Assembly: GCA_011046415.1 (NCBI GenBank)
Contig: DSAP01000090.1
Coordinates: 4,590-68,589, forward strand
Origin: a bacterium
Lineage (GTDB): Bacteria > Zhuqueibacterota > QNDG01 > JABMRT01
DNA length: 64,000 bases
Direction of reading: 5' to 3'
This document shows, piece by piece, positions 1 to 64,000 of the stretch. Within the stretch, counting starts at the first letter, position 1. Each line of letters opens with the position of its first letter. A program made the position numbers and the translations under genes. The notes under the pieces were generated by a model. The model did not search any database, was not told the origin of the DNA, and worked only from the letters and a program-made list of their open reading frames with translations.

Positions 1-177
1 TCTGAGCTATGGGTTCGGGCTCATGGGCACGCCCCGGGTCGCGGCGATTAAACTGGCGCGCTGGCTGACCGAAATCCCGCCTTCGGAGCGGGCCGAGGCG
101 TCGGTGATGTATACCGTCACGGCGGAGTGAGCAGAGAAGCATAAGCAGTCCCCCCCTCCGAAGGTGGAGATCCGTTG

Positions 178-771
178 TTACGGTTTCTCTCCCTCGGCCC
201 AGTAGAGCGAATCCGACTCTTCCATCCGGACGGGGACCAGGCCGGTGCGTCCGAACAGTTCCCGAATCCGGACGATGCCCGGCAGGCGGTCCCGGTTGAC
301 CGGGGCCGCCAGGGTCGCATGGAAGGCGTTGAGCCGTTCGCTCGAATCGGTATGGAGGATGAGGAGACGGCCGCCCGGTTTGAGGACGCGCGCCATTTCC
401 GAAAGCGCGCGGGGTTTGTCCTGAAAATGCGGGAAGGCGCAGAAACAGAGGATTTTATCGAAGGATCTCTCCCTGTAGGCCAGATTCATCACGTCTTCAC
501 AGCAATGATGGATGGATCCGTTTCCGCTGATTTTCCTGGACTCTGACAACATCCTTTCCGCGATGTCCTGGGCGACGACACATCCATCCCGTCCCGAGAA
601 TTCTCCGAGAAAGCGGGTCATGCGTCCGGTCCCCGCGCCGATGTCGAGGATCCGTTCTCCTTTTCCGACGTTGAATTCTTTCAGGTAATCCCGGAAATCC
701 GGCCGGCCGGGCATCCGCGCCTCCCAATCCATGGCGAGGCGGTTGAAATAATCCCGGTGGGTTTCAGCCAT
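178..771 (-). CDS. class I SAM-dependent methyltransferase
   Basis: 197-aa ORF with Rossmann SAM-binding motif ILDIGAGTGR near the N-terminus and small-molecule methyltransferase architecture. Its start is overlapped 8 nt by the upstream ORF (translational coupling). Confidence 0.8.
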   Translation of the reverse strand: MAETHRDYFNRLAMDWEARMPGRPDFRDYLKEFNVGKGERILDIGAGTGRMTRFLGEFSGRDGCVVAQDIAERMLSESRKISGNGSIHHCCEDVMNLAYRERSFDKILCFCAFPHFQDKPRALSEMARVLKPGGRLLILHTDSSERLNAFHATLAAPVNRDRLPGIVRIRELFGRTGLVPVRMEESDSLYWAEGEKP

Positions 772-1285
772 GCGGCCTCCTCAGGGCGAAAACCGGCCGA
801 TTTTCCAGACGGGAAAGCAGGGCGGGGATGAGGATCAGCATGACGATCATCCCTGGCATTCCTTTCACCAGGAGATAGAACGCGGCCGCGGTGCCCGGCA
901 GACCGATCAGGGGGGCGAGGAATTTAGTCAGGATGAAGAGGACGATGCGGGATGCGAGGAGACCGGCGAGGAGGATCCAGAAACTCCCCAGTCCGGTCCT
1001 GAAGCGCAGACCGCTGACCACGCCTCCGAGTACGGCCAGTTCGCCGGTCATCCAATACACGGTCGGAACGGGCGGCATGCCGGTGGTCAGCGTCGAGACC
1101 AGGGGCGTGAGTACGCCCGTCAGGACGGCGAAGAGCGGGGGCAGAAAAAAGGAGCCGACCGCCAGGGGCCAGAACATGGGCAGAAATACGGACCCCATTC
1201 CGATCAGATGGAAGAGGATCGGGAAGAGGACGCCGAGCGCGATGAACAGGCCGCCGAGGACGAGATGCCGGGTTTTTCCGGTCAT
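764..1285 (-). CDS. ECF-transporter S component (substrate-capture integral membrane protein), solitary
   Basis: 173 aa, about six hydrophobic helices, Pro/Gly-rich membrane segments typical of ECF S components (BioY/ThiT-like fold). No EcfA/EcfT genes nearby. Confidence 0.55.
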   Translation of the reverse strand: MTGKTRHLVLGGLFIALGVLFPILFHLIGMGSVFLPMFWPLAVGSFFLPPLFAVLTGVLTPLVSTLTTGMPPVPTVYWMTGELAVLGGVVSGLRFRTGLGSFWILLAGLLASRIVLFILTKFLAPLIGLPGTAAAFYLLVKGMPGMIVMLILIPALLSRLENRPVFALRRPHG

Positions 1286-1391
1286 GTGCGTCCCCGCGGT
1301 TTCTCAGTGGCCGGTATAATATTCACATCGGTTCTCCGGAATGGCGGGATGTTCGCGGTGAGCCGCGCCCCTCGCCGTCCCGCTCTCGAAT

Positions 1392-3257
1392 TCAGAATGT
1401 GTAGCCGATCTCGCTCATCAGCATCCGTCCGGGCATGGGATAACCGTACATGGCCTGGTACGACGCGTCGAACGCGTTTTTCAGGGCGAGTTTCGCTTCC
1501 AGCGTCTTCAGGAATCGCCAGGAGACCGACAGGTCCACCACCGTATAATCCTTCATGGGATAGAGGTTGGGGAACGGGGCGGCCGAGTCCCTGCCCGTCC
1601 AGTCCTCGACCCGGACGAGTGTCCCCGTGAGCGTCAGCCCCGAAAACCGCCAGGACACGAACCCGCTGGTCTTCCGTTTCGGCATGTTGGGGATCGGATA
1701 TTTCATGTCGATGAAGGCGGAAACGATTCCGATTTCCGCCCGATCGGATGGGAACGCCGTGATCTCGATTTCAAGCCCCTTGTTCTCGATTTTCCCGACA
1801 TTGGTGAGTTGGAAACCCGACCCCGAGGCGCGTCGCGCCGGCGCGATCAGGTTGTCTCCGGTGATACGGAAAACGGCGGCGTCGATTTTCAGGATGCGTC
1901 CGATTTGCTGTCCGAATCCCGCTTCCAGGTTCCAGATTTCGTCGGGTTTGAGCGCCTCGTTCCGCGACGGGAAGAAATAGAGTTCCCGGATCGACGGACT
2001 GCGGAATCCCTTGGAGAAGTCCATGCGCACCGTACGGGTCTGGGTCACCTGGGCGACCAGGCCCAGCTTGGGTATCGAGACGGTCCCGAAGAGATCGTGG
2101 TGCTCCAGCCGGTATCCGGCGGAGAGGAGCAGGCGCGCCGGGAGGAGCTGCTGGATATGGATGTAAGGCGCATATTCCAGGATCGTTTTTTCCGTATACG
2201 CCACGCTGCCTTCGGCGTGGCCGCCGTACCGTTTCAGGTCGAATCCGATCGTCGTGGTGTTGCCGCGGATGGGCCGCATGTTGTGGTACGCGATCAGGCC
2301 GGTCATCCGGTCGGAGGAACGCCATCCGTCCGAGAATCGGTGCCGTCCGAAGTTGCCGTGCCATTTCAGATAGGATTCCCCGTAACGGCTCCTATGGTTC
2401 AGCGTCACGTCTCCGCCCCAGCGCAGGATGTCGTACCAGTCGTCGGTTTTCGGCGTAGTGGCAAATCCCGGATCGTAGAGATACAGATCGGCCAGGCTGG
2501 CGTTGACATCCATTGAGGTTTTTGAATTCAATGCATAGGACACGTTCCCCGTGAAGAAATTGCCTTCATAGGTGTTTTTGGCGTCTTTCCGGAAACCGTC
2601 TGTGCTCCGGCGCGCGGCGGTCAGGTTGTAAGACCATCTGCCCTTTCTCAGACTGTGCCGGAGGCCGAAGTCTTGGGTGTTGTAAGCGCCGTATCCGGCG
2701 TTCAGCCGGGTGCTGAAACCCTCCGCCTCCTTTTTCCCGGAGATGATGTTGATCACGCCGGCCGTGGCGTTGCTGCCATACAGGAAACTGGCCGGTCCGC
2801 GGACGACTTCGATGTGATCCACGCCATCCACGGAAAATTCATCCGCGATGGTGCAGCCCATCAGTCCCATGAAATCGGGGCGGCCGTTGCGCAGGATCAT
2901 CACGTGGGTGTCGGCCGTTCCGCCGATGCCGCGCATGGACAATTTGCCGGCGGCTACGCCGGCCGCGCCGTACCCCATCACATTCCATTGTGTCAGATGA
3001 AGGCCGGGAACATAGGTGTTGACCGCATCCAGTGCGGCATGGCTCGGGACCGATTGAATCCGGGCAGGCGTGATGACCGAGATGCTGGCGGCCAGATCCC
3101 GCTGCGCGCCCGCGGTCCGCGTTCCCGTCTTGACGACGGGGTTGAAGTAATAACGGACCGAGATGGAATCGGAGGCAGAAGCCGGTACTTTCGCGGAAAA
3201 CACAGCCGGGGAGGACAGAAAGATACAGAGAATCGAGAGAAAACATACATGCTTCAT
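1392..3257 (-). CDS. TonB-dependent outer-membrane receptor (about 620 aa, vitamin/small-ligand size class)
   Basis: Signal peptide MKHVCFLSILCIFLSSPAVFSA, plug-domain motifs (VVRGPASFLYGSNATAGVINII), long beta-barrel, C-terminal aromatic YTF. Start set at the Met that begins the signal peptide. Confidence 0.9.
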   Translation of the reverse strand: MKHVCFLSILCIFLSSPAVFSAKVPASASDSISVRYYFNPVVKTGTRTAGAQRDLAASISVITPARIQSVPSHAALDAVNTYVPGLHLTQWNVMGYGAAGVAAGKLSMRGIGGTADTHVMILRNGRPDFMGLMGCTIADEFSVDGVDHIEVVRGPASFLYGSNATAGVINIISGKKEAEGFSTRLNAGYGAYNTQDFGLRHSLRKGRWSYNLTAARRSTDGFRKDAKNTYEGNFFTGNVSYALNSKTSMDVNASLADLYLYDPGFATTPKTDDWYDILRWGGDVTLNHRSRYGESYLKWHGNFGRHRFSDGWRSSDRMTGLIAYHNMRPIRGNTTTIGFDLKRYGGHAEGSVAYTEKTILEYAPYIHIQQLLPARLLLSAGYRLEHHDLFGTVSIPKLGLVAQVTQTRTVRMDFSKGFRSPSIRELYFFPSRNEALKPDEIWNLEAGFGQQIGRILKIDAAVFRITGDNLIAPARRASGSGFQLTNVGKIENKGLEIEITAFPSDRAEIGIVSAFIDMKYPIPNMPKRKTSGFVSWRFSGLTLTGTLVRVEDWTGRDSAAPFPNLYPMKDYTVVDLSVSWRFLKTLEAKLALKNAFDASYQAMYGYPMPGRMLMSEIGYTF

Positions 3258-3305
3258 GGAAAGTCCCTCCGGCAGAAGTAACACGAAATATATAATTGTA
3301 ACACA

Positions 3306-3334
3306 AATATAGACTATTTTCTTTTCATCGTCAA
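3306..3334 (-). promoter_or_regulatory. sigma-70-like promoter for the TonB-dependent receptor (minus strand TTGACG-N17-TATATT)
   Basis: On the minus strand: TTGACG (plus 3329-3334), 17-nt spacer, TATATT (plus 3306-3311), about 45 nt upstream of the receptor start. The 5' UTR is too short for a riboswitch. Confidence 0.4.
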
Positions 3335-3479
3335 GAAAAAACTTGCTTTTTTTATATTCCGAACCGGTCCGCGGAAAATCCTCCCGATCCTGCAGGTTTT
3401 TCTTTCAGGAAGGGCGGAAGATTTCGTATATTGCTTCGTCCTGATACGTGGTCCGGATTTCACCCATCGAGGAGCCGAT

Positions 3480-3971
3480 ATGGATGATCAAAAACTTTTC
3501 CTGGGGTATCCCGTGAAGCTACGGGGGGAAGGCATGTCCAGACAGCGGTTGCGTGCGATCCGGAAAGGATTACGCACGCTCCATACGCTCGAGGTCATGG
3601 CGGTTCAGATCTACCGGTTTCAGGCAACGGGCGGGTCGCTGGATCTGCGCCCCCATCTGATCGCGGCCATGCAGAACGAGATGCGGCATGTCGAGGATTT
3701 TCTCGTCAAACTGCTCGAATACGGTTTTCGTCCCGCCTGGAACCGCTGGATGTACTGGCTCGTGGGCTGGTTCTTCGGATACGGTTCCCGGATTCTCGGC
3801 CGTGAACACATCCTGAAGACCGGCATCTGGGTCGAGGACAAAGCCGTTCACCATTACGGGGAATTGCTGGAGACCGTGGAATGGGACGAGGACACCCGGC
3901 CGATCGTCGAGAAAGACCGGGAGGATGAACGGCATCACATCCGGCTCTGGCAGAGCCTCCAAAACGGTTAA
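3480..3971 (+). CDS. COQ7-like (demethoxyubiquinone hydroxylase family) di-iron ferritin-like protein
   Basis: H-x-x-E...IY..Q and EMRHVEDF...RP motifs resemble the COQ7 di-iron ligand pattern; 163 aa. Confidence 0.5.
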   Translation: MDDQKLFLGYPVKLRGEGMSRQRLRAIRKGLRTLHTLEVMAVQIYRFQATGGSLDLRPHLIAAMQNEMRHVEDFLVKLLEYGFRPAWNRWMYWLVGWFFGYGSRILGREHILKTGIWVEDKAVHHYGELLETVEWDEDTRPIVEKDREDERHHIRLWQSLQNG

Positions 3972-4025
3972 TATCAGGGCAGTCTTTGACGCATCTTTGC
4001 TGGAACGACGATCCGATGTCCGTTT

Positions 4026-4508
4026 TCAGGGGGTCTTGCGTGCAGGGTCCTTCTGATCCGCCGTCCGGATGAAGGGGAAGGGTTCCGCCTGGTTCAGGGT
4101 TTCCCGCAGGTCGCGCAGATCCGGTTTCGATCGGGACAGGCCGCCCCTGAGCCCTCGGACTGCGAAACCGTCCGCTTTCAAACCGAAAAAACCTCTGCGG
4201 AAGTGGAGCGCCACCTCCACGGGATAGTGTTCTTCTCCCTTGATCCGCCAGACCACCTCACGCACCACCCCTTTGTGTATCTGCTCGAAACAGTAATCGA
4301 TATGGGGGCCTTCGAGACTGAATTGGCCGGAAAGTTTATGGCGGCCGAACTCCGACAGGGATTCTTTCACGACCGCGTCGAACCGATCCGAGATTTTCCT
4401 GAACGGTCCCTCGGGTGCGTGGTGTTTTCTGCCGTATCGCTCATGAGCCTCGAGTGATTTCTCGATGAGTTTGATGCGAGGATTCGTATCATCCGGCGCG
4501 TCTGTCAT
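4026..4508 (-). CDS. hypothetical protein
   Basis: 160-aa ORF in a coding-like frame with no recognisable motif. Confidence 0.4.
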   Translation of the reverse strand: MTDAPDDTNPRIKLIEKSLEAHERYGRKHHAPEGPFRKISDRFDAVVKESLSEFGRHKLSGQFSLEGPHIDYCFEQIHKGVVREVVWRIKGEEHYPVEVALHFRRGFFGLKADGFAVRGLRGGLSRSKPDLRDLRETLNQAEPFPFIRTADQKDPARKTP

Positions 4509-4682
4509 TTCCGTTTCCCCTCAGATATCCGGATTGTTTCTTCTTGGCTGAAACATTCCGAATAATGCAGTAAGGAATCAAAACAACGCAAACCCGATTC
4601 GCAGGCCGTCCGAAAGCTAATGAACCCGACGTTCAATGTCAAGCAAAAAAAGAGGCTTCTAATTGGTTGAATAATCGGAAAG

Positions 4683-5549
4683 TTATGGGAAAAATTTCAG
4701 CGCGATCATCTTATGGATGAGTTTGGCCACGGCAAAGGGTGAATTCGGATCGTCCTCCCGGCAGGAGAGTTCGACCACATCGAATCCGACCACCTTTTTA
4801 TTGCTGAAGATCGTGGCCAGCAGGGCGAGGATTTCGTCCCATGTCATGCCGCCGGGTTCGGGCGTCCCGGTCGTGCGTACGACGCTCCAGTCCAGCACAT
4901 CGACGTCGAGGGTGATGAATACGGGATCGGGGAGGGCTTCGACGGCCGTTCGGAGGTCGAAGGCGCCTTTCCGGAATGCGTCCATCGTGCAGAGCTGGAT
5001 CTTTTCCGTCCGGATCCGGTCGGCTTCTTCCGCGGACATGCTCCGGATGCCGATCTGCAAGGTGTGTTCGGTCTCTTCGCGGATACGCGACATCACGCTG
5101 GCGTGGCTGAGGCGGCTTCCCTGATACGAATCTCTCAGATCCGCATGGGCGTCGAGCTGGATGACGGAGACGGCGCCGTGTTTTTCGCGGAGCGCCCGGT
5201 AATAACCGCCCGTGATCGAATGGTCACCGCCGATGACGACCGGAAATTTGTCCCGTTCCAGTATCGCTTTTGCCGCGTCTTGAATGGACTGGATCATCCT
5301 CTCCGGCGTGCTCGGGATGGCGGGCGGGGTGAGTGTGGATATGCCGATTTTGTACGGTTCCGTATCCAGCACTTCATCATAGAGTTCCACATAATACGAG
5401 GCGTCGATCACGGCATCCGGCGCCCCTGCCGTGCCCGCACCGCAGGAGATGCCTCCCTCGTAGGGGAAGGGAAGGATCGCCACGGCGGATGTATCCAGAT
5501 CCGTGAATTCGGGTTCCAGGTCCAGAAATTGTTTATGATACAGCTTCAT
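4683..5549 (-). CDS. speB: agmatinase (arginase/ureohydrolase family)
   Basis: Mn-binding motifs GGDHS, DAHADL and DVDVLD; 288 aa; overlaps the upstream deoxyhypusine-synthase-like gene by 17 nt. Confidence 0.9.
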   Translation of the reverse strand: MKLYHKQFLDLEPEFTDLDTSAVAILPFPYEGGISCGAGTAGAPDAVIDASYYVELYDEVLDTEPYKIGISTLTPPAIPSTPERMIQSIQDAAKAILERDKFPVVIGGDHSITGGYYRALREKHGAVSVIQLDAHADLRDSYQGSRLSHASVMSRIREETEHTLQIGIRSMSAEEADRIRTEKIQLCTMDAFRKGAFDLRTAVEALPDPVFITLDVDVLDWSVVRTTGTPEPGGMTWDEILALLATIFSNKKVVGFDVVELSCREDDPNSPFAVAKLIHKMIALKFFP

Positions 5550-6621
5550 CCTGTCCTGCCGAATCGAGTTTTTGCATCATTCCGGGAATCATCGAAAGGA
5601 GTCTCCGGTACGGACGCGGAGGATTCAATTCCAGCACATAGGCGGCGAGCAGGGGGAAAATGACGCTGTATTCGCCCCAGATCTGGACCAGCTTGTCCTC
5701 ATCGGCGGTCTGGTACTTGCCCCAGGTGACGGCCTCGCCGAAGGTGCAGCTCGACAGGCTGCCTTCCCGTTCCACGGCCGTGCCGATCTGGAGCCCCCGG
5801 TCGGCCCCCTCGAAGTCGACCCCGAGAATCTGGCTGATGGTCGGACCCGTCTGCTGGATGAAATTTTTCGGTCCGCCGCCTCCGAGTTCCACGAAACCGG
5901 TGCCGCCCGAGGCATAGGCGACCGCCGCGGATTCCAGAATGTCACGCTGGGCCGAGAGCCGGACCGGAAACCCCTCGCGGTCCGTGCGTGCCAGATTCAT
6001 GGCGATCGAGTGGTTGCTGTGGGAATCCCAGAATATGGGGACGCCCAGTTTCGCCGCGACCGCGACGAAACTGAGATCCGGATGCGGGGCGTTCTCGAGG
6101 GTCCATCTGCCGAGACGTTCGTTGAATTCCCAGCTTGCCAGGACCTTTCCGGACAGGGCCGCATGGTCTTCGCGGACGAAACGCCGGATGATGGCATCCT
6201 GGGCTTCGAGCGTCTCTTTTTCCCGGATCCCGATGTCGTAGATCCGCGTGTCTCCATGACGGCGAAGCTGATTGTCGTCACAGTGCGGGCTGATGGCTTT
6301 GACGGGCAATCCGAAGGCGAAATGCAGGTCGTGGTAGACCTGGGCGCCCGTCGAACAGACGATGTCGATGAATCCGTCTTCGAGGAGCGAGATCACCGCT
6401 CCTCCCATGCCGCCTGCGATGCCCGCGCCCGCGATGCCGAGCCAGATGGTGTCCCCGTTTTCGATCATCCTTCGGAACAGTTCCGCGCCGCGATAGACGT
6501 TTCTCGCCTCGAAGGCCGTGCGTCCCATATGGCCGAGCAGATCGGACGCACGCATCCCCTTTTCCAGCCGTTCAGGCCGGATATCCGGGGCGTCTTCAAA
6601 CAGGGACCGTTGGGAATTCAT
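5533..6621 (-). CDS. deoxyhypusine synthase-like protein (homospermidine-synthase-like)
   Basis: About 360 aa from MNSQRS; Gly-rich NAD-binding stretch GIAGAGIAGGMGG and deoxyhypusine-synthase-family conservation; overlaps the end of the arginine decarboxylase gene. Confidence 0.8.
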   Translation of the reverse strand: MNSQRSLFEDAPDIRPERLEKGMRASDLLGHMGRTAFEARNVYRGAELFRRMIENGDTIWLGIAGAGIAGGMGGAVISLLEDGFIDIVCSTGAQVYHDLHFAFGLPVKAISPHCDDNQLRRHGDTRIYDIGIREKETLEAQDAIIRRFVREDHAALSGKVLASWEFNERLGRWTLENAPHPDLSFVAVAAKLGVPIFWDSHSNHSIAMNLARTDREGFPVRLSAQRDILESAAVAYASGGTGFVELGGGGPKNFIQQTGPTISQILGVDFEGADRGLQIGTAVEREGSLSSCTFGEAVTWGKYQTADEDKLVQIWGEYSVIFPLLAAYVLELNPPRPYRRLLSMIPGMMQKLDSAGQDEAVS

Positions 6622-6631
6622 GATTTCATTC

Positions 6632-7180
6632 TCAATCGAGAAGCATGACCGCTGCGGCGAGGACGGTGGTCCAGAGTCCGTCCTTGTGGCCGCGCGCGGA
6701 CTGGCAGATGCTGCGGCTGATGAACTGGCGGTTTTTATCCGCGACATAGAGCTGTTTCCGCTCGTCCCATGCCACATCCGGATCGAGTTCGATGCCGAGG
6801 GTCGAGGCCAACATGGTCGCGGCCAGGTCTTCCGCGAAGTCGGAGGCCTTCTTCATGGTTTCACCGAACGCATGATGCTCGCTGATGTATCCGTACTGGA
6901 TCTTATCCTTGGGGTGGGCGAGTCCGATAGCGGAAGCGACCAGGCGATTGGGCTCATTCGTACATTCGCGCGCCATGACGACGAAGGTAATCTGACCGGG
7001 ACTCAGCTGTTTCTCGCCTTTTTCGCGGGAGATGATCTTGCAGTTGGGGGGGAAAATGCTCGACACGGTCACGAGATTGCAGATCTCGATCCCCGCGTCG
7101 CGAAGGGCGAGTTCGAAACTCTGCAGTTTGTTGCGGTGATACCCCATGCCCTTGGTGAAGAACATTTGTTTGGGCGTCAT
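6632..7180 (-). CDS. pyruvoyl-dependent arginine decarboxylase (PvlArgDC)
   Basis: About 183 aa beginning [13 protein letters not shown], characteristic of PvlArgDC; GGAGG ribosome-binding site upstream. Confidence 0.8.
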
Positions 7181-7573
7181 CTTATTCACATTGGCCTCCG
7201 TCCTCGATGTAATCGTCCAATGCAAGGGTTTCAGGAAAAATAACCGATCAAGATACCGAACTCCTGGATAAAAATCAATAAAAAATAAATTTTTATTTGA
7301 ATTTTTCGGTGCGGCGATTCACGCAGAAGAAGAGACGGGGGGACAGGATCGAACCGGAGACCCCGTACCGGATCGGCGGAGACTGGCAGAGTCGTCCGGA
7401 TTGTGAGGTACAAACGGCCGGATCCGTGCGGACCGTTTGAATGAGAAAACACCCTGTTTGCGTACCCGCCGGAGGGATGTTAAACCCCGCCATTCCGTAT
7501 TCAGGTCCTGAGAAACCAAGCAGGGCGGCCGGCCTTCTATCCATTCCGGTGATTTCCGGAAGACCGGTCGCGT

Positions 7574-8221
7574 TCAGCGCCTTGCGAGTCTGAAATCGAT
7601 TGGGATGGAAATTTTGACTTTCACCGGCCTGTCCCGCTGCAACGCAGGTTTCCATCGGATGGCGCGCACGGCAGCTTCCGCCGCTTCGTCGCATCCGTTG
7701 GGTCCCAGAGATTTCAGGATTTCCGTTTTCACGACCTGACCGGTTTCGTCGATATAGGCCATCACGATGACACGGCCTTCGATGCCGGAAATACGCGCGA
7801 TCTCGGGATAGACGAGATACTTCAGGATGGCCGGATACCCTCCGATGGGTTCGGGCCGGGTCTCAACGACCTCGAAGAAAAACGATTCTTCGGGTTCAAC
7901 CGATCTCCAGATGGGCGGCATTTCGCTGATTTTGTCCCACTCCCGGATATCCGGGATGTCGAGTTCCAGGAGATCCGTTTCCTTCTCGGCGGGGATGGGG
8001 ATAGAAGGACGTTGGGGCGGGACGGTCTTTTTTTCCACGAGGGTTTGCGGCGTTTCCGTCAGGGGGATGGGGCCGGGATTCTCAAAAAAAGTCCTGGAAT
8101 CCCGAAGGAATCTTTTGTTTCCCTGCAGGATCACGATGCAAAGAGAAAGCGCGATGATCAGGCCCAGTTCGAACAAACGCGTGTGCTCAAACCGACGTTC
8201 TGTGAAAATCTGGATGTCCAT
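7574..8221 (-). CDS. TonB-family energy transducer (N-terminal membrane anchor, Pro-rich linker, TonB C-terminal domain)
   Basis: TM helix LGLIIALSLCIVIL, proline-rich spacer, TonB C-terminal-like GYPAILKYLVYPEIARISGIEGRVIVMAYIDETGQV; start taken at MDIQIF. Confidence 0.7.
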   Translation of the reverse strand: MDIQIFTERRFEHTRLFELGLIIALSLCIVILQGNKRFLRDSRTFFENPGPIPLTETPQTLVEKKTVPPQRPSIPIPAEKETDLLELDIPDIREWDKISEMPPIWRSVEPEESFFFEVVETRPEPIGGYPAILKYLVYPEIARISGIEGRVIVMAYIDETGQVVKTEILKSLGPNGCDEAAEAAVRAIRWKPALQRDRPVKVKISIPIDFRLARR

Positions 8222-8283
8222 GGCGATCCTCCTTTCTTGCGGGAATGGTTCTTTTATCGTCACCGCTCCGGGATTTCTCCGCC

Positions 8284-8511
8284 TCATCTCTGACGCAGGA
8301 GGAAGAAAATGATAAAGAGACAGATCAGCATGAGCAGGATGGACATCAGCGCCCAGAAACCCGGATAGATTCTAAAAATCAACCCGAACCGGCGGCGGTC
8401 ACGCCGTCGCGCCAGGACTTGTCGCCAGATTTCATGACGGAGATGCGCCATGTCGCGTTCCGGCGGCCGGCTCATTTTCAGGATTTGTTCGATGTCGTTC
8501 ATGGTTTTCAT
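8284..8511 (-). CDS. small single-pass anti-sigma-factor-like membrane protein
   Basis: 75 aa; charged N-terminus, one C-terminal TM helix; sits directly downstream of the ECF sigma gene. Confidence 0.4.
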   Translation of the reverse strand: MKTMNDIEQILKMSRPPERDMAHLRHEIWRQVLARRRDRRRFGLIFRIYPGFWALMSILLMLICLFIIFFLLRQR

Positions 8512-8517
8512 AGCTGT

Positions 8518-9101
8518 TTTTTCAGTTGTTCGAGACCTCGTCGGATCTGTGTTTTGATCGTATTCTCGGGAATATGGAGGATGACCGCGATCTCGCGGAT
8601 CGGCAATTCCTCGTAATAACGTAAGGTCAGCACATCCTGATAACGCGGTTTGATTTTGTGCAGTGCCCGGAGCACACGGGCTGATTTGAGCTAGATTTCC
8701 TTTTGGTCTTCCTCGGCGGCGATTCCGGAGTCGGTGGAACTGTCCCCCGGGAGGACGGCAATCCGGGGTTCTGTCAGTCGTACCAGCTTCCGGTTCCTGC
8801 GGAAATGCTGGTGGATCTCATTGGTGGCGATCCGGTAGAGCCAGGCCGAGAAGGGCAGGCCTTTCCATTCGAAGTGCTGGATCCCATCCAGGGCTTTCAG
8901 GAAGGTGGAAGCGGTTAGGTCTTTCGTGAGCGTCTCGTCGCCCGTGCGCCGGAGGATATAATTGGAAATGGTCCCGTAGTATTTGTCGAAGAGAAATCGA
9001 AAGGCGGCCGGATCGGATTTCGACGCGGCAATCCATTTTTTGTCATCTGTGAACTCCGTATTCACGGACGCACCGCTTTTCGGGGTCTGCTTTCTCTTCA
9101 C
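8518..9101 (-). pseudogene. ECF (sigma-70 family) sigma factor interrupted by an in-frame TAG at 8691-8693
   Basis: Region 2 (FRFLFDKYYGTISNYILRR...) is encoded at 8694-9101 and region 4 (LPIREIAVILHIPENTIKTQIRRGLEQL) at 8518-8690 in the same frame, separated only by a TAG. GTG start at 9101. Confidence 0.7.
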
Positions 9102-9277
9102 TTACAAAATACCGAATTGAACGAAAAGTTTCGTTTTTTTTGACAGGGATTGAATTCATCGGGTGGTACCGCGACGAAACGGAAAGACATTTTCGGCTTG
9201 AACCTTTCCCGGGGTTTGAGTATTTTGTGTCGGATCGAAAGAAGAGGATCGTCGGGAAAGGCGGATTGATCTTAGCA

Positions 9278-9450
9278 AACTACTGGCTTTGCCAGTGGTT
9301 CACGATCTTAAACGGGTCGGCACTAAACGTGCCTTCTTTTGCTCGCGGCCTTTGGCCGCAATCAAAAGCCACCGGCTTTGCCGGTGGTCGTTAATTCCGT
9401 GGGATCACGCAAAGCCTTCCGGCGAGGCCTCAGGCCGGAAAGGCTTTGCC
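9278..9450. repeat. array of REP-like palindromic elements (GC arms flanking TTT)
   Basis: AACTACTGGC-TTT-GCCAGTGGTT (9278-9300), GCGGCC-TTT-GGCCGC (9345-9359), GCCACCGGC-TTT-GCCGGTGGTC (9368-9389), and the larger palindrome GCAAAGCCTTCCGGC...GCCGGAAAGGCTTTGC (9409-9450), in a 330-bp noncoding gap. Confidence 0.5.
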
Positions 9451-9469
9451 GTTCCTGAAAACCGGATTG

Positions 9470-10468
9470 TTACGCTTTGTTGCTGAACGCCTCGTCGAAG
9501 ACGCCCGCGGGCAGCGGATAATTCAGGGTTTTCAGAAATTCACAGGCATCGGCGGCGCCGAATTCACGGTCCATGCCGGGGTCTTCCCATTCGACCGAAA
9601 GGGGGCCGTTGTACCCGATCCGGTTCAATACCCGGATGATCCCTTCGAAGTCCACGTCGCCGCGACCGAGCGAGCGGAAATCCCATCCGCGGCCGGCCCG
9701 GCCGAAATTGAGATGCGAGCCGAGTATGCCGGTGGTGCCGTCCAGCGTCACGGCGCAATCCTTCATGTGGCAGTGATAGATCCGTTCCTCGAATTCCTCG
9801 AGGAATTTCACCGGATCCATGCCCTGCCACTCAAGATGGCTCGGGTCGAAATTGAAGCCGAAGGCCTCCCGGTACGCGATGGCGTCGAGTACCTTGCGCG
9901 TCGTGACGAAATCATAGGCGATCTCGGTCGGATGCACCTCGAGCGCGAACCGGACGCCGCATTCGTCGAACACATCCAGGATCGGGTTGAAGAGTTCTGC
10001 GAAATATTGATACCCTCTTTCGACTTCGTCCCAGTCGTTGGGGGGGAAGGAGTACAGCATATGCCAGATGGACGAACCGGTGAAGCCGTTCACGACCGGG
10101 ACGCCCAGATTGCGGGCGGCCCGCGCCGCCGCCTTCATGGAATCGATCCCGAACCGGCGTTTCTTTTCCGCATCGCCCTTGCAATCGTCCGGGACGAAGC
10201 CGTCCGACCGGTTGTCGTCGTTGGGATCCAGAATCAGCTGTCCTGTGAGATGATTGCTGATAGCCCAGGTCTTGAGTCCGTATTTGGCCAGGAGTTTGTG
10301 TCTGGCGTCGCAGTACGCCTTGTCCTCCGCGGCCCTGAAAACATCCATGTGATCGCCCCAGCAGGCAAGCTCCAAACCGTCATATCCCCAGTCCCGGGCT
10401 TTTTTGCACAGGGTTTCGAGGGGCAGGTCGGCCCACTGTCCGGTGAAGAGTGTGATGGGTCTGGGCAT
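9470..10468 (-). CDS. sugar phosphate isomerase/epimerase (xylose-isomerase-like TIM barrel)
   Basis: 332 aa; metal-binding barrel motifs (ALEVHP, CHMKD, WEDPGMD) typical of the AP-endonuclease-2 / TIM-barrel isomerase family. Confidence 0.8.
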   Translation of the reverse strand: MPRPITLFTGQWADLPLETLCKKARDWGYDGLELACWGDHMDVFRAAEDKAYCDARHKLLAKYGLKTWAISNHLTGQLILDPNDDNRSDGFVPDDCKGDAEKKRRFGIDSMKAAARAARNLGVPVVNGFTGSSIWHMLYSFPPNDWDEVERGYQYFAELFNPILDVFDECGVRFALEVHPTEIAYDFVTTRKVLDAIAYREAFGFNFDPSHLEWQGMDPVKFLEEFEERIYHCHMKDCAVTLDGTTGILGSHLNFGRAGRGWDFRSLGRGDVDFEGIIRVLNRIGYNGPLSVEWEDPGMDREFGAADACEFLKTLNYPLPAGVFDEAFSNKA

Positions 10469-10915
10469 GACTCTCTCCTTTTTTTGGTGGCGGATTAAAT
10501 TTACAGATCGGGATCGGGAATGTCAAGGAATATGAAGCGCGGCGGCAACGGAGGATCCGTTTCGGACAGGGGTGTGCGGAGTCACACAACCGGATGTGAA
10601 TCAGAAAGGTAAGACGGGATGACAAGCCGGAATATCCGGGAGATCTTTTCATTGGTGAAGTTGAATTTTGTCTGATTCCGAAGAAGACAGCGGGTCGGGA
10701 TTTCTGTCCTGACCGAAAATAGTGGCTTCTGGTTGGATGAATGGAAAACCGGGGCGGAAACGGACTGCGATTCCTTGCCGGTTTATCATCAAGCGGAACC
10801 GGACGTGAATACTCCTGCCTTTTCCATAAGTAGGTTTAAAAACGGGATGCAACAAATCGCCGGGAAGTCCATATACTGAACAGGATGTCTCATGAATACG
10901 AGAGGAGGGGTCACT

Positions 10916-11551
10916 ATGAAAACCCGTCTCACATTTGCCTTTTTATTCCCGGCGATGGTCCTGTTCACCGGCTGCAACGTGCAGGTGAACCGGTCGGTCC
11001 ATCTCGGTGACGGGCGCACTGTCCGCGCCGATCAGGTTACGGTCAACGGGCAGATCACCGTTGGTTCGGATTGTGAGGTGCGCGGCAATCTGACAACGGT
11101 GAACGGAAACATTCGGGTCGGAAGAAACTCAAAGATCAGGTCGATTCGTACGGTCAACGGCACCGTTCGTCTCCAGGATGATGTGAAAATTTACGGAAAA
11201 CTCCAGTCCGTAAACGGTCCGGTGTCGTGCGACCCGGGGGTGAGAATCCGGGGTGACATCGCGACCGTGAACGGGAATATCGACTTGCGACAGACGATGG
11301 TCGGCAGAAATCTCGTCACCACTCACGGACGTATCACGCTGGCCGGAAAGTCTGAGGTGGACGGAAACATCCTGATAAAAAGAGATCAGGGAAGTCACAG
11401 GATCCGTCCCCTCTCCATCGAGATTACGGAGGGTTCCGTGGTCAGGGGGGATATCCGCGTCGCGGATCGTCGATCGGTTGTGACGGTGTCTCTTTCCCGC
11501 GGCGGGCAGGTCCAAGGCGTAATTCACAACGCCACGGTGGTGGAGGAGTAA
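10916..11551 (+). CDS. lipoprotein with six tandem 19-20-aa TVNGxI repeats (predicted beta-helix; bactofilin/DUF4097-like)
   Basis: Signal peptide MKTRLTFAFLFPAMVLFTGC (lipobox), then repeats TVNGQITVG / TVNGNIRVG / TVNGTVRLQ / SVNGPVSCD / TVNGNIDLR / THGRITLAG. Confidence 0.65.
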   Translation: MKTRLTFAFLFPAMVLFTGCNVQVNRSVHLGDGRTVRADQVTVNGQITVGSDCEVRGNLTTVNGNIRVGRNSKIRSIRTVNGTVRLQDDVKIYGKLQSVNGPVSCDPGVRIRGDIATVNGNIDLRQTMVGRNLVTTHGRITLAGKSEVDGNILIKRDQGSHRIRPLSIEITEGSVVRGDIRVADRRSVVTVSLSRGGQVQGVIHNATVVEE

Positions 11552-11678
11552 CCGTCCCCGTACCGGCTCAAGACGGCGGTGGTTGTACTCTATCTGGGGT
11601 GCGTATTTCCTCCCGAAAGACGCGCCCCCCTCGCATTTTTCTTCCTTTTCCCTCTGTAACCATCGGGTCTCGATCCGA

Positions 11679-13064
11679 TCATTCCGACTCGGTGACGAAC
11701 GAGAATGTCACCGGATCTTTCAGGGCCGATCCGTGCATGTCCCGGGCACCGGTTCCGAGGGTAATCGTGTATTTGGTGTTTCCCGCCAGGTCCTGGGACG
11801 GCCTGAAGGAGATCACATCTTTGGATGGATTGGTGTTGTTTTCCTGATAAGACCATCCCCGGAAGAACGATCCACGCACGGCCGGCTGAATCCCGAACGC
11901 GTTCTGTACCGCAGCCAGATTCATGTAGGTGTTGAACTGGATGCTGATAACCACATTTCGGGAAACGAAGATCTCCCCGTTCAGGGGACGGGTGTTCGTC
12001 ACTTCGAGCGGAGCGGTCTCGAAGGAGAACTCGAAAGGATCGCCGAGGGCGTCGCCGTCCAGGTCCGTGGCCGTGCCGTCGATCCGGATCGTGTACAGGG
12101 TTTCGCAACGGAGCGGTCCTCCCGTGAAAATCCTGAGCTGATTTCTCTCGGGCCAGAGGGGTGTGATGTCGGACGGCGGCGAGAGGGTCAGGGCGGACTC
12201 CGTCGATACCGCATCCATACGCCTGGGGAAGTTGACATAGATCGAGGCGTTCTGAAGCGGATTGACGTAGATCGCCCCGTGTTCGGGTTGGGTCAGGATC
12301 ACGTTCTGTGACGTCGCGGATTGCACCGTGCTGAAACGGAACATCAGGGGGAACGAGAGCGGGGAGCCCGCGGTATCCATCGCAGTCGTGGCCAGAATCA
12401 CGGTATAGGTGGTATCCACATAACCATCCTTCTGAGCCATCCGGTAGGTGAAGGAAGTGATGTTTTCATATGTCGAGATAACGGCTCCGGCACCGGAATC
12501 CCGGGCGTATAAACTCTCATCGTTCCAGTAGTACCTCGGTGTGGGGGTGTAGGCGAACGCGCCCCAGTAGAAAACGCCTTCGGAAGGCGGATCGGTCGAG
12601 AAAGCGGCCTCGACGCTCTGGCGGTTCATCGGCCGGACGAATTCCACCGAAATGGAAATCTGGGACCAGCGGCGGTCGAAAACGATCTCCGACCGGTCCG
12701 CCGGATAGACTTGTGAAATCAGGTCCGGAAAGTCGGAGAGGCGGATTTCCCCGACATAGGTCCGGGCGCCCCCGGTCACCTCGACATCCGCTCTCCGGTA
12801 TGTGCCGTAATTTCCTGCCTTTACAATGAGATCATAGTTGCCGGCGGGTACGTTCTCAAGCAGAAAAGTGCCATTATACGGGCTGATCTGCACGGAATCG
12901 ACCGGTTCCGCCTGGCCGATCACGACCCAGGCGCCGCTGTCGGCCTGCACCACTCTTCCGGTGATGGAACCGTCCGTTTCAGCGGTGATGATCTTTTCGA
13001 TGGTTTTGGTGCATCCCGAAAAGAGGATGAGCCCCATCGAACAATAGATTCGTATGTTTTGCAT
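11679..13064 (-). CDS. surface lipoprotein with an N-terminal carboxypeptidase-regulatory-like domain and several Ig-like (SbsA/BIG-type) domains
   Basis: Lipobox LFSGC; VPAGNYDLIVKAGNYG motif; repeated roughly 90-aa beta-sandwich-like units; 461 aa. Confidence 0.6.
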   Translation of the reverse strand: MQNIRIYCSMGLILFSGCTKTIEKIITAETDGSITGRVVQADSGAWVVIGQAEPVDSVQISPYNGTFLLENVPAGNYDLIVKAGNYGTYRRADVEVTGGARTYVGEIRLSDFPDLISQVYPADRSEIVFDRRWSQISISVEFVRPMNRQSVEAAFSTDPPSEGVFYWGAFAYTPTPRYYWNDESLYARDSGAGAVISTYENITSFTYRMAQKDGYVDTTYTVILATTAMDTAGSPLSFPLMFRFSTVQSATSQNVILTQPEHGAIYVNPLQNASIYVNFPRRMDAVSTESALTLSPPSDITPLWPERNQLRIFTGGPLRCETLYTIRIDGTATDLDGDALGDPFEFSFETAPLEVTNTRPLNGEIFVSRNVVISIQFNTYMNLAAVQNAFGIQPAVRGSFFRGWSYQENNTNPSKDVISFRPSQDLAGNTKYTITLGTGARDMHGSALKDPVTFSFVTESE

Positions 13065-13345
13065 GAGAGCCTCCCTGATTTATCTGCGGAAAGACTACAA
13101 GACATGTGCCAGATCCACCAGCCGGAGATTCGGCCCGGAGAGAAGATGTCCGCTTTAGAAAAAGAGACAAGTGTTCCTGAGTTTTTTGTGGATTCCCCGG
13201 AAATCTGAGGATGATGTCTGAATGCATATCATGATCCAGAAAATGATAAGCAGCAAATCCGGATTTGCCGGAGACCGGGATTTCCGACTCCGGTGAATCG
13301 AACAATTACGGAAAAACAAGCGTCTTCCTGCTCCGGTTTATGGCG

Positions 13346-14686
13346 TCATTCTTCCGGGAAAGAAGACAGAATGCCTCCGGTCAGACGGAGCAATTCGGTC
13401 TGCGATTCGATGAGCCGGTACACGGCCGTGAGCCGGCCGACCGCCGCATTCAGGTAAAGCATCTGGACGTCCCGGTAATTAAACGAGTTGATCGCGCCCG
13501 TTCTGAATTTCTCCCCGGAGATTTCGAGGTTCAGCGCCGCGGTCGCCTGCGCCTCGGCGGCCACATCGACGAGCTTCTTTCTTACCTCAAACAATTCCAG
13601 TTGCGCGGCGAGCCGGTTGGACAGACTGTGTATCATGGCATCGGTTTCGACCTGTCCGATTTCATGGTCCACCTTCGCGATTTGTACCGCCCGGTTTCTC
13701 GCTCCGCCGCTGAACAGGTTCCAGCTCAGGTTCAGGGTGCCGTATCCCTCGTAGGTCGTGAGGGGGGACGGCCGGATATCGATGCGGCTGCCTTCCAGTC
13801 CGGCGCGGAGGGAGAGGGACGGCCACCATTCGCTTCGGGCGAGGGCGACCTGTTTTTCGAGCAGGGTCTGGCGGAGGTACCGGTTCCTCAGCAGCCGGTT
13901 GTCGGCAAGCATCCTGTCCTTCAATATTCCATACTCATACGTATTCGCGGCGGCTTCGAACGGTTCCGTCAGCCGGTAAGCGCGGTCGTCCGTTTCGCCG
14001 ATCAGATAATTGAGATCACGCATGGCGTTGCGGGCGCGCGCGGTTTGTTCCAGGTATCTGGCCTCGTCCTCGAGCCAGGCATTTTTCGCCTGGAGCAGGT
14101 CGTATGTGACGAGGGCGCCCAGTTGACGCTGGGATTCCGCCCTCTCGTACCGGTTTCCGGAGAGGGTGCGCAGTGTGTCGAGTACGTCCGCCTGTTTTAA
14201 CTGGAGCAGTGCGTTGTAATAGGCCAGGATGACGGCCTGAACCGATTCTTCGATGAGCAGGGCCGTGTTCCCCGCGCTCAACCGCTCCAGCTGATCCAGC
14301 CTTGCCTTGCGGATCCGGACCGCGAATCCGTCGAACAGGATCCACTGGAGGGTCAGATTTGTCGAGGCCATATCCCGGACATCCCGGTCCCCGGTATCGA
14401 GATCCTGCCTGCGTGAAGCGGAAATCGAAAAATCCAGGGAGGGAAACGCTCCCGCCGTACCCCAGGTGTTTTGAATCGCCGCGATTCTTTTGTCGAGACG
14501 GCGGATCCGGATATCATAATTGTATTCGAGGGCGCGGCCGACGGCCTCCGGCAGGCCCAGGGAGTCCTGGGCAGAAAGGTGCGTAAAGCCGAGCATGATC
14601 CAGATCGCCGGAATAAGAAATCTACGGTTCATCATGAAGCCCTTCCCGGATCGCATGGTTTCGGATTCAATCTCACATTCTGTCAT
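13346..14686 (-). CDS. TolC-family outer-membrane efflux channel
   Basis: Signal peptide starting MMNRRFLIPAIWIMLGF (the true start may be Met18-19 at about 14635); two-repeat TolC architecture. The ATG at 14684-14686 overlaps the RND gene stop (ATGA). Confidence 0.8.
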   Translation of the reverse strand: MTECEIESETMRSGKGFMMNRRFLIPAIWIMLGFTHLSAQDSLGLPEAVGRALEYNYDIRIRRLDKRIAAIQNTWGTAGAFPSLDFSISASRRQDLDTGDRDVRDMASTNLTLQWILFDGFAVRIRKARLDQLERLSAGNTALLIEESVQAVILAYYNALLQLKQADVLDTLRTLSGNRYERAESQRQLGALVTYDLLQAKNAWLEDEARYLEQTARARNAMRDLNYLIGETDDRAYRLTEPFEAAANTYEYGILKDRMLADNRLLRNRYLRQTLLEKQVALARSEWWPSLSLRAGLEGSRIDIRPSPLTTYEGYGTLNLSWNLFSGGARNRAVQIAKVDHEIGQVETDAMIHSLSNRLAAQLELFEVRKKLVDVAAEAQATAALNLEISGEKFRTGAINSFNYRDVQMLYLNAAVGRLTAVYRLIESQTELLRLTGGILSSFPEE

Positions 14687-17600
14687 TCATCCTCCCGGTC
14701 CCGGTGCAATATCTCGAATTCGACCTCTTCGGGAGCCGGGCGGCGGCCGGTCCACAGATGGACGGCATTGACACGCAGGTCATTCAGGGCCTGGATGAGC
14801 GGGGGAAAGAAGATCAGGATGAATCCCGACCCGAACACGACGCCGTAGGCGAGGCTGATGGCCATGGGGATGAGGAACTGCGCCTGATGGCTCCTCTCCA
14901 GAATCAGAGGGAAAAGACCGATCGATGTGGTCAGCGTGGTCAGGAGAATCGGCCGCAGACGCCGGCTCCCCGCCTCGGTAATGGCGTCTCTCACTCTCAT
15001 GCCGGAGGCAACCAGGCTGTTGTATTTGGCCAGGAAGATGACGGCGTCGTTGATGATGACGCCCGAAAGCGCGATCATGCCCAGCACCGAGAGCAGGGAA
15101 ACGGGTTTCCCGTGAATCCAGTGCCCCAGAAATGCACCCACCAGGGACAACGGGATCATGGCCAGGATGATGACCGGTTGTTCGAGGGATTTGAAATGAA
15201 TCATCAGGATGAGCACGATGCAGGCGAATGCGATGCCGAAATACGTCTGGAGCTTGTCCACCGTGATCTGGCTTTCGCGCTGCTGGCCCTGAAAAACGAC
15301 ACGGATTCCGGGATATCTGGCCTTGATCTCAGGGATGATCTGTGTGTTGATCTGGTTCAGAATGTCCGGGACCGAGTCGTAGGGATCGACCAGGTCGGCC
15401 TCGATCCGCATTTCACGTTGCCCGTTGAACCGGCGGATTCCGACCGGGCCGCGCTGGATATCATAGTCCGCCAGTTCGATGAGGGGGAATGTCCCTTTGG
15501 GTGTCTTGATCCGCATTTGTTCGAGCTGGCCGATATGCATCCGGTCTTCGGGGGGGAAGCGCACCCAGATCCGGATTTCGTCCCGGCTTTGCTGGAGCCG
15601 CTGGACCTGCTCGCCGTAAAATCCCTGGCGCACCTGACTCACGATATCCGATTCATTCAATCCCAGCAGGTATGCCTTCGATTTGAGCCTGAGCCGGATC
15701 TCCTGTTTGCCCTGGGCGTTGTTGTCGATGATGTCTTTCAGCATCGGCATGTTGTTCAGGCCGGCCATCAGCATATCCCGGGCGGCTTCCAGCTCTTCGA
15801 GATTGCGGCTCAGGAGGCTGACGGAGACCGGCATGCCCCAGCGGCTCCTGCTGCCGACCGTGTATTTTTCCGCTTCGGGGACCGGGCCGATTTTGTTCCG
15901 CACCCGTTCCGCGATCTGCATGCCGGTCAGATCTATCCGGGTCAGATCGACGGGAAAGACGGTGAGCCGTCCGGCGTGCGTGCCGACCTCCTGTCTCGAG
16001 AACGCGTGTCCCACCTGGAGGCGGGTATCCCGGATGAGGTCTTCAGACCGGCCCATTTCCTGTTTCAGATCATCGTTGACCGTCCACACGGCCTCTTCGA
16101 ATCGGTGGAGGAAGCGGTACGTCTGTTCATCCCCGGATCCGGGGACGAAGGCGATGTTGATTTCGAAGCTGTCGAAATCCACCACGGGATAATAGGTGCT
16201 TCGGATGAATCCGCCTCCGAGAAGCCCGATCGTGATCATCATCATGGCGGGCGGAATGGCCAGCATGAGGTAGCGCCATCGGAGCGACCGCCGGATAAAG
16301 GCCGCATATCCTCTCCCGCTCAGCCAGGCCAGGCCGTCTTCGATATGGTGCTTCACCGATTTTTGGGGACGGGCCATTCTCTCCCGGTCGAGCACATGGT
16401 GCGAGGCCAGATGGGCCGGCAGGACGAAAAAGGCTTCAATCAGGCTTAAAATGAGGCAGATAATGACGATGAAGGCCATTTCCCAGAGTTGTTCCATGTT
16501 CGTGCCCGTCAGGAACAGCAGCGGCATGAAGGCAACGACCGTCGTGGTGATGCTGGTCAGCACCGCCGGCATGACTTCGAGGGTCCCCTCGATCGCCGCC
16601 CTGCGAGGACTGTATCCCTGCTGAAAATAGGCGAACACATTCTCGCCGATGACGATGCCGTCGTCGACCAGGATGCCGATGACCAGGATCATTCCGAACA
16701 GGGACATCATGTTGATCGTGATGCCGTAGAGGTTGGCGATCACGAACATGGACAGGAATGAGGCCGGGATTCCCCAGGCCACCCAGAAGCTGACCCGGAA
16801 GCTGAGGAAAAGGGTCAGTGAGATGATCACGAGGATGGAGCCGAGAATCCCGTTGTTGACCAGGATTCTCAACCGGCTGTTCAGGATTTCGAGAAAGCTG
16901 AAATTGACCCTGAGCCGGACCCCGGGATTCCTGGCGTTGAAATCTTCCGCATAGGCATTGATGTATTTGTCGATGGCTTCGAGGTCTTCTTCCGGCAGTT
17001 TGTCGACCAGGAAAGTCACCGAAGGCTTTCCGGCCCGGTAGGCGGGATAGAAACTCTCCGGCGCGGTCTTGCGCACGGTCCCCACATCCCGGATGCGCAG
17101 GAAACCGCCGCTGGGGGTACCCCTGAGCGGGATGTCCGCGATCACGTCCGGATCTGCGCTGCGGGAACGCAGCCGGATCAGGATTTCCTCGGAACGCGAC
17201 CGGATCTGGCCGCCCGAGATGTCCCGGTTGTTGTTCAGGATGGCCCGGGAGACCTCCGTGAGCGTCAGATTGTAGCGCAACAGGTTCGTCTCGGGAATCT
17301 CGACCGAAATCTCGGGTGTGGGGGCGCCGCCCAGGGAAACCTGGCTGATGATTCCGGAATTCAGGAAATCTTCCTCGATCTGATAGCCATATTCCTTGAG
17401 GGTGAACAGGTCGTCCGTCCCGGAAAGGGTCAGGAAAGCGGCCCGCGAGGTGGGACGCCTCTTGAACACAATCGGGCGTTCCGCGGCGGAGGGAAACGCG
17501 GAGATGCCGTCGACCGCATTCTTGACTTCCATCAGGATTTCATCGATGTCATACCGGCCCGTGGTCTCGATGAGCACCTGCGAAGCGTTTTCCGACGAGG

Positions 17601-17850
17601 TGCTCGTGATCTCCTTGATGCCCACGATACCGCGGACGGCTTCTTCGATCAGCGAGGTGACGCCTTCTTCCATTTCGACCGGCGAGGCGCCCGGATAAAA
17701 AACCGAGATGGATATAAAGCGGGATTTGATTTCCGGGAAGAAACTCTTCTTCAGGTTGTTCAGCGAAAGCCATCCTGCGATCAGGATGAAGGCGATGATC
17801 AGGTTGGCGTAAAACGGATATTTCACGAAGGTGGTGACCAGTTTTCGCAT
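14683..17850 (-). CDS. RND efflux permease (AcrB/CzcA family)
   Basis: 1055 aa; 12-TM RND topology with two large periplasmic loops; N-terminal MRKLVTTFVKYPFYANLIIAFILIAG typical of AcrB-family pumps. Confidence 0.9.
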   Translation of the reverse strand: MRKLVTTFVKYPFYANLIIAFILIAGWLSLNNLKKSFFPEIKSRFISISVFYPGASPVEMEEGVTSLIEEAVRGIVGIKEITSTSSENASQVLIETTGRYDIDEILMEVKNAVDGISAFPSAAERPIVFKRRPTSRAAFLTLSGTDDLFTLKEYGYQIEEDFLNSGIISQVSLGGAPTPEISVEIPETNLLRYNLTLTEVSRAILNNNRDISGGQIRSRSEEILIRLRSRSADPDVIADIPLRGTPSGGFLRIRDVGTVRKTAPESFYPAYRAGKPSVTFLVDKLPEEDLEAIDKYINAYAEDFNARNPGVRLRVNFSFLEILNSRLRILVNNGILGSILVIISLTLFLSFRVSFWVAWGIPASFLSMFVIANLYGITINMMSLFGMILVIGILVDDGIVIGENVFAYFQQGYSPRRAAIEGTLEVMPAVLTSITTTVVAFMPLLFLTGTNMEQLWEMAFIVIICLILSLIEAFFVLPAHLASHHVLDRERMARPQKSVKHHIEDGLAWLSGRGYAAFIRRSLRWRYLMLAIPPAMMMITIGLLGGGFIRSTYYPVVDFDSFEINIAFVPGSGDEQTYRFLHRFEEAVWTVNDDLKQEMGRSEDLIRDTRLQVGHAFSRQEVGTHAGRLTVFPVDLTRIDLTGMQIAERVRNKIGPVPEAEKYTVGSRSRWGMPVSVSLLSRNLEELEAARDMLMAGLNNMPMLKDIIDNNAQGKQEIRLRLKSKAYLLGLNESDIVSQVRQGFYGEQVQRLQQSRDEIRIWVRFPPEDRMHIGQLEQMRIKTPKGTFPLIELADYDIQRGPVGIRRFNGQREMRIEADLVDPYDSVPDILNQINTQIIPEIKARYPGIRVVFQGQQRESQITVDKLQTYFGIAFACIVLILMIHFKSLEQPVIILAMIPLSLVGAFLGHWIHGKPVSLLSVLGMIALSGVIINDAVIFLAKYNSLVASGMRVRDAITEAGSRRLRPILLTTLTTSIGLFPLILERSHQAQFLIPMAISLAYGVVFGSGFILIFFPPLIQALNDLRVNAVHLWTGRRPAPEEVEFEILHRDREDE

Positions 17851-17878
17851 GGGTTTTTTCCCGATATTTCGCCTGTGT

Positions 17879-19042
17879 TTATCCGTCGGATTGTTTCAGG
17901 CCGTGCGCCGGGGAGTCTACGCCCCTGATTTTGACCGGAGAATTTTCCGACACATTGATCAGGGGCTGCGTCACCACATACATTTCCGGTTCAGGGCCTT
18001 TGATCAGTGCGGTATTTTCGGTGAGTCTCACGACATCCACCGTGCGGATTTGCAGGAGTCCGTCCAAGACGAGGAAGACCTGATTGTAATTGAAGAGGGC
18101 GTTCCTCGGTATTTGCATGACATCCTTCACGGGCGTGCCTTCGAACCGGGCGAGGAGGAATTCCCCCGAAAAAAGCGGATTCTGTCCTGTCAGGGGAACG
18201 CGGACGAAAACGCTTCTCGACTGGGTCGCGTCCTCCACGAAATGCGATACGCGCGTCACCGGGCCCCGCCATTCTATCTCCCGCGCTTCGGACACGAGAA
18301 CGACCGGATCCCCGATTCGGATCCATCGGGCGTTCGCCGTCTCGATCGGCACCTCGACTTCCAGGGCATCGGTGGCGATGATGCGCGCGATCCGGCTTCC
18401 CGTATTGGCATAGGCGCCCGTTTCGAGAAACACGTCGGTGTAAACACCCTGAAAGGGCGCGCGGATGGTATGGCGGGAGAGTCTCAGCTCGGATTGCTGG
18501 ACGGCGAAATAATCCGAAAGAAAGTTTCTGCTGGCCAGGAAAATCCGCAAAGGCTCCCGGTCGACTTCCGGAAGGCCCGGCAGGGGTGCGTCCAGACGGA
18601 TTGCGCCGAAAAATTCCAGAAATGTCCCGTAGTATTCCGGATAATCCACCTGGATGTCCGGTAACAGGACGGCCACCCGGTTGAGGAACTGGCTTTTCTG
18701 GGCCTTCAGCGCGAGTTCCGCCTCGTCCCGGTAAATCGTCAACAGGGCCTGGCCTTTCTGGAATGTCTGGCCTTTCTTGAGCGGCTGATCGCCCGGCTCG
18801 ATACGCCCCGAGGCCTCGGCGATCACCTCCACTTCCGCGGTGGAGTGGACCCGTCCCTTGCCGGTGATCGGGGACAGAATTTCCGAATACCGAATCGGTT
18901 CGGCCATGACCCACCGTTCACTCACCGGGGGAGGCCGGGTGGGCAGTTCGGGTTTTAAGGTGAACAGATACCGCATCAGAATAAAACTGAAAGAGAGGAT
19001 GCCGAGAAATCCCGCGATGATGATCCATTTGCGCTTATCCAT
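17879..19042 (-). CDS. RND efflux membrane-fusion protein (HlyD/AcrA family)
   Basis: N-terminal TM anchor, coiled-coil/lipoyl/beta-barrel segments; 387 aa; immediately upstream of the RND pump. Confidence 0.8.
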   Translation of the reverse strand: MDKRKWIIIAGFLGILSFSFILMRYLFTLKPELPTRPPPVSERWVMAEPIRYSEILSPITGKGRVHSTAEVEVIAEASGRIEPGDQPLKKGQTFQKGQALLTIYRDEAELALKAQKSQFLNRVAVLLPDIQVDYPEYYGTFLEFFGAIRLDAPLPGLPEVDREPLRIFLASRNFLSDYFAVQQSELRLSRHTIRAPFQGVYTDVFLETGAYANTGSRIARIIATDALEVEVPIETANARWIRIGDPVVLVSEAREIEWRGPVTRVSHFVEDATQSRSVFVRVPLTGQNPLFSGEFLLARFEGTPVKDVMQIPRNALFNYNQVFLVLDGLLQIRTVDVVRLTENTALIKGPEPEMYVVTQPLINVSENSPVKIRGVDSPAHGLKQSDG

Positions 19043-19223
19043 GTATCATTTCCCTGTCGGCTGGGTTTGGACTGTCCATGGCCGGATGCGACTGCGTGAT
19101 CCGCCCTGACGGATATCTCCGCCGTTTGCGTTCATTATAAGTGAAAAAACGGAAATTTCACAATGAATTATCCATGTTTGTTCCCGTCTCATACAATTTT
19201 TTACACTTTGACGACAAAGGGAT

Positions 19224-20126
19224 TTATCCCGCGATGGATTTTTGATGCTGGATCCGGGAGAACCTGCGTGCCGCGATGAATCCGTCAATCGCATAGATGC
19301 AGAGGGCCGTCCAGATGAACAGGAATCCGATGAGCCTGTTTTTTGAAAAAGGCTCATGATAGAGGAATACCCCGATCAGGAACTGGAGCGTGGGCGCAAC
19401 ATACTGGAGGAGTCCGATCAGCGAATAGGGGATCCGTCGCGCGGCGGATCCAAAGAGGAGGAGCGGGAGCGCGGTGGCCGGTCCCGATAAGGCGAGCAGG
19501 AGCGTCTGTCCCGCGGGACCGTTTCCGAAGGCACCGGCCTGAATGACCTGAAAATGGATCAGGAAACCGAGAGCCGGAAGGAACAGGATGGCGGTTTCGA
19601 GCGAGAGTCCCTCGATCGAATTCAGGGGCGCCGTCTTCCGGATCAATCCGTAGAAGGCGAACGAAAAGGCGAGCACGAGCGCGATCCAGGGCAGACGGCC
19701 GAAACGCAGCGTCAGATAGAGTACACCGGCGGCGGCCAGGATGACCGCGACACGCTGCCAGGGGCGCAGGGTTTCCCTGAGCACGAAGACACCGAGGAGC
19801 ACGGCCACGATCGGGTTGATGAAATAGCCGAGGCTTGATTCGATGATATGCCCGCTGTTGACGGCCCAGATATAGGTGCCCCAGTTCAGGGCGAGGAGCA
19901 GGGATGTCCCCAGGAAGATCAGGAAAATGACCGGCTGTTTATGGATCCGGGCGATCCATCCCCAATCTTTCATAAACAGGAGGATGATCAGGATGAAAAC
20001 GAGAGACCAGACCATGCGGTGGCAGAGGATCTGGAAGGATGAAACCGCGGCCAGGGCTTTCCAGTAGACGGGAAGCAGCCCCCAGATTCCATATGCCAAA
20101 AACCCGTAAACAATGCCGCGCTGCAT
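19224..20126 (-). CDS. rarD: EamA/RarD-family (drug/metabolite transporter) permease
   Basis: 10-TM protein with two EamA repeats; LAYGIWGLLPVYWK start typical of RarD. Confidence 0.75.
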   Translation of the reverse strand: MQRGIVYGFLAYGIWGLLPVYWKALAAVSSFQILCHRMVWSLVFILIILLFMKDWGWIARIHKQPVIFLIFLGTSLLLALNWGTYIWAVNSGHIIESSLGYFINPIVAVLLGVFVLRETLRPWQRVAVILAAAGVLYLTLRFGRLPWIALVLAFSFAFYGLIRKTAPLNSIEGLSLETAILFLPALGFLIHFQVIQAGAFGNGPAGQTLLLALSGPATALPLLLFGSAARRIPYSLIGLLQYVAPTLQFLIGVFLYHEPFSKNRLIGFLFIWTALCIYAIDGFIAARRFSRIQHQKSIAG

Positions 20127-20244
20127 GTCATCTTTCCGCATTGAAAAAACGAATCAAGTTATAAAAGAAAAGGCGCCCCTGCAAGTAAAAAAACCGGGTG
20201 ATCGGCTGCCAGTCCTGCAGGGATGAAATCAAACAGGCAGAAAA

Positions 20245-20288
20245 ATGTCAATACGGCATAAATAATCATACATTATGTCAATATGGCA
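20245..20288. promoter_or_regulatory. tandem direct repeats TGTCAATA(C/T)GGCA spaced 30 bp apart; candidate enhancer for the hsp20 sigma-54 promoter
   Basis: ATGTCAATACGGCA at 20245-20258 and ATGTCAATATGGCA at 20275-20288, 50-95 bp upstream of the -24 element. Confidence 0.35.
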
Positions 20289-20336
20289 AGCAATGAAAAG
20301 AACGTATAAACTCCATATATTTAGTTATATACATCG

Positions 20337-20352
20337 TGGCACACAGGTTGCA
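20337..20352 (+). promoter_or_regulatory. sigma-54 (-24/-12) promoter of the hsp20 operon
   Basis: TGGCAC-ACAGG-TTGCA: perfect GG-N10-GC spacing and near-consensus flanks, about 50 bp upstream of the first Hsp20 start. Confidence 0.6.
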
Positions 20353-20400
20353 TCTGCCTGATTTGGATCCACAAACCACCATTCAAAGGAGGTGTGAGCG

Positions 20401-20832
20401 ATGTACGTCAATCGATTTCTTAACCGAACGGAAACCTGGCGCTGGCTGGACGATCTGCAGCGGGAAATGAACCGTTTATTCGACGGGTACGGATTCACGC
20501 CGCAACGGGCTTTTCCAGCCGTGAACATCCGGGCCAATGCGGAAGAAGCCCTGGTTTCCGCAGAATTGCCAGGGGTGGAACTGAAGGATCTCCGCCTTTC
20601 CGTGATGAACAACACGCTGACGCTCGAAGGCGTGCGCAGGGGCGAACCCGTGAAAGAAGGAGAATCCGTCCATCGTCAGGAGAGGAAAATCGGGGATTTC
20701 AAACGATTTCTGGAACTGCCGTTTTCAGTGAATCCGGATCGAATCACCGCCGGTCTCAAGAACGGCATCCTGACGATCCGGCTGCCCCGCAGGGAAGAAG
20801 ACAAACCCAAATCCATCCAGATTCAGGGATAA
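20401..20832 (+). CDS. Hsp20/alpha-crystallin small heat-shock protein
   Basis: Alpha-crystallin domain (ALVSAELPGVELKDLRLSV...NGILTIRLP). Confidence 0.9.
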   Translation: MYVNRFLNRTETWRWLDDLQREMNRLFDGYGFTPQRAFPAVNIRANAEEALVSAELPGVELKDLRLSVMNNTLTLEGVRRGEPVKEGESVHRQERKIGDFKRFLELPFSVNPDRITAGLKNGILTIRLPRREEDKPKSIQIQG

Positions 20833-20839
20833 TCAGGAG

Positions 20840-21250
20840 GTGATCGCCATGGCTGAAAAGGCTGTTCAAAAAATGGAAAGCCAGGAAGTCGAACGGGTCG
20901 AACGAACCCGTTCAGGAAGGACTTTCCTGCCGCCGACGGACATCATCGAAACCGAAAGCGAGATCATTCTCCTTGCGGATATGCCGGGAGTCGATGAGAA
21001 GACCGTCGATATCATACTCGAGAATAAATTGCTGACGATTCAGGGGAATGTCGAAACCCGGGACGATAACAATCTCCAGACGGTGTATGCCGAATTCGAA
21101 TCCGGAGATTATTACCGCGCATTTACGCTGAGTGACGACATCGACCGGGAGAGGATCCAGGCCAAGCTGAAGAACGGCGTGCTGAAACTCGTTCTTCCCA
21201 AGGCGGAGACGGCGAAATCACGCAAGATTGCGGTCCACACCGGAGAATAA
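20840..21250 (+). CDS. Hsp20/alpha-crystallin small heat-shock protein
   Basis: Alpha-crystallin domain (IILLADMPGVDEKTVDI...NGVLKLVLPK). Confidence 0.85.
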   Translation: MIAMAEKAVQKMESQEVERVERTRSGRTFLPPTDIIETESEIILLADMPGVDEKTVDIILENKLLTIQGNVETRDDNNLQTVYAEFESGDYYRAFTLSDDIDRERIQAKLKNGVLKLVLPKAETAKSRKIAVHTGE

Positions 21251-21272
21251 AAGCATGAAAGGAGGGATTGCG

Positions 21273-21767
21273 ATGAAGATCAAAGAGCTGATTCCTGCGC
21301 AGTGGGGACGGAGTGAGGTGCCCGTCAGGCGGACGATGGACTCCAGTCCCCTCCTCGATTTGCAACGTGGAATGAATCGCATGTTCGACCAGTTTTTCGA
21401 CGATTTCACGGGGTCCCGGTTTCCGGAATCAGCCCGGAATGTCTATCCGCAGATCGACATCCGCGAAACCGATCAGGCCGTCGAGGTGTCGGCCGAATTG
21501 CCCGGACTCGAACGCGAAGATGTGGATATCTCGATCGCGGCAGACGTGCTGACAATCCGGGGCGAGAAACGGCAGGAGAAAGAGGAGAAAAACGGCGGAG
21601 TCCGTTATGTCGAACGCACCTATGGTGCATTCCGGCGCGAAATTCCGATCCGGGCCGAGATCGAAGTCGAGAAGGTGAACGCGAAAATGAAAAACGGCGT
21701 TCTGACCGTAACGCTGCCCAAGAAACCGGAAAGCCGGCGTATGGCCAGACGCATCGAAGTGCAATGA
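21273..21767 (+). CDS. Hsp20/alpha-crystallin small heat-shock protein
   Basis: AAAGGAGGG ribosome-binding site then ATG at 21273; VEVSAELPGLEREDVDI...NGVLTVTLPKK. Confidence 0.85.
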   Translation: MKIKELIPAQWGRSEVPVRRTMDSSPLLDLQRGMNRMFDQFFDDFTGSRFPESARNVYPQIDIRETDQAVEVSAELPGLEREDVDISIAADVLTIRGEKRQEKEEKNGGVRYVERTYGAFRREIPIRAEIEVEKVNAKMKNGVLTVTLPKKPESRRMARRIEVQ

Positions 21768-21774
21768 AACGGTC

Positions 21775-21817
21775 GCAGCCGGTGTACGGTCCGTACACCG
21801 GCTGCGTTTTTGCTTTT
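21775..21817. terminator. strong rho-independent terminator between the convergent hsp20 operon and GH3 gene
   Basis: 13-bp GC-rich stem GCAGCCGGTGTAC / GTACACCGGCTGC, 5-nt loop, followed by GTTTTTGCTTTT; an A-run on the other side makes it usable from both directions. Confidence 0.75.
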
Positions 21818-21826
21818 ATTGTCCCC

Positions 21827-24463
21827 TTATCTGTACAGGATCCGATCCCCGAGGACTTCAAATCTCCCGGTGAGACTGCCCGTGGTCTCCGCATCGGCAC
21901 TGCCGGAAAAGCCGGGTTGTTTGCCCCCGACGGCAATTTCGAAGAAACCGGGTTCGAGGATCTGATTGGCGGAATCATCCCAGAATGCGAGCTGTCGGGG
22001 TGTCAGCGTGAAGGCAACTTCCTTTTTTTGTCCGGGTGCGAGATGGATCCGCCGGAATCCCTGCAGGGAGCGGATGGGAACGGGAAATGACGCCTCGACA
22101 TCCGAGACATAGAGCTGTACGACTTCGTCGCCCGCCATGCCGCCCGCATTCTCCACCGTCACCGAGACACAGACATCTTCACCCGCCGTGACCGTATCGG
22201 GAATCTGCAACTCCGAATACACGAAACGGGTATAGCTGAGTCCGTGTCCGAAAGGATACAGGGGGTCTCCCGTGAAATAACGGTAAGTCCGTTCTTCCAT
22301 GGCATAATCCTCGAAAGGCGGAAGCTGATCCAGCGATTTGTAGACCGTGACCGGAAGGCGTCCGGCCGGGTTGCAGTCGCCGAAGAGCACATCCGCGATG
22401 GCGGTGCCTCCTTCCTGGCCCGGATACCAGACCTGGAGGATCGCTGGCAGATTCCGGTCGGCCCAGTTCACGGTCACGGCACTGCCGCTCATCAGGACGA
22501 GCACCACGGATTTCCCCGTCATTTTCAGGGCCTTTAGCAATTCCACCTGGATGTCCGGCAGGTCGATGCGGGTCCGGTCTCCGCCGGTGAATCCTTCGAT
22601 CCGGACGGGCATCTCCTCGCCTTCGAGCATTGCGCCGATACCGCCCGCGAAAACAATCAGATCCGAATTCTTCGCCGCCTCGATCGCGTCCCGGAAAGGA
22701 TCCCCCCCGATTTCAGACCATTCGAACCGGATCCATGCGGCTCCCTGATTCTGATAATACTCGACCGTGACGGGGAGGGCTTCCTTCGCCTTGAGCGAGA
22801 CCGTGGCGGTCCGGATCTCGATGTCGTGATCGGACCAGTTGTCGATGAGCGTATCCCCGTTCACGATGAGCCGGTAACCGTCGTCTCCCATCAGGGAGAA
22901 TCGGTAATTCCCGCCCTTGGGGGCGATGAGTTCGCCCTGCCATCTCACGGAGAAATTGGCATGGCCGAGTCCGGGAACGGCGCTGCGCCACCAGTTGCTG
23001 TCGATTTCCCGGTCCACGCGCACGTGGAGGGGTTCTCCCTCAAGCGCCTGATTCATGTAGTATTCCGCCCTGAGGCCGGCCTGGCCGTTCGTCCTGAGTA
23101 CACCGGCGGGCACCAGTTCGGCCGGCGGGTTTTTATCCACATAATTGCATCCGCGTGCATACAAGACCCGGGTGTTCTTCCCGACTTTATTTTGTATTCC
23201 CTCGAGCACGGTGACCGATTTGGAAGGCGTGCCGTTGTAATTCCCGAGCAGGACGAACCGGTTATCCGCGTTCGGACCGATCACCGCGATGGTCTTGATA
23301 TCCCGTTTCAACGGAAGCAGCCCGTCGTTCTTGAGCAACACGAGCGATTCCCGGGCGGCCCGGACCGAGAGGGCCCGGTGCGCTTCACAGTCGTTTTTTT
23401 CAAAAGGTATCCGGGCATAGGCCACCCGTTCGGGCGGGTCGAACATACCCAGCCTGATACGCGCCGTAAAGAGCCTGCGGAGGGCGACGTCGAGTTCCGC
23501 CTCGGTGATGAAACCGCGCCGGACGGCCTGTTTCAGGTCGCGGTATGAATTGCCGCATTCCAGGTCGGTGCCGGATTTCACGGAGAGGGCCGAGGCCTCG
23601 GCCGCGTCGCCGACGATCCGGTGGTGCCGATAGATGTCATCGATCGCCCCGCAATCCGAAACGATGTACCCCTCGAATCCCCAGTCATTCCGCAGGATGT
23701 CCCTGAGCAGCCTCGGGCCGGCGCAGCAGGCCTCCCCGAGATAGCGGTTGTAGGCGCACATGACAGACCAGGCGCCGGCCTCCTCGACGGTCGCCCTGAA
23801 TGCGGGGAGGTAGGTGTCGTACAGGTCGCGCAGGTCGGTGACGGCGTCGAAGTGGTGCCGGTCGGGTTCCGGGCCGCTGTGTACGGCGTAATGTTTCGGG
23901 GTGGAGACGACCTTGAGGTAATGCGGATCGTCTCCCTGAAGGCCTTTGACGAACGCCACGCCCATGCGTCCGGTCAGGTAGGGGTCTTCGCCGTAGGTTT
24001 CCTGCCCCCGGCCCCAGCGCGGATCCCGGAAGATGTTGATGTTGGGGCTCCACATGGTCAGGCCCTTGTACCGCCCGAAATCGCCCTGCCGGACGAATTC
24101 GTGATGTTTCGCGCGGGCTTCGGTCGAAGTCACGTCGGCCACCTCGAACATCAGGTCCGTATTCCAGGTCGCGGCGAGGCCGATAGCCTGGGGAAAGACC
24201 GTGGCGATTCCCGCGCGGGCCACGCCGTGCAGGCATTCGTTCCACCAGTTGTATTCCGGAATGCCGAGCCGGGGGATGGCGCGGGCGACATCCATCATCT
24301 GGGAGATTTTTTCCTCCAGCGTCATGCGGGAGATCAGGTCGTCCACCCGTTGTGAGACCGGCAGATCGGGATTCAGATAGGCCGGGCCCTCCTCTGCGAT
24401 GGAGAGTTGCATACCGGTCAGCGCGAGAAAGACGATTAAGAGGAAGACAGGTTTTCGTTTCAT
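21827..24463 (-). CDS. glycoside hydrolase family 3 beta-glucosidase/xylosidase with PA14-like insertion
   Basis: Signal peptide MKRKPVFLLIVFLALTG; GH3 N-domain motifs (RDPRWGRGQETYGEDP, KHYAVHSGPE), catalytic GFEGYIVSDCGAI, C-terminal fibronectin-like domain. Confidence 0.85.
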   Translation of the reverse strand: MKRKPVFLLIVFLALTGMQLSIAEEGPAYLNPDLPVSQRVDDLISRMTLEEKISQMMDVARAIPRLGIPEYNWWNECLHGVARAGIATVFPQAIGLAATWNTDLMFEVADVTSTEARAKHHEFVRQGDFGRYKGLTMWSPNINIFRDPRWGRGQETYGEDPYLTGRMGVAFVKGLQGDDPHYLKVVSTPKHYAVHSGPEPDRHHFDAVTDLRDLYDTYLPAFRATVEEAGAWSVMCAYNRYLGEACCAGPRLLRDILRNDWGFEGYIVSDCGAIDDIYRHHRIVGDAAEASALSVKSGTDLECGNSYRDLKQAVRRGFITEAELDVALRRLFTARIRLGMFDPPERVAYARIPFEKNDCEAHRALSVRAARESLVLLKNDGLLPLKRDIKTIAVIGPNADNRFVLLGNYNGTPSKSVTVLEGIQNKVGKNTRVLYARGCNYVDKNPPAELVPAGVLRTNGQAGLRAEYYMNQALEGEPLHVRVDREIDSNWWRSAVPGLGHANFSVRWQGELIAPKGGNYRFSLMGDDGYRLIVNGDTLIDNWSDHDIEIRTATVSLKAKEALPVTVEYYQNQGAAWIRFEWSEIGGDPFRDAIEAAKNSDLIVFAGGIGAMLEGEEMPVRIEGFTGGDRTRIDLPDIQVELLKALKMTGKSVVLVLMSGSAVTVNWADRNLPAILQVWYPGQEGGTAIADVLFGDCNPAGRLPVTVYKSLDQLPPFEDYAMEERTYRYFTGDPLYPFGHGLSYTRFVYSELQIPDTVTAGEDVCVSVTVENAGGMAGDEVVQLYVSDVEASFPVPIRSLQGFRRIHLAPGQKKEVAFTLTPRQLAFWDDSANQILEPGFFEIAVGGKQPGFSGSADAETTGSLTGRFEVLGDRILYR

Positions 24464-24631
24464 GGTATGGCTCCTATTGTGTTGTCTTCTATTTCTGAAT
24501 TGGGTTGATGGACTAAGTGGATGATATGGGCGTGGTGCATCGATTTCCCTCCACATTGGCGATCCTTTTCACCCGGGAAGAAATATAGATCGCAATACAT
24601 GGCATTGATTATCCCCGACGAACTGAATAGT

Positions 24632-24653
24632 TGCCGGCATAGTACTGCCGGCA
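24632..24653 (-). terminator. hairpin (TGCCGGCA-TAGTAC-TGCCGGCA) downstream of the 24724 gene
   Basis: 8-bp self-complementary GC stem with a 6-nt loop; modest U-tract on the minus strand. Confidence 0.3.
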
Positions 24654-24723
24654 CTCAACCCGTTCAGGCTGCGGACGGGTCAATCTGCCGGTCAATCCTC
24701 GATAATATCGTCCGCCAGGATTA

Positions 24724-25125
24724 TTACACCGTCCCCAGACTCAGGTCGCCGTGCAGCTTGAGGAGATGCCCATCCCGGTCGATCCAGAGATCCCTGTCGG
24801 GGAAGAATTCCTTCAATTTTTTCTGGATATGCCGCATCGCGAGTTCCTCGATCCGTGTCCTGACTTCTTCGGAGATCTTTTCGAGCGTCACCATGCGGAT
24901 GTCGATGACATAGCCCTTCCCGCGTTCCGAACCCAGGCCGAGGGTGAAATTGGCCGTGATGTCGAACAGGCCGTCATGGGACCGGTTTGCGGTCGCGCCC
25001 CGTCCCCGGCGGGCGGGATGGAGGTGATATTTGTGACCGTAAGCATCCTCGAGTACTTCGTCGAGATCGTCCAGGAGCCGTTTCAGCTTCTGTTCCCAGA
25101 GGCGGAGATGGGGGTGCTGGACCAT
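24724..25125 (-). CDS. hypothetical protein
   Basis: 133-aa ORF from MVQHPHL downstream of glnS; charged, helical-looking, no recognisable motif. Confidence 0.35.
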   Translation of the reverse strand: MVQHPHLRLWEQKLKRLLDDLDEVLEDAYGHKYHLHPARRGRGATANRSHDGLFDITANFTLGLGSERGKGYVIDIRMVTLEKISEEVRTRIEELAMRHIQKKLKEFFPDRDLWIDRDGHLLKLHGDLSLGTV

Positions 25126-25202
25126 AATCCTCAATCTTTGCGGAGGAACGGCTTTTCCGGAGAAGGAGAGCGGCCGGAAATGCTGTTTCCAACCAATCGG
25201 TT

Positions 25203-26879
25203 TTATCTGTTCATTTTTCCTTCGATCTTCGCCCAGGTGTCCCGCAGGGTGACGGTCCGGTTGAAAACCGGACGGTCGGGCCGTGAATCCGGATCGGCGC
25301 AGAAATATCCCTTTCGTTCGAACTGGCAGCGATAACCGGGGGAAACATCCTTCAGGCAAGGCTCGATCTTGGCGGTCACGACTTCCAGAGACCGGGGATT
25401 CAGATGCGCCAGCCAGTCCGTTTCGGACGCCGGGTCGGGCACGGTGAAGAGGCGGTCGTACAGCCGCACCTCGGCGTCGGCCGCATGCGCCGCGGAGACC
25501 CAGTGCAGGGTGCCTTTGACTTTTCTTCCGTCCGGGGAATCGCCGCCGTGGGTTTCCGGATCATAGGTGCACCGGAGTTCAACGACTCTTCCATCCGCGT
25601 CCTTCACGACATCCCGGCAGGTGATGAAGTAGGCGTAACGCAGACGGACTTCCCGTCCCGGAGAGAGGCGGTGGAATTTGGGGGGCGGGTCCTCCCTGAA
25701 ATCTTCCTGTTCGATATAGAGTTCCCGGCCGAAGGGCACCCTGCGCGTGCCTTCTGCCGGGTCTTCGGGATTGTTGATGCAGTCGAGTTCCTCGGACCGG
25801 CCTTCCGGATAATTGGTGATCACGACCCGGAGGGGATCCAGGACGGCCATGGCACGCGGGGCGGATTTGTTCAGATGCTCACGCACGCAGTATTCGAGCA
25901 TGGACATATCCACCAGGCTGTCCCGCTTCGCCACGCCGATCATCTCAGCGAAATTCCGTATGGATTCGGGCGTATATCCGCGGCGCCGCATCCCGGACAG
26001 GGTCGGCATGCGCGGGTCGTCCCATCCCGAGACGCGGCCTTCCCTGACCAGTTGGAGGAGTTTGCGTTTGCTCATCACGGTGAAGGCCAGGTTGAGCCGG
26101 GCGAATTCGATCTGCTGCGGATGATAGATTTCCAGTTTGTCCAGAAACCAGTCATACAGGGGGCGGTGGTCTTCGAATTCGAGCGTGCAGATCGAATGGG
26201 TCACGCGTTCGATCGAATCTTCGAGGCCGTGCGCCCAGTCGTACATGGGGTAGACGCACCAGGCGTCTCCGGTGCGGTGATGCGCGGCGTGAAGGATCCG
26301 GTACATGACCGGATCGCGCAAATTGATATTGGATGCGGCCATGTCGATTTTCGCGCGGAGTACCTTCGATCCGTCCGGAAATTCACCGGCTTTCATCCGT
26401 TCGAACAGATCCAGGTTCTCGTCGATGGAACGATTCCGGTACGGACTCTCCCTGCCGGGTTTGGTCAGCGTGCCGCGCGCCTCGCGGATCTGTTCGGAGG
26501 TCTGGTCGTCCACATAGGCGAAACCCTTCCGGATCAGCGCGACGGCGTGATCGAACATCAGTCCGAAATAATCCGACGCATAATAGAGGTGATCGCCCCA
26601 GTCGAATCCGAGCCACCGGACATCTTCGATGATCGACCGGACATATTCATCCTCTTCCCTGGTCGGATTGGTGTCGTCGAAACGCAGGTGGCAGACGCCC
26701 CCGAATTCCAGCGCCATGCCGAAATTCAGGCAGATCGATTTGGCGTGGCCGATATGGAGGTATCCGTTCGGTTCCGGCGGGAAACGCGTGACGACGCGGC
26801 CCTCCCATTTGCCGGTCCGGTTGTCCTCGCGGATGATTTCGCGGATAAAATGGGGGATTCTCTCGTCCGAGGCGCTCAT
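25203..26879 (-). CDS. glnS: glutamine--tRNA ligase
   Basis: HIGH motif ([12 protein letters not shown]), VMSKR (KMSKS) motif, and near-collinear similarity to E. coli GlnRS through the C-terminal anticodon-binding barrels ([13 protein letters not shown]). Confidence 0.9.
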
Positions 26880-27192
26880 GGATTCTGTGTACTCCCGGAA
26901 AACTAGGTAAACTTGGTTGAATGACTCATCGTCCGAACCCATATAAAATAATAAATCGAGATGCCATTTTCAATCGGAGATTATGAAACGGCCGGGGTTT
27001 GCCGTGCAGGGTGACCGGAACAGTGGAGGGAAACGGACGGATCCGAAAAGAAAAATGACATTCTTTTACAGTCTGTGTCGAGAACATATCGTATATTTTA
27101 ATAAGGAAAGTAAAAATAACGCAAACGAAGCATGATGTACGGATCCGGCTCTGTGATCGGAATGGGGACGGATCTGTCCATGGAGGTGCAAC

Positions 27193-29091
27193 ATGAAACG
27201 TGTCGTAAAATGGGGTCTCTTCCCGATTCTCGGCCTGCTGTCCTTAATCTGGTTTCTGATCCGCGTGATTCCCAAGCCGAGCCGTGTCACCTATCCCTGC
27301 ATCCAGGCGACGGCGCCCCTGGCCTCATCGTTCGTCCTCTGGCTGATGGGCCTGTTTTCCTCCGTGGTTTTGTTCAGGAAAGCGCGGGAATACCGGCTTC
27401 AGTCCCGGCATGGACTTTTCTCTCTGGCCGCGGTGGCGGGGGCGCTATTGTTTCTGATTTCATTCCTTCAGGACACGCATCCGGTCAAGGCCTTTCCCGT
27501 TTCGACGCTCGAAGGACCCAATCAGCCGATCGGGGAGGGAAAAGGCGTCCATCCCGGACGGGTGGTCTGGGTTCATGATCCCGATGCGACCAACGCCGAT
27601 TACAGTGCGTCCTGGATGAACTACTGGTATCAGGATGTCCATACGAATCAGGATGCCGTGAACCGGATGTTCTCGGACGGACTGCGGCGGTTGACGGGGG
27701 ATACCTCCGACGCCGCCGCCTGGGATTCAATTTTCCGCTATCACAATAACAGCACCGGCAAAGGGGACGTCGGGTATCAGGCCGGAGAGAAAATCGTCAT
27801 CAAGATCAATCTGAACGGACGGAACAATTATCCCCAGGAACCCAACATCAATACGTCCCCTCAAATCTGTTACACCGTGCTGGATCAGTTGATTCGTGTC
27901 GTGGGTGTGGCCCAGGCCGATATCCACATCGGCGATCCCAACATCGATTTCGACACCCCTCACTGGAACAAATGCCATTCCGCGTTTCCCGATGTAAAAT
28001 ACTGGGGGACGGGGGCCGGTCGCACCCCTCCGGTCCGATCGGAGGAAAAGGTGCTCTTTACCAGCGACGGTTCCATCGGCGACTGGCTGCCTCAAAGTTA
28101 TCTGGATGCCGCCTATATGATCAACATTCCTGTATTCAAAAAGCACCATCGCTCCGGGATATCATTGTCGAGCAAGAACCATTTCGGATCCGTTACCCCC
28201 TTCAATCAGGGCGCATGGCACTGGCATCCCAGTCTGCCCTGTCCTGACGGCGGTGCGGATGTGAGCAACGGCGAGATGGGCGCATACCGGTGTTTCGTCG
28301 ATCTCATGGGGCACAAGGATCTGGGCGGAAAGACGATCCTCCATCTCGTCGACGGTTTATGGGGTTCCACAAACTGGGGGCATCCTCCCGTCAAATGGCG
28401 CATGACGCCGTTCCACGACGACTGGCCCTCGTCGCTCTTTCTCTCCCAGGATCCGGTGGCCGTCGAATCCGTCTGCTTTGACTTTTTGTATCATGAATTC
28501 GATTCAAGTCACCCGACCGAAGGCGCGTATGACCGGCGGGACAATTCCGGTCCTTTCCCTCAATATGCGGGGACCCAGGATTATTTGCATCAGGCCGCGG
28601 ATTCCCGGAACTGGCCGGCCGGCATCCAGTATGATCCGGAAAACGACGGCACGATCCTGCCCGCGAGTCTGGGAGTCCACGAACACTGGAACAATCCCGA
28701 GGACAAGCAGTATTCTCGGAATCTCGGTCTGGACACGGGGATCGAACTGTTGCTGATATCGGGGTCGTCCGCGGTCGGGGATCCCGGGACAGGCATGGTT
28801 CGGGGATTCATCCTGGAACAGAACTATCCCAATCCGTTCAACCCGATGACCGAGATCCGCTACCGGCTGTTTTCCTCCGCCTCGGTATCCCTGGCGATCT
28901 ATCGGGCAGACGGGCGGCGGATCCGCACCCTGGCCGAAGGATCCCAGGATGCCGGGATCCACGTCCGGCAATGGGACGGTCTGACCGACAGCGGCCTTCC
29001 CGCGGCCTCGGGTGTGTATTTCTGCCGGATCGATGTGAGGAATGAGGACGGGATTTCCCAACAGGTACGCAAGATGGTTCTGAACCGGTAG
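27193..29091 (+). CDS. DUF362-domain protein with N-terminal hydrophobic segments and a C-terminal T9SS sorting domain
   Basis: Three N-terminal hydrophobic helices, DUF362 core (HFGSVTPFNQGAWHWHP...GHKDLGGKTILHLVDGLWG), C-terminal ILEQNYPNPFNPMTEIRY (T9SS type-A sorting-domain hallmark). TAG stop. Confidence 0.7.
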   Translation: MKRVVKWGLFPILGLLSLIWFLIRVIPKPSRVTYPCIQATAPLASSFVLWLMGLFSSVVLFRKAREYRLQSRHGLFSLAAVAGALLFLISFLQDTHPVKAFPVSTLEGPNQPIGEGKGVHPGRVVWVHDPDATNADYSASWMNYWYQDVHTNQDAVNRMFSDGLRRLTGDTSDAAAWDSIFRYHNNSTGKGDVGYQAGEKIVIKINLNGRNNYPQEPNINTSPQICYTVLDQLIRVVGVAQADIHIGDPNIDFDTPHWNKCHSAFPDVKYWGTGAGRTPPVRSEEKVLFTSDGSIGDWLPQSYLDAAYMINIPVFKKHHRSGISLSSKNHFGSVTPFNQGAWHWHPSLPCPDGGADVSNGEMGAYRCFVDLMGHKDLGGKTILHLVDGLWGSTNWGHPPVKWRMTPFHDDWPSSLFLSQDPVAVESVCFDFLYHEFDSSHPTEGAYDRRDNSGPFPQYAGTQDYLHQAADSRNWPAGIQYDPENDGTILPASLGVHEHWNNPEDKQYSRNLGLDTGIELLLISGSSAVGDPGTGMVRGFILEQNYPNPFNPMTEIRYRLFSSASVSLAIYRADGRRIRTLAEGSQDAGIHVRQWDGLTDSGLPAASGVYFCRIDVRNEDGISQQVRKMVLNR

Positions 29092-29176
29092 GATTCCGGG
29101 ATTATAATTTTAACCGGGAGGACGGTCGTCAACCGTCCCTCCCGGGTTTTATTCTTACGTATGCGATGGAGGCCTT

Positions 29177-29863
29177 ATGGACAAGTCAATCAAGCTGCTG
29201 CTTCTGTTCTTCTTCATCGCGGGTACGGGTTGCCGCCGGCAGGCGACCGAGCCGGTGACGACACCGGGCGTAATACAGGGCACGGTCCGGTCGCTTCTGA
29301 TGACCGGCGCTGTGACCGTTCCGTCCGCCTTTGTTTTCTGGGAAGACAGCCTTCTCGCCACGACCGATGCAGAAGGAGATTACCGGATCGACAAGCTGGA
29401 ACCCGGCGAGTATCTGTTGACCGGTTCCGCCCTGTTCTGCGGGGATTCCATCCGGGCGGTCCGGGTGGAGTCCGGAGCCACGGCCGTCCTCGATTTCGAC
29501 CTGATTCCCGATTCGAGCACCGGGAGAGTATACGGCGAGTTTCAGGATGATTTCCTGTTCCGGCAGCGTCTCGTGGAAAATCCGTCCATGTCGGAGTGGA
29601 GCGAGAGAGAGATATTCGATGCGTATACCGGCGCGACGCTCCAGTCGAAAACACTCGGATACGCCCTGCCCGACCGCATGGTGTTCCTGGGTGACAGCAT
29701 CCTGGCTTATGCGGATTCCTGGGGGCAGTTCTGGTTCACGCTCCCGAGCGGGACGTATCCGCTGACAGCAACCTGTGAGGGGTACCGGAGCCGGACCCGG
29801 GTGGTGACCGTTCCCGCGGACGGGCGTGTCTATCTCAATTTCTTCCTGCCGAGGTCGGAATAG
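29177..29863 (+). CDS. lipoprotein with two carboxypeptidase-regulatory-like (CarbopepD_reg) beta-sandwich domains
   Basis: Signal peptide MDKSIKLLLLFFFIAGTGC; GTVRS...EPGEY and GRVYG...PSGTYPLTATCEGY repeats. TAG stop. Confidence 0.55.
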   Translation: MDKSIKLLLLFFFIAGTGCRRQATEPVTTPGVIQGTVRSLLMTGAVTVPSAFVFWEDSLLATTDAEGDYRIDKLEPGEYLLTGSALFCGDSIRAVRVESGATAVLDFDLIPDSSTGRVYGEFQDDFLFRQRLVENPSMSEWSEREIFDAYTGATLQSKTLGYALPDRMVFLGDSILAYADSWGQFWFTLPSGTYPLTATCEGYRSRTRVVTVPADGRVYLNFFLPRSE

Positions 29864-30161
29864 GACTATCCGCCGTCAGGATTTCCGGAATCGCCGACAG
29901 ACATGGTGGACGCCGGAAAAAGTACGTATGCCTAAGCCGGGTTCGTCCGGACGAGCCGGTTCGGTAGCCGGAAAAGGGAAAACCTGATTTAAGGACATGC
30001 AAATCGGGGAGGAAGGGCGACCGGCGACTCACGCCGATTGGATTGTCCGTTTCAAAAATGAGGCCCGGGATCGTTTCAGAAATCATCTCGTCCGTCCAAT
30101 TCTCCGGGGTTGCTCCAGTGGTGATCCGCAAAATCCATGAACCGCATCCAGTCGTATTCTG

Positions 30162-31286
30162 TCAGGTCATGTCGTCCCGGCCGGATAGGTAGCCGATATG
30201 ACCGTCATGCAGCGGGCGCTTCTTCCTCGGCATCTCTCTTTCGGCAAGACCGGTTATTCCGTAAAGTCTGTAGACGGGATCGGCATGGACACATGCCAGG
30301 TATTCTCCTTTTGGGTCCGCATGTTTGTCTTTCTCCGCACTCGCCACATACACGAGCCGGGGTGCCATGAGTGCGATCAGCTTGTGCTGATCGATGGGTA
30401 ATTTGTTTTCCTGGCCGTTGTACTGTTTATAGTTGTTGCTGAACCAGTGTGGAAATTTCCGGTTGATCCGTTTGATCCGCTCACCTTTTTTGCGTCTGGC
30501 CAGTGCGGCTCCCGTACAACCTGAATTGTTGCTGATCACCAGTTCGAAACGTTCATCCTTGGCCCCGCACCAGAGAGCCGCCTTGCCGCCGCGGGAATGG
30601 CCGACCACGGCCATCCGGCTTTCATCGATTTCGGGGTCCGATTCAAAATAATCCATGGCGCGACTGGCGCCCCATGCCCATGCAGCCACGGCTCCCCAGG
30701 CGTCGGGGAGGGGGGCTTCATCCAAATCATCGAACAAACCGATGACCCCTTTCCGGAAATGGAATTTATCGTCCGGTGCCAGATCGGAGATGTGATAAGC
30801 AGCCGCCGTGTAACCCCGAAGAACGATTTCTTCCGCGGGCCAGAACGGTGTTCGGTTTTGCCGGGTGGGATCGATATTTTCTTCACGGGACCGGTGGCAA
30901 ATCAGGAGGAATCCCGGGACCGGTTTCCGTGTCTCGTTCGGGATGAATATGACGAGTGGAATCATACCCTCTCCGGCGGGTCCGGTGAAGCGGATCGCAA
31001 CTAATTTGCGTGTCGCACGGCCCGACATTGCAGACCGGGTCTCTTCGATGATGTCGAAGCGAAGGTCATCCGGCCGCGCGGTTGAGGCACGTCCGTAGAC
31101 TTTTGATCGAAAAAGTTCCAGGATTTCAGGCCGTCGAATCGTCTCCCATTCGGTCTGTGTCTGAATCCGGTCACCTTCACGGGTTTTAAGAGGGTCCGGC
31201 AGCGACAGTCTGCTTCCGATCGCAGCACAGGATATCATCAGAAAAGAGGCGGTCGCGATGACAGGGTGCCGATTCAAATTCATACG
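30162..31286 (-). CDS. alpha/beta-hydrolase, glucuronoyl-esterase-like (CE15-like)
   Basis: Signal peptide/lipobox MNLNRHPVIATASFLMISC; VVGHSRGGKAALW resembles the CE15 G-C-S-R-x-G nucleophile motif. Confidence 0.5.
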   Translation of the reverse strand, partial: RMNLNRHPVIATASFLMISCAAIGSRLSLPDPLKTREGDRIQTQTEWETIRRPEILELFRSKVYGRASTARPDDLRFDIIEETRSAMSGRATRKLVAIRFTGPAGEGMIPLVIFIPNETRKPVPGFLLICHRSREENIDPTRQNRTPFWPAEEIVLRGYTAAAYHISDLAPDDKFHFRKGVIGLFDDLDEAPLPDAWGAVAAWAWGASRAMDYFESDPEIDESRMAVVGHSRGGKAALWCGAKDERFELVISNNSGCTGAALARRKKGERIKRINRKFPHWFSNNYKQYNGQENKLPIDQHKLIALMAPRLVYVASAEKDKHADPKGEYLACVHADPVYRLYGITGLAEREMPRKKRPLHDGHIGYLSGRDDMT

Positions 31287-31524
31287 GTTTTGCCGTGATA
31301 TTGGGAACCGAAGTACCTGTCTGAATAACTTGCGTATCACCCAGACGAAAACCGTTCTCACAGTTTCGGTGGATTTCACCATCAGGGTGCTGAACATTCA
31401 GCTTGAATCCGGTTTGTCTTCAGGATCAATTTCACACGGATATCACCCCGGGCCGGGTCGCGCTTAAAAAACGGATACCTCCCCTGATCGTTCCCGGAGT
31501 AGGCGTCCGGTTATCCCAATCTGC

Positions 31525-32595
31525 CTATTTTTTTACCTTGTCCGGCAGGTCGTCCACCCATTTCAGGATCCGGTCGCAGTTGTATTTGCTGACTTCGTAG
31601 ACCAGGCCGTCGTCCTGGACATAGAGATACGCCCCCCTGTCTTCCCCGAGGTCCTTTCCGAAAATAAAGTTGTGCTGCTGTCCGTCCCGGGTCTTGAAGA
31701 CGAGATAGGTTCCGGGATTGTTGAGGTTCATTCCATATTTGGCGGGTTTGTTCATATCGGCCAATGTGTTGCCGATCCGGTCCACCACCTCCGATGCGAA
31801 GACGCCGGTGATATCACGGAGAAAATTCTCCATCTCCTTCGCATCCATTTCGACTTCACGGCCGCTTCCGGAGAGTACCCAGTAACTTTCCTTGCTCGTG
31901 GTCGTCGTGGTGTCGTCCTTCTGTTCAGTGACTTCCCGTTCCATCTTCTTCAGATAGCGATATATGCCGCACCTGGCAATCGCGACTTCCCTGAGCTGCT
32001 CCTTGTCCTGGTCGATGGCCTTCAGGTCGAAGAAAGAACGCGGTCTGAAACGGGTGAGCGTGTCGATATCGCCGTAGACAGACAGGGCGGAGAGGATGTT
32101 GTTGTCCGTGAAGTAGACCCTGTCGCGGTCCGCGAAACGGACGAATCCGCCGTCCGAATCCCCGGCTTTCTTCCCGATGAGCAGGTTGGCGAGGGGCCTG
32201 CCGGTCTCATCCTTCAGCATCAGTTGGATGCCCTTGTCGTCCGTGAGATCATATTGGGGGTGATGCCTCGGGTCGGCGCTGCGTACTTTCCCCGTCATCT
32301 GGATGAGATCCTCGATCAGTTTGTCGATCCGGCTCTTCTGGGCTTTCACATTGAACGAGGTGGGGATTCGCCACCTGTCCCGCTCGGTCCGGGTGAAAAT
32401 CATCTGGGCGCGTCCTTCAGGGCCGGTGTGTTTGGACACCTCGATGGCCGCCACATCCTCGGCAGCCACGCCGATAAGAATGGTTTGTACGAGTTCGTCA
32501 ATCCGGACGGTGCTGTGCCGCGGCCGCGTGACGAAGAACAGAATCAGCAGTGCGATGAATACCCCGGCAAAAATCTTGATTTCTTTTTCTTTCAT
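31525..32595 (-). CDS. DUF4340-domain protein (GldG-associated)
   Basis: N-terminal TM anchor then about 330-aa periplasmic domain; directly downstream of gldG, as usual for DUF4340. Confidence 0.55.
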   Translation of the reverse strand: MKEKEIKIFAGVFIALLILFFVTRPRHSTVRIDELVQTILIGVAAEDVAAIEVSKHTGPEGRAQMIFTRTERDRWRIPTSFNVKAQKSRIDKLIEDLIQMTGKVRSADPRHHPQYDLTDDKGIQLMLKDETGRPLANLLIGKKAGDSDGGFVRFADRDRVYFTDNNILSALSVYGDIDTLTRFRPRSFFDLKAIDQDKEQLREVAIARCGIYRYLKKMEREVTEQKDDTTTTTSKESYWVLSGSGREVEMDAKEMENFLRDITGVFASEVVDRIGNTLADMNKPAKYGMNLNNPGTYLVFKTRDGQQHNFIFGKDLGEDRGAYLYVQDDGLVYEVSKYNCDRILKWVDDLPDKVKK

Positions 32596-32702
32596 CTGTC
32601 CTAGCCTCTCGGGTTTGAAAGGGGTTGCATTTTACCGTCAAACGAAAGACGCCGGAGAAATCGGGGAAGACGGAAAAGATTTCTCCGTATCTTTCAATCA
32701 GC

Positions 32703-34469
32703 CTATTTCTTCTTCCTTTTAACGGTCAGGTAGATGCCGAGGAGGACGAAGACGGCAGGGCTGAACCAGACCACGAATCCCTTGGCCAAGGCCTTGCCTG
32801 CGGGGCCGATCGTCCTGATGCGCCTGGCCGTGATGGTTTTCGACCGGATATTGATCAGGTCGTCTCCGAGCGTGAGTGCATCCACCGTGTTGCGCAGCAG
32901 GGCGACGTGGCTCGGGATCGACTGAAGCATGTCGCTCTTGAACATGTTCGCACAACCGATCGCCAGGATCTTGCCGAATTTCCCCTTTACGGACAATTCG
33001 ACCGGTACGGGTTCTTTCTCAGCCTCCTCGTCCGACTCGGGCCAGGGCGGAACCACCCCATCGGAGAATTTCGGTTTGAATGAGCCCTCCACGAGAATGC
33101 CGAGCGGCTGTCTCCGCAGGACCGCCTCCTGCGGCGGCGGATCGGTATTCACCGGACCGTATCCCATTCCGTCTCGTGTCCAGCTCACGTTGCTGGAAGT
33201 GAAGAGCGTTTTGTGGGACAGGGTGTCCTGTTTCATCCTGTCATCGTGTACGATCAGGCGGGTTCCATACAAGTAGAAGAGTTCCGTGATTTTGTTCGAG
33301 ATCGAGAGCCGGTTGTTGATGTTCTCGGCATTGACACGGATCATGACCGGTTTGGTGACCGGTTCGAGTCGCTGCTCCCTGACCTGCATGAATCCGAGGT
33401 TGCGGGTGCTGTAGACCGGCACCTGGATGTAGGCCGTATTCTGATCCATGAACATCCGCGTATCGAATTCGAATCCATAGTGTCTCACGAGGTCATTCAG
33501 ATTGACCCGGGTCGGCATGCCGCGCAGTTCGAAATTTCCAGGCGTCGTATACTGAACCTGATAATTATGCATCTGTGCGGCCAAGATGACGGAGACGCCT
33601 TCTTGAATGAGTTTATCCAGTTCATAAAGCTGTCGTTCGGCGAGCGGTTGATCCGCCATGACGAGCATGGTCTGGATATTTTCTGGGATGGGATCGTCCT
33701 TTTTGATATTCGTCCGCGTGACGTCGTAACCGGCTTCCCGAAGGACTCTGACGGTGGCCTCATACATATCCGGGGGCGCCTGCTGGTAATGCTGCATCAT
33801 ATGAGGGGGAATTTCGGGTTGTGCGGGATAAAAGCCGATTCTCGGGCGTCTGTTCGCGACCAGTTTATAAATTCGCGACATGATCTCGTATTCCAGACTG
33901 CCGAAGGTTTCTGGCCGGACTTCCTCGATTACATCTTCCTTGCGATCCAGATAACTCAGGACGAGGGAGGAGTAGACGCGTTTGATCGCAAACTCATCCC
34001 GTTCGGTACTCTGGACGCCGAAGGGGATCACGCCTTTCTCGAAAAGCCGTTCGGCAATTTTTTTGCGCGTCACACCGGGCGCATCCGTGTCATCTTTTGT
34101 CCCGGCCTTTTCGGATTCCAGTGCCTCGCGTTCCTCCTCCGCAGAAGGATCGAAAACGGTATAGGTCAGCTTTCCGTCCGAGGCCATTTCGAGTTCCCTG
34201 AGCTTGTCGATGACGTCCCGTTCCAGATTCTTCCACTGGGTGGGCATCTTTTCGGAGGAGGATACATAGTACGTGATGTCTATCGGCGCCTCGAGCTGAG
34301 ACAGAATCGTGCGTACGGAAGGCGACAGCCTGTAGACCTGGTCGGCTGTGAGATCGAACCGGCCGACATTGAAATTGCCGATCACCATATTCAACAAAAC
34401 GGCGATTCCGGTCACGAGCAACGCACCGATCACGAATCGGGCGGTGAAATCATTTTTCCAGTCCTTCAT
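32703..34469 (-). CDS. gldG: GldG-like ABC-transporter-associated protein
   Basis: 588 aa; N- and C-terminal TM helices flanking a large periplasmic domain; ABC-type uncharacterised transport system architecture. Confidence 0.7.
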   Translation of the reverse strand: MKDWKNDFTARFVIGALLVTGIAVLLNMVIGNFNVGRFDLTADQVYRLSPSVRTILSQLEAPIDITYYVSSSEKMPTQWKNLERDVIDKLRELEMASDGKLTYTVFDPSAEEEREALESEKAGTKDDTDAPGVTRKKIAERLFEKGVIPFGVQSTERDEFAIKRVYSSLVLSYLDRKEDVIEEVRPETFGSLEYEIMSRIYKLVANRRPRIGFYPAQPEIPPHMMQHYQQAPPDMYEATVRVLREAGYDVTRTNIKKDDPIPENIQTMLVMADQPLAERQLYELDKLIQEGVSVILAAQMHNYQVQYTTPGNFELRGMPTRVNLNDLVRHYGFEFDTRMFMDQNTAYIQVPVYSTRNLGFMQVREQRLEPVTKPVMIRVNAENINNRLSISNKITELFYLYGTRLIVHDDRMKQDTLSHKTLFTSSNVSWTRDGMGYGPVNTDPPPQEAVLRRQPLGILVEGSFKPKFSDGVVPPWPESDEEAEKEPVPVELSVKGKFGKILAIGCANMFKSDMLQSIPSHVALLRNTVDALTLGDDLINIRSKTITARRIRTIGPAGKALAKGFVVWFSPAVFVLLGIYLTVKRKKK

Positions 34470-34470
34470 C

Positions 34471-35199
34471 TTAAAATTTTCTCCTTTCCAATACTTTGGC
34501 GTTCAGAAAAAGGAACAGCGCAGTAAAGGACAAGAAATAGACGACGCTGCGGAGGTCGACCACGCCGCGTTCAATGTCGTTGAAATGGCGCGAGACGCCG
34601 ACATAATGATACAGGAAGGATCCCAGACCCGGAATCCAGCCGTCGATCACCATGGGCACATAGCGCCATCCGATGAGTACGAAGAATCCGCAGACGAGGC
34701 TGGTGATGATCAGCGAAATGATCTGATCAGAGAAAAACGCGGAAATAAAGATGCCGAGGGCCAGAAAGAAAGCCCCCAGAAGGATGGCGCCGAAATATCC
34801 GCCCGCGATGGGTCCGAAATCCGGTCTTCCCAGGAACAGGAGCATAAGCGGGATGGTCAGGGTGCCCGCCAGGGCGACCAGATAGAAAACCAGACTGGCC
34901 AGGTATTTTCCGAGCACGATGTGTTCCGTCCTGATGGGAAGGGTGAGGAGTAGTTCCACGGTCCCGAGTTTCTTTTCTTCGGACCACAGCCGCATCGTGA
35001 TTGCGGGGATGAAAATCATCCCGAGCACGAGGGGCAACGTAGAGAAGAAGGCGCGCATGTCGGCATTGCCGAAGAAGAAGAAATGGAACATATAAAGGCC
35101 GGTGTTCAACACGATGAAGATGATGCTGAAGACATAGGCGATCGGGGAGTAGAAATAGGCGTCGAATTCCCGCTTGAAGATGACCTTGACGTCGTTCAT
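34471..35199 (-). CDS. gldF: ABC-2 family permease (GldF-like)
   Basis: 242 aa, six TM helices; 4-nt overlap with gldA. Confidence 0.7.
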   Translation of the reverse strand: MNDVKVIFKREFDAYFYSPIAYVFSIIFIVLNTGLYMFHFFFFGNADMRAFFSTLPLVLGMIFIPAITMRLWSEEKKLGTVELLLTLPIRTEHIVLGKYLASLVFYLVALAGTLTIPLMLLFLGRPDFGPIAGGYFGAILLGAFFLALGIFISAFFSDQIISLIITSLVCGFFVLIGWRYVPMVIDGWIPGLGSFLYHYVGVSRHFNDIERGVVDLRSVVYFLSFTALFLFLNAKVLERRKF

Positions 35200-36149
35200 G
35201 CGTCGCCTCCCTGACTGTTTTTATCTCCTGAGGTCAGCCGGATGAAGGTGTCTTCGAGAGACATCTGTTCCGGTGTAAAATTAAAAATATCCCATTTTTT
35301 TTCGCGGATCAGTTCATTCAGCTTGCCGGTCAGATCGACCTTCGCCTCTGAAAAAAGATGCGCACCGACGACCCCGCGCGGAAGCGCTTCATCGTAAATG
35401 ATATCCTTGAGATCCATGGACCGGACGGATGAATCAAAATCTTTTTTGGGTGCCCTGACTGCGATATAGACCGAATTCTGATCCGAAACCCTGCGGACGA
35501 GATCCTCAAATTTACCATCCGCTGCGATCCGCCCGTTATGGATCATGAGGATGCGGTCCGACACGGCGGCCGCTTCGGACAGGATGTGGGTAGAGAGGAT
35601 GATGGTCTTCTCGTGGGCCAGCTCCTTGATCAGCTTGCGGATTCCGATGATCTGGAGCGGATCGAGTCCCGAAGTCGGCTCGTCGAGTATCAGCACGGCC
35701 GGATCGTGGATGAGGGCCTGCGCGAGACAGGTACGCTGTCTGAATCCCTTGGAGAGCTCGCCGATTTTGCGCCGGAGCACAGTGCCCAGACCCGCAGCCT
35801 CGACCACCCAGTCGAAACGTGATTTAAACGCGCCGTTCAGGTGACGCGCCCGGCCGACGAATTCCAGGTATTCATGAACGAGCATGTCGGCATAGAGGGG
35901 TGTGGTCTCAGGCAGGTAGCCGATCAGTTCGCGCACTTCGAGGGCGTTTTCAACCACATCGAAACCGCCGACCGTCACCGTTCCCGATGAGGGTGCCGTG
36001 TAGGTGGTGATGATTTTCATGGTCGTGGATTTGCCGGCGCCGTTGGGCCCGACGAACCCCACGATCTCGCCTTTCGGGATGGAGAAACTCACATTCGCTA
36101 CAGCCTGGATGGGGCCGTAATTCTTACAGACATTCTTGAGTGTAATCAT
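35196..36149 (-). CDS. gldA: ABC transporter ATP-binding protein (GldA-like)
   Basis: Walker A GPNGAGKST, ABC signature LSKGFRQR, Walker B ILDEPTSGLD. Confidence 0.85.
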   Translation of the reverse strand: MITLKNVCKNYGPIQAVANVSFSIPKGEIVGFVGPNGAGKSTTMKIITTYTAPSSGTVTVGGFDVVENALEVRELIGYLPETTPLYADMLVHEYLEFVGRARHLNGAFKSRFDWVVEAAGLGTVLRRKIGELSKGFRQRTCLAQALIHDPAVLILDEPTSGLDPLQIIGIRKLIKELAHEKTIILSTHILSEAAAVSDRILMIHNGRIAADGKFEDLVRRVSDQNSVYIAVRAPKKDFDSSVRSMDLKDIIYDEALPRGVVGAHLFSEAKVDLTGKLNELIREKKWDIFNFTPEQMSLEDTFIRLTSGDKNSQGGDA

Positions 36150-36785
36150 AACCTGTCCTCATGTTACGATTCCGGTGCCCTGTCGTGTTTTTTTTATATC
36201 GTTTGGTGGGATCTTTTTCTTACAATACCATCGGGTTCAACATGGGATTCAGAAATCATCTTTCATCGGTTTTCTCTCCTTCATATCATATCATTCAAGG
36301 ACGACATCGGTTATCCTGCCGGAAAATCATCATAATCAACGCAGAAAAACGAATTTGGGTTCCAATTTAACAGGGGTCAGGCAGTCCGAATAATTAATCC
36401 TGCCCTATTTTTGTATGGTTTCATTCTCCCCGTCTCATCATGGGGGAGTGCATTGGCCCCCCGCCGTTCGCCTCCGACCACTGGCCGTTATGAATTAACG
36501 CATGGTTTTAGGGCGCGTTGGAATCATTTAATTACACAATTCATAAATTTTTCAGGAGATAAATGCCGTGTGTGAAATCCGAAAATAATCAGGAGTCAGG
36601 CCGTATCATTCTAAGGCGGGACCGCAATAAAAAGGCAGATAGAAGTGAAGTGATATTAATTCAAATCATATTTATTTAGACCGCTTCTGTCTTATCAAAG
36701 ATAGGATGCCGTTCCCGATTCCGGCAGAATGGAACGGTGCTTTCTATCCTTGAGCAGGTCATGTGTTTCCTGCCGGAAGGAAAGG

Positions 36786-36814
36786 TTGACAAACAGTCCG
36801 GTAATCACTAAATT
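36786..36814 (+). promoter_or_regulatory. sigma-70-like promoter (TTGACA-N17-TAAATT) for the outer-membrane beta-barrel gene
   Basis: Exact -35 hexamer and 17-nt spacer, about 38 bp upstream of the start. Confidence 0.4.
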
Positions 36815-36851
36815 ACATTGTAAAAAAAATGATTTGTTGAGGAGTTTTTAT

Positions 36852-37400
36852 ATGAGGCGATTACCGATTGCTTCAGGAATCCTGTTTTTCATCATTTTCT
36901 CGACATCTCTTTTGGCCGGACAGGCCGGAAGGCCGCATTTCGGATTCTCGGCCGGCCTCGGTCTGCCGAAGATACCCCTTTCTCAATTCAGGACGCCTGT
37001 TTCGTTTCTGGCAAGCGGGATGGTTTATATGCCTGTCTACGCCAGAATGGGCATACAAATGGACGGGAATGCGCTGACCACGGTGAGCATGGGGACGGTC
37101 AACAGGGCGGAGGATGATTTTAAATTTGATCTGATCTGGGCCTCGGCAAGCCTGACCTACCGGATGCGCGGATTGATGGAAAGCCGTGCCGCGTTGATGG
37201 CCGGCTTCGGTGTGTACCGTATCGACCGGCGGATCGACAGGCGAAACGATCGGCTCGATACGTCCGGTTTCACTCTCGGGATGTCCCAGTGGATGAAACC
37301 CGGCGGCAGGGGCGGGTATTTCGAGATACGCTGGCATCTGCTTTTCAAACCGGAAGACAATCCCCAGGTGCTGACGCTGACTTACGGGTTTCTCCTGTGA
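36852..37400 (+). CDS. small outer-membrane beta-barrel protein (OmpW/OmpA-beta-barrel-like)
   Basis: GAGGAG ribosome-binding site; signal peptide MRRLPIASGILFFIIFSTSLLA; alternating amphipathic beta-strands, aromatic-rich C-terminus. Confidence 0.55.
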   Translation: MRRLPIASGILFFIIFSTSLLAGQAGRPHFGFSAGLGLPKIPLSQFRTPVSFLASGMVYMPVYARMGIQMDGNALTTVSMGTVNRAEDDFKFDLIWASASLTYRMRGLMESRAALMAGFGVYRIDRRIDRRNDRLDTSGFTLGMSQWMKPGGRGGYFEIRWHLLFKPEDNPQVLTLTYGFLL

Positions 37401-38086
37401 GTGATTCCGGCCGGCGTTCCCTGAAAGCATTCCGGAGGCGCATCACCTATTCCCATGCCTTTATTGCTTTCGTCTCGGGACTGGCCATGCTGCTGATCCG
37501 TGCCTATCTGCCGTGCCTCAGGGTCCGTAGGTTCTTTCATCCCGAATTTCTGAAACTGGACCGAGACCGTGTTTTTTACGGATTCTGGCACGGACGCCTT
37601 TTTTTGCTCGTGCCGGTTTTCGGTCCCTGGCATGTGACGATCATGACCGATCTGAGCTGGGCGGGTGAACTGCTCGCGCGAATCTTGATCCGTTTCGGCT
37701 ATCATGTCGTGCGCGGATCGAGCAAGCGCGGGGGGGTCCAGGGCGTCATACACATGAAAAAAAAGGTCGAGACCGGTGTGGGCGGGGCGCTCGCACTCGA
37801 CGGTCCCCGCGGTCCATATCGCCAATCCAAGCCGGGGATCCTCTTCCTCGCCGGGAAATTGGACTATCCCATCGTTCCCCTTGCCTTCGGTGCGAACCGC
37901 TACTGGACCCTCAGGACATGGGATCGGGTGGTCATTCCGAAACCTTTTTCGCGGTGCGTGGTCGGACTCGGAAGACCCATCCCGGCTAACCGGATCCGGC
38001 AGGGATTGGAGACCGAAGAGCTCGATCGTCTGATCGACGGCTGGACGGAAACTTGCGACCGGTCCGTGAGACACCGGCCATCCTGA
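37397..38086 (+). CDS. DUF374 (lysophospholipid-acyltransferase-like) family protein
   Basis: FYGFWHGRLF, HVVRGSSKRGG and LDGPRGP motifs characteristic of DUF374; GTG start overlapping the upstream TGA (GTGA). Confidence 0.6.
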   Translation: MSDSGRRSLKAFRRRITYSHAFIAFVSGLAMLLIRAYLPCLRVRRFFHPEFLKLDRDRVFYGFWHGRLFLLVPVFGPWHVTIMTDLSWAGELLARILIRFGYHVVRGSSKRGGVQGVIHMKKKVETGVGGALALDGPRGPYRQSKPGILFLAGKLDYPIVPLAFGANRYWTLRTWDRVVIPKPFSRCVVGLGRPIPANRIRQGLETEELDRLIDGWTETCDRSVRHRPS

Positions 38087-38182
38087 AACGCCGTAAATGG
38101 GAGCCGTCCGGTTCAAAGGTAAGCGATCAGGAGTCCGAACTCCTAACTTATAACTCTTAACTTGTAACTTAAAAAAGTATTT

Positions 38183-38758
38183 ATGGAAACCCGCCTACAG
38201 GTCCGTTCCTTCGATTCCCGGCTCTCGCCGGAAGAGTTCCGGGAGGTCCCGCGGAATCCCGTCTATCCCATCCTCGACAATCTCCGCAGCGCGTTCAATG
38301 TCGGTTCGGTGATCCGTACGGCGGATTGCATCCTCGCAGAAAAGATTTGTCTCTGCGGCTATACGGCCCACCCTCCACACAAAAAACTCGACAAAACGTC
38401 TCTGGGCGCCCTGCCTTATGTGCCGTGGGCGTATTACGAGACAACTTCCGAGGCGATTCGGGTGTATAAGGACCTGGGGGTTCCCGTCGTGGCGCTCGAG
38501 TTGACCAACCGAAGCCGGCTCATCTGGGAGTACCGGTTCCCCCTCCCGGTTGCGCTGGTTCTCGGCAATGAGGCGCTGGGCGTCTCACATGAGGCACTTG
38601 CCGTGGCCGACGACATCCTCGAGATCCCCATGCTGGGGTATAAGAATTCAATCAACGTGGCCGTAGCCTTCGGCATCGCGGCTTATGAAATTCAGCGTCA
38701 GCACTGGCAGCGGTTTGTGCCGCAGCTTGCGTCGAGGAAGGGGGAGGGGGAGAAATGA
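38183..38758 (+). CDS. SpoU/TrmH-family RNA 2'-O-ribose methyltransferase
   Basis: SPOUT motifs NVGSVIRTAD, LVLGNEALGV, IPMLGYKNSINVAVAFGIAAYE. Confidence 0.85.
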   Translation: METRLQVRSFDSRLSPEEFREVPRNPVYPILDNLRSAFNVGSVIRTADCILAEKICLCGYTAHPPHKKLDKTSLGALPYVPWAYYETTSEAIRVYKDLGVPVVALELTNRSRLIWEYRFPLPVALVLGNEALGVSHEALAVADDILEIPMLGYKNSINVAVAFGIAAYEIQRQHWQRFVPQLASRKGEGEK

Positions 38759-39167
38759 ATGTGGCCAGGGCATTGCGACCCGCGCGTCGTGTGTGTGAGG
38801 CAACGGCAGAGTACGGGCCGAGCCGGAACGAGATTGTGCTTTATCGCGCACCGGATGGAACCGTCTCGCTCGACATCCGACTTGAACGTGATTCAATCTG
38901 GCTGACACAGAAGCAGATGGCAGAATTGTTCATCACGGAGCGAAGCGTCAGTATCAAGCGTCTACGCAATGTCTTCATAACCGGCGAGTTAAAGAAGGAC
39001 TCAGTATGTGCATTTTTTTTGCACATACTGACGAAGACGGAAAAACCTACAATACAACCTTTTGTTATCTCGACGCCATCATTTCCGTCGGCTACCATGT
39101 CAATTCCAAGCGCGGCACGCAGTTTCGCATCTGGGTAACGCGCGTAGTTAGAAAGTATATCCTATAA
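38755..39167 (+). pseudogene. RhuM-family (virulence/prophage-associated) gene remnant, frameshifted at a T8 run and 3'-truncated
   Basis: N-terminal hallmark EIVLYRAPDGTVSLDIRLERDSIWLTQKQMAELF in frame 1. Continuation LDAIISVGYHVNSKRGTQFRIW is in another frame after the T8 run at 39013-39020. Ends about 180 aa short of full-length RhuM. Confidence 0.6.
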
Positions 39168-39276
39168 AGGTTTACACTGTCAATGAACGGCGGCTGAAGG
39201 ATCTCAGTCATCCCGTTTTGGTGATTGGGGAATCATAAAAGAATGATAATATAATCGACCAACCGAGGAGTGACAG

Positions 39277-40041
39277 ATGAAATCCCATTTTGAAAAACAC
39301 GTCCTGCGTCATCCTCCGTGGTATCCGATTTTAATCACCGCAACCCTTTTCTCGTTTTTGGGATGTCAACAATCCAGAAGGGAGAGCGCCATGCAGCAGG
39401 GAGAAGACCCGTATGTCAGACAAAGGCATGCGATGGTTTCAAAGCAGATCGCCGGCCGCGGGGTGAAGGATCCGCGTGTCCTGGCCGCGATGGAAAAGGT
39501 GCCGCGACATCTCTTCGTTCCCGACAACATCAGGTCGCACGCCTATGAGGACAGCCCCCTGCCGATCGGATACAATCAGACCATATCCCAGCCTTACATC
39601 GTGGCGTACATGACGGAGCAGCTTGTCCTGGAGGGCGACGAACGTGTTCTCGAGGTCGGTACGGGGAGCGGTTATCAGGCCGCCGTGCTGGCCGAACTGG
39701 TCCCTGAGGTGTATACGATCGAGATCATCGAACCCCTGTCGGTCACGGCACGGGAACAGATCGAGAAGGCGGGATTTGAGAACGTCCACTTCCGGGTCGG
39801 CGACGGATACCTGGGATGGCCGGAAGCCGCGCCGTTCGATGCGATCATGATCACGGCCGCTCCCAGGCAGATACCGGAAACGCTCATCGGCCAGCTCCGG
39901 GTTGGTGGAAGGATGATTGTTCCCGTCGGACAATGGCATCAGGAACTCCTCCTTATCACCAAAAAAGAAAAAGACTATTCCGTGAAGAAGCTCCTGCCCG
40001 TACGTTTCGTTCCCATGGTCCGATCCCGGTCTGATGAATGA
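39277..40041 (+). CDS. pcm: protein-L-isoaspartate O-methyltransferase with N-terminal lipoprotein-type signal peptide
   Basis: PIMT motifs (VLEVGTGSGYQAA, GDGYLGWPEAAPFDAI, GGRMIVPVG) preceded by a 40-aa extension MKSHFEKHVLRHPPWYPILITATLFSFLGC. Confidence 0.8.
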   Translation: MKSHFEKHVLRHPPWYPILITATLFSFLGCQQSRRESAMQQGEDPYVRQRHAMVSKQIAGRGVKDPRVLAAMEKVPRHLFVPDNIRSHAYEDSPLPIGYNQTISQPYIVAYMTEQLVLEGDERVLEVGTGSGYQAAVLAELVPEVYTIEIIEPLSVTAREQIEKAGFENVHFRVGDGYLGWPEAAPFDAIMITAAPRQIPETLIGQLRVGGRMIVPVGQWHQELLLITKKEKDYSVKKLLPVRFVPMVRSRSDE

Positions 40042-40195
40042 AACGACCGGCTTATCGTTTCAAGGCCGTTGTCCATATTCCCGATATCCCGGTCACGAAC
40101 CGGGATATCTTCCGGAGATGAAACATTATCGAGAAAATCCTGTAAAATATAATGGACTTATCAAAAAACTCTTAATCGAAGAAAGATCGGAAAAA

Positions 40196-40858
40196 ATGTC
40201 GCCTGCCGAAGGAAGAAAGTGGAGAAAGTCGGATTCGAACCGGATCATCGCCGGCGTCTGCGGGGGGCTGGCTGAGTATTTCAAGATCGATGCCACCGTT
40301 GTCCGTATTCTGTGGTTGGTTTCCATTTTTCTGAACGGCCTGGGTCTGCTCGCCTATCTGGTGGCGCTGGTGGTTTTGCCGGCCGCTTCGGATGATCCGG
40401 CGTCACGTGAAGGAGGCAGGAAATCCGGTTCCGGAGGCTGGCTTATTCTCGGTGTTCTGCTTATCCTCTTGGGTCTTTTCTGGGGGGTGCATAACTGGGG
40501 ATGGTACGCCGGGTTCCCCTGCCCGGGATTTACCCATTGGGGGAGGCAGGACTTCTGGCCGGTATTGCTGGTTGTCCTCGGTATTCTCTATCTGGTGCAT
40601 GTCCTCAAGGATTCGAAGGCCGGCGGCGGATCCGGCGGATCGTCCGGATCGACCAATACATCACGTTGGCCGTTTCATCGCACGACAGATGACCGGGTGA
40701 TCGGCGGGGTCTGCGGCGGACTGGCCCGGCATGTCCGCATCGATCCCACCCTGGTACGAATCGGAACCGTTGTTTTCGTACTGATGACGGGCGTCGTATT
40801 CGGCGTTTTGCTTTATGCGGCGGCCCTCGTCCTGATACCCGAAGAAAAGAAGGCATGA
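40196..40858 (+). CDS. membrane protein with two PspC domains
   Basis: RIIAGVCGGLAEYFKIDATVVRILWLV and again RVIGGVCGGLARHVRIDPTLVRIGTVVF, each followed by TM helices; start uncertain (40118 or 40196). Confidence 0.7.
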   Translation: MSPAEGRKWRKSDSNRIIAGVCGGLAEYFKIDATVVRILWLVSIFLNGLGLLAYLVALVVLPAASDDPASREGGRKSGSGGWLILGVLLILLGLFWGVHNWGWYAGFPCPGFTHWGRQDFWPVLLVVLGILYLVHVLKDSKAGGGSGGSSGSTNTSRWPFHRTTDDRVIGGVCGGLARHVRIDPTLVRIGTVVFVLMTGVVFGVLLYAAALVLIPEEKKA

Positions 40859-40885
40859 CCAGATGAAAAGATCTGGATTGGTTCC

Positions 40886-41428
40886 ATGAAAGAAGAAAAA
40901 CGTTCCATCATCCCCGGTGTCCTGCTCGTTTTGGCCGGTTTATGGTTGTTGTCACGCGATGTGATTCAACAACACGGTATCTGGGAACGCATTTATCCGC
41001 TTGTTATTCTGGTTTTTGCCGGATTTTACTTAATCGACTGGGTCCGCAGGAAAAAGGAGGACACCTTTTTCTGGGCTGTTTTCTTTCTGCTTACCGGCCT
41101 TTTCTATTTGTTGCGGAATTATGATTTAATTCCCTACCTCTATATCGAGGAGTACTGGCCGGTTTTTTTCCTTTTCTGGGGACTGGGTTATCTGGTACGT
41201 TTTTTTCTCCGTCCCGCCGAATGGAACATCCTGATTCCCGCCATCCTCTTCCTCTTTATGGGGGCCTTCTTTTTTTTACATGCGGCGGGTGGTGTTCTTG
41301 ATTTTCCCGATATTGAGATCGAGAAATACTGGCCCGCCGGTCTTATCGTCATCGGATGCGGGTTGTTGATCAGTGCATTATTCAAATCTTTAAAAAACAA
41401 TTCTGACCAGGGGCAGATTCGATCCTGA
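40886..41428 (+). CDS. polytopic membrane protein (LiaF-N-terminal-like/DUF5668-like), PspC partner
   Basis: 180 aa, five or six TM helices, Trp/Phe-rich; 27 bp after the PspC gene. Confidence 0.45.
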   Translation: MKEEKRSIIPGVLLVLAGLWLLSRDVIQQHGIWERIYPLVILVFAGFYLIDWVRRKKEDTFFWAVFFLLTGLFYLLRNYDLIPYLYIEEYWPVFFLFWGLGYLVRFFLRPAEWNILIPAILFLFMGAFFFLHAAGGVLDFPDIEIEKYWPAGLIVIGCGLLISALFKSLKNNSDQGQIRS

Positions 41429-41472
41429 ACCCGCATTGTCACATATGTTAAATTAAATTCATATTTTTCTCC

Positions 41473-41501
41473 TTGACATTCCGCCTGAAATCATCTAAAA
41501 T
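41473..41501 (+). promoter_or_regulatory. sigma-70-like promoter (TTGACA-N17-TAAAAT) for hybrid kinase 1
   Basis: Exact -35 hexamer, 17-nt spacer, good -10; about 70 bp upstream of the TTG start. Confidence 0.45.
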
Positions 41502-41572
41502 CAAGTTGGTATTAAAGATTCACTCCATTTGACCAGTTTCTCTATCGACAGTAAACCGGGAGCGTAAGCGGG

Positions 41573-44047
41573 TTGTCGATTTTCTTTAAAAAAGGAAAAG
41601 ATGCATCATTTGAAAAGGACCAGTCCCTTTCTTTCATTGCGTGGGGTGTGGGACAGGATTTCTATGCGGATGCCGTTCATCCCGAACAGCGCACCCAGAA
41701 ACTGCTCTCGGAGATACAGCGGCGTACTTTGGCCGATCAGGCACTGATTGCCGGTTCGAATTTCGACACTGAAACGCTCGAAATCCTGTATTGTGCCCCT
41801 CCCAAAGAACCTTCGCTTATCCAGCCGGATGTCATCCGGCTTTTGCTTGAGAAGGTATTCGTCGAAAATAAAATCCTCGATCTGAACGAATTCGCGGATA
41901 TCGATCCGGTCGTACGGTATCTGAAGGACAGTCAGGTTTCCTCGATTCTGATCTGCCCTCTCAATATCCACGAAAAAACCATCGAGGCGTTGATTGTCGT
42001 CAATTATTATGAGGGTCATGATAACCGGATGCAGGAGTTCATCCAATTCGTCTCCGCCACATTGGCCGTTTCGCTGCAGAACACGGGGCTCTATGCCATC
42101 CTCCATGACAAGGAAGAGGAAATTTCCGACTGGTCCGAACAGGTTGGCCAACGGATCGAGACCGACGCCAAACAATTTCTTGAAAAGGAATTTCAGTATT
42201 ACAATCTGTTTGAAGAAGCCCCCTATGGCATCATCGTCCATAGCATCGAAGGGCGTATTCTTGAGGCCAACCAGGCCGCCCGTCAGATTCTCGGGTATGA
42301 CAAAAAAGGCCTTTTAGAGAAGAAATGGTCGGATCTCGTCGAAGAAGACCTGGATGTCCGGCTGAATACTTTCTTTGCGGATATTTTGCGTACCCAGAAA
42401 GCCGGCACCCTCGAAATTTCGTTCATAAAAAAAGACGGAACACAGTTCTGGGCGGATCTCTGTTCTCAGCGGGTCAGGCTTCACGGAAAGATCGCCCTCG
42501 AGACCTTTATCCGGGATATCTCTCAGCAAAAGGTGCGAGAGGCGGAATTGCAGGACAAGCAAAATAAATATGAGGTTTTCGTCGAGTCGTCTCTGGTCGG
42601 TGCGTATGTGATCCAGAATGGACGCATCCATTTCACCAATGAGAAATTCGAAGAATTATGCGGATTTCCGAAAAAAGAACTCTTTGACAGTGAGTTTATT
42701 CAACTGATCGCCCCGGAAGACCGGAGCATGGTTTTGAGTCGCGAGATGCGCAGGGAGAAGGGTGATAGTGTTCCCGATCAATATGAAATCCGTTTTCTTA
42801 AAAAAGATGAGGAACGCTGGTGGGGCGAAGTGCGTTGCCGGAGGATCGAAGTGGATGGCAACCCGGCTATACTCGGTAATGTGATCGATGTCACCCAGCG
42901 AAAACGCCTCGAAGTTCAGCTTCTTGAAAGCCAGAAAATGGAATCCATCGGCACGCTCGCCGGTGGCATCGCCCATGATTTTAATAACCTCCTCGGCGGT
43001 ATCCTGGGATATGCATCGCTGTTGATGAGTGATATGCCCAAAGATCACATCTATTTTGAAGACATCCATACTATCGCAGAAACCGCCAAAAAGGCAGCGG
43101 ACCTTACCAACCGGCTCCTGGCCTTTGCGCGGGGCGGCAAATATCAGGTGACAGCGATCGACAGCAACCGAATTGTGGATGATGTGGTGGCCATTCTTTC
43201 CAGAACCGTCGACCGTTCAATCGCCATAGAAACCCATCTGGTAAAGAACTTATGGCATATCAAGGGGGATTCCCAGCAGATTCATCAGGCGTTTCTCAAT
43301 ATTTGTCTCAATGCGATCGAGGCCATGCCGGGCGGTGGAAAACTGATGATATCCACGGCGAACGTTATCCTGGACGAAGCGTTCGCACAGGCACAGATGG
43401 GGGGCAGTCCCGGTGATTACGTGCGGATTACCGTAAGCGACACCGGCATCGGCATGGACGAGAAAACCAGACGTCGGATTTTCGAACCCTTCTTTACCAC
43501 CAAACCCGCCCAGGCGGCCAAAGGCCTCGGACTCGCCATGGTTTACGGCATTGTGAAAAATCATGAGGGCGCAGTTCTTGTAGACAGCGTGCTGGGGAGC
43601 GGCAGTAAATTTACACTCTATTTTCCGAAATATACGGAGGAGGAGAGTCCGGAGCCTGAATCCGGTGAACCGGTTCTTTCTGCCAAAAAGGGGACAGTGC
43701 TGCTCGTCGACGATGAAGCGGTCATTCGCCGTGTGGCCAAACGGATGCTCGAGAGAGGGAACTATGAGGTGATTTCGGCCAAGGACGGCCAGGAGGCGCT
43801 GGCGATTTATGAAGAAAGACAAAAAGATATTCATCTGGTGCTGATCGACCTGATCATGCCGGGAATGAACGGGACCGAAACGGTTGAAAAGCTGAAGAAG
43901 ATCAATCCCGATATCAAAGTCATTTATACCAGCGGATACGGTCTCGGCGATCATCCCGAACTGCAACATCACAATGTGGACATGTTTATCCAGAAACCGT
44001 TTCAGACTGAAATCCTGATCGAGAAAGTCGCGCAGCTGCTTTCCTGA
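41573..44047 (+). CDS. hybrid sensor histidine kinase (GAF-like, two PAS, HisKA, HATPase_c, receiver)
   Basis: H-box IAHDFNNLLGGILGYASLL; N/G1/F/G2 boxes (NAIEAM, DTGIGM, FEPFFTTK, GLGLAMV); C-terminal receiver with phospho-Asp in VLIDLIMPGMNG. TTG start. Confidence 0.85.
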   Translation: MSIFFKKGKDASFEKDQSLSFIAWGVGQDFYADAVHPEQRTQKLLSEIQRRTLADQALIAGSNFDTETLEILYCAPPKEPSLIQPDVIRLLLEKVFVENKILDLNEFADIDPVVRYLKDSQVSSILICPLNIHEKTIEALIVVNYYEGHDNRMQEFIQFVSATLAVSLQNTGLYAILHDKEEEISDWSEQVGQRIETDAKQFLEKEFQYYNLFEEAPYGIIVHSIEGRILEANQAARQILGYDKKGLLEKKWSDLVEEDLDVRLNTFFADILRTQKAGTLEISFIKKDGTQFWADLCSQRVRLHGKIALETFIRDISQQKVREAELQDKQNKYEVFVESSLVGAYVIQNGRIHFTNEKFEELCGFPKKELFDSEFIQLIAPEDRSMVLSREMRREKGDSVPDQYEIRFLKKDEERWWGEVRCRRIEVDGNPAILGNVIDVTQRKRLEVQLLESQKMESIGTLAGGIAHDFNNLLGGILGYASLLMSDMPKDHIYFEDIHTIAETAKKAADLTNRLLAFARGGKYQVTAIDSNRIVDDVVAILSRTVDRSIAIETHLVKNLWHIKGDSQQIHQAFLNICLNAIEAMPGGGKLMISTANVILDEAFAQAQMGGSPGDYVRITVSDTGIGMDEKTRRRIFEPFFTTKPAQAAKGLGLAMVYGIVKNHEGAVLVDSVLGSGSKFTLYFPKYTEEESPEPESGEPVLSAKKGTVLLVDDEAVIRRVAKRMLERGNYEVISAKDGQEALAIYEERQKDIHLVLIDLIMPGMNGTETVEKLKKINPDIKVIYTSGYGLGDHPELQHHNVDMFIQKPFQTEILIEKVAQLLS

Positions 44048-44113
44048 TCCTCCGATCCCATCCGGTGCCTGCAATTTCGTCCAAAAAAAATAAAAACAAA
44101 ACAGTTCTCAATT

Positions 44114-44129
44114 TGGAACAAGGTTTGCT
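44114..44129 (+). promoter_or_regulatory. possible sigma-54 promoter (TGGAAC-N5-TTGCT) upstream of hybrid kinase 2
   Basis: Correct GG-N10-GC spacing; -24 deviates from the consensus (A for C after GG); about 90 bp upstream of the start. Confidence 0.3.
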
Positions 44130-44220
44130 TTTCGGTTAAGAGATCATGGATTCTCTGACTGTTAATGTGTTTTGATAAAGACGGCGGTGTTCAGCAGGAT
44201 GCTATCCGGAAACTTTGTCT

Positions 44221-46668
44221 ATGCAGATAAGTCCAGATAAAACAGAAATCTCGGATGGTCTTCTCTCCGAGCGGCTACTCGAAGAACTCTATTCGAAGGC
44301 AGATATCCTGTATTTTCTGCTGGACGATCAATTCCAGATTGTTTCATGCAATGTCACGGCACAGGAAAAAATGGGCCATGACAAAAAACAACTGGCCGGA
44401 AAAAAATTCCTCGATCTGGTTCCGAAAATCGATCAGGCCGATTTTGAGAAAAAACTCCAGATATGTGCGACCAAAGGTTATCTGCGACATTTCATCGCCT
44501 CGCTGCGCGACCATCACAACAAATCGATCGATGTCGGCGTCAACGGGTTGTTGATCGTTTCAGAGGATGGCGGTCAGTCACATTTACGGCTTTTTATCAA
44601 GGATATTTCGGAGCAGGTACGCAATGCACGACAGCGTCTCCTCTCCACCCAGATTCTGCAATATCTGACTCAAAAGCCAAAAGAGAAAGATGCCATTCGT
44701 TATCTGCTTCGTGAAATCTGGGAAAGCCGCCTCTCGACCGGTCTCGGAATCTTTCTTGAGGATTCCTTCGGCAAGAAATTTTCTCTCGGCACATGGGGGA
44801 ATCTCGGATCCAGTTCCGAGAATACGTTTTCCGAACAACCCGCATGGAATCCCCGTAAATGGACGCGGGTCCGGGATGCGGTCAGGGATATTTTTTCTGT
44901 CCGGTGGACGGATCACGGCAGTTTCTGGGTCGATTCCCTGTCCGATGTGGTTCTTGAGCTGGAAAATTTTCCGGAAAAGGATAATCTGCTCGCGTTGTCC
45001 GATTATGAATCCCTGGCCATCTTCCCCCTCAACACGAAGACCTATTCAGGCTATCTCGTTCTGACGCACACAGCCTATGGGCGCTGGGATCGTGAGGATG
45101 TCGAGTTCTTTGAGTCGCTGATTACATCCCTGTTGCTGCTCGAATCCGAAACTCCCATTGACGACGTAGCCTTTTCTGCACCCCAACCGACTGCGTTCCT
45201 CCAACAGATACCGTTTATCGGGGTGCTGTATATTCAGAAAGGCCGGATCCGGTTTGCCAACCCCTGGATGCATGAAGTCCTCGGTTTTTCGGAGGAAGAA
45301 TTCCTCGATAAACCGGTTCTGGATATCGTGGAACCGGCTTATCATGAAGTTGCCGAGAATCTGACGGTTGAGATCCGGTCTGAAGCGCATCATTCCCGGT
45401 GTTGGGAAATCGGATTCAGGGACAGCGAGGGCAAATCCCGGCTGACGGACTGTGTTGTCGCGCCCTGCGAGAAGGACGGATCTCAAATCTGGTACCTCAA
45501 CGCCAGGGAATCCGTTCAAAAAGACGAGGAAGACGAATCCGTCAAGGCCAGGAAACTGGAATCTCTCGGCACCCTGACAGACGGTATCGTGCATGATTTT
45601 AACAATGTACTGTCGAATCTAATGGGCTACAGTTCACTTTTAAGCGAAGAGGTTCCCAAAGACAGTCCTTATTACGAGGATGTTCAGGAGATCGCCAAAA
45701 CAAGCGAAAAGGCCTCCCAACTCACCAGCCGTTTGCTTTCATTCACCCAGGACAAACCCCATGTCGTCAAGGATCTGAATATAAACGGCCTTATTACCGA
45801 GGTGGCCGGGGTTCTCTCGCGGACGATCGAAAAAAACATCACGATCCAGGCTGAACTCGACGATCAACTCAAATGCATCGAGGGAGACGCCGGCCAGATT
45901 CAGCAGGCTTTTCTTCAGGTGGCATTCAACGCACGAGATGCCATGCCGATGGGAGGGAAACTGCGTTTTCAAACCCGCAACATGAGTCTCAGTGAAAATG
46001 CGGCCAAACATCAGAACGGTGCGAAATCCGGAGAATACGTCCAGATTATTATCAGTGATACGGGACAGGGGATGAACGCCAAGATCAGGGAGCAGGTTTT
46101 CAACGCCCAGTTCTCCACCAAAAACCAATCGGGACGTGGATATGGATTGACCCTTGTCCAGGATGTCGTCCAGAAGCATCAGGGATTTATATCGGTCTTC
46201 AGCGATATGACAAAAGGCACCATTTTTAAAATCCATTTCCCGGCCGCCGAGAAGACTGTGAGGGAAATCTCGAACCCCGTTCCTTATTCGCATGCTCACA
46301 CACGCGAGACCATCCTTCTTATAGAAGATCAAACGAAATTCCGTGAGAGTGCCATTAAGATGCTGAGTCATTACGGATACAAGGTGATCGGCGCAGAGAA
46401 TCCGAATGAGGCCATGGCGATCTACAAAAAATACATAAACCGAATCGATGTGGTCATTCTCCAGATGATTTCACCGGGTGTGGAGGTTCAGAAAATACTG
46501 GCCGCGCTTAAGAAAATCAACCCGGCGGTCCGTATTATCGCTTCAGCCAATCCGGGCGAAGATGCGTTAATAGATCCGCGTCTCCGAAAATATTTTGCAG
46601 GTTTTGTCCAGAAGCCTTTCGACCAACGCCTGCTTCTCCGCGAGATTCAGGGTGTCATGAACGCCTGA
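44221..46668 (+). CDS. hybrid-type sensor histidine kinase (PAS, HisKA, HATPase_c, C-terminal pseudo-receiver)
   Basis: H-box IVHDFNNVLSNLMGYSSLL; intact N/G1/G2 boxes (NARDAM, DTGQGM, GYGLTLV). The C-terminal receiver has Gln in place of the phospho-accepting Asp (VVILQMISPG). Confidence 0.8.
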   Translation: MQISPDKTEISDGLLSERLLEELYSKADILYFLLDDQFQIVSCNVTAQEKMGHDKKQLAGKKFLDLVPKIDQADFEKKLQICATKGYLRHFIASLRDHHNKSIDVGVNGLLIVSEDGGQSHLRLFIKDISEQVRNARQRLLSTQILQYLTQKPKEKDAIRYLLREIWESRLSTGLGIFLEDSFGKKFSLGTWGNLGSSSENTFSEQPAWNPRKWTRVRDAVRDIFSVRWTDHGSFWVDSLSDVVLELENFPEKDNLLALSDYESLAIFPLNTKTYSGYLVLTHTAYGRWDREDVEFFESLITSLLLLESETPIDDVAFSAPQPTAFLQQIPFIGVLYIQKGRIRFANPWMHEVLGFSEEEFLDKPVLDIVEPAYHEVAENLTVEIRSEAHHSRCWEIGFRDSEGKSRLTDCVVAPCEKDGSQIWYLNARESVQKDEEDESVKARKLESLGTLTDGIVHDFNNVLSNLMGYSSLLSEEVPKDSPYYEDVQEIAKTSEKASQLTSRLLSFTQDKPHVVKDLNINGLITEVAGVLSRTIEKNITIQAELDDQLKCIEGDAGQIQQAFLQVAFNARDAMPMGGKLRFQTRNMSLSENAAKHQNGAKSGEYVQIIISDTGQGMNAKIREQVFNAQFSTKNQSGRGYGLTLVQDVVQKHQGFISVFSDMTKGTIFKIHFPAAEKTVREISNPVPYSHAHTRETILLIEDQTKFRESAIKMLSHYGYKVIGAENPNEAMAIYKKYINRIDVVILQMISPGVEVQKILAALKKINPAVRIIASANPGEDALIDPRLRKYFAGFVQKPFDQRLLLREIQGVMNA

Positions 46669-46775
46669 TCCCTGAAAAGCATCTCATTTTCTCTCTTTTC
46701 GCAACAATCATGACAACCCGGATGCTTGTCTTTCAGATCCGATGGCTTAAATCTTTTCATTTGTCCAGATTTATC

Positions 46776-46804
46776 TTGACAATCATCCCTGAAGGTTGTA
46801 TTAT
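46776..46804 (+). promoter_or_regulatory. sigma-70-like promoter (TTGACA-N17-TATTAT) for the leuA/cimA-like gene
   Basis: Consensus -35, 17-nt spacer, near-consensus -10; about 55 bp upstream of the start. Confidence 0.45.
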
Positions 46805-46861
46805 TTTTATTCTGCGGGGAATGACTCTGAAAAAAATCATTTTTTGTGTAGGGAAAATGCT

Positions 46862-48424
46862 ATGGCTGAAAAAGTGATGATCATGGACACCACATTGCGT
46901 GACGGTGAACAAATGCGCAATGTCAGTTATTCATCCGAAGAAAAACTCAGTGTCGCACGGATATTGCTCGATGAAGTCAGGGTATATCGCATCGAGATCG
47001 CCAGCGCCCGCGTCAGTGAGGGAGAACAAAAAGCCGCCCAAAAAGTGCTTCAGTGGTCCAAATCGGCCGGTTATCTCGACCGGGTCGAGATCCTCGGTTT
47101 TACGGATCATACGAAATCGGTCGATTGGATCGGCGGCATCGGCGGCAAGGTAATCAACCTGCTCGCGAAGGGCGACAGGCAGCATGCCGAAACCCAGCTT
47201 GGAAAAACCAAGGAAGAACATGTGGCGGATATCCTGAAGACGATCTCCTATGCGTCCGATCAGGGATTTATCTGCAATATCTACCTCGAAGCCTGGTCAC
47301 ATGGTATGATCCGATCGCGGGATTATGTCTATTATCTGATCGATGCGATCAAAGACACCCCCATTGTCCGATATATGCTCCCGGATACGCTCGGTATCCT
47401 GTCGCCGAGCCAGGTGGCCCAATTCACCCGGGATATGATCGACCGGTACGGTGACATCGGGTTTGATTTTCACGCCCATGATGATTACGGAGTCTCCGTA
47501 GCCAATACGCTCACCGCCGTGGAGAACGGTATCCGCTGCGTGCACACGACCATCAACGGCATGGGTGAGCGGGCCGGCAATGCGCCTCTGGATGAGGTCG
47601 TGGTCGGCATCCATGATTTTCTGAAAATGGAAACAGATGTCGATGAGAAACAACTTTACCATGCCAGTCAAACCGTATCGATTTATTCGAGCTGCCGTAT
47701 CGCATTCAACAAGCCGATTTCCGGTCCCAATGTGTTTACACAGACGGCCGGTATTCACGCCGACGGCGATAAAAAAGGGAACCTTTACTCGAGCCAGTTG
47801 CACCCCGATCGGTTTGACCGGGCCTATGAATACGCCTTGGGTAAATTGAGCGGAAAATCCAGCCTGGATTACAACCTCGATAAGATGGGCATCACACTCA
47901 GTTCCGCACAGAAAAAGAAAGTGCTTGAGCGTGTGATTCTGCTCGGAGACCGCAAGGAATCCATCACCGAGGCGGATCTGCCTTATATCATCTCGGATGT
48001 GCTTGAGACGCCGCAGGACAAGACGTTCGAATTCCTTTCATCCGTAATCGTGACCAGCATCGGGTTGAGGGCCGTGGCCGCGGTCAAATTGCGGTACCAG
48101 AATCCGGATACGCAAAAAACCGAGGAATGGGAAGAGAATGCCAGCGGCGACGGCGGCTATGATGCCTTTATGAACGCCATCCGGTCGATCGCAGGCAAGA
48201 TCCGGATCGAACTCCCGCGGCTGGCCGATTATACGGTTTCCATCCCGCCCGGTGGAAAAACCGATGCGCTGGTTCAGTGCGCCATCATCTGGGAATTGGA
48301 TGAACGGCGTTTTGTGACGCGTGGGTTGAATTCGGATCAGGTCCTGGCCGCCGCCGAAGCCACTGAGAAGATGCTGAATTTAATTACGTTACCCCACCGT
48401 TCTAAACAGAAGGCCGAGCCATAG
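46862..48424 (+). CDS. 2-isopropylmalate synthase / (R)-citramalate synthase family (LeuA/CimA)
   Basis: HMGL-like TIM barrel beginning IMDTTLRDGEQ, metal ligands HAHDDYG...HTTINGMGERAGNA, C-terminal LeuA-dimerisation/regulatory domain; about 520 aa. Confidence 0.8.
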   Translation: MAEKVMIMDTTLRDGEQMRNVSYSSEEKLSVARILLDEVRVYRIEIASARVSEGEQKAAQKVLQWSKSAGYLDRVEILGFTDHTKSVDWIGGIGGKVINLLAKGDRQHAETQLGKTKEEHVADILKTISYASDQGFICNIYLEAWSHGMIRSRDYVYYLIDAIKDTPIVRYMLPDTLGILSPSQVAQFTRDMIDRYGDIGFDFHAHDDYGVSVANTLTAVENGIRCVHTTINGMGERAGNAPLDEVVVGIHDFLKMETDVDEKQLYHASQTVSIYSSCRIAFNKPISGPNVFTQTAGIHADGDKKGNLYSSQLHPDRFDRAYEYALGKLSGKSSLDYNLDKMGITLSSAQKKKVLERVILLGDRKESITEADLPYIISDVLETPQDKTFEFLSSVIVTSIGLRAVAAVKLRYQNPDTQKTEEWEENASGDGGYDAFMNAIRSIAGKIRIELPRLADYTVSIPPGGKTDALVQCAIIWELDERRFVTRGLNSDQVLAAAEATEKMLNLITLPHRSKQKAEP

Positions 48425-48535
48425 GATAGAAGGGTACGATCGGTGCCCGGCATCCTATTCCGCTAGGCAAAAAATTCTTGATTCTTGCGTCCAATTGTTT
48501 ATATTGGTTAAACATTCAATCCGGCGGGTCGATCG

Positions 48536-49213
48536 ATGGATATTTTTGAAGGCAGACAGGCTATTCGTGAACGGCTGTTGTCTGATGCCACCCATCGCAT
48601 GAAAAATATCATGGGTGGGATCAGCGGTTTTGCGGCTTTGATTTTAAAAGATTTAGACGAAGGATCGCATCATTATCCTTTGGTCGAACGGATTCAGGAA
48701 AATGTCATTCGCCTCGATCAGTTCCTCCTGGATGTCATGACTTTGGTTCGGGAACGGACAATGTATTCCGAGACCATCGATCTGCCGAGTACAGTCAGGG
48801 ACGTGTGTGTGAATCATTATGCGGATCCGGCCGACGACAACCCTGACTATCCCTTCAAGATCGAATCATCTCCATCGAGAATTCCGTTCAGGGCCGATCC
48901 GTTACTCATACGAAACGGATTATATCATGCGCTTCAGATTGTGGATGCGCTTTCGAGTAAAATCGAAACACTTCGGATCGAATCCGATGACGCGGCCGTG
49001 TCATTGCGTTATATCTTTGTCTGTGACAAATCCCTCAATGCCTTAAAGGAAGATATTCTGGCCGGATTGGGCAGCATTGAATCCGTCGATATACAACTGT
49101 CTCTCGCAGTCTGTCTGAAATTGATGCGGATGCACCAAGGGGAAGTTCAGATCGACCATCTGGACGGAAAACGCTGGATTTTCCTTCTGCGGTTCAGTCT
49201 GAATGACAGATGA
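48536..49213 (+). CDS. histidine-kinase-like protein with H-box but degenerate ATP-binding domain (no sensor)
   Basis: DHp helix HRMKNIMGGISGFAALIL, but the downstream region lacks DxGxG (G1) and GxGLGL (G2); 225 aa; directly upstream of the NtrC-family regulator. Confidence 0.5.
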   Translation: MDIFEGRQAIRERLLSDATHRMKNIMGGISGFAALILKDLDEGSHHYPLVERIQENVIRLDQFLLDVMTLVRERTMYSETIDLPSTVRDVCVNHYADPADDNPDYPFKIESSPSRIPFRADPLLIRNGLYHALQIVDALSSKIETLRIESDDAAVSLRYIFVCDKSLNALKEDILAGLGSIESVDIQLSLAVCLKLMRMHQGEVQIDHLDGKRWIFLLRFSLNDR

Positions 49214-49354
49214 AACAGGACGGAGTTTTCCCGGTCATCTATCAATAACGGTACGAAGTCTGTATGGTGAACGGCAAAAGGCAGGTGCGGGCGCGCGGGA
49301 TGCTCACTAAAAACCGTTTCATATGCAGATCAGGTTAGAAAGGAATCAGACGGT

Positions 49355-50728
49355 ATGGGCGCCGAACAGAAACGCATACTTGTCGTCGATGATGAAGATG
49401 TGATCAGGGAGCTTCTTTTCGAGATGCTTCAACGCAAATCGTACACCGTGGAAACCGCACCCACGGGCAAGGCCGCATTGCAGATGGCCGAGGAGAAGGC
49501 TTACGACCTGATCGTGAGTGATATCCGGCTTCCCGATGTGAGCGGAATGAAGATTCTCGACCGGCTCAAGAAGAAACAGCCGGATTTGGGCATCATTCTC
49601 ATCACGGCGTACGGCTCGATCAAGAACGCGGTGCGCGCCATGAAACAGGGGGCGTTCGATTATATCACAAAGCCCTTTGATCTGGATGAAATCGAATTGG
49701 TCATCGATAAGTATTTTGAATATCAGAATCTGGTCGTCGAGAACCAGTATCTCCGCTCGGAACTCGACAGGAAGTTCAGCTTCGAGAACATCGTCGGCGC
49801 CAGCGACCCCATGCAGCGTGTCTTCGATTCCATCCGCATGGTGGCCAGAAGCAGGGCCACGGTGCTGATTCAGGGATCCAGCGGCACAGGCAAAGAACTG
49901 GTGGCACGGGCGATTCATTACAACAGCGACCGCAAACACCGGGCTTTCATCACGACCAACTGCGCCGCGCTTCCCGAAGGACTGGTCGAAAGTGAACTGT
50001 TCGGCCATGAGAAAGGCGCATTCACCGGTGCCTATAGAACAAACATCGGGCGCTTCGAAATGGCCGACGGCGGCACCATTCTGCTCGACGAAGTCAGCGA
50101 AATCAGTCTGCCGCTTCAGGCCAAATTGCTCCGGGTCATCCAGGAGCGGGAAATCGAGAGAGTCGGAGGCGGGAAGCTCATTCCGGTGGACGTGCGAATC
50201 ATAGCGACCACCAACCGCAACCTGAAAGAGGAGGTCGAGAAAGATAACTTCCGTGCCGATCTCTTTTATCGGCTCAATGTGGTGCCGATCTATTTACCCC
50301 CGTTGTCCGAGAGACGCGAGGATATTCCCCTTCTGATCAAGTATTTCGTTCATAAATTTGCCGCAGAGAACGGGAGTCCCCTTAAATCCGTCTGCGAAGA
50401 GGCCATGCACATGTTGACCGAGAGAGATTGGCCCGGCAATGTCCGCGAAGTCGAGAACGCGGTGGAGAGAGCCGTGGTCATGAGCGGGCCGGACGTCAAT
50501 AACCTTGAATCCAAACATTTCTTTTTCTCGGATCAGTCCGAAGCCGCTTCTTCGTTTAAAATGGAGACCGGCCAGATGACGCTGCATGATATGGAGAAAA
50601 ACCTGATTCTCAAGACACTGAGAGAGAACGCGGATAATCGGACCAAAACGGCCGAGATTCTCGGAATCAGCGTACGTACGCTCCGCAATAAATTGAACGA
50701 GTACCGGGCCGACGGTATCACGGTTTAG
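49355..50728 (+). CDS. sigma-54-dependent response regulator / bacterial enhancer-binding protein (NtrC family)
   Basis: Receiver domain (phospho-Asp in DLIVSDIRLPDVSG), AAA+ sigma-54 activator domain (GSSGTGKELVARAIH, ESELFGHEKGAFTGA), C-terminal Fis-type HTH. Confidence 0.9.
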   Translation: MGAEQKRILVVDDEDVIRELLFEMLQRKSYTVETAPTGKAALQMAEEKAYDLIVSDIRLPDVSGMKILDRLKKKQPDLGIILITAYGSIKNAVRAMKQGAFDYITKPFDLDEIELVIDKYFEYQNLVVENQYLRSELDRKFSFENIVGASDPMQRVFDSIRMVARSRATVLIQGSSGTGKELVARAIHYNSDRKHRAFITTNCAALPEGLVESELFGHEKGAFTGAYRTNIGRFEMADGGTILLDEVSEISLPLQAKLLRVIQEREIERVGGGKLIPVDVRIIATTNRNLKEEVEKDNFRADLFYRLNVVPIYLPPLSERREDIPLLIKYFVHKFAAENGSPLKSVCEEAMHMLTERDWPGNVREVENAVERAVVMSGPDVNNLESKHFFFSDQSEAASSFKMETGQMTLHDMEKNLILKTLRENADNRTKTAEILGISVRTLRNKLNEYRADGITV

Positions 50729-50969
50729 CCTGAATCATCCCTTTCCTGAGGGATCTGGTGGAATTGAAAACCGAAGTTTGTGAATAGATGAGGGATTGGA
50801 TCGGGACTGAACCGTAACCGACTGTGGACTGTGCTTTTCCGGTTAATCAGGAAAAGGCAGGCCGAACAAAGCCGTATTTTTCACAATAAACCACGTTTCA
50901 AATTATAAACACACTGCACAGATCGGCAATTCTCTCCTGATCAATGGAAAGAAACCTTATCAGTGTTTT

Positions 50970-50984
50970 CTGATTCTGAATCAG
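50970..50984. promoter_or_regulatory. 15-bp perfect palindrome CTGATTC-T-GAATCAG, candidate enhancer site about 70 bp upstream of the 51050 sigma-54 promoter
   Basis: Perfect inverted repeat in a 400-bp AT-rich intergenic region. Confidence 0.3.
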
Positions 50985-51049
50985 CTTCCATTTGATTATC
51001 AAAGCATAACCAATTGTATATTCAGAGATTATATCAACCGTATACTCCA

Positions 51050-51065
51050 TGGCATGGATGTTGCT
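51050..51065 (+). promoter_or_regulatory. sigma-54 (-24/-12) promoter for the receiver / REC-PAS-HisKA operon
   Basis: TGGCAT-GGATG-TTGCT with GG-N10-GC spacing, about 60 bp upstream of the 51124 start. Confidence 0.5.
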
Positions 51066-51123
51066 TTTTGTCCGGTGTGTGAGATGTGTAAATGGTTAGA
51101 ATTTTCGGCCAAAGGAAATTATC

Positions 51124-51492
51124 GTGGAACCGGTCAAACATGTGCTGTTTGTCGATGATGAAGAGGAAGTCCTGAAAATCCTTGTGGATTATTTTTCGGA
51201 TACCGGGTATGCGTTGCATGTGGCCACCGGGGCCGAAGATGCGCTCAGGATCATCGGAGAAACGCCGATCGATCTGGTTTTTTCCGATCTCCGGCTCAAG
51301 GACGGCCTCGGAACGGATTTGCTGAACACGGTTAAGAAGACATACCCGGGGGCTCTCCGTGTCCTCACATCCGGGTATCTGGATATTCGCTTCGGAAAAA
51401 TTCAGGAAGACCAGGTGGACGGTACCCTGTATCTATCCAAGCCCTGGAACCTGGCAACGCTGAAGACCCTTATCGCCCAGCGGATTGGATGA
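51124..51492 (+). CDS. single-domain response regulator (CheY-like receiver)
   Basis: DDEEEV acidic pocket, phospho-Asp in DLVFSDLRL, conserved Lys in SKPW; GTG start. Confidence 0.7.
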   Translation: MEPVKHVLFVDDEEEVLKILVDYFSDTGYALHVATGAEDALRIIGETPIDLVFSDLRLKDGLGTDLLNTVKKTYPGALRVLTSGYLDIRFGKIQEDQVDGTLYLSKPWNLATLKTLIAQRIG

Positions 51493-52564
51493 ACACGTGG
51501 CTCAGAAGAAGAAAATCGTTTTTATCGACAACAAATCGGCATATCGGAAGATCGCGAAAGAGGCATTTCAATCGACACCCTATGAATGTGTGATATGCAA
51601 GACGGGGCAGGACGGATTGAATACGATCGCCTCCGTGCATCCCGATCTGGTGGTTGTCGAGGCTTTTCCTCCCGACATGTCCGGGGAAGAGATCTATCTG
51701 CAGTTTCTCTCCAATCCGGAATACCGCAACCTGAGGAAAATCCCGTTTATCGTCCTGACCGAGAATGGACATGTGGACCGGTCCCGGCTCTACGGCATGG
51801 GGTTCAGCGCCTGTATGAGAAAGCCGTTTAAAGCCAGAGAACTGATCGAGTTTGTCGAGGATGCCCTGGTCTCCCATCAAATCAAAATGGAAGAGATGTA
51901 TTGCTGGGAAACCATCCGCGAGGCCAAGGATTTTCTGGAACGCGTCGTTGAGACTTCTCTCGATGCCATCGTGACGACGGACAACGGCGGTATCATTACC
52001 TATTGCAACCGTGCCTGCGAAGAAATGCTTGGTTACAGCTTTCAGGAATTGATCGGCAAACGTGTCAGTCAGTTTCTGGTTTGCGGCGCCTCGGAGCTCC
52101 TAAAAATCAGCGCCTATCTGCGCAAACGCAATCAACTTCAGAATTATAAGACCGTGATCATCGGGAACAGAAATCAGAAGGTCTCCATCAATCTTTCCCT
52201 CTCGACGATGCGTGATTCCGAGGGAAAAGTCATGGGCGCCCTGGGGATCGCGAAAGAGACCGGGGGTGAAAAATTTGCCGAATATGATTCCCTGGCTTCG
52301 GGCCGTCTCGCGACCGTAGTCGAAACCGCCGTAGCCGTCAATCACGCGGTGAACAATCCGCTGGTGCCGATACTCGGGAATGCCCAGTTCTTGCTCCAGG
52401 ACGACAGGCTGATGGACGAGGACATCCGCCGCCGGCTCCGCGTGATCGTCAAGAATGCGTTGCGGATCCGTGATATCACACAGAAGTTGGCCAGCATATC
52501 CCATCCCGTGACCAAGGAATATCTCAAGGGCACCCGGATGCTGGACATCGACGCATCGACCTGA
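51485..52564 (+). CDS. atypical receiver-PAS-HisKA protein lacking the HATPase_c catalytic domain
   Basis: Receiver with Glu instead of phospho-Asp (DLVVVEAFPPDMSG), PAS (ETSLDAIVTTDNGGIITYCNRACEEMLGY), HisKA H-box (VNHAVNNPLVPILGNAQFLL); ends about 70 aa after the His. Confidence 0.6.
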   Translation: MDEHVAQKKKIVFIDNKSAYRKIAKEAFQSTPYECVICKTGQDGLNTIASVHPDLVVVEAFPPDMSGEEIYLQFLSNPEYRNLRKIPFIVLTENGHVDRSRLYGMGFSACMRKPFKARELIEFVEDALVSHQIKMEEMYCWETIREAKDFLERVVETSLDAIVTTDNGGIITYCNRACEEMLGYSFQELIGKRVSQFLVCGASELLKISAYLRKRNQLQNYKTVIIGNRNQKVSINLSLSTMRDSEGKVMGALGIAKETGGEKFAEYDSLASGRLATVVETAVAVNHAVNNPLVPILGNAQFLLQDDRLMDEDIRRRLRVIVKNALRIRDITQKLASISHPVTKEYLKGTRMLDIDAST

Positions 52565-52573
52565 ACCATCCCT

Positions 52574-52604
52574 ATAAAATAACTGTATTTTATCCCCCTT
52601 TTTT
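52574..52604 (+). terminator. terminator-like hairpin with C5T6 tail after the REC-PAS-HisKA gene
   Basis: ATAAAATA-ACTG-TATTTTAT then CCCCCTTTTTT; the stem is all AT, so it is weak. Confidence 0.3.
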
Positions 52605-52672
52605 CTTGCATTTTATGGGTACTTTCAGTAAGTTTTATCTCTGGAATTCTGTTTGACTTTGAGGAAAAGAAT

Positions 52673-53689
52673 TTGAAGGGCAGAGTAATCCTGGTTGTTT
52701 TTTATTTCCTGATTTCGGGAAATACGGTAACCGGTCTGACGGTGGGGAAATACGCGGGAGATTTCATGGCTGTGGGTGTCGGCGCCAGGGCGCTCGCCCT
52801 CGGAGGCGCTTTCACGGCCGTTGCAGATGATATTTCCGCAGGATACTGGAACCCGGCCGGTCTGTCGCGGCTTTCTCATGTCCAGGTGATGATGATGCAC
52901 GCCGAACGGTTTGGGGGGATTGTGAATTGGGATTTCATGGGAGTCGGGCTGCCGCTCCGGGGCGAATCCGCGGTTGCCCTTGGCCTGTATCGGCTCGGGA
53001 TCGACGGGATCCCCCTGACCCGGTTAAGGGATCCAAAACGGGAAATGGGCGATATCTATTTCGACGAATCCGGGAGGCGGCTTCAAAATGTGCCTTATGC
53101 CTATAAATACACCAGTCCCAATGATCTGGCACTTGTCGGTTCCTACAGCTCAAAGTTGGATGACAAGATACGGATCGGATTGAACGCCAGGCTGATTCGT
53201 CGCTCGGCGGATGTCTATGAAGCATGGGGAATGGGTTTCGACGCCGGTATCCTTGTTCATCTTGAAAACCGATGGCAAGTCGGAGCCATGATTCGGGACG
53301 CCACCGGTACGCTGCTGGCCTGGAACGGAGGACGGAAAGAATGGATTCTGCCCAGATTGCAGGTGGGTGTCGGTTATCCGTTCCAGGCCCGTTCGTTCTC
53401 CTTTCTCCCCATACTCGATGTGGCCATCCATTTCGACAATACCGTGCAAACCACGTTCAAGATGGGACGGGTAAGCATGGAGATCATGGGAGGCCTTGAA
53501 ATCTGTTACCAGAACCGAATCGCTTTGCGGTTCGGTTCAAACCGCGGTGCTTTGACGGCCGGTACCGGTTTCCGGATCGCTTTCTTTTCTGTGGATTATG
53601 GTTTTCAGACCCATTCGGAACTCGGACTCACACACCGTGTCTCGCTCACGATAACGGATATTCGGGATAAGCTCAGTCAAAACCGTTAA
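52673..53689 (+). CDS. PorQ/PorV-family (FadL-like) outer-membrane protein, T9SS-associated
   Basis: Signal peptide; N-terminal hallmark GARALALGGAFTAVADDISAGYWNPAGL; 338 aa beta-barrel-like. Confidence 0.55.
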   Translation: MKGRVILVVFYFLISGNTVTGLTVGKYAGDFMAVGVGARALALGGAFTAVADDISAGYWNPAGLSRLSHVQVMMMHAERFGGIVNWDFMGVGLPLRGESAVALGLYRLGIDGIPLTRLRDPKREMGDIYFDESGRRLQNVPYAYKYTSPNDLALVGSYSSKLDDKIRIGLNARLIRRSADVYEAWGMGFDAGILVHLENRWQVGAMIRDATGTLLAWNGGRKEWILPRLQVGVGYPFQARSFSFLPILDVAIHFDNTVQTTFKMGRVSMEIMGGLEICYQNRIALRFGSNRGALTAGTGFRIAFFSVDYGFQTHSELGLTHRVSLTITDIRDKLSQNR

Positions 53690-53783
53690 TTATTTCGTCA
53701 TTTTTTATTTTCATATTGATTCTCCGGTTTTATTTTTGTAAAATACACATTCTCAGGTGGTTATCATTATTTATGAGTACAGG

Positions 53784-54674
53784 ATGAAACAAATCACTGT
53801 CCGAAGCATGACAGGGTTGGGTGTGGCTGAAGTCCAGGAAAACGGCGTGACCGTCACGGTTGAAATCCGTGCGGTCAACAACCGGTTTCTCGAGATTTCG
53901 ACGCGGCTGCCCCAGTCCGCCTCCCGGCACGAACAGGAACTGCGCGAATACGTACGTTCCCGGATCGAACGGGGGAAATTATATATCACGATCACGGTAC
54001 AGCATGAGAACGGCAATCCGTTTGCATTGCGCGTCATGCCGGACAAAGCGAGGTCGATCCGGCATCTTTTAATGGAACTCAAGAAAGAGGCAGGCATCGA
54101 AGAATCCCTGACGCTTGATCATTTCCTGAAATTCTCTGAAATCTTTGAACCTGCAGAAAACGGAAGGTCTGATAAAAGCCTGTGGCCGCAAATTTTACAG
54201 GCTCTCGATCAGGCTCTGGGAAACCTCGATATCATACGTCTGAAAGAGGGCACTTGTCTGACTGAAGACCTGATTCACAGAATCGGGAAACTTGAGGAGA
54301 AAATCGAAGCCGTGGAACGGATCGCATCCGCGAATCTTCACGAAAAACATCAAAGAACAGTCGAACAGATCGGAACCCTGATCGGACAGTATTCGTTGAA
54401 TGAAGACCGCCTGTACACGGAAATCGCCATCCTTTCGGACCGGCTCGACATCACGGAAGAGTGTGTCCGTCTCAAAAGTCATGGCCGGCTTTTTCTCGAT
54501 TCGCTGCGATCCGGAAAGTCTGTGGGGAAAAAACTCACATTTTTACTCCAGGAAATGAACCGGGAGGTTAATACCATCAGTTCCAAGGCGGCCAGTTTGG
54601 AGATCAGCCATCTGGTCGTAGACATGAAAGAAGAAATCGAGAGAATGCGGGAACAGGTTCAGAATCTGGAGTGA
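53784..54674 (+). CDS. yicC: YicC/YloC-family protein (stress-induced; endoribonuclease YicC)
   Basis: N-terminal MKQITVRSMTGLG...VEIRAVNNRFLE and C-terminal LQEMNREVNTISSKA motifs; conserved yicC-gmk-rpoZ-coaBC neighbourhood. Confidence 0.8.
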   Translation: MKQITVRSMTGLGVAEVQENGVTVTVEIRAVNNRFLEISTRLPQSASRHEQELREYVRSRIERGKLYITITVQHENGNPFALRVMPDKARSIRHLLMELKKEAGIEESLTLDHFLKFSEIFEPAENGRSDKSLWPQILQALDQALGNLDIIRLKEGTCLTEDLIHRIGKLEEKIEAVERIASANLHEKHQRTVEQIGTLIGQYSLNEDRLYTEIAILSDRLDITEECVRLKSHGRLFLDSLRSGKSVGKKLTFLLQEMNREVNTISSKAASLEISHLVVDMKEEIERMREQVQNLE

Positions 54675-54705
54675 AAAACTGCATCGTCATCGGGGAAAAT
54701 GCGTT

Positions 54706-55239
54706 GTGTTTTCCGCGCCGTCGGGCGGGGGGAAAAGTACGGTGATCGGCGCGCTTTGCGAGATGGATCAGAGTCTCGAATATTCCGTCTCGGTAACAAC
54801 ACGCAGTCCCAGATCTGGAGAACAGGAAGGGATCGATTATTATTATCTCTCAAAAGATGCGTTTAAAAAGAAGATTCTTGAGGATGCGTTTTTGGAATGG
54901 GCCGAAGTGCATGGTGAATTTTACGGTACGCTTCGGAATGAAATAGAACGACGGATGTCTCAGGGGAAAATTATCCTTCTTGATATCGATGTGCAGGGAG
55001 GGCTTGCCGTGAAAAGAAGCATCCCCGAGGCATTGTTGATTTTTCTCTATCCTCCTTCCTGGGAGGTGCTCGAATCGCGGCTGAGAAATCGTGGAACGGA
55101 GACGATGGAAACCCTGCGCACCCGGCTCGAAGCGGCCAGACGGGAAACAGAAGTGGGAAGACAATATGATTTTCATGTAATTAACCAGGATATCAAAGAG
55201 ACCGTACTCGACGTATTCACCATTATCAACAAGGGTTAA
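54706..55239 (+). CDS. gmk: guanylate kinase
   Basis: P-loop SAPSGGGKST, GMP-binding SVSVTTRSPRSGEQEGIDYYY...EWAEVHGEFYGT; N-terminus uncertain (GTG at 54706 or upstream non-canonical start). Confidence 0.85.
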   Translation: MFSAPSGGGKSTVIGALCEMDQSLEYSVSVTTRSPRSGEQEGIDYYYLSKDAFKKKILEDAFLEWAEVHGEFYGTLRNEIERRMSQGKIILLDIDVQGGLAVKRSIPEALLIFLYPPSWEVLESRLRNRGTETMETLRTRLEAARRETEVGRQYDFHVINQDIKETVLDVFTIINKG

Positions 55240-55254
55240 CAGATCGGAGGATCT

Positions 55255-55548
55255 ATGGATAAAATCGCCCTGGAAGATTTATTGAAAGAGACAGACAATT
55301 TATATGAGACCGTGGTGGCCATGTCCAAACGGGCAAGACAGGTGAACGATGAACAGAAAAAAATTATCGATAAAGAGAGAGAAAACCTGCCTGTGCCTGA
55401 AACACGTGAGAGTGAAGATCTTGATGATGTTGAAATCGACCGTGAAGCACTGGCCCGGGAATATACAAAATATCCGAAACCGACTTTTGTGGCCATGAAC
55501 GAGATGAAAGAGAAGCAGATTCTCTGGGATTTTCCGGAAGAGGTTTGA
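55255..55548 (+). CDS. rpoZ: DNA-directed RNA polymerase subunit omega
   Basis: NLYETVVAMSKRARQV motif, 97 aa, located between gmk and coaBC. Confidence 0.8.
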   Translation: MDKIALEDLLKETDNLYETVVAMSKRARQVNDEQKKIIDKERENLPVPETRESEDLDDVEIDREALAREYTKYPKPTFVAMNEMKEKQILWDFPEEV

Positions 55549-55612
55549 TCCGGCATATTCATATGGTCGGGCCGGGAAATCAATCAACCGGATTATTCAG
55601 AGTGGCAGGTGG

Positions 55613-56824
55613 ATGAATCAGCGGTTCAAAGACAAACGGATACTGCTCGGCGTGACCGGCAGCATAGCGGCTTACAAGGCATGTCTCGTACTCAGACTGC
55701 TACAGGAGGAAGGGGCTGAGGTCCGTGTCGTGATGACGCGTGCGGCCCGTGAATTCATTGCCCCCCTGACCTTCGAGACGCTGACGGGGGAAGAGGTGGT
55801 CGAGGGACTCTTTTCCGCACGGCGTATCGAGCGGACCCGGCATATCCGCCTGGCCGAATGGGCGGACGGGATTCTGATCTGTCCGGCCACGGCGAATCTG
55901 ATCGCCAAGGTGGCTGCCGGCATCGCGGATGATTTCCTGAGCACGGTGATCTCGGCATCCCGGAGTCCCGTGATTTTTGCCCCGGCCATGGACCTCGAGA
56001 TGGCCAGGAATCCGATTTATCAGTCCAATTGCAGGAAGCTGGCCGATCTGGACTATCGGTTCGTTGCATCCGGTGAGGGTTTTCTGGCGAGCGGTGCGAC
56101 CGGTCCGGGCAGACTCGCCGATCCCGACCGGATCATCGACGGCGTGGCCACCGCGCTGTTGAAAGATTCCCGCTGGGCTGGCAAACGGGTCCTCATCACA
56201 GCCGGGCCGACACGCGAGCAGATCGACCCGGTCCGTTTCCTCAGCAACCGTTCCAGCGGAAAGATGGGGTATGCCCTCGCCGAAGCGGCCTTTCTCAGGG
56301 GCGCGGAGGTCACACTCGTGACGGGTCCAACTTTTCTCCGGGCGATGGAGGGTATTGCGGTCCACCGCATCGAAACCGCTTCGGAAATGGCCGGGCAGGT
56401 CGCATCGCTTTTCCCGGCATCGGACATGCTCATCATGGCGGCCGCCGTGGCGGATTATACACCGGCCGAACCGTCCGATCAGAAACTGAAAAAGGATGAA
56501 GCGAATTTGACGCTGTCTCTCAGCCGGACGGACGATATCCTGACCCGCGCCGCCGGGGATAAGGGAGGCCGGATCGTAGTAGGGTTTGCCCTCGAAACCC
56601 GGGATGGGGAGTTGCATGCCAGGGAAAAACTGAAAAAAAAGAATCTCGATCTCGTGTGCCTGAACAATCCGTTTGAGGAGGGCGCGGGATTCGAGACGGA
56701 TACGAACCGGATTACCCTCTTTGCACGGGACGGGACCGAAAAATGCCTGGGTCTTCTATCCAAGAAAGACACGGCCGAACGCATCCTCGATGAGGTGGAC
56801 CGCCTTTTGGCAGGAGGCGGATAA
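55613..56824 (+). CDS. coaBC: bifunctional phosphopantothenoylcysteine decarboxylase / phosphopantothenate-cysteine ligase
   Basis: Flavoprotein N-domain (ILLGVTGSIAAYKA, PAMDLEM) and CoaB C-domain; 403 aa. Confidence 0.9.
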   Translation: MNQRFKDKRILLGVTGSIAAYKACLVLRLLQEEGAEVRVVMTRAAREFIAPLTFETLTGEEVVEGLFSARRIERTRHIRLAEWADGILICPATANLIAKVAAGIADDFLSTVISASRSPVIFAPAMDLEMARNPIYQSNCRKLADLDYRFVASGEGFLASGATGPGRLADPDRIIDGVATALLKDSRWAGKRVLITAGPTREQIDPVRFLSNRSSGKMGYALAEAAFLRGAEVTLVTGPTFLRAMEGIAVHRIETASEMAGQVASLFPASDMLIMAAAVADYTPAEPSDQKLKKDEANLTLSLSRTDDILTRAAGDKGGRIVVGFALETRDGELHAREKLKKKNLDLVCLNNPFEEGAGFETDTNRITLFARDGTEKCLGLLSKKDTAERILDEVDRLLAGGG

Positions 56825-57525
56825 TGCCGTCCTGTGAGACGCAGACCATGCTCGGACAGGCCCGACGCTATTTCACGCAGATGGCCGAGCTGTTCGGATC
56901 CGACCTGATCCTGACGGAACCGGATGTCCTGTCCCGTTTGAATGGATCCGGTGATCCTCAAGCGTTGTCCGCGTTCTGTGAATCCATCCGCACATGCCGG
57001 AAATGTCACCTCGCGAAGAGCCGGACCCGTTTCGTATTTGGAACCGGGAATCCCCGCGCCAGGCTGATGCTGGTCGGCGAGGCACCCGGGGAGGAGGAAG
57101 ATCTCAGGGGAGAACCCTTTGTCGGCAAGGCCGGACAGCTTCTCGATAAGATTCTCGGCGCGATCGGATTCTCACGGGATGAGGTCTTTATCGCCAACAT
57201 ACTCAAATGCCGTCCTCCGAAGAACCGGGATCCCGAACAGGAGGAGATCCAAACCTGTTTGCCCCATCTTGAAAAGCAGATCGCGCTGATACAACCGGAT
57301 ATCATCGTTGCCCTGGGACGCATTGCGGCCCAGACCCTGCTCGGTTCCACGGACCCGCTGACAGAACTGCGCAGCCGTGTCCACCGTTATGCGGAGAGAC
57401 CGCTTTTGGTGACCTATCATCCGGCCGCCCTGCTTCGCAATCCGGAATGGAAGCGGCCGACGTGGGAAGACGTCCAGAAACTCAGAAAACTTTACGATGA
57501 ACTGGTTGGAGATAAACCCGGATGA
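56824..57525 (+). CDS. uracil-DNA glycosylase, family 4
   Basis: Fe-S Cys ligands (CRKCHL), GEAPGEEED and HPAALLRNP motifs. Confidence 0.8.
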   Translation: MPSCETQTMLGQARRYFTQMAELFGSDLILTEPDVLSRLNGSGDPQALSAFCESIRTCRKCHLAKSRTRFVFGTGNPRARLMLVGEAPGEEEDLRGEPFVGKAGQLLDKILGAIGFSRDEVFIANILKCRPPKNRDPEQEEIQTCLPHLEKQIALIQPDIIVALGRIAAQTLLGSTDPLTELRSRVHRYAERPLLVTYHPAALLRNPEWKRPTWEDVQKLRKLYDELVGDKPG

Positions 57526-58925
57526 AATCCGCGGAATCCAAACTGATACCGGCATCCCGAACGGGTGACGGGATTTTTGACCGCGTACCGCCCCAGGCGC
57601 TCGAGGCCGAACGGGCCGTACTGGGTTCCATTATGCTCGACAACGATTGCGTGGGCAAAGTGGTCGAAATGTTGTCGCCGGAATGTTTTTACCGGACGGC
57701 ACATCAACATATTTTCCAGGCTGCTATTCATCTTTTCGAAAAAAACGAACCGGTTGATCTGATCACCCTGAGCAATGAGCTTAAACGGATTCAGGTTCTG
57801 GATGAGATCGGCGGCGCCTATTATCTGACCGAGTTGTCCGAATCCGTACCCTCTGCGGCCAATGTCGAATATCATGCCCGGATCATCTTTGCCAAATATC
57901 TGCTTCGCAGGTTGATCGTCGAATCGGCGCAGATCGCCCAAGCCTGTTATGAACCGGTCGAGGATGTTTTTAACCTGCTCGATCGTGCAGAGCAGAGTAT
58001 TTTCGGCCTCGCAGAGAACCAAATGCGCAGCACGTTTCAGCATATCAATCCCCTCATGCACGGTGCCATGGAGAAAATCGCCGGTTATCATGAGCGCAAG
58101 AGTCTGATCACGGGCGTCACCACCGGATTCACAAAACTCGACGAACTGACCTCCGGATTTCAGAACGGTGAACTTATCATCGTCGCCGGTCGTCCCTCAA
58201 TGGGCAAGACCGCGTTTTGTCTGAATATGGCCCGGAACGCCGCGGTTCTCGGCAAGACGCCGGTCGGCATCTTCAGCCTCGAAATGGCGCGTGATCAGCT
58301 GGCCCTGCGACTGCTTTGCGCCGAGGCCCGCGTGGATGCCCATGCCGTCAGGACGGGGACGCTTTCCGACCACGACTGGCCGAAACTCAGTACCTGTGTG
58401 GGTACATTGGCCGAGTCTCCCATCTATATCGACGACACGCCCGGGATGGGCGTGCTCGAAATGCGGGCCAAGGCCAGGCGCCTCAAAAAAGAAAAAGACC
58501 TCGGCATGCTGATCATCGATTATCTTCAGCTCATGCAGGGTCCGAGAGGCGCCGAAAGCCGTCAACAGGAAATTTCGACGATTTCGCGTTCTCTCAAGGC
58601 GCTTGCCAAAGAACTGGCTGTTCCCGTGGTCGCCCTCTCTCAGCTCTCGCGCGCCGTTGAAGTGCGCGGCGGAGACAAGCGGCCTATGCTCTCTGATCTG
58701 CGGGAATCCGGCGCAATCGAACAGGATGCAGACGTGGTGCTCTTTATTTACCGGCCTGAATTTTACGGCATCACGAAAGATGATGACGGCCATACGGTAG
58801 AAGGCCGTGCCGAAGTGATCATCGGGAAACAACGGAACGGACCGGTTGGAACCGTCCATCTGAGTTTCGTGAAGCAATGGGCAAAATTTGAGAATTATGC
58901 GGCCGAAGAAGCCGCTCCTTTCTGA
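57522..58925 (+). CDS. dnaB: replicative DNA helicase
   Basis: N-terminal EAERAVLGSIML; Walker A GRPSMGKTAF, Walker B MLIIDYLQLM, SQLSR arginine finger; ATGA overlap with the UDG gene. Confidence 0.9.
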   Translation: MKSAESKLIPASRTGDGIFDRVPPQALEAERAVLGSIMLDNDCVGKVVEMLSPECFYRTAHQHIFQAAIHLFEKNEPVDLITLSNELKRIQVLDEIGGAYYLTELSESVPSAANVEYHARIIFAKYLLRRLIVESAQIAQACYEPVEDVFNLLDRAEQSIFGLAENQMRSTFQHINPLMHGAMEKIAGYHERKSLITGVTTGFTKLDELTSGFQNGELIIVAGRPSMGKTAFCLNMARNAAVLGKTPVGIFSLEMARDQLALRLLCAEARVDAHAVRTGTLSDHDWPKLSTCVGTLAESPIYIDDTPGMGVLEMRAKARRLKKEKDLGMLIIDYLQLMQGPRGAESRQQEISTISRSLKALAKELAVPVVALSQLSRAVEVRGGDKRPMLSDLRESGAIEQDADVVLFIYRPEFYGITKDDDGHTVEGRAEVIIGKQRNGPVGTVHLSFVKQWAKFENYAAEEAAPF

Positions 58926-58927
58926 CC

Positions 58928-61201
58928 ATGGAATCCGTCGTTAAAAAACAAAACAGAGAGATGCATCCTGTGCTCAAAAAACAACGGGATACGCTTCACG
59001 TCGTTCCGCTCGCACGGGTCCCCGAGGTACGCCGACATTATCGTCAGGTTTTTTACCGAATCCTGAAAAATGTCAAATCCTATGTCAAGAATCCGGATAT
59101 CGACATGCTCAAACGGGCTTATAATTTCGCATATGGAGCCCATGAGAATCAGCTTCGCCGATCGGGCGTGCCATATATCGAACACTGCCTTGAGACCGTG
59201 AAGATACTTACCGAACTCAAAATGGATATGGTTACCCTGACGGCCGCCATGATCCATGACGCGGTCGAGGATACCGGGATTTCCATCGAGCAGGTGCGTG
59301 AGGAATTCGGCGACGTGGTCGCCCAACTCGTGGACGGCGTCACCAAAATCAGCGAACTGAAATACAACAGCCATATCGAACAGCAGGCGGACAATTTCAG
59401 GAAGATGATTTTCTCGATGTCCAGAGACCTGCGCGTGATCATGATCAAACTGGCCGACCGTCTCCACAACATGCGCACCATCGAATACCTGCCTTCCAGG
59501 AACGCCCGGCGGATCGCGCTCGAGACCCGTGATATTTATGCCTCATTGGCCCATCGTTTCGGGATCGCCCGGACGAAATGGGAACTGGAAGATCTTTCGC
59601 TAAAGACACTCGATCCCAAAGCGTTTTACGACATCGCCCGCAAGATTACAGATCGCAGGGAAGAACGGGAAGCGTATATTGAAAAAATGGCCATGCCCAT
59701 CCGAAATGAGTTATCCAGACACGATATCGTTTGTCAGATCACGGGACGTCCCAAATCGATCTATTCGGTTTACCGGAAGATACAAAAAAGGAACAAACCC
59801 TTCGAGGAAATTTATGATCTCCTGGCGATTCGTGTGGTCGTGAGCAAGGTGGACGAATGTTATTTTACACTCGGTGTCGTTCACACACTATTCACTCCCG
59901 TACATGACCGGTTCAAGGATTATATCGCCACCCCCAAACTCAACATGTATCAATCGCTCCATACCACGGTGATCGGCCCCGAAGGGCGAATGGTCGAAAT
60001 TCAGATACGCACCGAAGAGATGCACCGGGTGTCGGAGATCGGGATCGCGGCCCATTGGAAGTACAAGGAGGGCAAGCAATCGGACGACGAACTCGACCGG
60101 TACAGCGCCTGGCTTCGGGAGATGATCGATTTTCAGAAGGATACCGTCGATGCGGAAGAGTATATGGAAATACTCAGGACGGACCTCTTCCGGGCCGAAA
60201 TATTTGTCTTTACGCCGAAAGGCGATTTACTGAAACTGCCGACCGGATCGACGCCGGTGGATTTTGCCTTTTCCGTGCATACGGATGTCGGTTTTCACTG
60301 CATCGGGGCCAAGGTCAACGGCCGCATTGTCCCCCTCGCCACGGAACTGAAGAATGGTGATGCTGTCGAAATTATCACATCTTCCAATCAGCGTCCGCAT
60401 CAGGATTGGCTGAATTTTGTCAAGACCGCAAGGGCGAAGACCCGCATCCGGAAATGGCTTAAAGATGCACAGCAGCGCGAGGCGATCAAACTGGGGGAAG
60501 AAATCCTTGCGAAGAGCCTGAAACGTTATCGGATCCGGTCCACACAGAAAGAAATCCGCGATGCGGCTTCTCAGCTGGGCAGGGACAACCTCGAACAGCT
60601 GTATACCGATCTGGGACAGGGAAATATTTCCATCCAGAAGGTGATCGAGACGATCAGTCCCGAGAAGACGGACGAAGCAGTTTCCGTCCCAAAAGAGGAC
60701 ATATTCGACCGGTATATCACGCGGGCGAGGGGGTCGGCTAAAGGGGTGCGGGTTCAGGGAATGGATCAATTCCTGATCCGGTTTGCCAGATGCTGTCACC
60801 CGGTTCCCGGCGATTCCATTTCCGGTTTCATATCGAGAGGCCGCGGAATCGTCGTTCACAGAAAAGACTGTGCCAATGCCTTGAGACTGATGGAAATTCC
60901 CGAACGGGTCATCGAGGTTTCCTGGGATGTCGACAGCAAGAGCTCGTTCATCGTTCAGCTTCGTATCATCGCATCCGTGCGGAATGATTTCCTCAAAGAT
61001 GTAGCCGAATCTCTTTCCCAGCTCGAAAGCAACATCGTCAAAATCGACATGAAGACTGAAAACTCTTTGATCACTGTTTTCCTGATTCTCGAAGTCAAGG
61101 ATTTATCCCATCTCAATAAAATCACAAGAAGGCTTCATCGCCTGAAAGGTATTGTCTCGGTAACGCGTGACAGCGGATCGGGGAGTGAGAAAGAAGTGTA
61201 A
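58928..61201 (+). CDS. rel: bifunctional (p)ppGpp synthetase/hydrolase (RelA/SpoT homologue)
   Basis: HD hydrolase domain (HDAVEDT), synthetase domain (TGRPKSIYSVYRKI, LAIRVVV), TGS and ACT domains; 757 aa. Confidence 0.9.
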   Translation: MESVVKKQNREMHPVLKKQRDTLHVVPLARVPEVRRHYRQVFYRILKNVKSYVKNPDIDMLKRAYNFAYGAHENQLRRSGVPYIEHCLETVKILTELKMDMVTLTAAMIHDAVEDTGISIEQVREEFGDVVAQLVDGVTKISELKYNSHIEQQADNFRKMIFSMSRDLRVIMIKLADRLHNMRTIEYLPSRNARRIALETRDIYASLAHRFGIARTKWELEDLSLKTLDPKAFYDIARKITDRREEREAYIEKMAMPIRNELSRHDIVCQITGRPKSIYSVYRKIQKRNKPFEEIYDLLAIRVVVSKVDECYFTLGVVHTLFTPVHDRFKDYIATPKLNMYQSLHTTVIGPEGRMVEIQIRTEEMHRVSEIGIAAHWKYKEGKQSDDELDRYSAWLREMIDFQKDTVDAEEYMEILRTDLFRAEIFVFTPKGDLLKLPTGSTPVDFAFSVHTDVGFHCIGAKVNGRIVPLATELKNGDAVEIITSSNQRPHQDWLNFVKTARAKTRIRKWLKDAQQREAIKLGEEILAKSLKRYRIRSTQKEIRDAASQLGRDNLEQLYTDLGQGNISIQKVIETISPEKTDEAVSVPKEDIFDRYITRARGSAKGVRVQGMDQFLIRFARCCHPVPGDSISGFISRGRGIVVHRKDCANALRLMEIPERVIEVSWDVDSKSSFIVQLRIIASVRNDFLKDVAESLSQLESNIVKIDMKTENSLITVFLILEVKDLSHLNKITRRLHRLKGIVSVTRDSGSGSEKEV

Positions 61202-61235
61202 CTGTCCTGTCCCTTTTTTAAAGGAGGAATGATCA

Positions 61236-61553
61236 ATGAATGACATGCTCACGGTAACCAAGAAAGATGTCGCGAAGCGGACGGCGAAACTGGTCGGTGA
61301 ACGAATCTATACCACGGAGAAAATCGTGGACGGCGTTTTTACGGCGCTGCGTGAGTTCATGACGGACGCCGATCCCGAGGTGCGGATCGAAATCCGTGAT
61401 TTCGGCGTCTTCGAGGTGAAAAAGACCAAACCCAAACCCAAGGCAAGGAATCCCAAGACGGGGGAAATCATTTATGTCCCGGCCCGCAGGAAGACCCATT
61501 TCAAGGCCGGGAAGATTTTGAAAGAAGTGTTGAAACAACCCATCAATAAGTAA
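61236..61553 (+). CDS. hup: HU/IHF-family nucleoid-associated DNA-binding protein
   Basis: AAAGGAGG ribosome-binding site; RDFGVFEVKK...RNPKTGE arm motif. Confidence 0.85.
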   Translation: MNDMLTVTKKDVAKRTAKLVGERIYTTEKIVDGVFTALREFMTDADPEVRIEIRDFGVFEVKKTKPKPKARNPKTGEIIYVPARRKTHFKAGKILKEVLKQPINK

Positions 61554-61997
61554 GTGGGACGCGTACTCGGTTTAGATTACGGAAGACGGCGTGTCGGGGT
61601 TTCCGTGAGCGATCTTTTGGGCATCACGGCCCAGCCTTTGACGACATGGACGGGCTTGGGAGATACGAAACTGATACAGAGAATCGCGGCCACGATTTCT
61701 GAAATGGGCATCGATTCTGTGGTCATCGGAGATCCGTTGACGACGCGGGGAGAAAGAGGCATCATGTCGGAAAGAGTCCGCCGATTTGTCGGCAGATTGT
61801 CCAAAACCGTTCGTGTCCCTGTTTATCTCCAGGATGAACGGTTTACCTCGGTCGAGGCCAAACGCGTTCTCCGGGACCAGGGACGAAAGACCGGCTCGAA
61901 CAAGGATGTCGTCGACCGCATCTCCGCGGTCCTGATCCTTCAGGCCTACCTGGACCGGCAATCCGCGATCCGGCGGCAAGTTGAGGATGAAGAGTGA
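61554..61997 (+). CDS. ruvX: Holliday-junction resolvase-like RuvX/YqgF (pre-16S rRNA nuclease)
   Basis: RVLGLDYGRRRVGVSVSD N-terminal catalytic motif; GTG start; 147 aa. Confidence 0.85.
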   Translation: MGRVLGLDYGRRRVGVSVSDLLGITAQPLTTWTGLGDTKLIQRIAATISEMGIDSVVIGDPLTTRGERGIMSERVRRFVGRLSKTVRVPVYLQDERFTSVEAKRVLRDQGRKTGSNKDVVDRISAVLILQAYLDRQSAIRRQVEDEE

Positions 61998-63511
61998 ACA
62001 AGAATGATCGGATGAAATTGTTGATATCCGCCGTCGGGCTGATCCTGGCGTTTCCCCCTTTTCCGTTCGGTCCCCTCGCGACGATCGTCCTCATACCATT
62101 TTTCTTTTTCCTGAAAGGCACTACATTCCGGCAGGCTGTGACCGGAAGTTATTTTCTGGGACTCGTCTGGGCCGCGGGCACGATCTACTGGATCGGATGG
62201 GCGACGCTTCCCGGGGTGATCGGCGCCGTCATTGTTTTTGCGCTGTATCCCGCCCTTTTCGGAGGCATCCTTAACCGCCTGTTTCATCTATGGGGTGAAC
62301 GGGCCGTCTGGACCGCTCCCTTTCTATGGACCGGCGTGGAAATTATCGCAGGCTCCGGTGTCCTGGGATTTCCCTGGAATTCTCTTTCCCATACGATGAT
62401 TCAGATTCCACAGTCCATTCAATTCGCCTCCGTCACAGGGATGTACGGTGTGACTTTCTGGCTTGTCCTGCTGAATGTATTTATTTTCAAATTATTCAGG
62501 CACATCCCGGATATCAGACGCGCATGCCGATTCATGACGATTACCGTGATCCTGATCCTTTTTCCCGTGATTCACGGATCCATTTTTTCGGCCGTTTCCA
62601 TGCCCGGGACCCCTCAAATCCGCGTTTCCCTGATCCAGGGCAATATCGATCCCTATATCCGGTGGACGCCTCAATTTGTGGATTCCAATTTCGTGATCTA
62701 TCGGCGTCTGACCCGCAAGGCGGGAGAATCCTCCCCGGATCTTATCGTTTGGCCGGAATCGGCCGCGCCCTGTTACGTCCGAAGCCGGAATCATTGTGCG
62801 GCGCCGATCCATTACCTGGCCGACAGCCTGCACATACCCCTGCTGACAGGCGCACCGGACTATGAATGGACGGATGCGAATCACGTGAAGACCTATAATG
62901 CCGCGTTTCTTTTCACTCCCGGCATGCGCCGGCTGGACCGTTATCACAAACGGCGTCTCGTTCCGTTTTCGGAACGGGTACCTTTCGTGAGCAGGCTTCC
63001 CTTCCTCTACGAGTTCTCCCGGCGATTCACGCTGGATATCGGAGATTTTTCGCCAGGCGATTCCGCGGTTGTTTTCAGGCTCCCGCCGGATTCTACGGGT
63101 TCGCGTACGCCTTTTTCCGTGTTAATCTGTTATGATTCCGTCTTTCCGGAGAATGTCCGGCAATTTGTCGAGGCCGGCGCGCGATTTTTGGTCATCATCA
63201 CCAATGACGGCTGGTTCGGCCATACCTCGGGTCCCTATCAGCACGCGGCGATCGCCCGGCTCCGCGCGATCGAGAACCGGATCTGGATCGCCCGCAGCGC
63301 CAATACCGGGATCTCGGAGATTATCGATCCGTTCGGCCGGGTTTTGTCCCGAACCCGGCTCAATGAGGCCACCGTCCTGACGGGTCACGTGGGACTGCTT
63401 CAGGAGAGGACGCTGTTCACACGGTTCGGCCAATGGATTCCTGTCCTGGTCCTGACGGGATGCGGTCTGATCCTGTGCCTGGGGGCCATCACGAAACTCG
63501 GCAAGCGGTGA
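61994..63511 (+). CDS. lnt: apolipoprotein N-acyltransferase
   Basis: N-terminal polytopic membrane region plus C-terminal CN-hydrolase domain (catalytic Cys in VLICYDSVFPE, ITNDGWFG); GTGA overlap with ruvX. Confidence 0.85.
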   Translation: MNKNDRMKLLISAVGLILAFPPFPFGPLATIVLIPFFFFLKGTTFRQAVTGSYFLGLVWAAGTIYWIGWATLPGVIGAVIVFALYPALFGGILNRLFHLWGERAVWTAPFLWTGVEIIAGSGVLGFPWNSLSHTMIQIPQSIQFASVTGMYGVTFWLVLLNVFIFKLFRHIPDIRRACRFMTITVILILFPVIHGSIFSAVSMPGTPQIRVSLIQGNIDPYIRWTPQFVDSNFVIYRRLTRKAGESSPDLIVWPESAAPCYVRSRNHCAAPIHYLADSLHIPLLTGAPDYEWTDANHVKTYNAAFLFTPGMRRLDRYHKRRLVPFSERVPFVSRLPFLYEFSRRFTLDIGDFSPGDSAVVFRLPPDSTGSRTPFSVLICYDSVFPENVRQFVEAGARFLVIITNDGWFGHTSGPYQHAAIARLRAIENRIWIARSANTGISEIIDPFGRVLSRTRLNEATVLTGHVGLLQERTLFTRFGQWIPVLVLTGCGLILCLGAITKLGKR

Positions 63512-63585
63512 ATCGCAAACGGCCCATGTCGGCACGAAGACCGGGAGTAACAGGCTTATGTCGGATGCATGAAGGAGAAAAATTA

Positions 63586-63843
63586 ATGGCCGTTCCAGAT
63601 TATCAGAGCTTGATGTTGCCGCTTTTTAAAGTTGCGGAAAGAAATGGCACTGAAATTTCAACAAGCGAGGCCGTTGAAGCTCTTGCAAAGGAATTGGGCC
63701 TTACCGAAGATGATTTAAAAGAGATGCTCCCAAGCGGCATACAGTCAACTTTTATTGATCGAGTTTGTTGGGCTTCTACTTACATGAAAAAGGCTGGGCT
63801 ACTCGAAGCAACACGCAGAGGATTCTACCAAAATCAAATATGA
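63586..63843 (+). CDS. Mrr_N-like winged-helix domain protein (restriction-endonuclease N-domain only)
   Basis: MAVPDYQSLMLPLFKVAERNGTEISTSEAVEALAKELGLTEDDLKEMLPSG matches the Mrr N-terminal domain; only 85 aa; canonical AAGGAG ribosome-binding site; locally low GC. Confidence 0.5.
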   Translation: MAVPDYQSLMLPLFKVAERNGTEISTSEAVEALAKELGLTEDDLKEMLPSGIQSTFIDRVCWASTYMKKAGLLEATRRGFYQNQI

Positions 63844-64000
63844 CCGGCCTCTATTGCCAGCCGGTTTTGCGGAACGATATGAGGCCGGAATTATTCCGTA
63901 CCGATCAGACCAGAAAGCAGGATGTAGCCCGACGTGATACTTTTTCAATTGATAAAACAGGCGGGTTTTCTCATTTTATTGAAGACCGGAATTATCCTGC

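Follow-up and report, generated by a model that had tools for sequence, protein, structure and literature searches.

The last gene of a conserved six-gene two-component cluster encodes a cytoplasmic sensor-kinase transmitter without an ATP-binding catalytic (CA) domain. Lacking that domain, the protein has no means of autophosphorylation in cis with ATP. It belongs to a genuine, full-length and previously undescribed family of receiver-PAS-DHp proteins of ~355 aa, here called DHp-only proteins. Our preferred reading, to which we give a probability of roughly 45%, is that the activator induces this protein and its sensor domains gate it, and that its DHp would dephosphorylate a receiver or take phosphate back from it.

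Pseudo-kinases and pseudo-receivers are common in genomes, and few have a known mechanism. Here, a natural family of more than 100 sequences has cleanly lost the whole ATP-binding domain and kept an invariant phospho-His box. Its branch in candidate division KSB1 joins a pseudo-receiver to a kinase-minus, phosphatase-plus H-box signature that had earlier been defined by mutagenesis. The genes lie in a compact syntenic cluster with a defined enhancer and promoter and a second, ChpT-like pseudokinase, found here outside the Alphaproteobacteria. This makes a tractable system for DHp-only phosphate routing or draining, for the roles of pseudo-receivers and for feedback in sigma-54 relays.

Results

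The family ends shortly after the DHp hairpin

We found 130 homologues of the protein at E ≤ 1e-5, 107 of them 340–380 aa long. More than 100 share its endpoint (349–372 aa, 27–84% identity), and HATPase_c was absent from every homologue listed. They come from KSB1, Calditrichota and other lineages (at least two named phyla). The wider homologue set (27–43% identity) has the same length and architecture, and an exhaustive profile search with the full-length alignment, the top rows of which were swamped by multi-PAS proteins, yielded representatives of 352–361 aa. Downstream, the next gene begins only 108 bp after the stop codon. The spacer (52565–52672) has stops in all frames, and tblastn of the neighbouring kinases' CA domains against it gave nothing better than E 0.24. 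dN/dS between the gene and its 84%-identical homologue is ~0.04, so the gene is under purifying selection; its most constrained part is the DHp with the tail (pN 0.032 vs 0.139 for the receiver).

The open reading frame is not a truncation. The view that an ordinary hybrid or Rec-controlled kinase has decayed here to a truncated pseudogene, or was cut short in assembly, could appeal to the name that NCBI gives the identical protein, 'hybrid sensor histidine kinase/response regulator', and to a Pfam HisKA score under threshold, but length and C-terminus agree in more than 100 independent assemblies from several sources, and together with the low dN/dS and the short spacer devoid of any CA remnant this leaves truncation or frameshift virtually impossible, and we rejected it. 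The first-pass annotation of the window (the whole stretch of 64,000 nucleotides that was analysed) had described a receiver(E)-PAS-HisKA protein without a catalytic domain, ending 70 residues after the phospho-His. All of these sequence features are present, with the stop 72 residues after His287 (codon 52343–52345), and both checks that it proposed bore it out: the homologues share the short length, with no HATPase_c among them, and the downstream 108 bp hold no frameshifted CA domain.

Start of the gene and domain layout

Read from a TTG at 51485, the open reading frame has 359 codons; from a GTG at 51497, it has 355. An ATGA-type overlapping start, as in the homologous loci L001 and L003, was rejected: the ATG at 51489 in the window is out of frame, and the start is therefore one of the other two. 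The GTG is likely the true start because the closest homologue (P0002, 84% identical, 355 aa) begins at the equivalent GTG. It leaves a 4-nt gap after the TGA of the CheY-like gene (51490–51492), and the 8-nt overlap described in the first-pass annotation holds with the TTG. The two genes abut whichever start is used, and they are co-transcribed.

Pfam matches on the protein are Response_reg (residues 11–124, 36 bits), PAS (150–257) and HisKA (285–335), the last at 23.3 bits, below the cut-off of 26.9. There was no Pfam match to HATPase_c, and none to Hpt (PF01627) at E ≤ 0.01. The AF2 model has a receiver at residues 9–113, then a long helix, of coiled-coil type, at 117–156, with the PAS domain interposed before the DHp. 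A LOV or flavin PAS domain was rejected: Foldseek matches to the PAS domains of LOV proteins and NifL are at the level of the fold, and the LOV-type NCRFL cysteine motif was not seen in the PAS sequence when read by eye.

After the second DHp helix only 23 residues remain. AF2 places a β-hairpin at 343–353 of this tail (low confidence), and Y346 within it is invariant across the wide family. From our own comparison with kinase sequences and this low-confidence model, we read these ~20 residues as probably what is left of the β-hairpin with which the missing CA domain began.

The DHp hairpin keeps a phosphatase-type H-box

The H-box reads VNH(287)AVNNPLVPILGN, which puts Ala288 at H+1 and Asn291 at H+4. 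H287, N290, N291, P292 and L293 are invariant in 107/107 members; His287 is invariant in the wide family as well. A second proline, P295, in the first DHp helix is also invariant. At H+1, the KSB1-type set has Ala in 93 of 107 members (87%) and Glu in the other 14 (13%), and the wide family keeps Glu. In HisKA kinases, the acid at H+1 is needed for kinase activity only, and the Thr or Asn at H+4 for phosphatase activity only (Willett & Kirby, PMC3510030). HisKA phosphatase activity does not require the His, whereas phosphotransfer strictly does, and the His site is missing in ~0.9% of HisKA domains (Bourret et al., PMC12632262).

A profile of the C-terminal 98 residues of the family matches the DHp domains of ThkA, ZraS and LvrB among solved structures (E 9e-6 to 4e-5), and the best NCBIfam matches over PAS and DHp are AtoS and NtrB. 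AtoS, NtrB and ZraS are partners of sigma-54 activators. By sequence, the DHp is of the NtrB/AtoS/ZraS/LvrB type; its AF2 model is of low confidence (pLDDT 50–77). At the main receiver-specificity positions of the first helix (H+8, H+11 and H+15), by our own reading of the sequences, the protein has P, G and F, and both hybrid kinase 1 and a 225-aa pseudokinase of the same cluster have G, G and L. The sample has only two deep clades, and within the KSB1-type set the DHp is nearly invariant.

The receiver is degenerate at the metal-binding site

A pseudo-receiver is a PF00072 match that lacks at least one of five catalytic residues: DD1, DD2, D, T and K (Bourret et al. 2025, PMC12632262). The receiver of the DHp-only protein matches PF00072 at 36 bits and has Asn16 at DD2 (the DD pair is D15-N16) and Glu59 at D; T92 and K113 are kept. 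Glu59 (GAG, 51659–51661) lies at the phospho-acceptor position, within DLVVVEAFPPDMSG (residues 54–67). The Glu for Asp that the first-pass annotation had pointed out is thus present in this copy, but it is not a trait of the family, and we rejected it as a hallmark: the column has D in 91, E in 8, N in 5 and S in 3 of the 107 members, so that Asp is found in 85%, including the 84%-identical homologue. DD2 is non-acidic in 102/107 members (~95%). In the KSB1-type set, it is this second, metal-binding Asp whose loss marks the family as a whole, so the domain is a pseudo-receiver.

A conserved cluster of two-component genes

The cluster comprises, in order, hybrid kinase 1, hybrid kinase 2, the 225-aa pseudokinase, an NtrC-type activator, a CheY-like receiver and the DHp-only protein. 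This six-gene synteny is kept in at least 12 distinct loci with enough flanking sequence. In this genome the receiver of hybrid kinase 2 has Gln in place of the phospho-Asp.

The 225-aa protein has a DHp with an invariant His (H-[KR]-x-K-N) and a degenerate CA-like fold without N, G1 or G2 boxes; its gene abuts that of the activator or sits within ~140 nt of it. We call it ChpT-like because of this fold and the missing nucleotide-binding boxes, and not for any specific structure match: a Foldseek search against the PDB returned no ChpT or Spo0B in the top 50, and kinase cores (HK853, WalK, ZraS and CpxA) instead. A word-indexed search with this protein gave only six matches because its family evolves fast; its orthologues were taken from synteny instead.

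In the locus L020 the CheY-like gene is missing, and the enhancer and promoter directly precede the DHp-only gene. L036 represents a distant lineage, and its activator shares 55% identity with that of the window; after it come the same half-site and a sigma-54 promoter that drives fliA, a GAF gene and a homologue of the DHp-only gene. In such flagellar-type loci, an RsbW-like HATPase_c_2 protein of 147–155 aa is encoded two genes upstream of the homologue. These RsbW-like genes adjoin genes for STAS proteins, their ordinary substrates, and were not found in KSB1-type loci. A link to type IX secretion through a PorV-like gene downstream was rejected; that gene follows the DHp-only gene in only about half of the loci.

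Table 1 Features of the six-gene cluster, its regulatory region and the DHp-only gene (window coordinates)
Feature	Position	Strand	Basis
Hybrid kinase 1 (two PAS, HisKA with HDFNN box, HATPase_c, canonical receiver); CckA-like	41573..44047	+	Pfam, synteny
Hybrid kinase 2 (PAS, HisKA, HATPase_c, receiver); CckA-like	44215..46668	+	Pfam, synteny
225-aa pseudokinase, ChpT/Spo0B-like	48536..49213	+	Pfam, synteny-derived orthologues, structure search
NtrC-type sigma-54 activator (receiver, AAA+, HTH_8)	49355..50728	+	Pfam, synteny
Conserved enhancer site 1, GGCAATTCTCTCC, 125 nt before the -24 element	50925..50937	+	Conservation
Enhancer site 2 position, degenerate here (GGAAAGAAACC), intact in 20/21 loci	50946..50956	+	Conservation
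15-bp palindrome CTGATTCTGAATCAG	50970..50984	+	Found here only
Sigma-54 -24/-12 promoter TGGCATGGATGTTGCT (TGGCAT-N5-TTGCT)	51050-51065	+	Pattern match, conservation
CheY-like single-domain receiver, canonical DD, D, T/S, K	51124..51492	+	Pfam, NCBIfam
DHp-only gene (receiver - alpha-S helix - PAS - DHp - short tail)	51485..52564	+	ORF, Pfam, AF2
Receiver (residues 9-125), pseudo-receiver in this copy	51509..51859	+	Pfam, counts over 107 members, AF2 pLDDT above 90, PMC12632262 criteria
Long connecting helix (residues 117-156) and one PAS (157-258)	51833..52258	+	Pfam, AF2
DHp helical hairpin (helices 269-304, 312-336)	52289..52492	+	Alignment, AF2, profile match
Conserved C-terminal tail (residues 337-359, ...HPVTKEYLKGTRMLDIDAST) and stop codon	52493..52564	+	Family conservation, AF2

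The promoter and enhancer are conserved

The sigma-54 promoter that had been predicted upstream is real: its pattern has two matches in 64 kb where 0.06 would be expected, here 58 nt before the start of the CheY-like gene, and the -24/-12 element stands at the same place in 21/21 loci. The 15-bp palindrome noticed along with it does exist in the window but is missing from 20 orthologous upstream regions, and was rejected as a conserved activator site. What is conserved instead is a pair of 13-bp sites (GGNAAW-N4-NCC), ~20 bp apart and 111–125 nt before the -24 element. These tandem sites keep a fixed distance in 20/21 loci; in the window only site 1 is intact. The tandem-site enhancer unit occurs once per locus across 626 kb. 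The adjacent activator probably binds these sites and presumably acts on the sigma-54 promoter, and expression of the DHp-only gene would thus be switched on by its neighbour.

Discussion

A proposed role: a regulated DHp protein that drains a receiver

In the preferred reading, the hybrid kinases would send phosphate through the 225-aa pseudokinase to the NtrC-type activator, and the phosphorylated activator would turn on the CheY-like gene and the DHp-only gene. The DHp dimer would then dock a phosphorylated receiver, with the activator as the leading candidate and the CheY-like protein as the second. It would drain the docked receiver either by Asn291-assisted hydrolysis, the transmitter being fixed as kinase-minus and phosphatase-plus, or by back-transfer onto His287, and negative feedback would result either way. 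The PAS domain and the receiver, in this genome a pseudo-receiver with a phosphomimetic-type Glu59, would gate this activity.

The H-A-x-x-N box, in which the kinase residue is lost and the phosphatase residue kept, favours, together with the two input domains, a role as a regulated phosphatase or in back-transfer; a passive shuttle would hardly need two input domains. In EnvZ and NtrB, the DHp domain still works as a phosphatase once isolated from the CA domain. E-to-A mutants of CrdS and HK853, in which the H+1 acid is removed and the H+4 Asn or Thr kept, have no kinase activity and dephosphorylate their partner regulator (PMC3510030). Whereas those fragments and mutants were engineered, the DHp-only protein is a natural, conserved sequence that combines loss of the CA domain with loss of the H+1 acid, and adds input domains.

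Several observations pull against draining. Glu stands at H+1 in the wide family and in part of the KSB1-type set, so loss of the kinase residue is not universal. The specificity residues differ, and if the 225-aa protein serves the activator, the DHp-only protein may serve another receiver. No other enhancer-promoter unit than theirs was found in the loci, and the CheY-like and DHp-only proteins could therefore also be the pathway's output, with a target encoded elsewhere, and not a feedback device. For the autoregulatory loop proposed in the first-pass annotation to be plausible, the protein must act on its own activator, a step that we infer.

One of the closest known systems is the Leptospira protein LvrB, prototype of the Rec-controlled histidine kinases (Rec - alpha-S helix - DHp - CA; PDB 8vc9; PMC13269768), which shares the N-terminal receiver and the long helix to the DHp and is the third-best solved-structure match of the family's DHp profile. 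Its H-box, HEINNPL, is that of the wide family; the copy in the window has HAVNNPL. The D56E substitution in the LvrB receiver, which is phosphomimetic and constitutively active (PMC13269768), parallels Glu59. LvrB has a functional CA domain and autophosphorylates, whereas the DHp-only protein has no CA domain, carries a PAS domain between helix and DHp and has lost the metal-binding Asp of the receiver.

Possible forward phosphotransfer

The same DHp could instead work forwards, as a histidine phosphotransferase like Spo0B, ChpT or PhyT: His287 would take phosphate from a receiver and hand it to a terminal regulator, for instance the NtrC-type activator. The donor would be a hybrid kinase receiver or, in the part of Spo0F or SdrG, possibly the CheY-like protein. 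We consider this role possible but doubtful. The complete conservation of His287 (107/107, and in the wide family) would fit phosphotransfer at least as well as draining, because HisKA phosphatase activity can do without the His and phosphotransfer cannot (PMC12632262). The receiver of hybrid kinase 1 is canonical and this kinase lacks an HPt domain, and the DHp-only gene abuts that of a canonical single-domain receiver. Non-autophosphorylating DHp proteins that get their phosphate from a single-domain receiver are known from the Pak-SdrG-PhyT-PhyR pathway (PMC5898713) and from transfer from RedD to RedE (PMC2755868).

However, the cluster already has a ChpT-like protein, encoded near the activator gene and with the H-box specificity residues of hybrid kinase 1. 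The hybrid kinases would more obviously use this 225-aa protein as their phosphotransferase, so the 'free-standing phosphotransfer module' of the first-pass annotation, sound as regards the invariant His, becomes one of several readings, with a better candidate next door. The DHp-only gene also lies downstream of, and depends on, the activator's own promoter; its product could therefore be required for the first activation only where the gene has some basal expression. L020 does without the CheY-like partner, and the known shuttles (Spo0B, ChpT and HPt proteins) have no input domains.

Spo0B of Bacillus and ChpT of Caulobacter (PMC3433190) are dimeric histidine phosphotransferases that work with hybrid kinases or single-domain receivers. 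Like the DHp-only protein, they derive from kinases and carry a His on a DHp-type hairpin, phosphorylatable in their case; they do not autophosphorylate, and the missing CA domain suggests the same for the DHp-only protein. Both have at the C-terminus a pseudo-CA alpha/beta domain where the DHp-only protein has a 23-residue tail, and the neighbouring 225-aa protein fits their type much better. PhyT/SdrG of Sphingomonas (PMC5898713) and RedE/RedF/RedD of Myxococcus (PMC2755868) likewise pair a non-autophosphorylating kinase-like protein with a single-domain receiver; phosphate goes from a receiver onto the His, or the protein acts as a phosphatase on a receiver, or both. They belong to other DHp subfamilies and domain contexts, and neither is receiver-PAS-DHp-only or sigma-54-controlled. 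PhyT is membrane-bound and HisKA_2-like, and RedE retains a CA-like region.

Possible modulation without phosphoryl chemistry

A phosphate-independent modulator would form a DHp heterodimer or complex with a hybrid kinase or the 225-aa DHp, or sequester a receiver, and His287 would do no chemistry. The models are RetS with GacS, DivL, a pseudo-histidine kinase that regulates CckA, and the frameshifted ChrS pseudokinase (ChrS_CA-fs), which heterodimerises with HrrS (PMC9491836); all are catalytically incompetent kinase relatives in two-component networks, as is the DHp-only protein. The extreme conservation of the DHp and the non-catalytic tail fits an interface with several partners. Against this, the H-x-x-N-N-P-L box is strictly invariant, which is unexpected without phosphoryl chemistry, and the HisKA domains that have no His (PMC12632262) indicate that an unneeded His does get lost; we regard such a modulator as unlikely. 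The DHp-only protein keeps a strictly invariant His and H-box, whereas DivL is without the His; RetS, for its part, keeps its CA domain.

Possible partnership with a catalytic domain in trans

A broader and quite improbable proposal is that the receiver-PAS-DHp-only family would form a distinct, ancient 'regulated DHp' class tied to one sigma-54 activator lineage, that this class, found in the flagellar gene clusters of Calditrichota-like lineages, was re-used in KSB1, and that its vestigial CA-hairpin tail and the invariant P295 would dock a CA or pseudo-CA domain in trans. The candidates for the docked partner are the CA domain of a hybrid kinase, the 225-aa pseudokinase and the RsbW-like ATPase. 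If this held, the pair would be a naturally split, sensor-gated kinase/phosphatase with separately regulated halves.

Least probable among the working roles, and very unlikely in our view, is a split kinase, in which a CA-type domain on another polypeptide would use ATP to phosphorylate His287 in trans, be it that of a hybrid kinase or, in flagellar-type loci, of the RsbW-like HATPase_c_2 protein encoded two genes upstream. In its favour, CA domains isolated from EnvZ and NtrB can act in trans on the corresponding DHp domains and phosphorylate them in vitro. The H+1 Glu of the wide family, a residue needed only for autophosphorylation (PMC3510030), also counts for it. However, H+1 is Ala in 87% of the KSB1-type set, the RsbW-like genes sit beside STAS genes and are absent from KSB1-type loci, and the CA-like domain of the 225-aa protein has no nucleotide-binding box.

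In databases the protein goes by the names 'hybrid sensor histidine kinase' and 'PAS domain S-box protein', which its domain content corrects.

A complete protein without a catalytic domain

The protein described here carries a receiver, a PAS domain and the HisKA helical hairpin bearing the phospho-acceptor histidine (DHp), as a first-pass annotation had proposed. Pfam places the receiver at residues 11–124 (36 bits) and the PAS domain at 150–257, matches HisKA weakly (285–335, 23.3 bits against a cut-off of 26.9) and finds no HATPase_c, the catalytic ATP-binding (CA) domain. The H-box reads VNH(287)AVNNPL; the stop comes 72 residues after its histidine, close to where the annotation had put it. 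NCBIfam returned only partial, far sub-threshold matches, so the protein falls outside every curated family; over the PAS-DHp region AtoS scored best and NtrB second. Against solved structures, the DHp profile matched ThkA, ZraS and LvrB best.

Counted from its TTG, the reading frame overlaps the preceding CheY-like gene by 8 nt, as first described. In the closest homologue (84% identity) the start codon is a GTG equivalent to position 51497, so the product is probably 355 aa, and a 4-nt gap then replaces the overlap.

An AF2 model (mean pLDDT 78.5) shows a confident receiver (pLDDT above 90), a long helix (117–156), a PAS fold (161–258), DHp helices at 269–304 and 312–336 (pLDDT 50–77, as is to be expected when a dimerisation domain is modelled as a monomer) and a short beta-hairpin at 343–353. 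We interpret the tail (P-V-x-K-E-Y-x-x-G-x-x-M-L-D-I) as the beta-hairpin with which the CA domain of ordinary kinases begins; the deletion would then have taken everything 3' of it.

A search of a 5.8-billion-protein collection yielded 130 relatives at E≤1e-5, none of which carries HATPase_c; those uncut by contig ends are 346–372 aa long, apart from one outlier of 437 aa. Exhaustive HMMER searching of 1.84 billion cluster representatives added single-stretch matches of 352–361 aa, and a profile search gave further relatives at 27–43% identity, all sharing the receiver-PAS-DHp layout and the C-terminus. Named sources include candidate division KSB1 and Calditrichota. Comparison with the 84%-identical homologue gives a dN/dS of ~0.04 (dS saturated), and the proportion of non-synonymous differences falls from 0.139 in the receiver to 0.085 in the linker and PAS domain and 0.032 in the DHp and tail. 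Between the stop codon and the next gene, a 108-bp spacer holds stops in every frame and, in tblastn with the CA domains of the neighbouring kinases, no significant match. The common length and C-terminus, the lack of HATPase_c and the dN/dS therefore leave neither sign of truncation that the annotation had named: orthologues all carrying HATPase_c, or a frameshifted CA domain downstream. The protein is complete: homologue lengths, shared C-terminus, dN/dS and the empty spacer rule out a truncated or artefactual kinase, to which we assign a negligible probability.

Conserved residues

Among 107 full-length members, His287, Asn290, Asn291, Pro292 and Leu293 are invariant, and the residue after the histidine (H+1) is Ala in 93 and Glu in 14. 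HisKA kinases require the H+1 acid for kinase activity only and the Thr/Asn at H+4 for phosphatase activity only (PMC3510030). The phospho-acceptor of our copy is indeed Glu59, inside DLVVVEAFPPDMSG (residues 54–67), but as a family trait this glutamate does not hold: position 59 is Asp in 91 members, Glu in 8, Asn in 5 and Ser in 3; in the 84%-identical homologue, too, it is Asp. In LvrB, a receiver-controlled kinase, D56E is phosphomimetic (PMC13269768). Asp at DD1 (15), Thr/Ser at 92 and Lys at 113 are kept in 105, 102 and 105 members. DD2 (16), an Asp in direct contact with the metal (PMC12632262), is mostly Ser (45), Gly (27) or Asn (11), and acidic only as Asp (4) or Glu (1). By the criteria of that review, the receivers of this set (KSB1-type) count as pseudo-receivers. 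In the wider family the receiver is canonical (DD, D, T, K) and the H-box reads H-E-I-N-N-P-L.

Invariant in both sets are Pro295 in helix 1, Asn324-Ala325 in helix 2 and Tyr346 in the tail. Pro295 is a second helix-1 proline, three residues past the usual HisKA one (N-N-P-L-x-P), at a classical receiver-specificity position; none was seen in LvrB, ZraS, ThkA or the neighbouring kinases.

A six-gene cluster behind a sigma-54 promoter

Every KSB1-type locus with enough flank has the same gene order: hybrid kinase 1 (~825 aa), hybrid kinase 2 (~810 aa), a 210–248-aa protein (225 aa here), a 457-aa NtrC-type activator, a 122-aa CheY-like receiver and the receiver-PAS-DHp protein, the last 42–68% identical to ours. 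Kinase 1 is complete and CckA-like: it carries every box, its receiver is canonical and it has no HPt domain. In the receiver of kinase 2 (residues ~700–811), Gln replaces the phospho-Asp ('VVILQMISPG'), which is Asp in 12 of 13 orthologues. A LeuA-like gene lies between kinase 2 and the 225-aa protein gene in our window and at that position in none of the other loci examined. This Gln, Glu59, a degenerate enhancer site 2 and the inserted gene, all in one genome, suggest that the cluster is drifting or being rewired in this lineage.

Coordinates of features in the window and, where named, in other loci
Feature	Position	Strand	Remark
Sigma-54-type element TGGCACACAGGTTGCA	20337–20352	+	only other match in window
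Three Hsp20/alpha-crystallin genes	20401–21767	+	consecutive
SpoU methylase, PCMT, PspC-domain, LiaF-like membrane protein genes	38183–41428	+	upstream of kinase 1
Kinase 1	41573–44047	+	
Kinase 2	44215–46668	+	
LeuA/citramalate-synthase-like gene	46796–48424	+	HMGL-like, LeuA_dimer
225-aa protein	48536–49213	+	invariant H-box D-x-x-H-[KR]-x-K-N-x-x-G
Activator	49355–50728	+	
Tandem enhancer sites	50925–50956		site 1, 50925–50937
Palindrome CTGATTCTGAATCAG	50970–50984	+	15 bp
Sigma-54-type element TGGCATGGATGTTGCT	51050–51065	+	2 matches in 64 kb, 0.06 expected
CheY-like receiver	51124–51492	+	
Receiver-PAS-DHp protein	51485–52564	+	359 aa from TTG
Pro295 codon	52373–52375	+	
PorV/PorQ-family gene	52673–53689	+	
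L036, stretch with activator, fliA, GAF gene and homologue	5008–9074		
L004, L035, L037, L038 (flagellar-type loci), homologue	~8001–9080 or 10001–11065		

The C-terminal domain of the 225-aa protein aligns (AF2 and Foldseek, E ~1e-10) with the whole kinase cores of HK853, WalK, ZraS and CpxA, and lacks the N, G1 and G2 nucleotide-binding boxes; its modelled fold and missing boxes make the protein a ChpT/Spo0B-like pseudokinase, found here outside Alphaproteobacteria and Firmicutes. It evolves fast (25–32% identity between loci), and in 15 loci its gene abuts the activator gene or ends within ~140 nt upstream. By this design and placement, the cluster already has a good candidate His-phosphotransferase for its hybrid kinases.

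The annotated sigma-54 promoter is a real element: a -24/-12 element lies 49–154 nt upstream of the CheY-like gene in 20/20 loci and, in L020, which has no CheY-like gene, directly upstream of the receiver-PAS-DHp gene. Among these loci, only our window contains the palindrome reported with it. What recurs in 20 of 21 loci is a pair of 13-bp sites, GGNAAW-N4-NCC, 19–23 bp apart and often a perfect palindrome, GGCAAAGCTTGCC (shuffled controls: 0.008 loci with two sites); site 1 keeps a fixed distance of 111–125 nt upstream of the -24 element (homologous positions in L001–L026). The tandem-plus-promoter unit occurs once per KSB1-type locus (626 kb, both strands), with only two stray tandems elsewhere. 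Our window keeps site 1. We infer that the adjacent activator binds these sites. A conserved sigma-54 promoter and enhancer precede the receiver-PAS-DHp gene, which is co-transcribed with the gene of a canonical single-domain receiver.

In L036, whose homologue is 28% identical, an activator 55% identical to ours is followed by GGCAATTTCTTCC (the same enhancer half-site) and TGGCACAGCATTTGCG (a sigma-54 promoter), which drive fliA, a GAF gene and the homologue; the tie between this activator lineage, sigma-54 and the family is therefore old. csrA lies just downstream. Calditrichota and other lineages carry the homologue as the closing gene of a regulatory block within a flagellar cluster (FlhA-FlhF-FlhG-FliA ... 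RsbW-like ATPase - STAS - GAF - homologue); immediately 3' come a sigma-54 promoter and flgF-flgG-flgA-flgH-flgI-flgJ-flgN-flgK-flgL. A literature search aimed at other questions found no flagellar-regulation role for a receiver-PAS-DHp-only protein.

Possible function

Having no CA domain, the protein is predicted to be incapable of autophosphorylation in cis. RedE (PMC2755868) and PhyT (PMC5898713) are kinase-like, non-autophosphorylating proteins that receive phosphate from a receiver and/or dephosphorylate one. Our tentative preference (probability about 0.45) is for a sensor-gated DHp protein that would be made once the activator is phosphorylated and would then draw phosphate off one of the pathway's receivers. 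The first candidate is the activator: the DHp belongs to the NtrB/AtoS/ZraS type, two distant lineages link the family to the activator, and L020 dispenses with the CheY-like gene. Second comes the CheY-like protein, since its gene abuts. Two input domains would also suit a regulated activity more than a passive shuttle. Against draining, the wider family retains Glu at H+1, the helix-1 specificity positions are P, G and F in this protein but G, G and L in the 225-aa protein and kinase 1, and the operon could be the pathway's output, not its brake.

The invariant histidine suits phosphotransfer at least equally well, and forward transfer was the first-pass proposal; with the 225-aa candidate already in the cluster, we consider it rather unlikely. 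A phosphate-independent binding role seems improbable, and a split kinase, with His287 phosphorylated in trans, more improbable still.

LvrB, the nearest characterised protein, shares the N-terminal receiver and H-box, but its CA domain works. The idea of a non-catalytic His-carrier recurs in Spo0B and ChpT, yet both retain a pseudo-CA domain and have no input domains, whereas our protein has inputs and no pseudo-CA domain; PhyT and RedE are functional analogies. Without the CA domain that defines a histidine kinase, and with neither a pseudo-CA domain nor an HPt fold, the protein fits best as a variant among the known pseudo-kinase and phosphotransfer relatives. In principle its design has precedent, but the family is large, undescribed and sharply delimited; it is coupled to a second pseudokinase and a pseudo-receiver, and would be straightforward to test.

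Surrounding genes

The SpoU methylase-to-LiaF-like stretch is partly syntenic with L001 and L003, so the conserved neighbourhood reaches past the six signalling genes. Downstream, the PorV/PorQ-family (type IX secretion) outer-membrane protein gene recurs in about half of the KSB1-type loci, with unrelated genes in the rest. The window's other sigma-54-type element lies 49 nt upstream of the Hsp20/alpha-crystallin genes.
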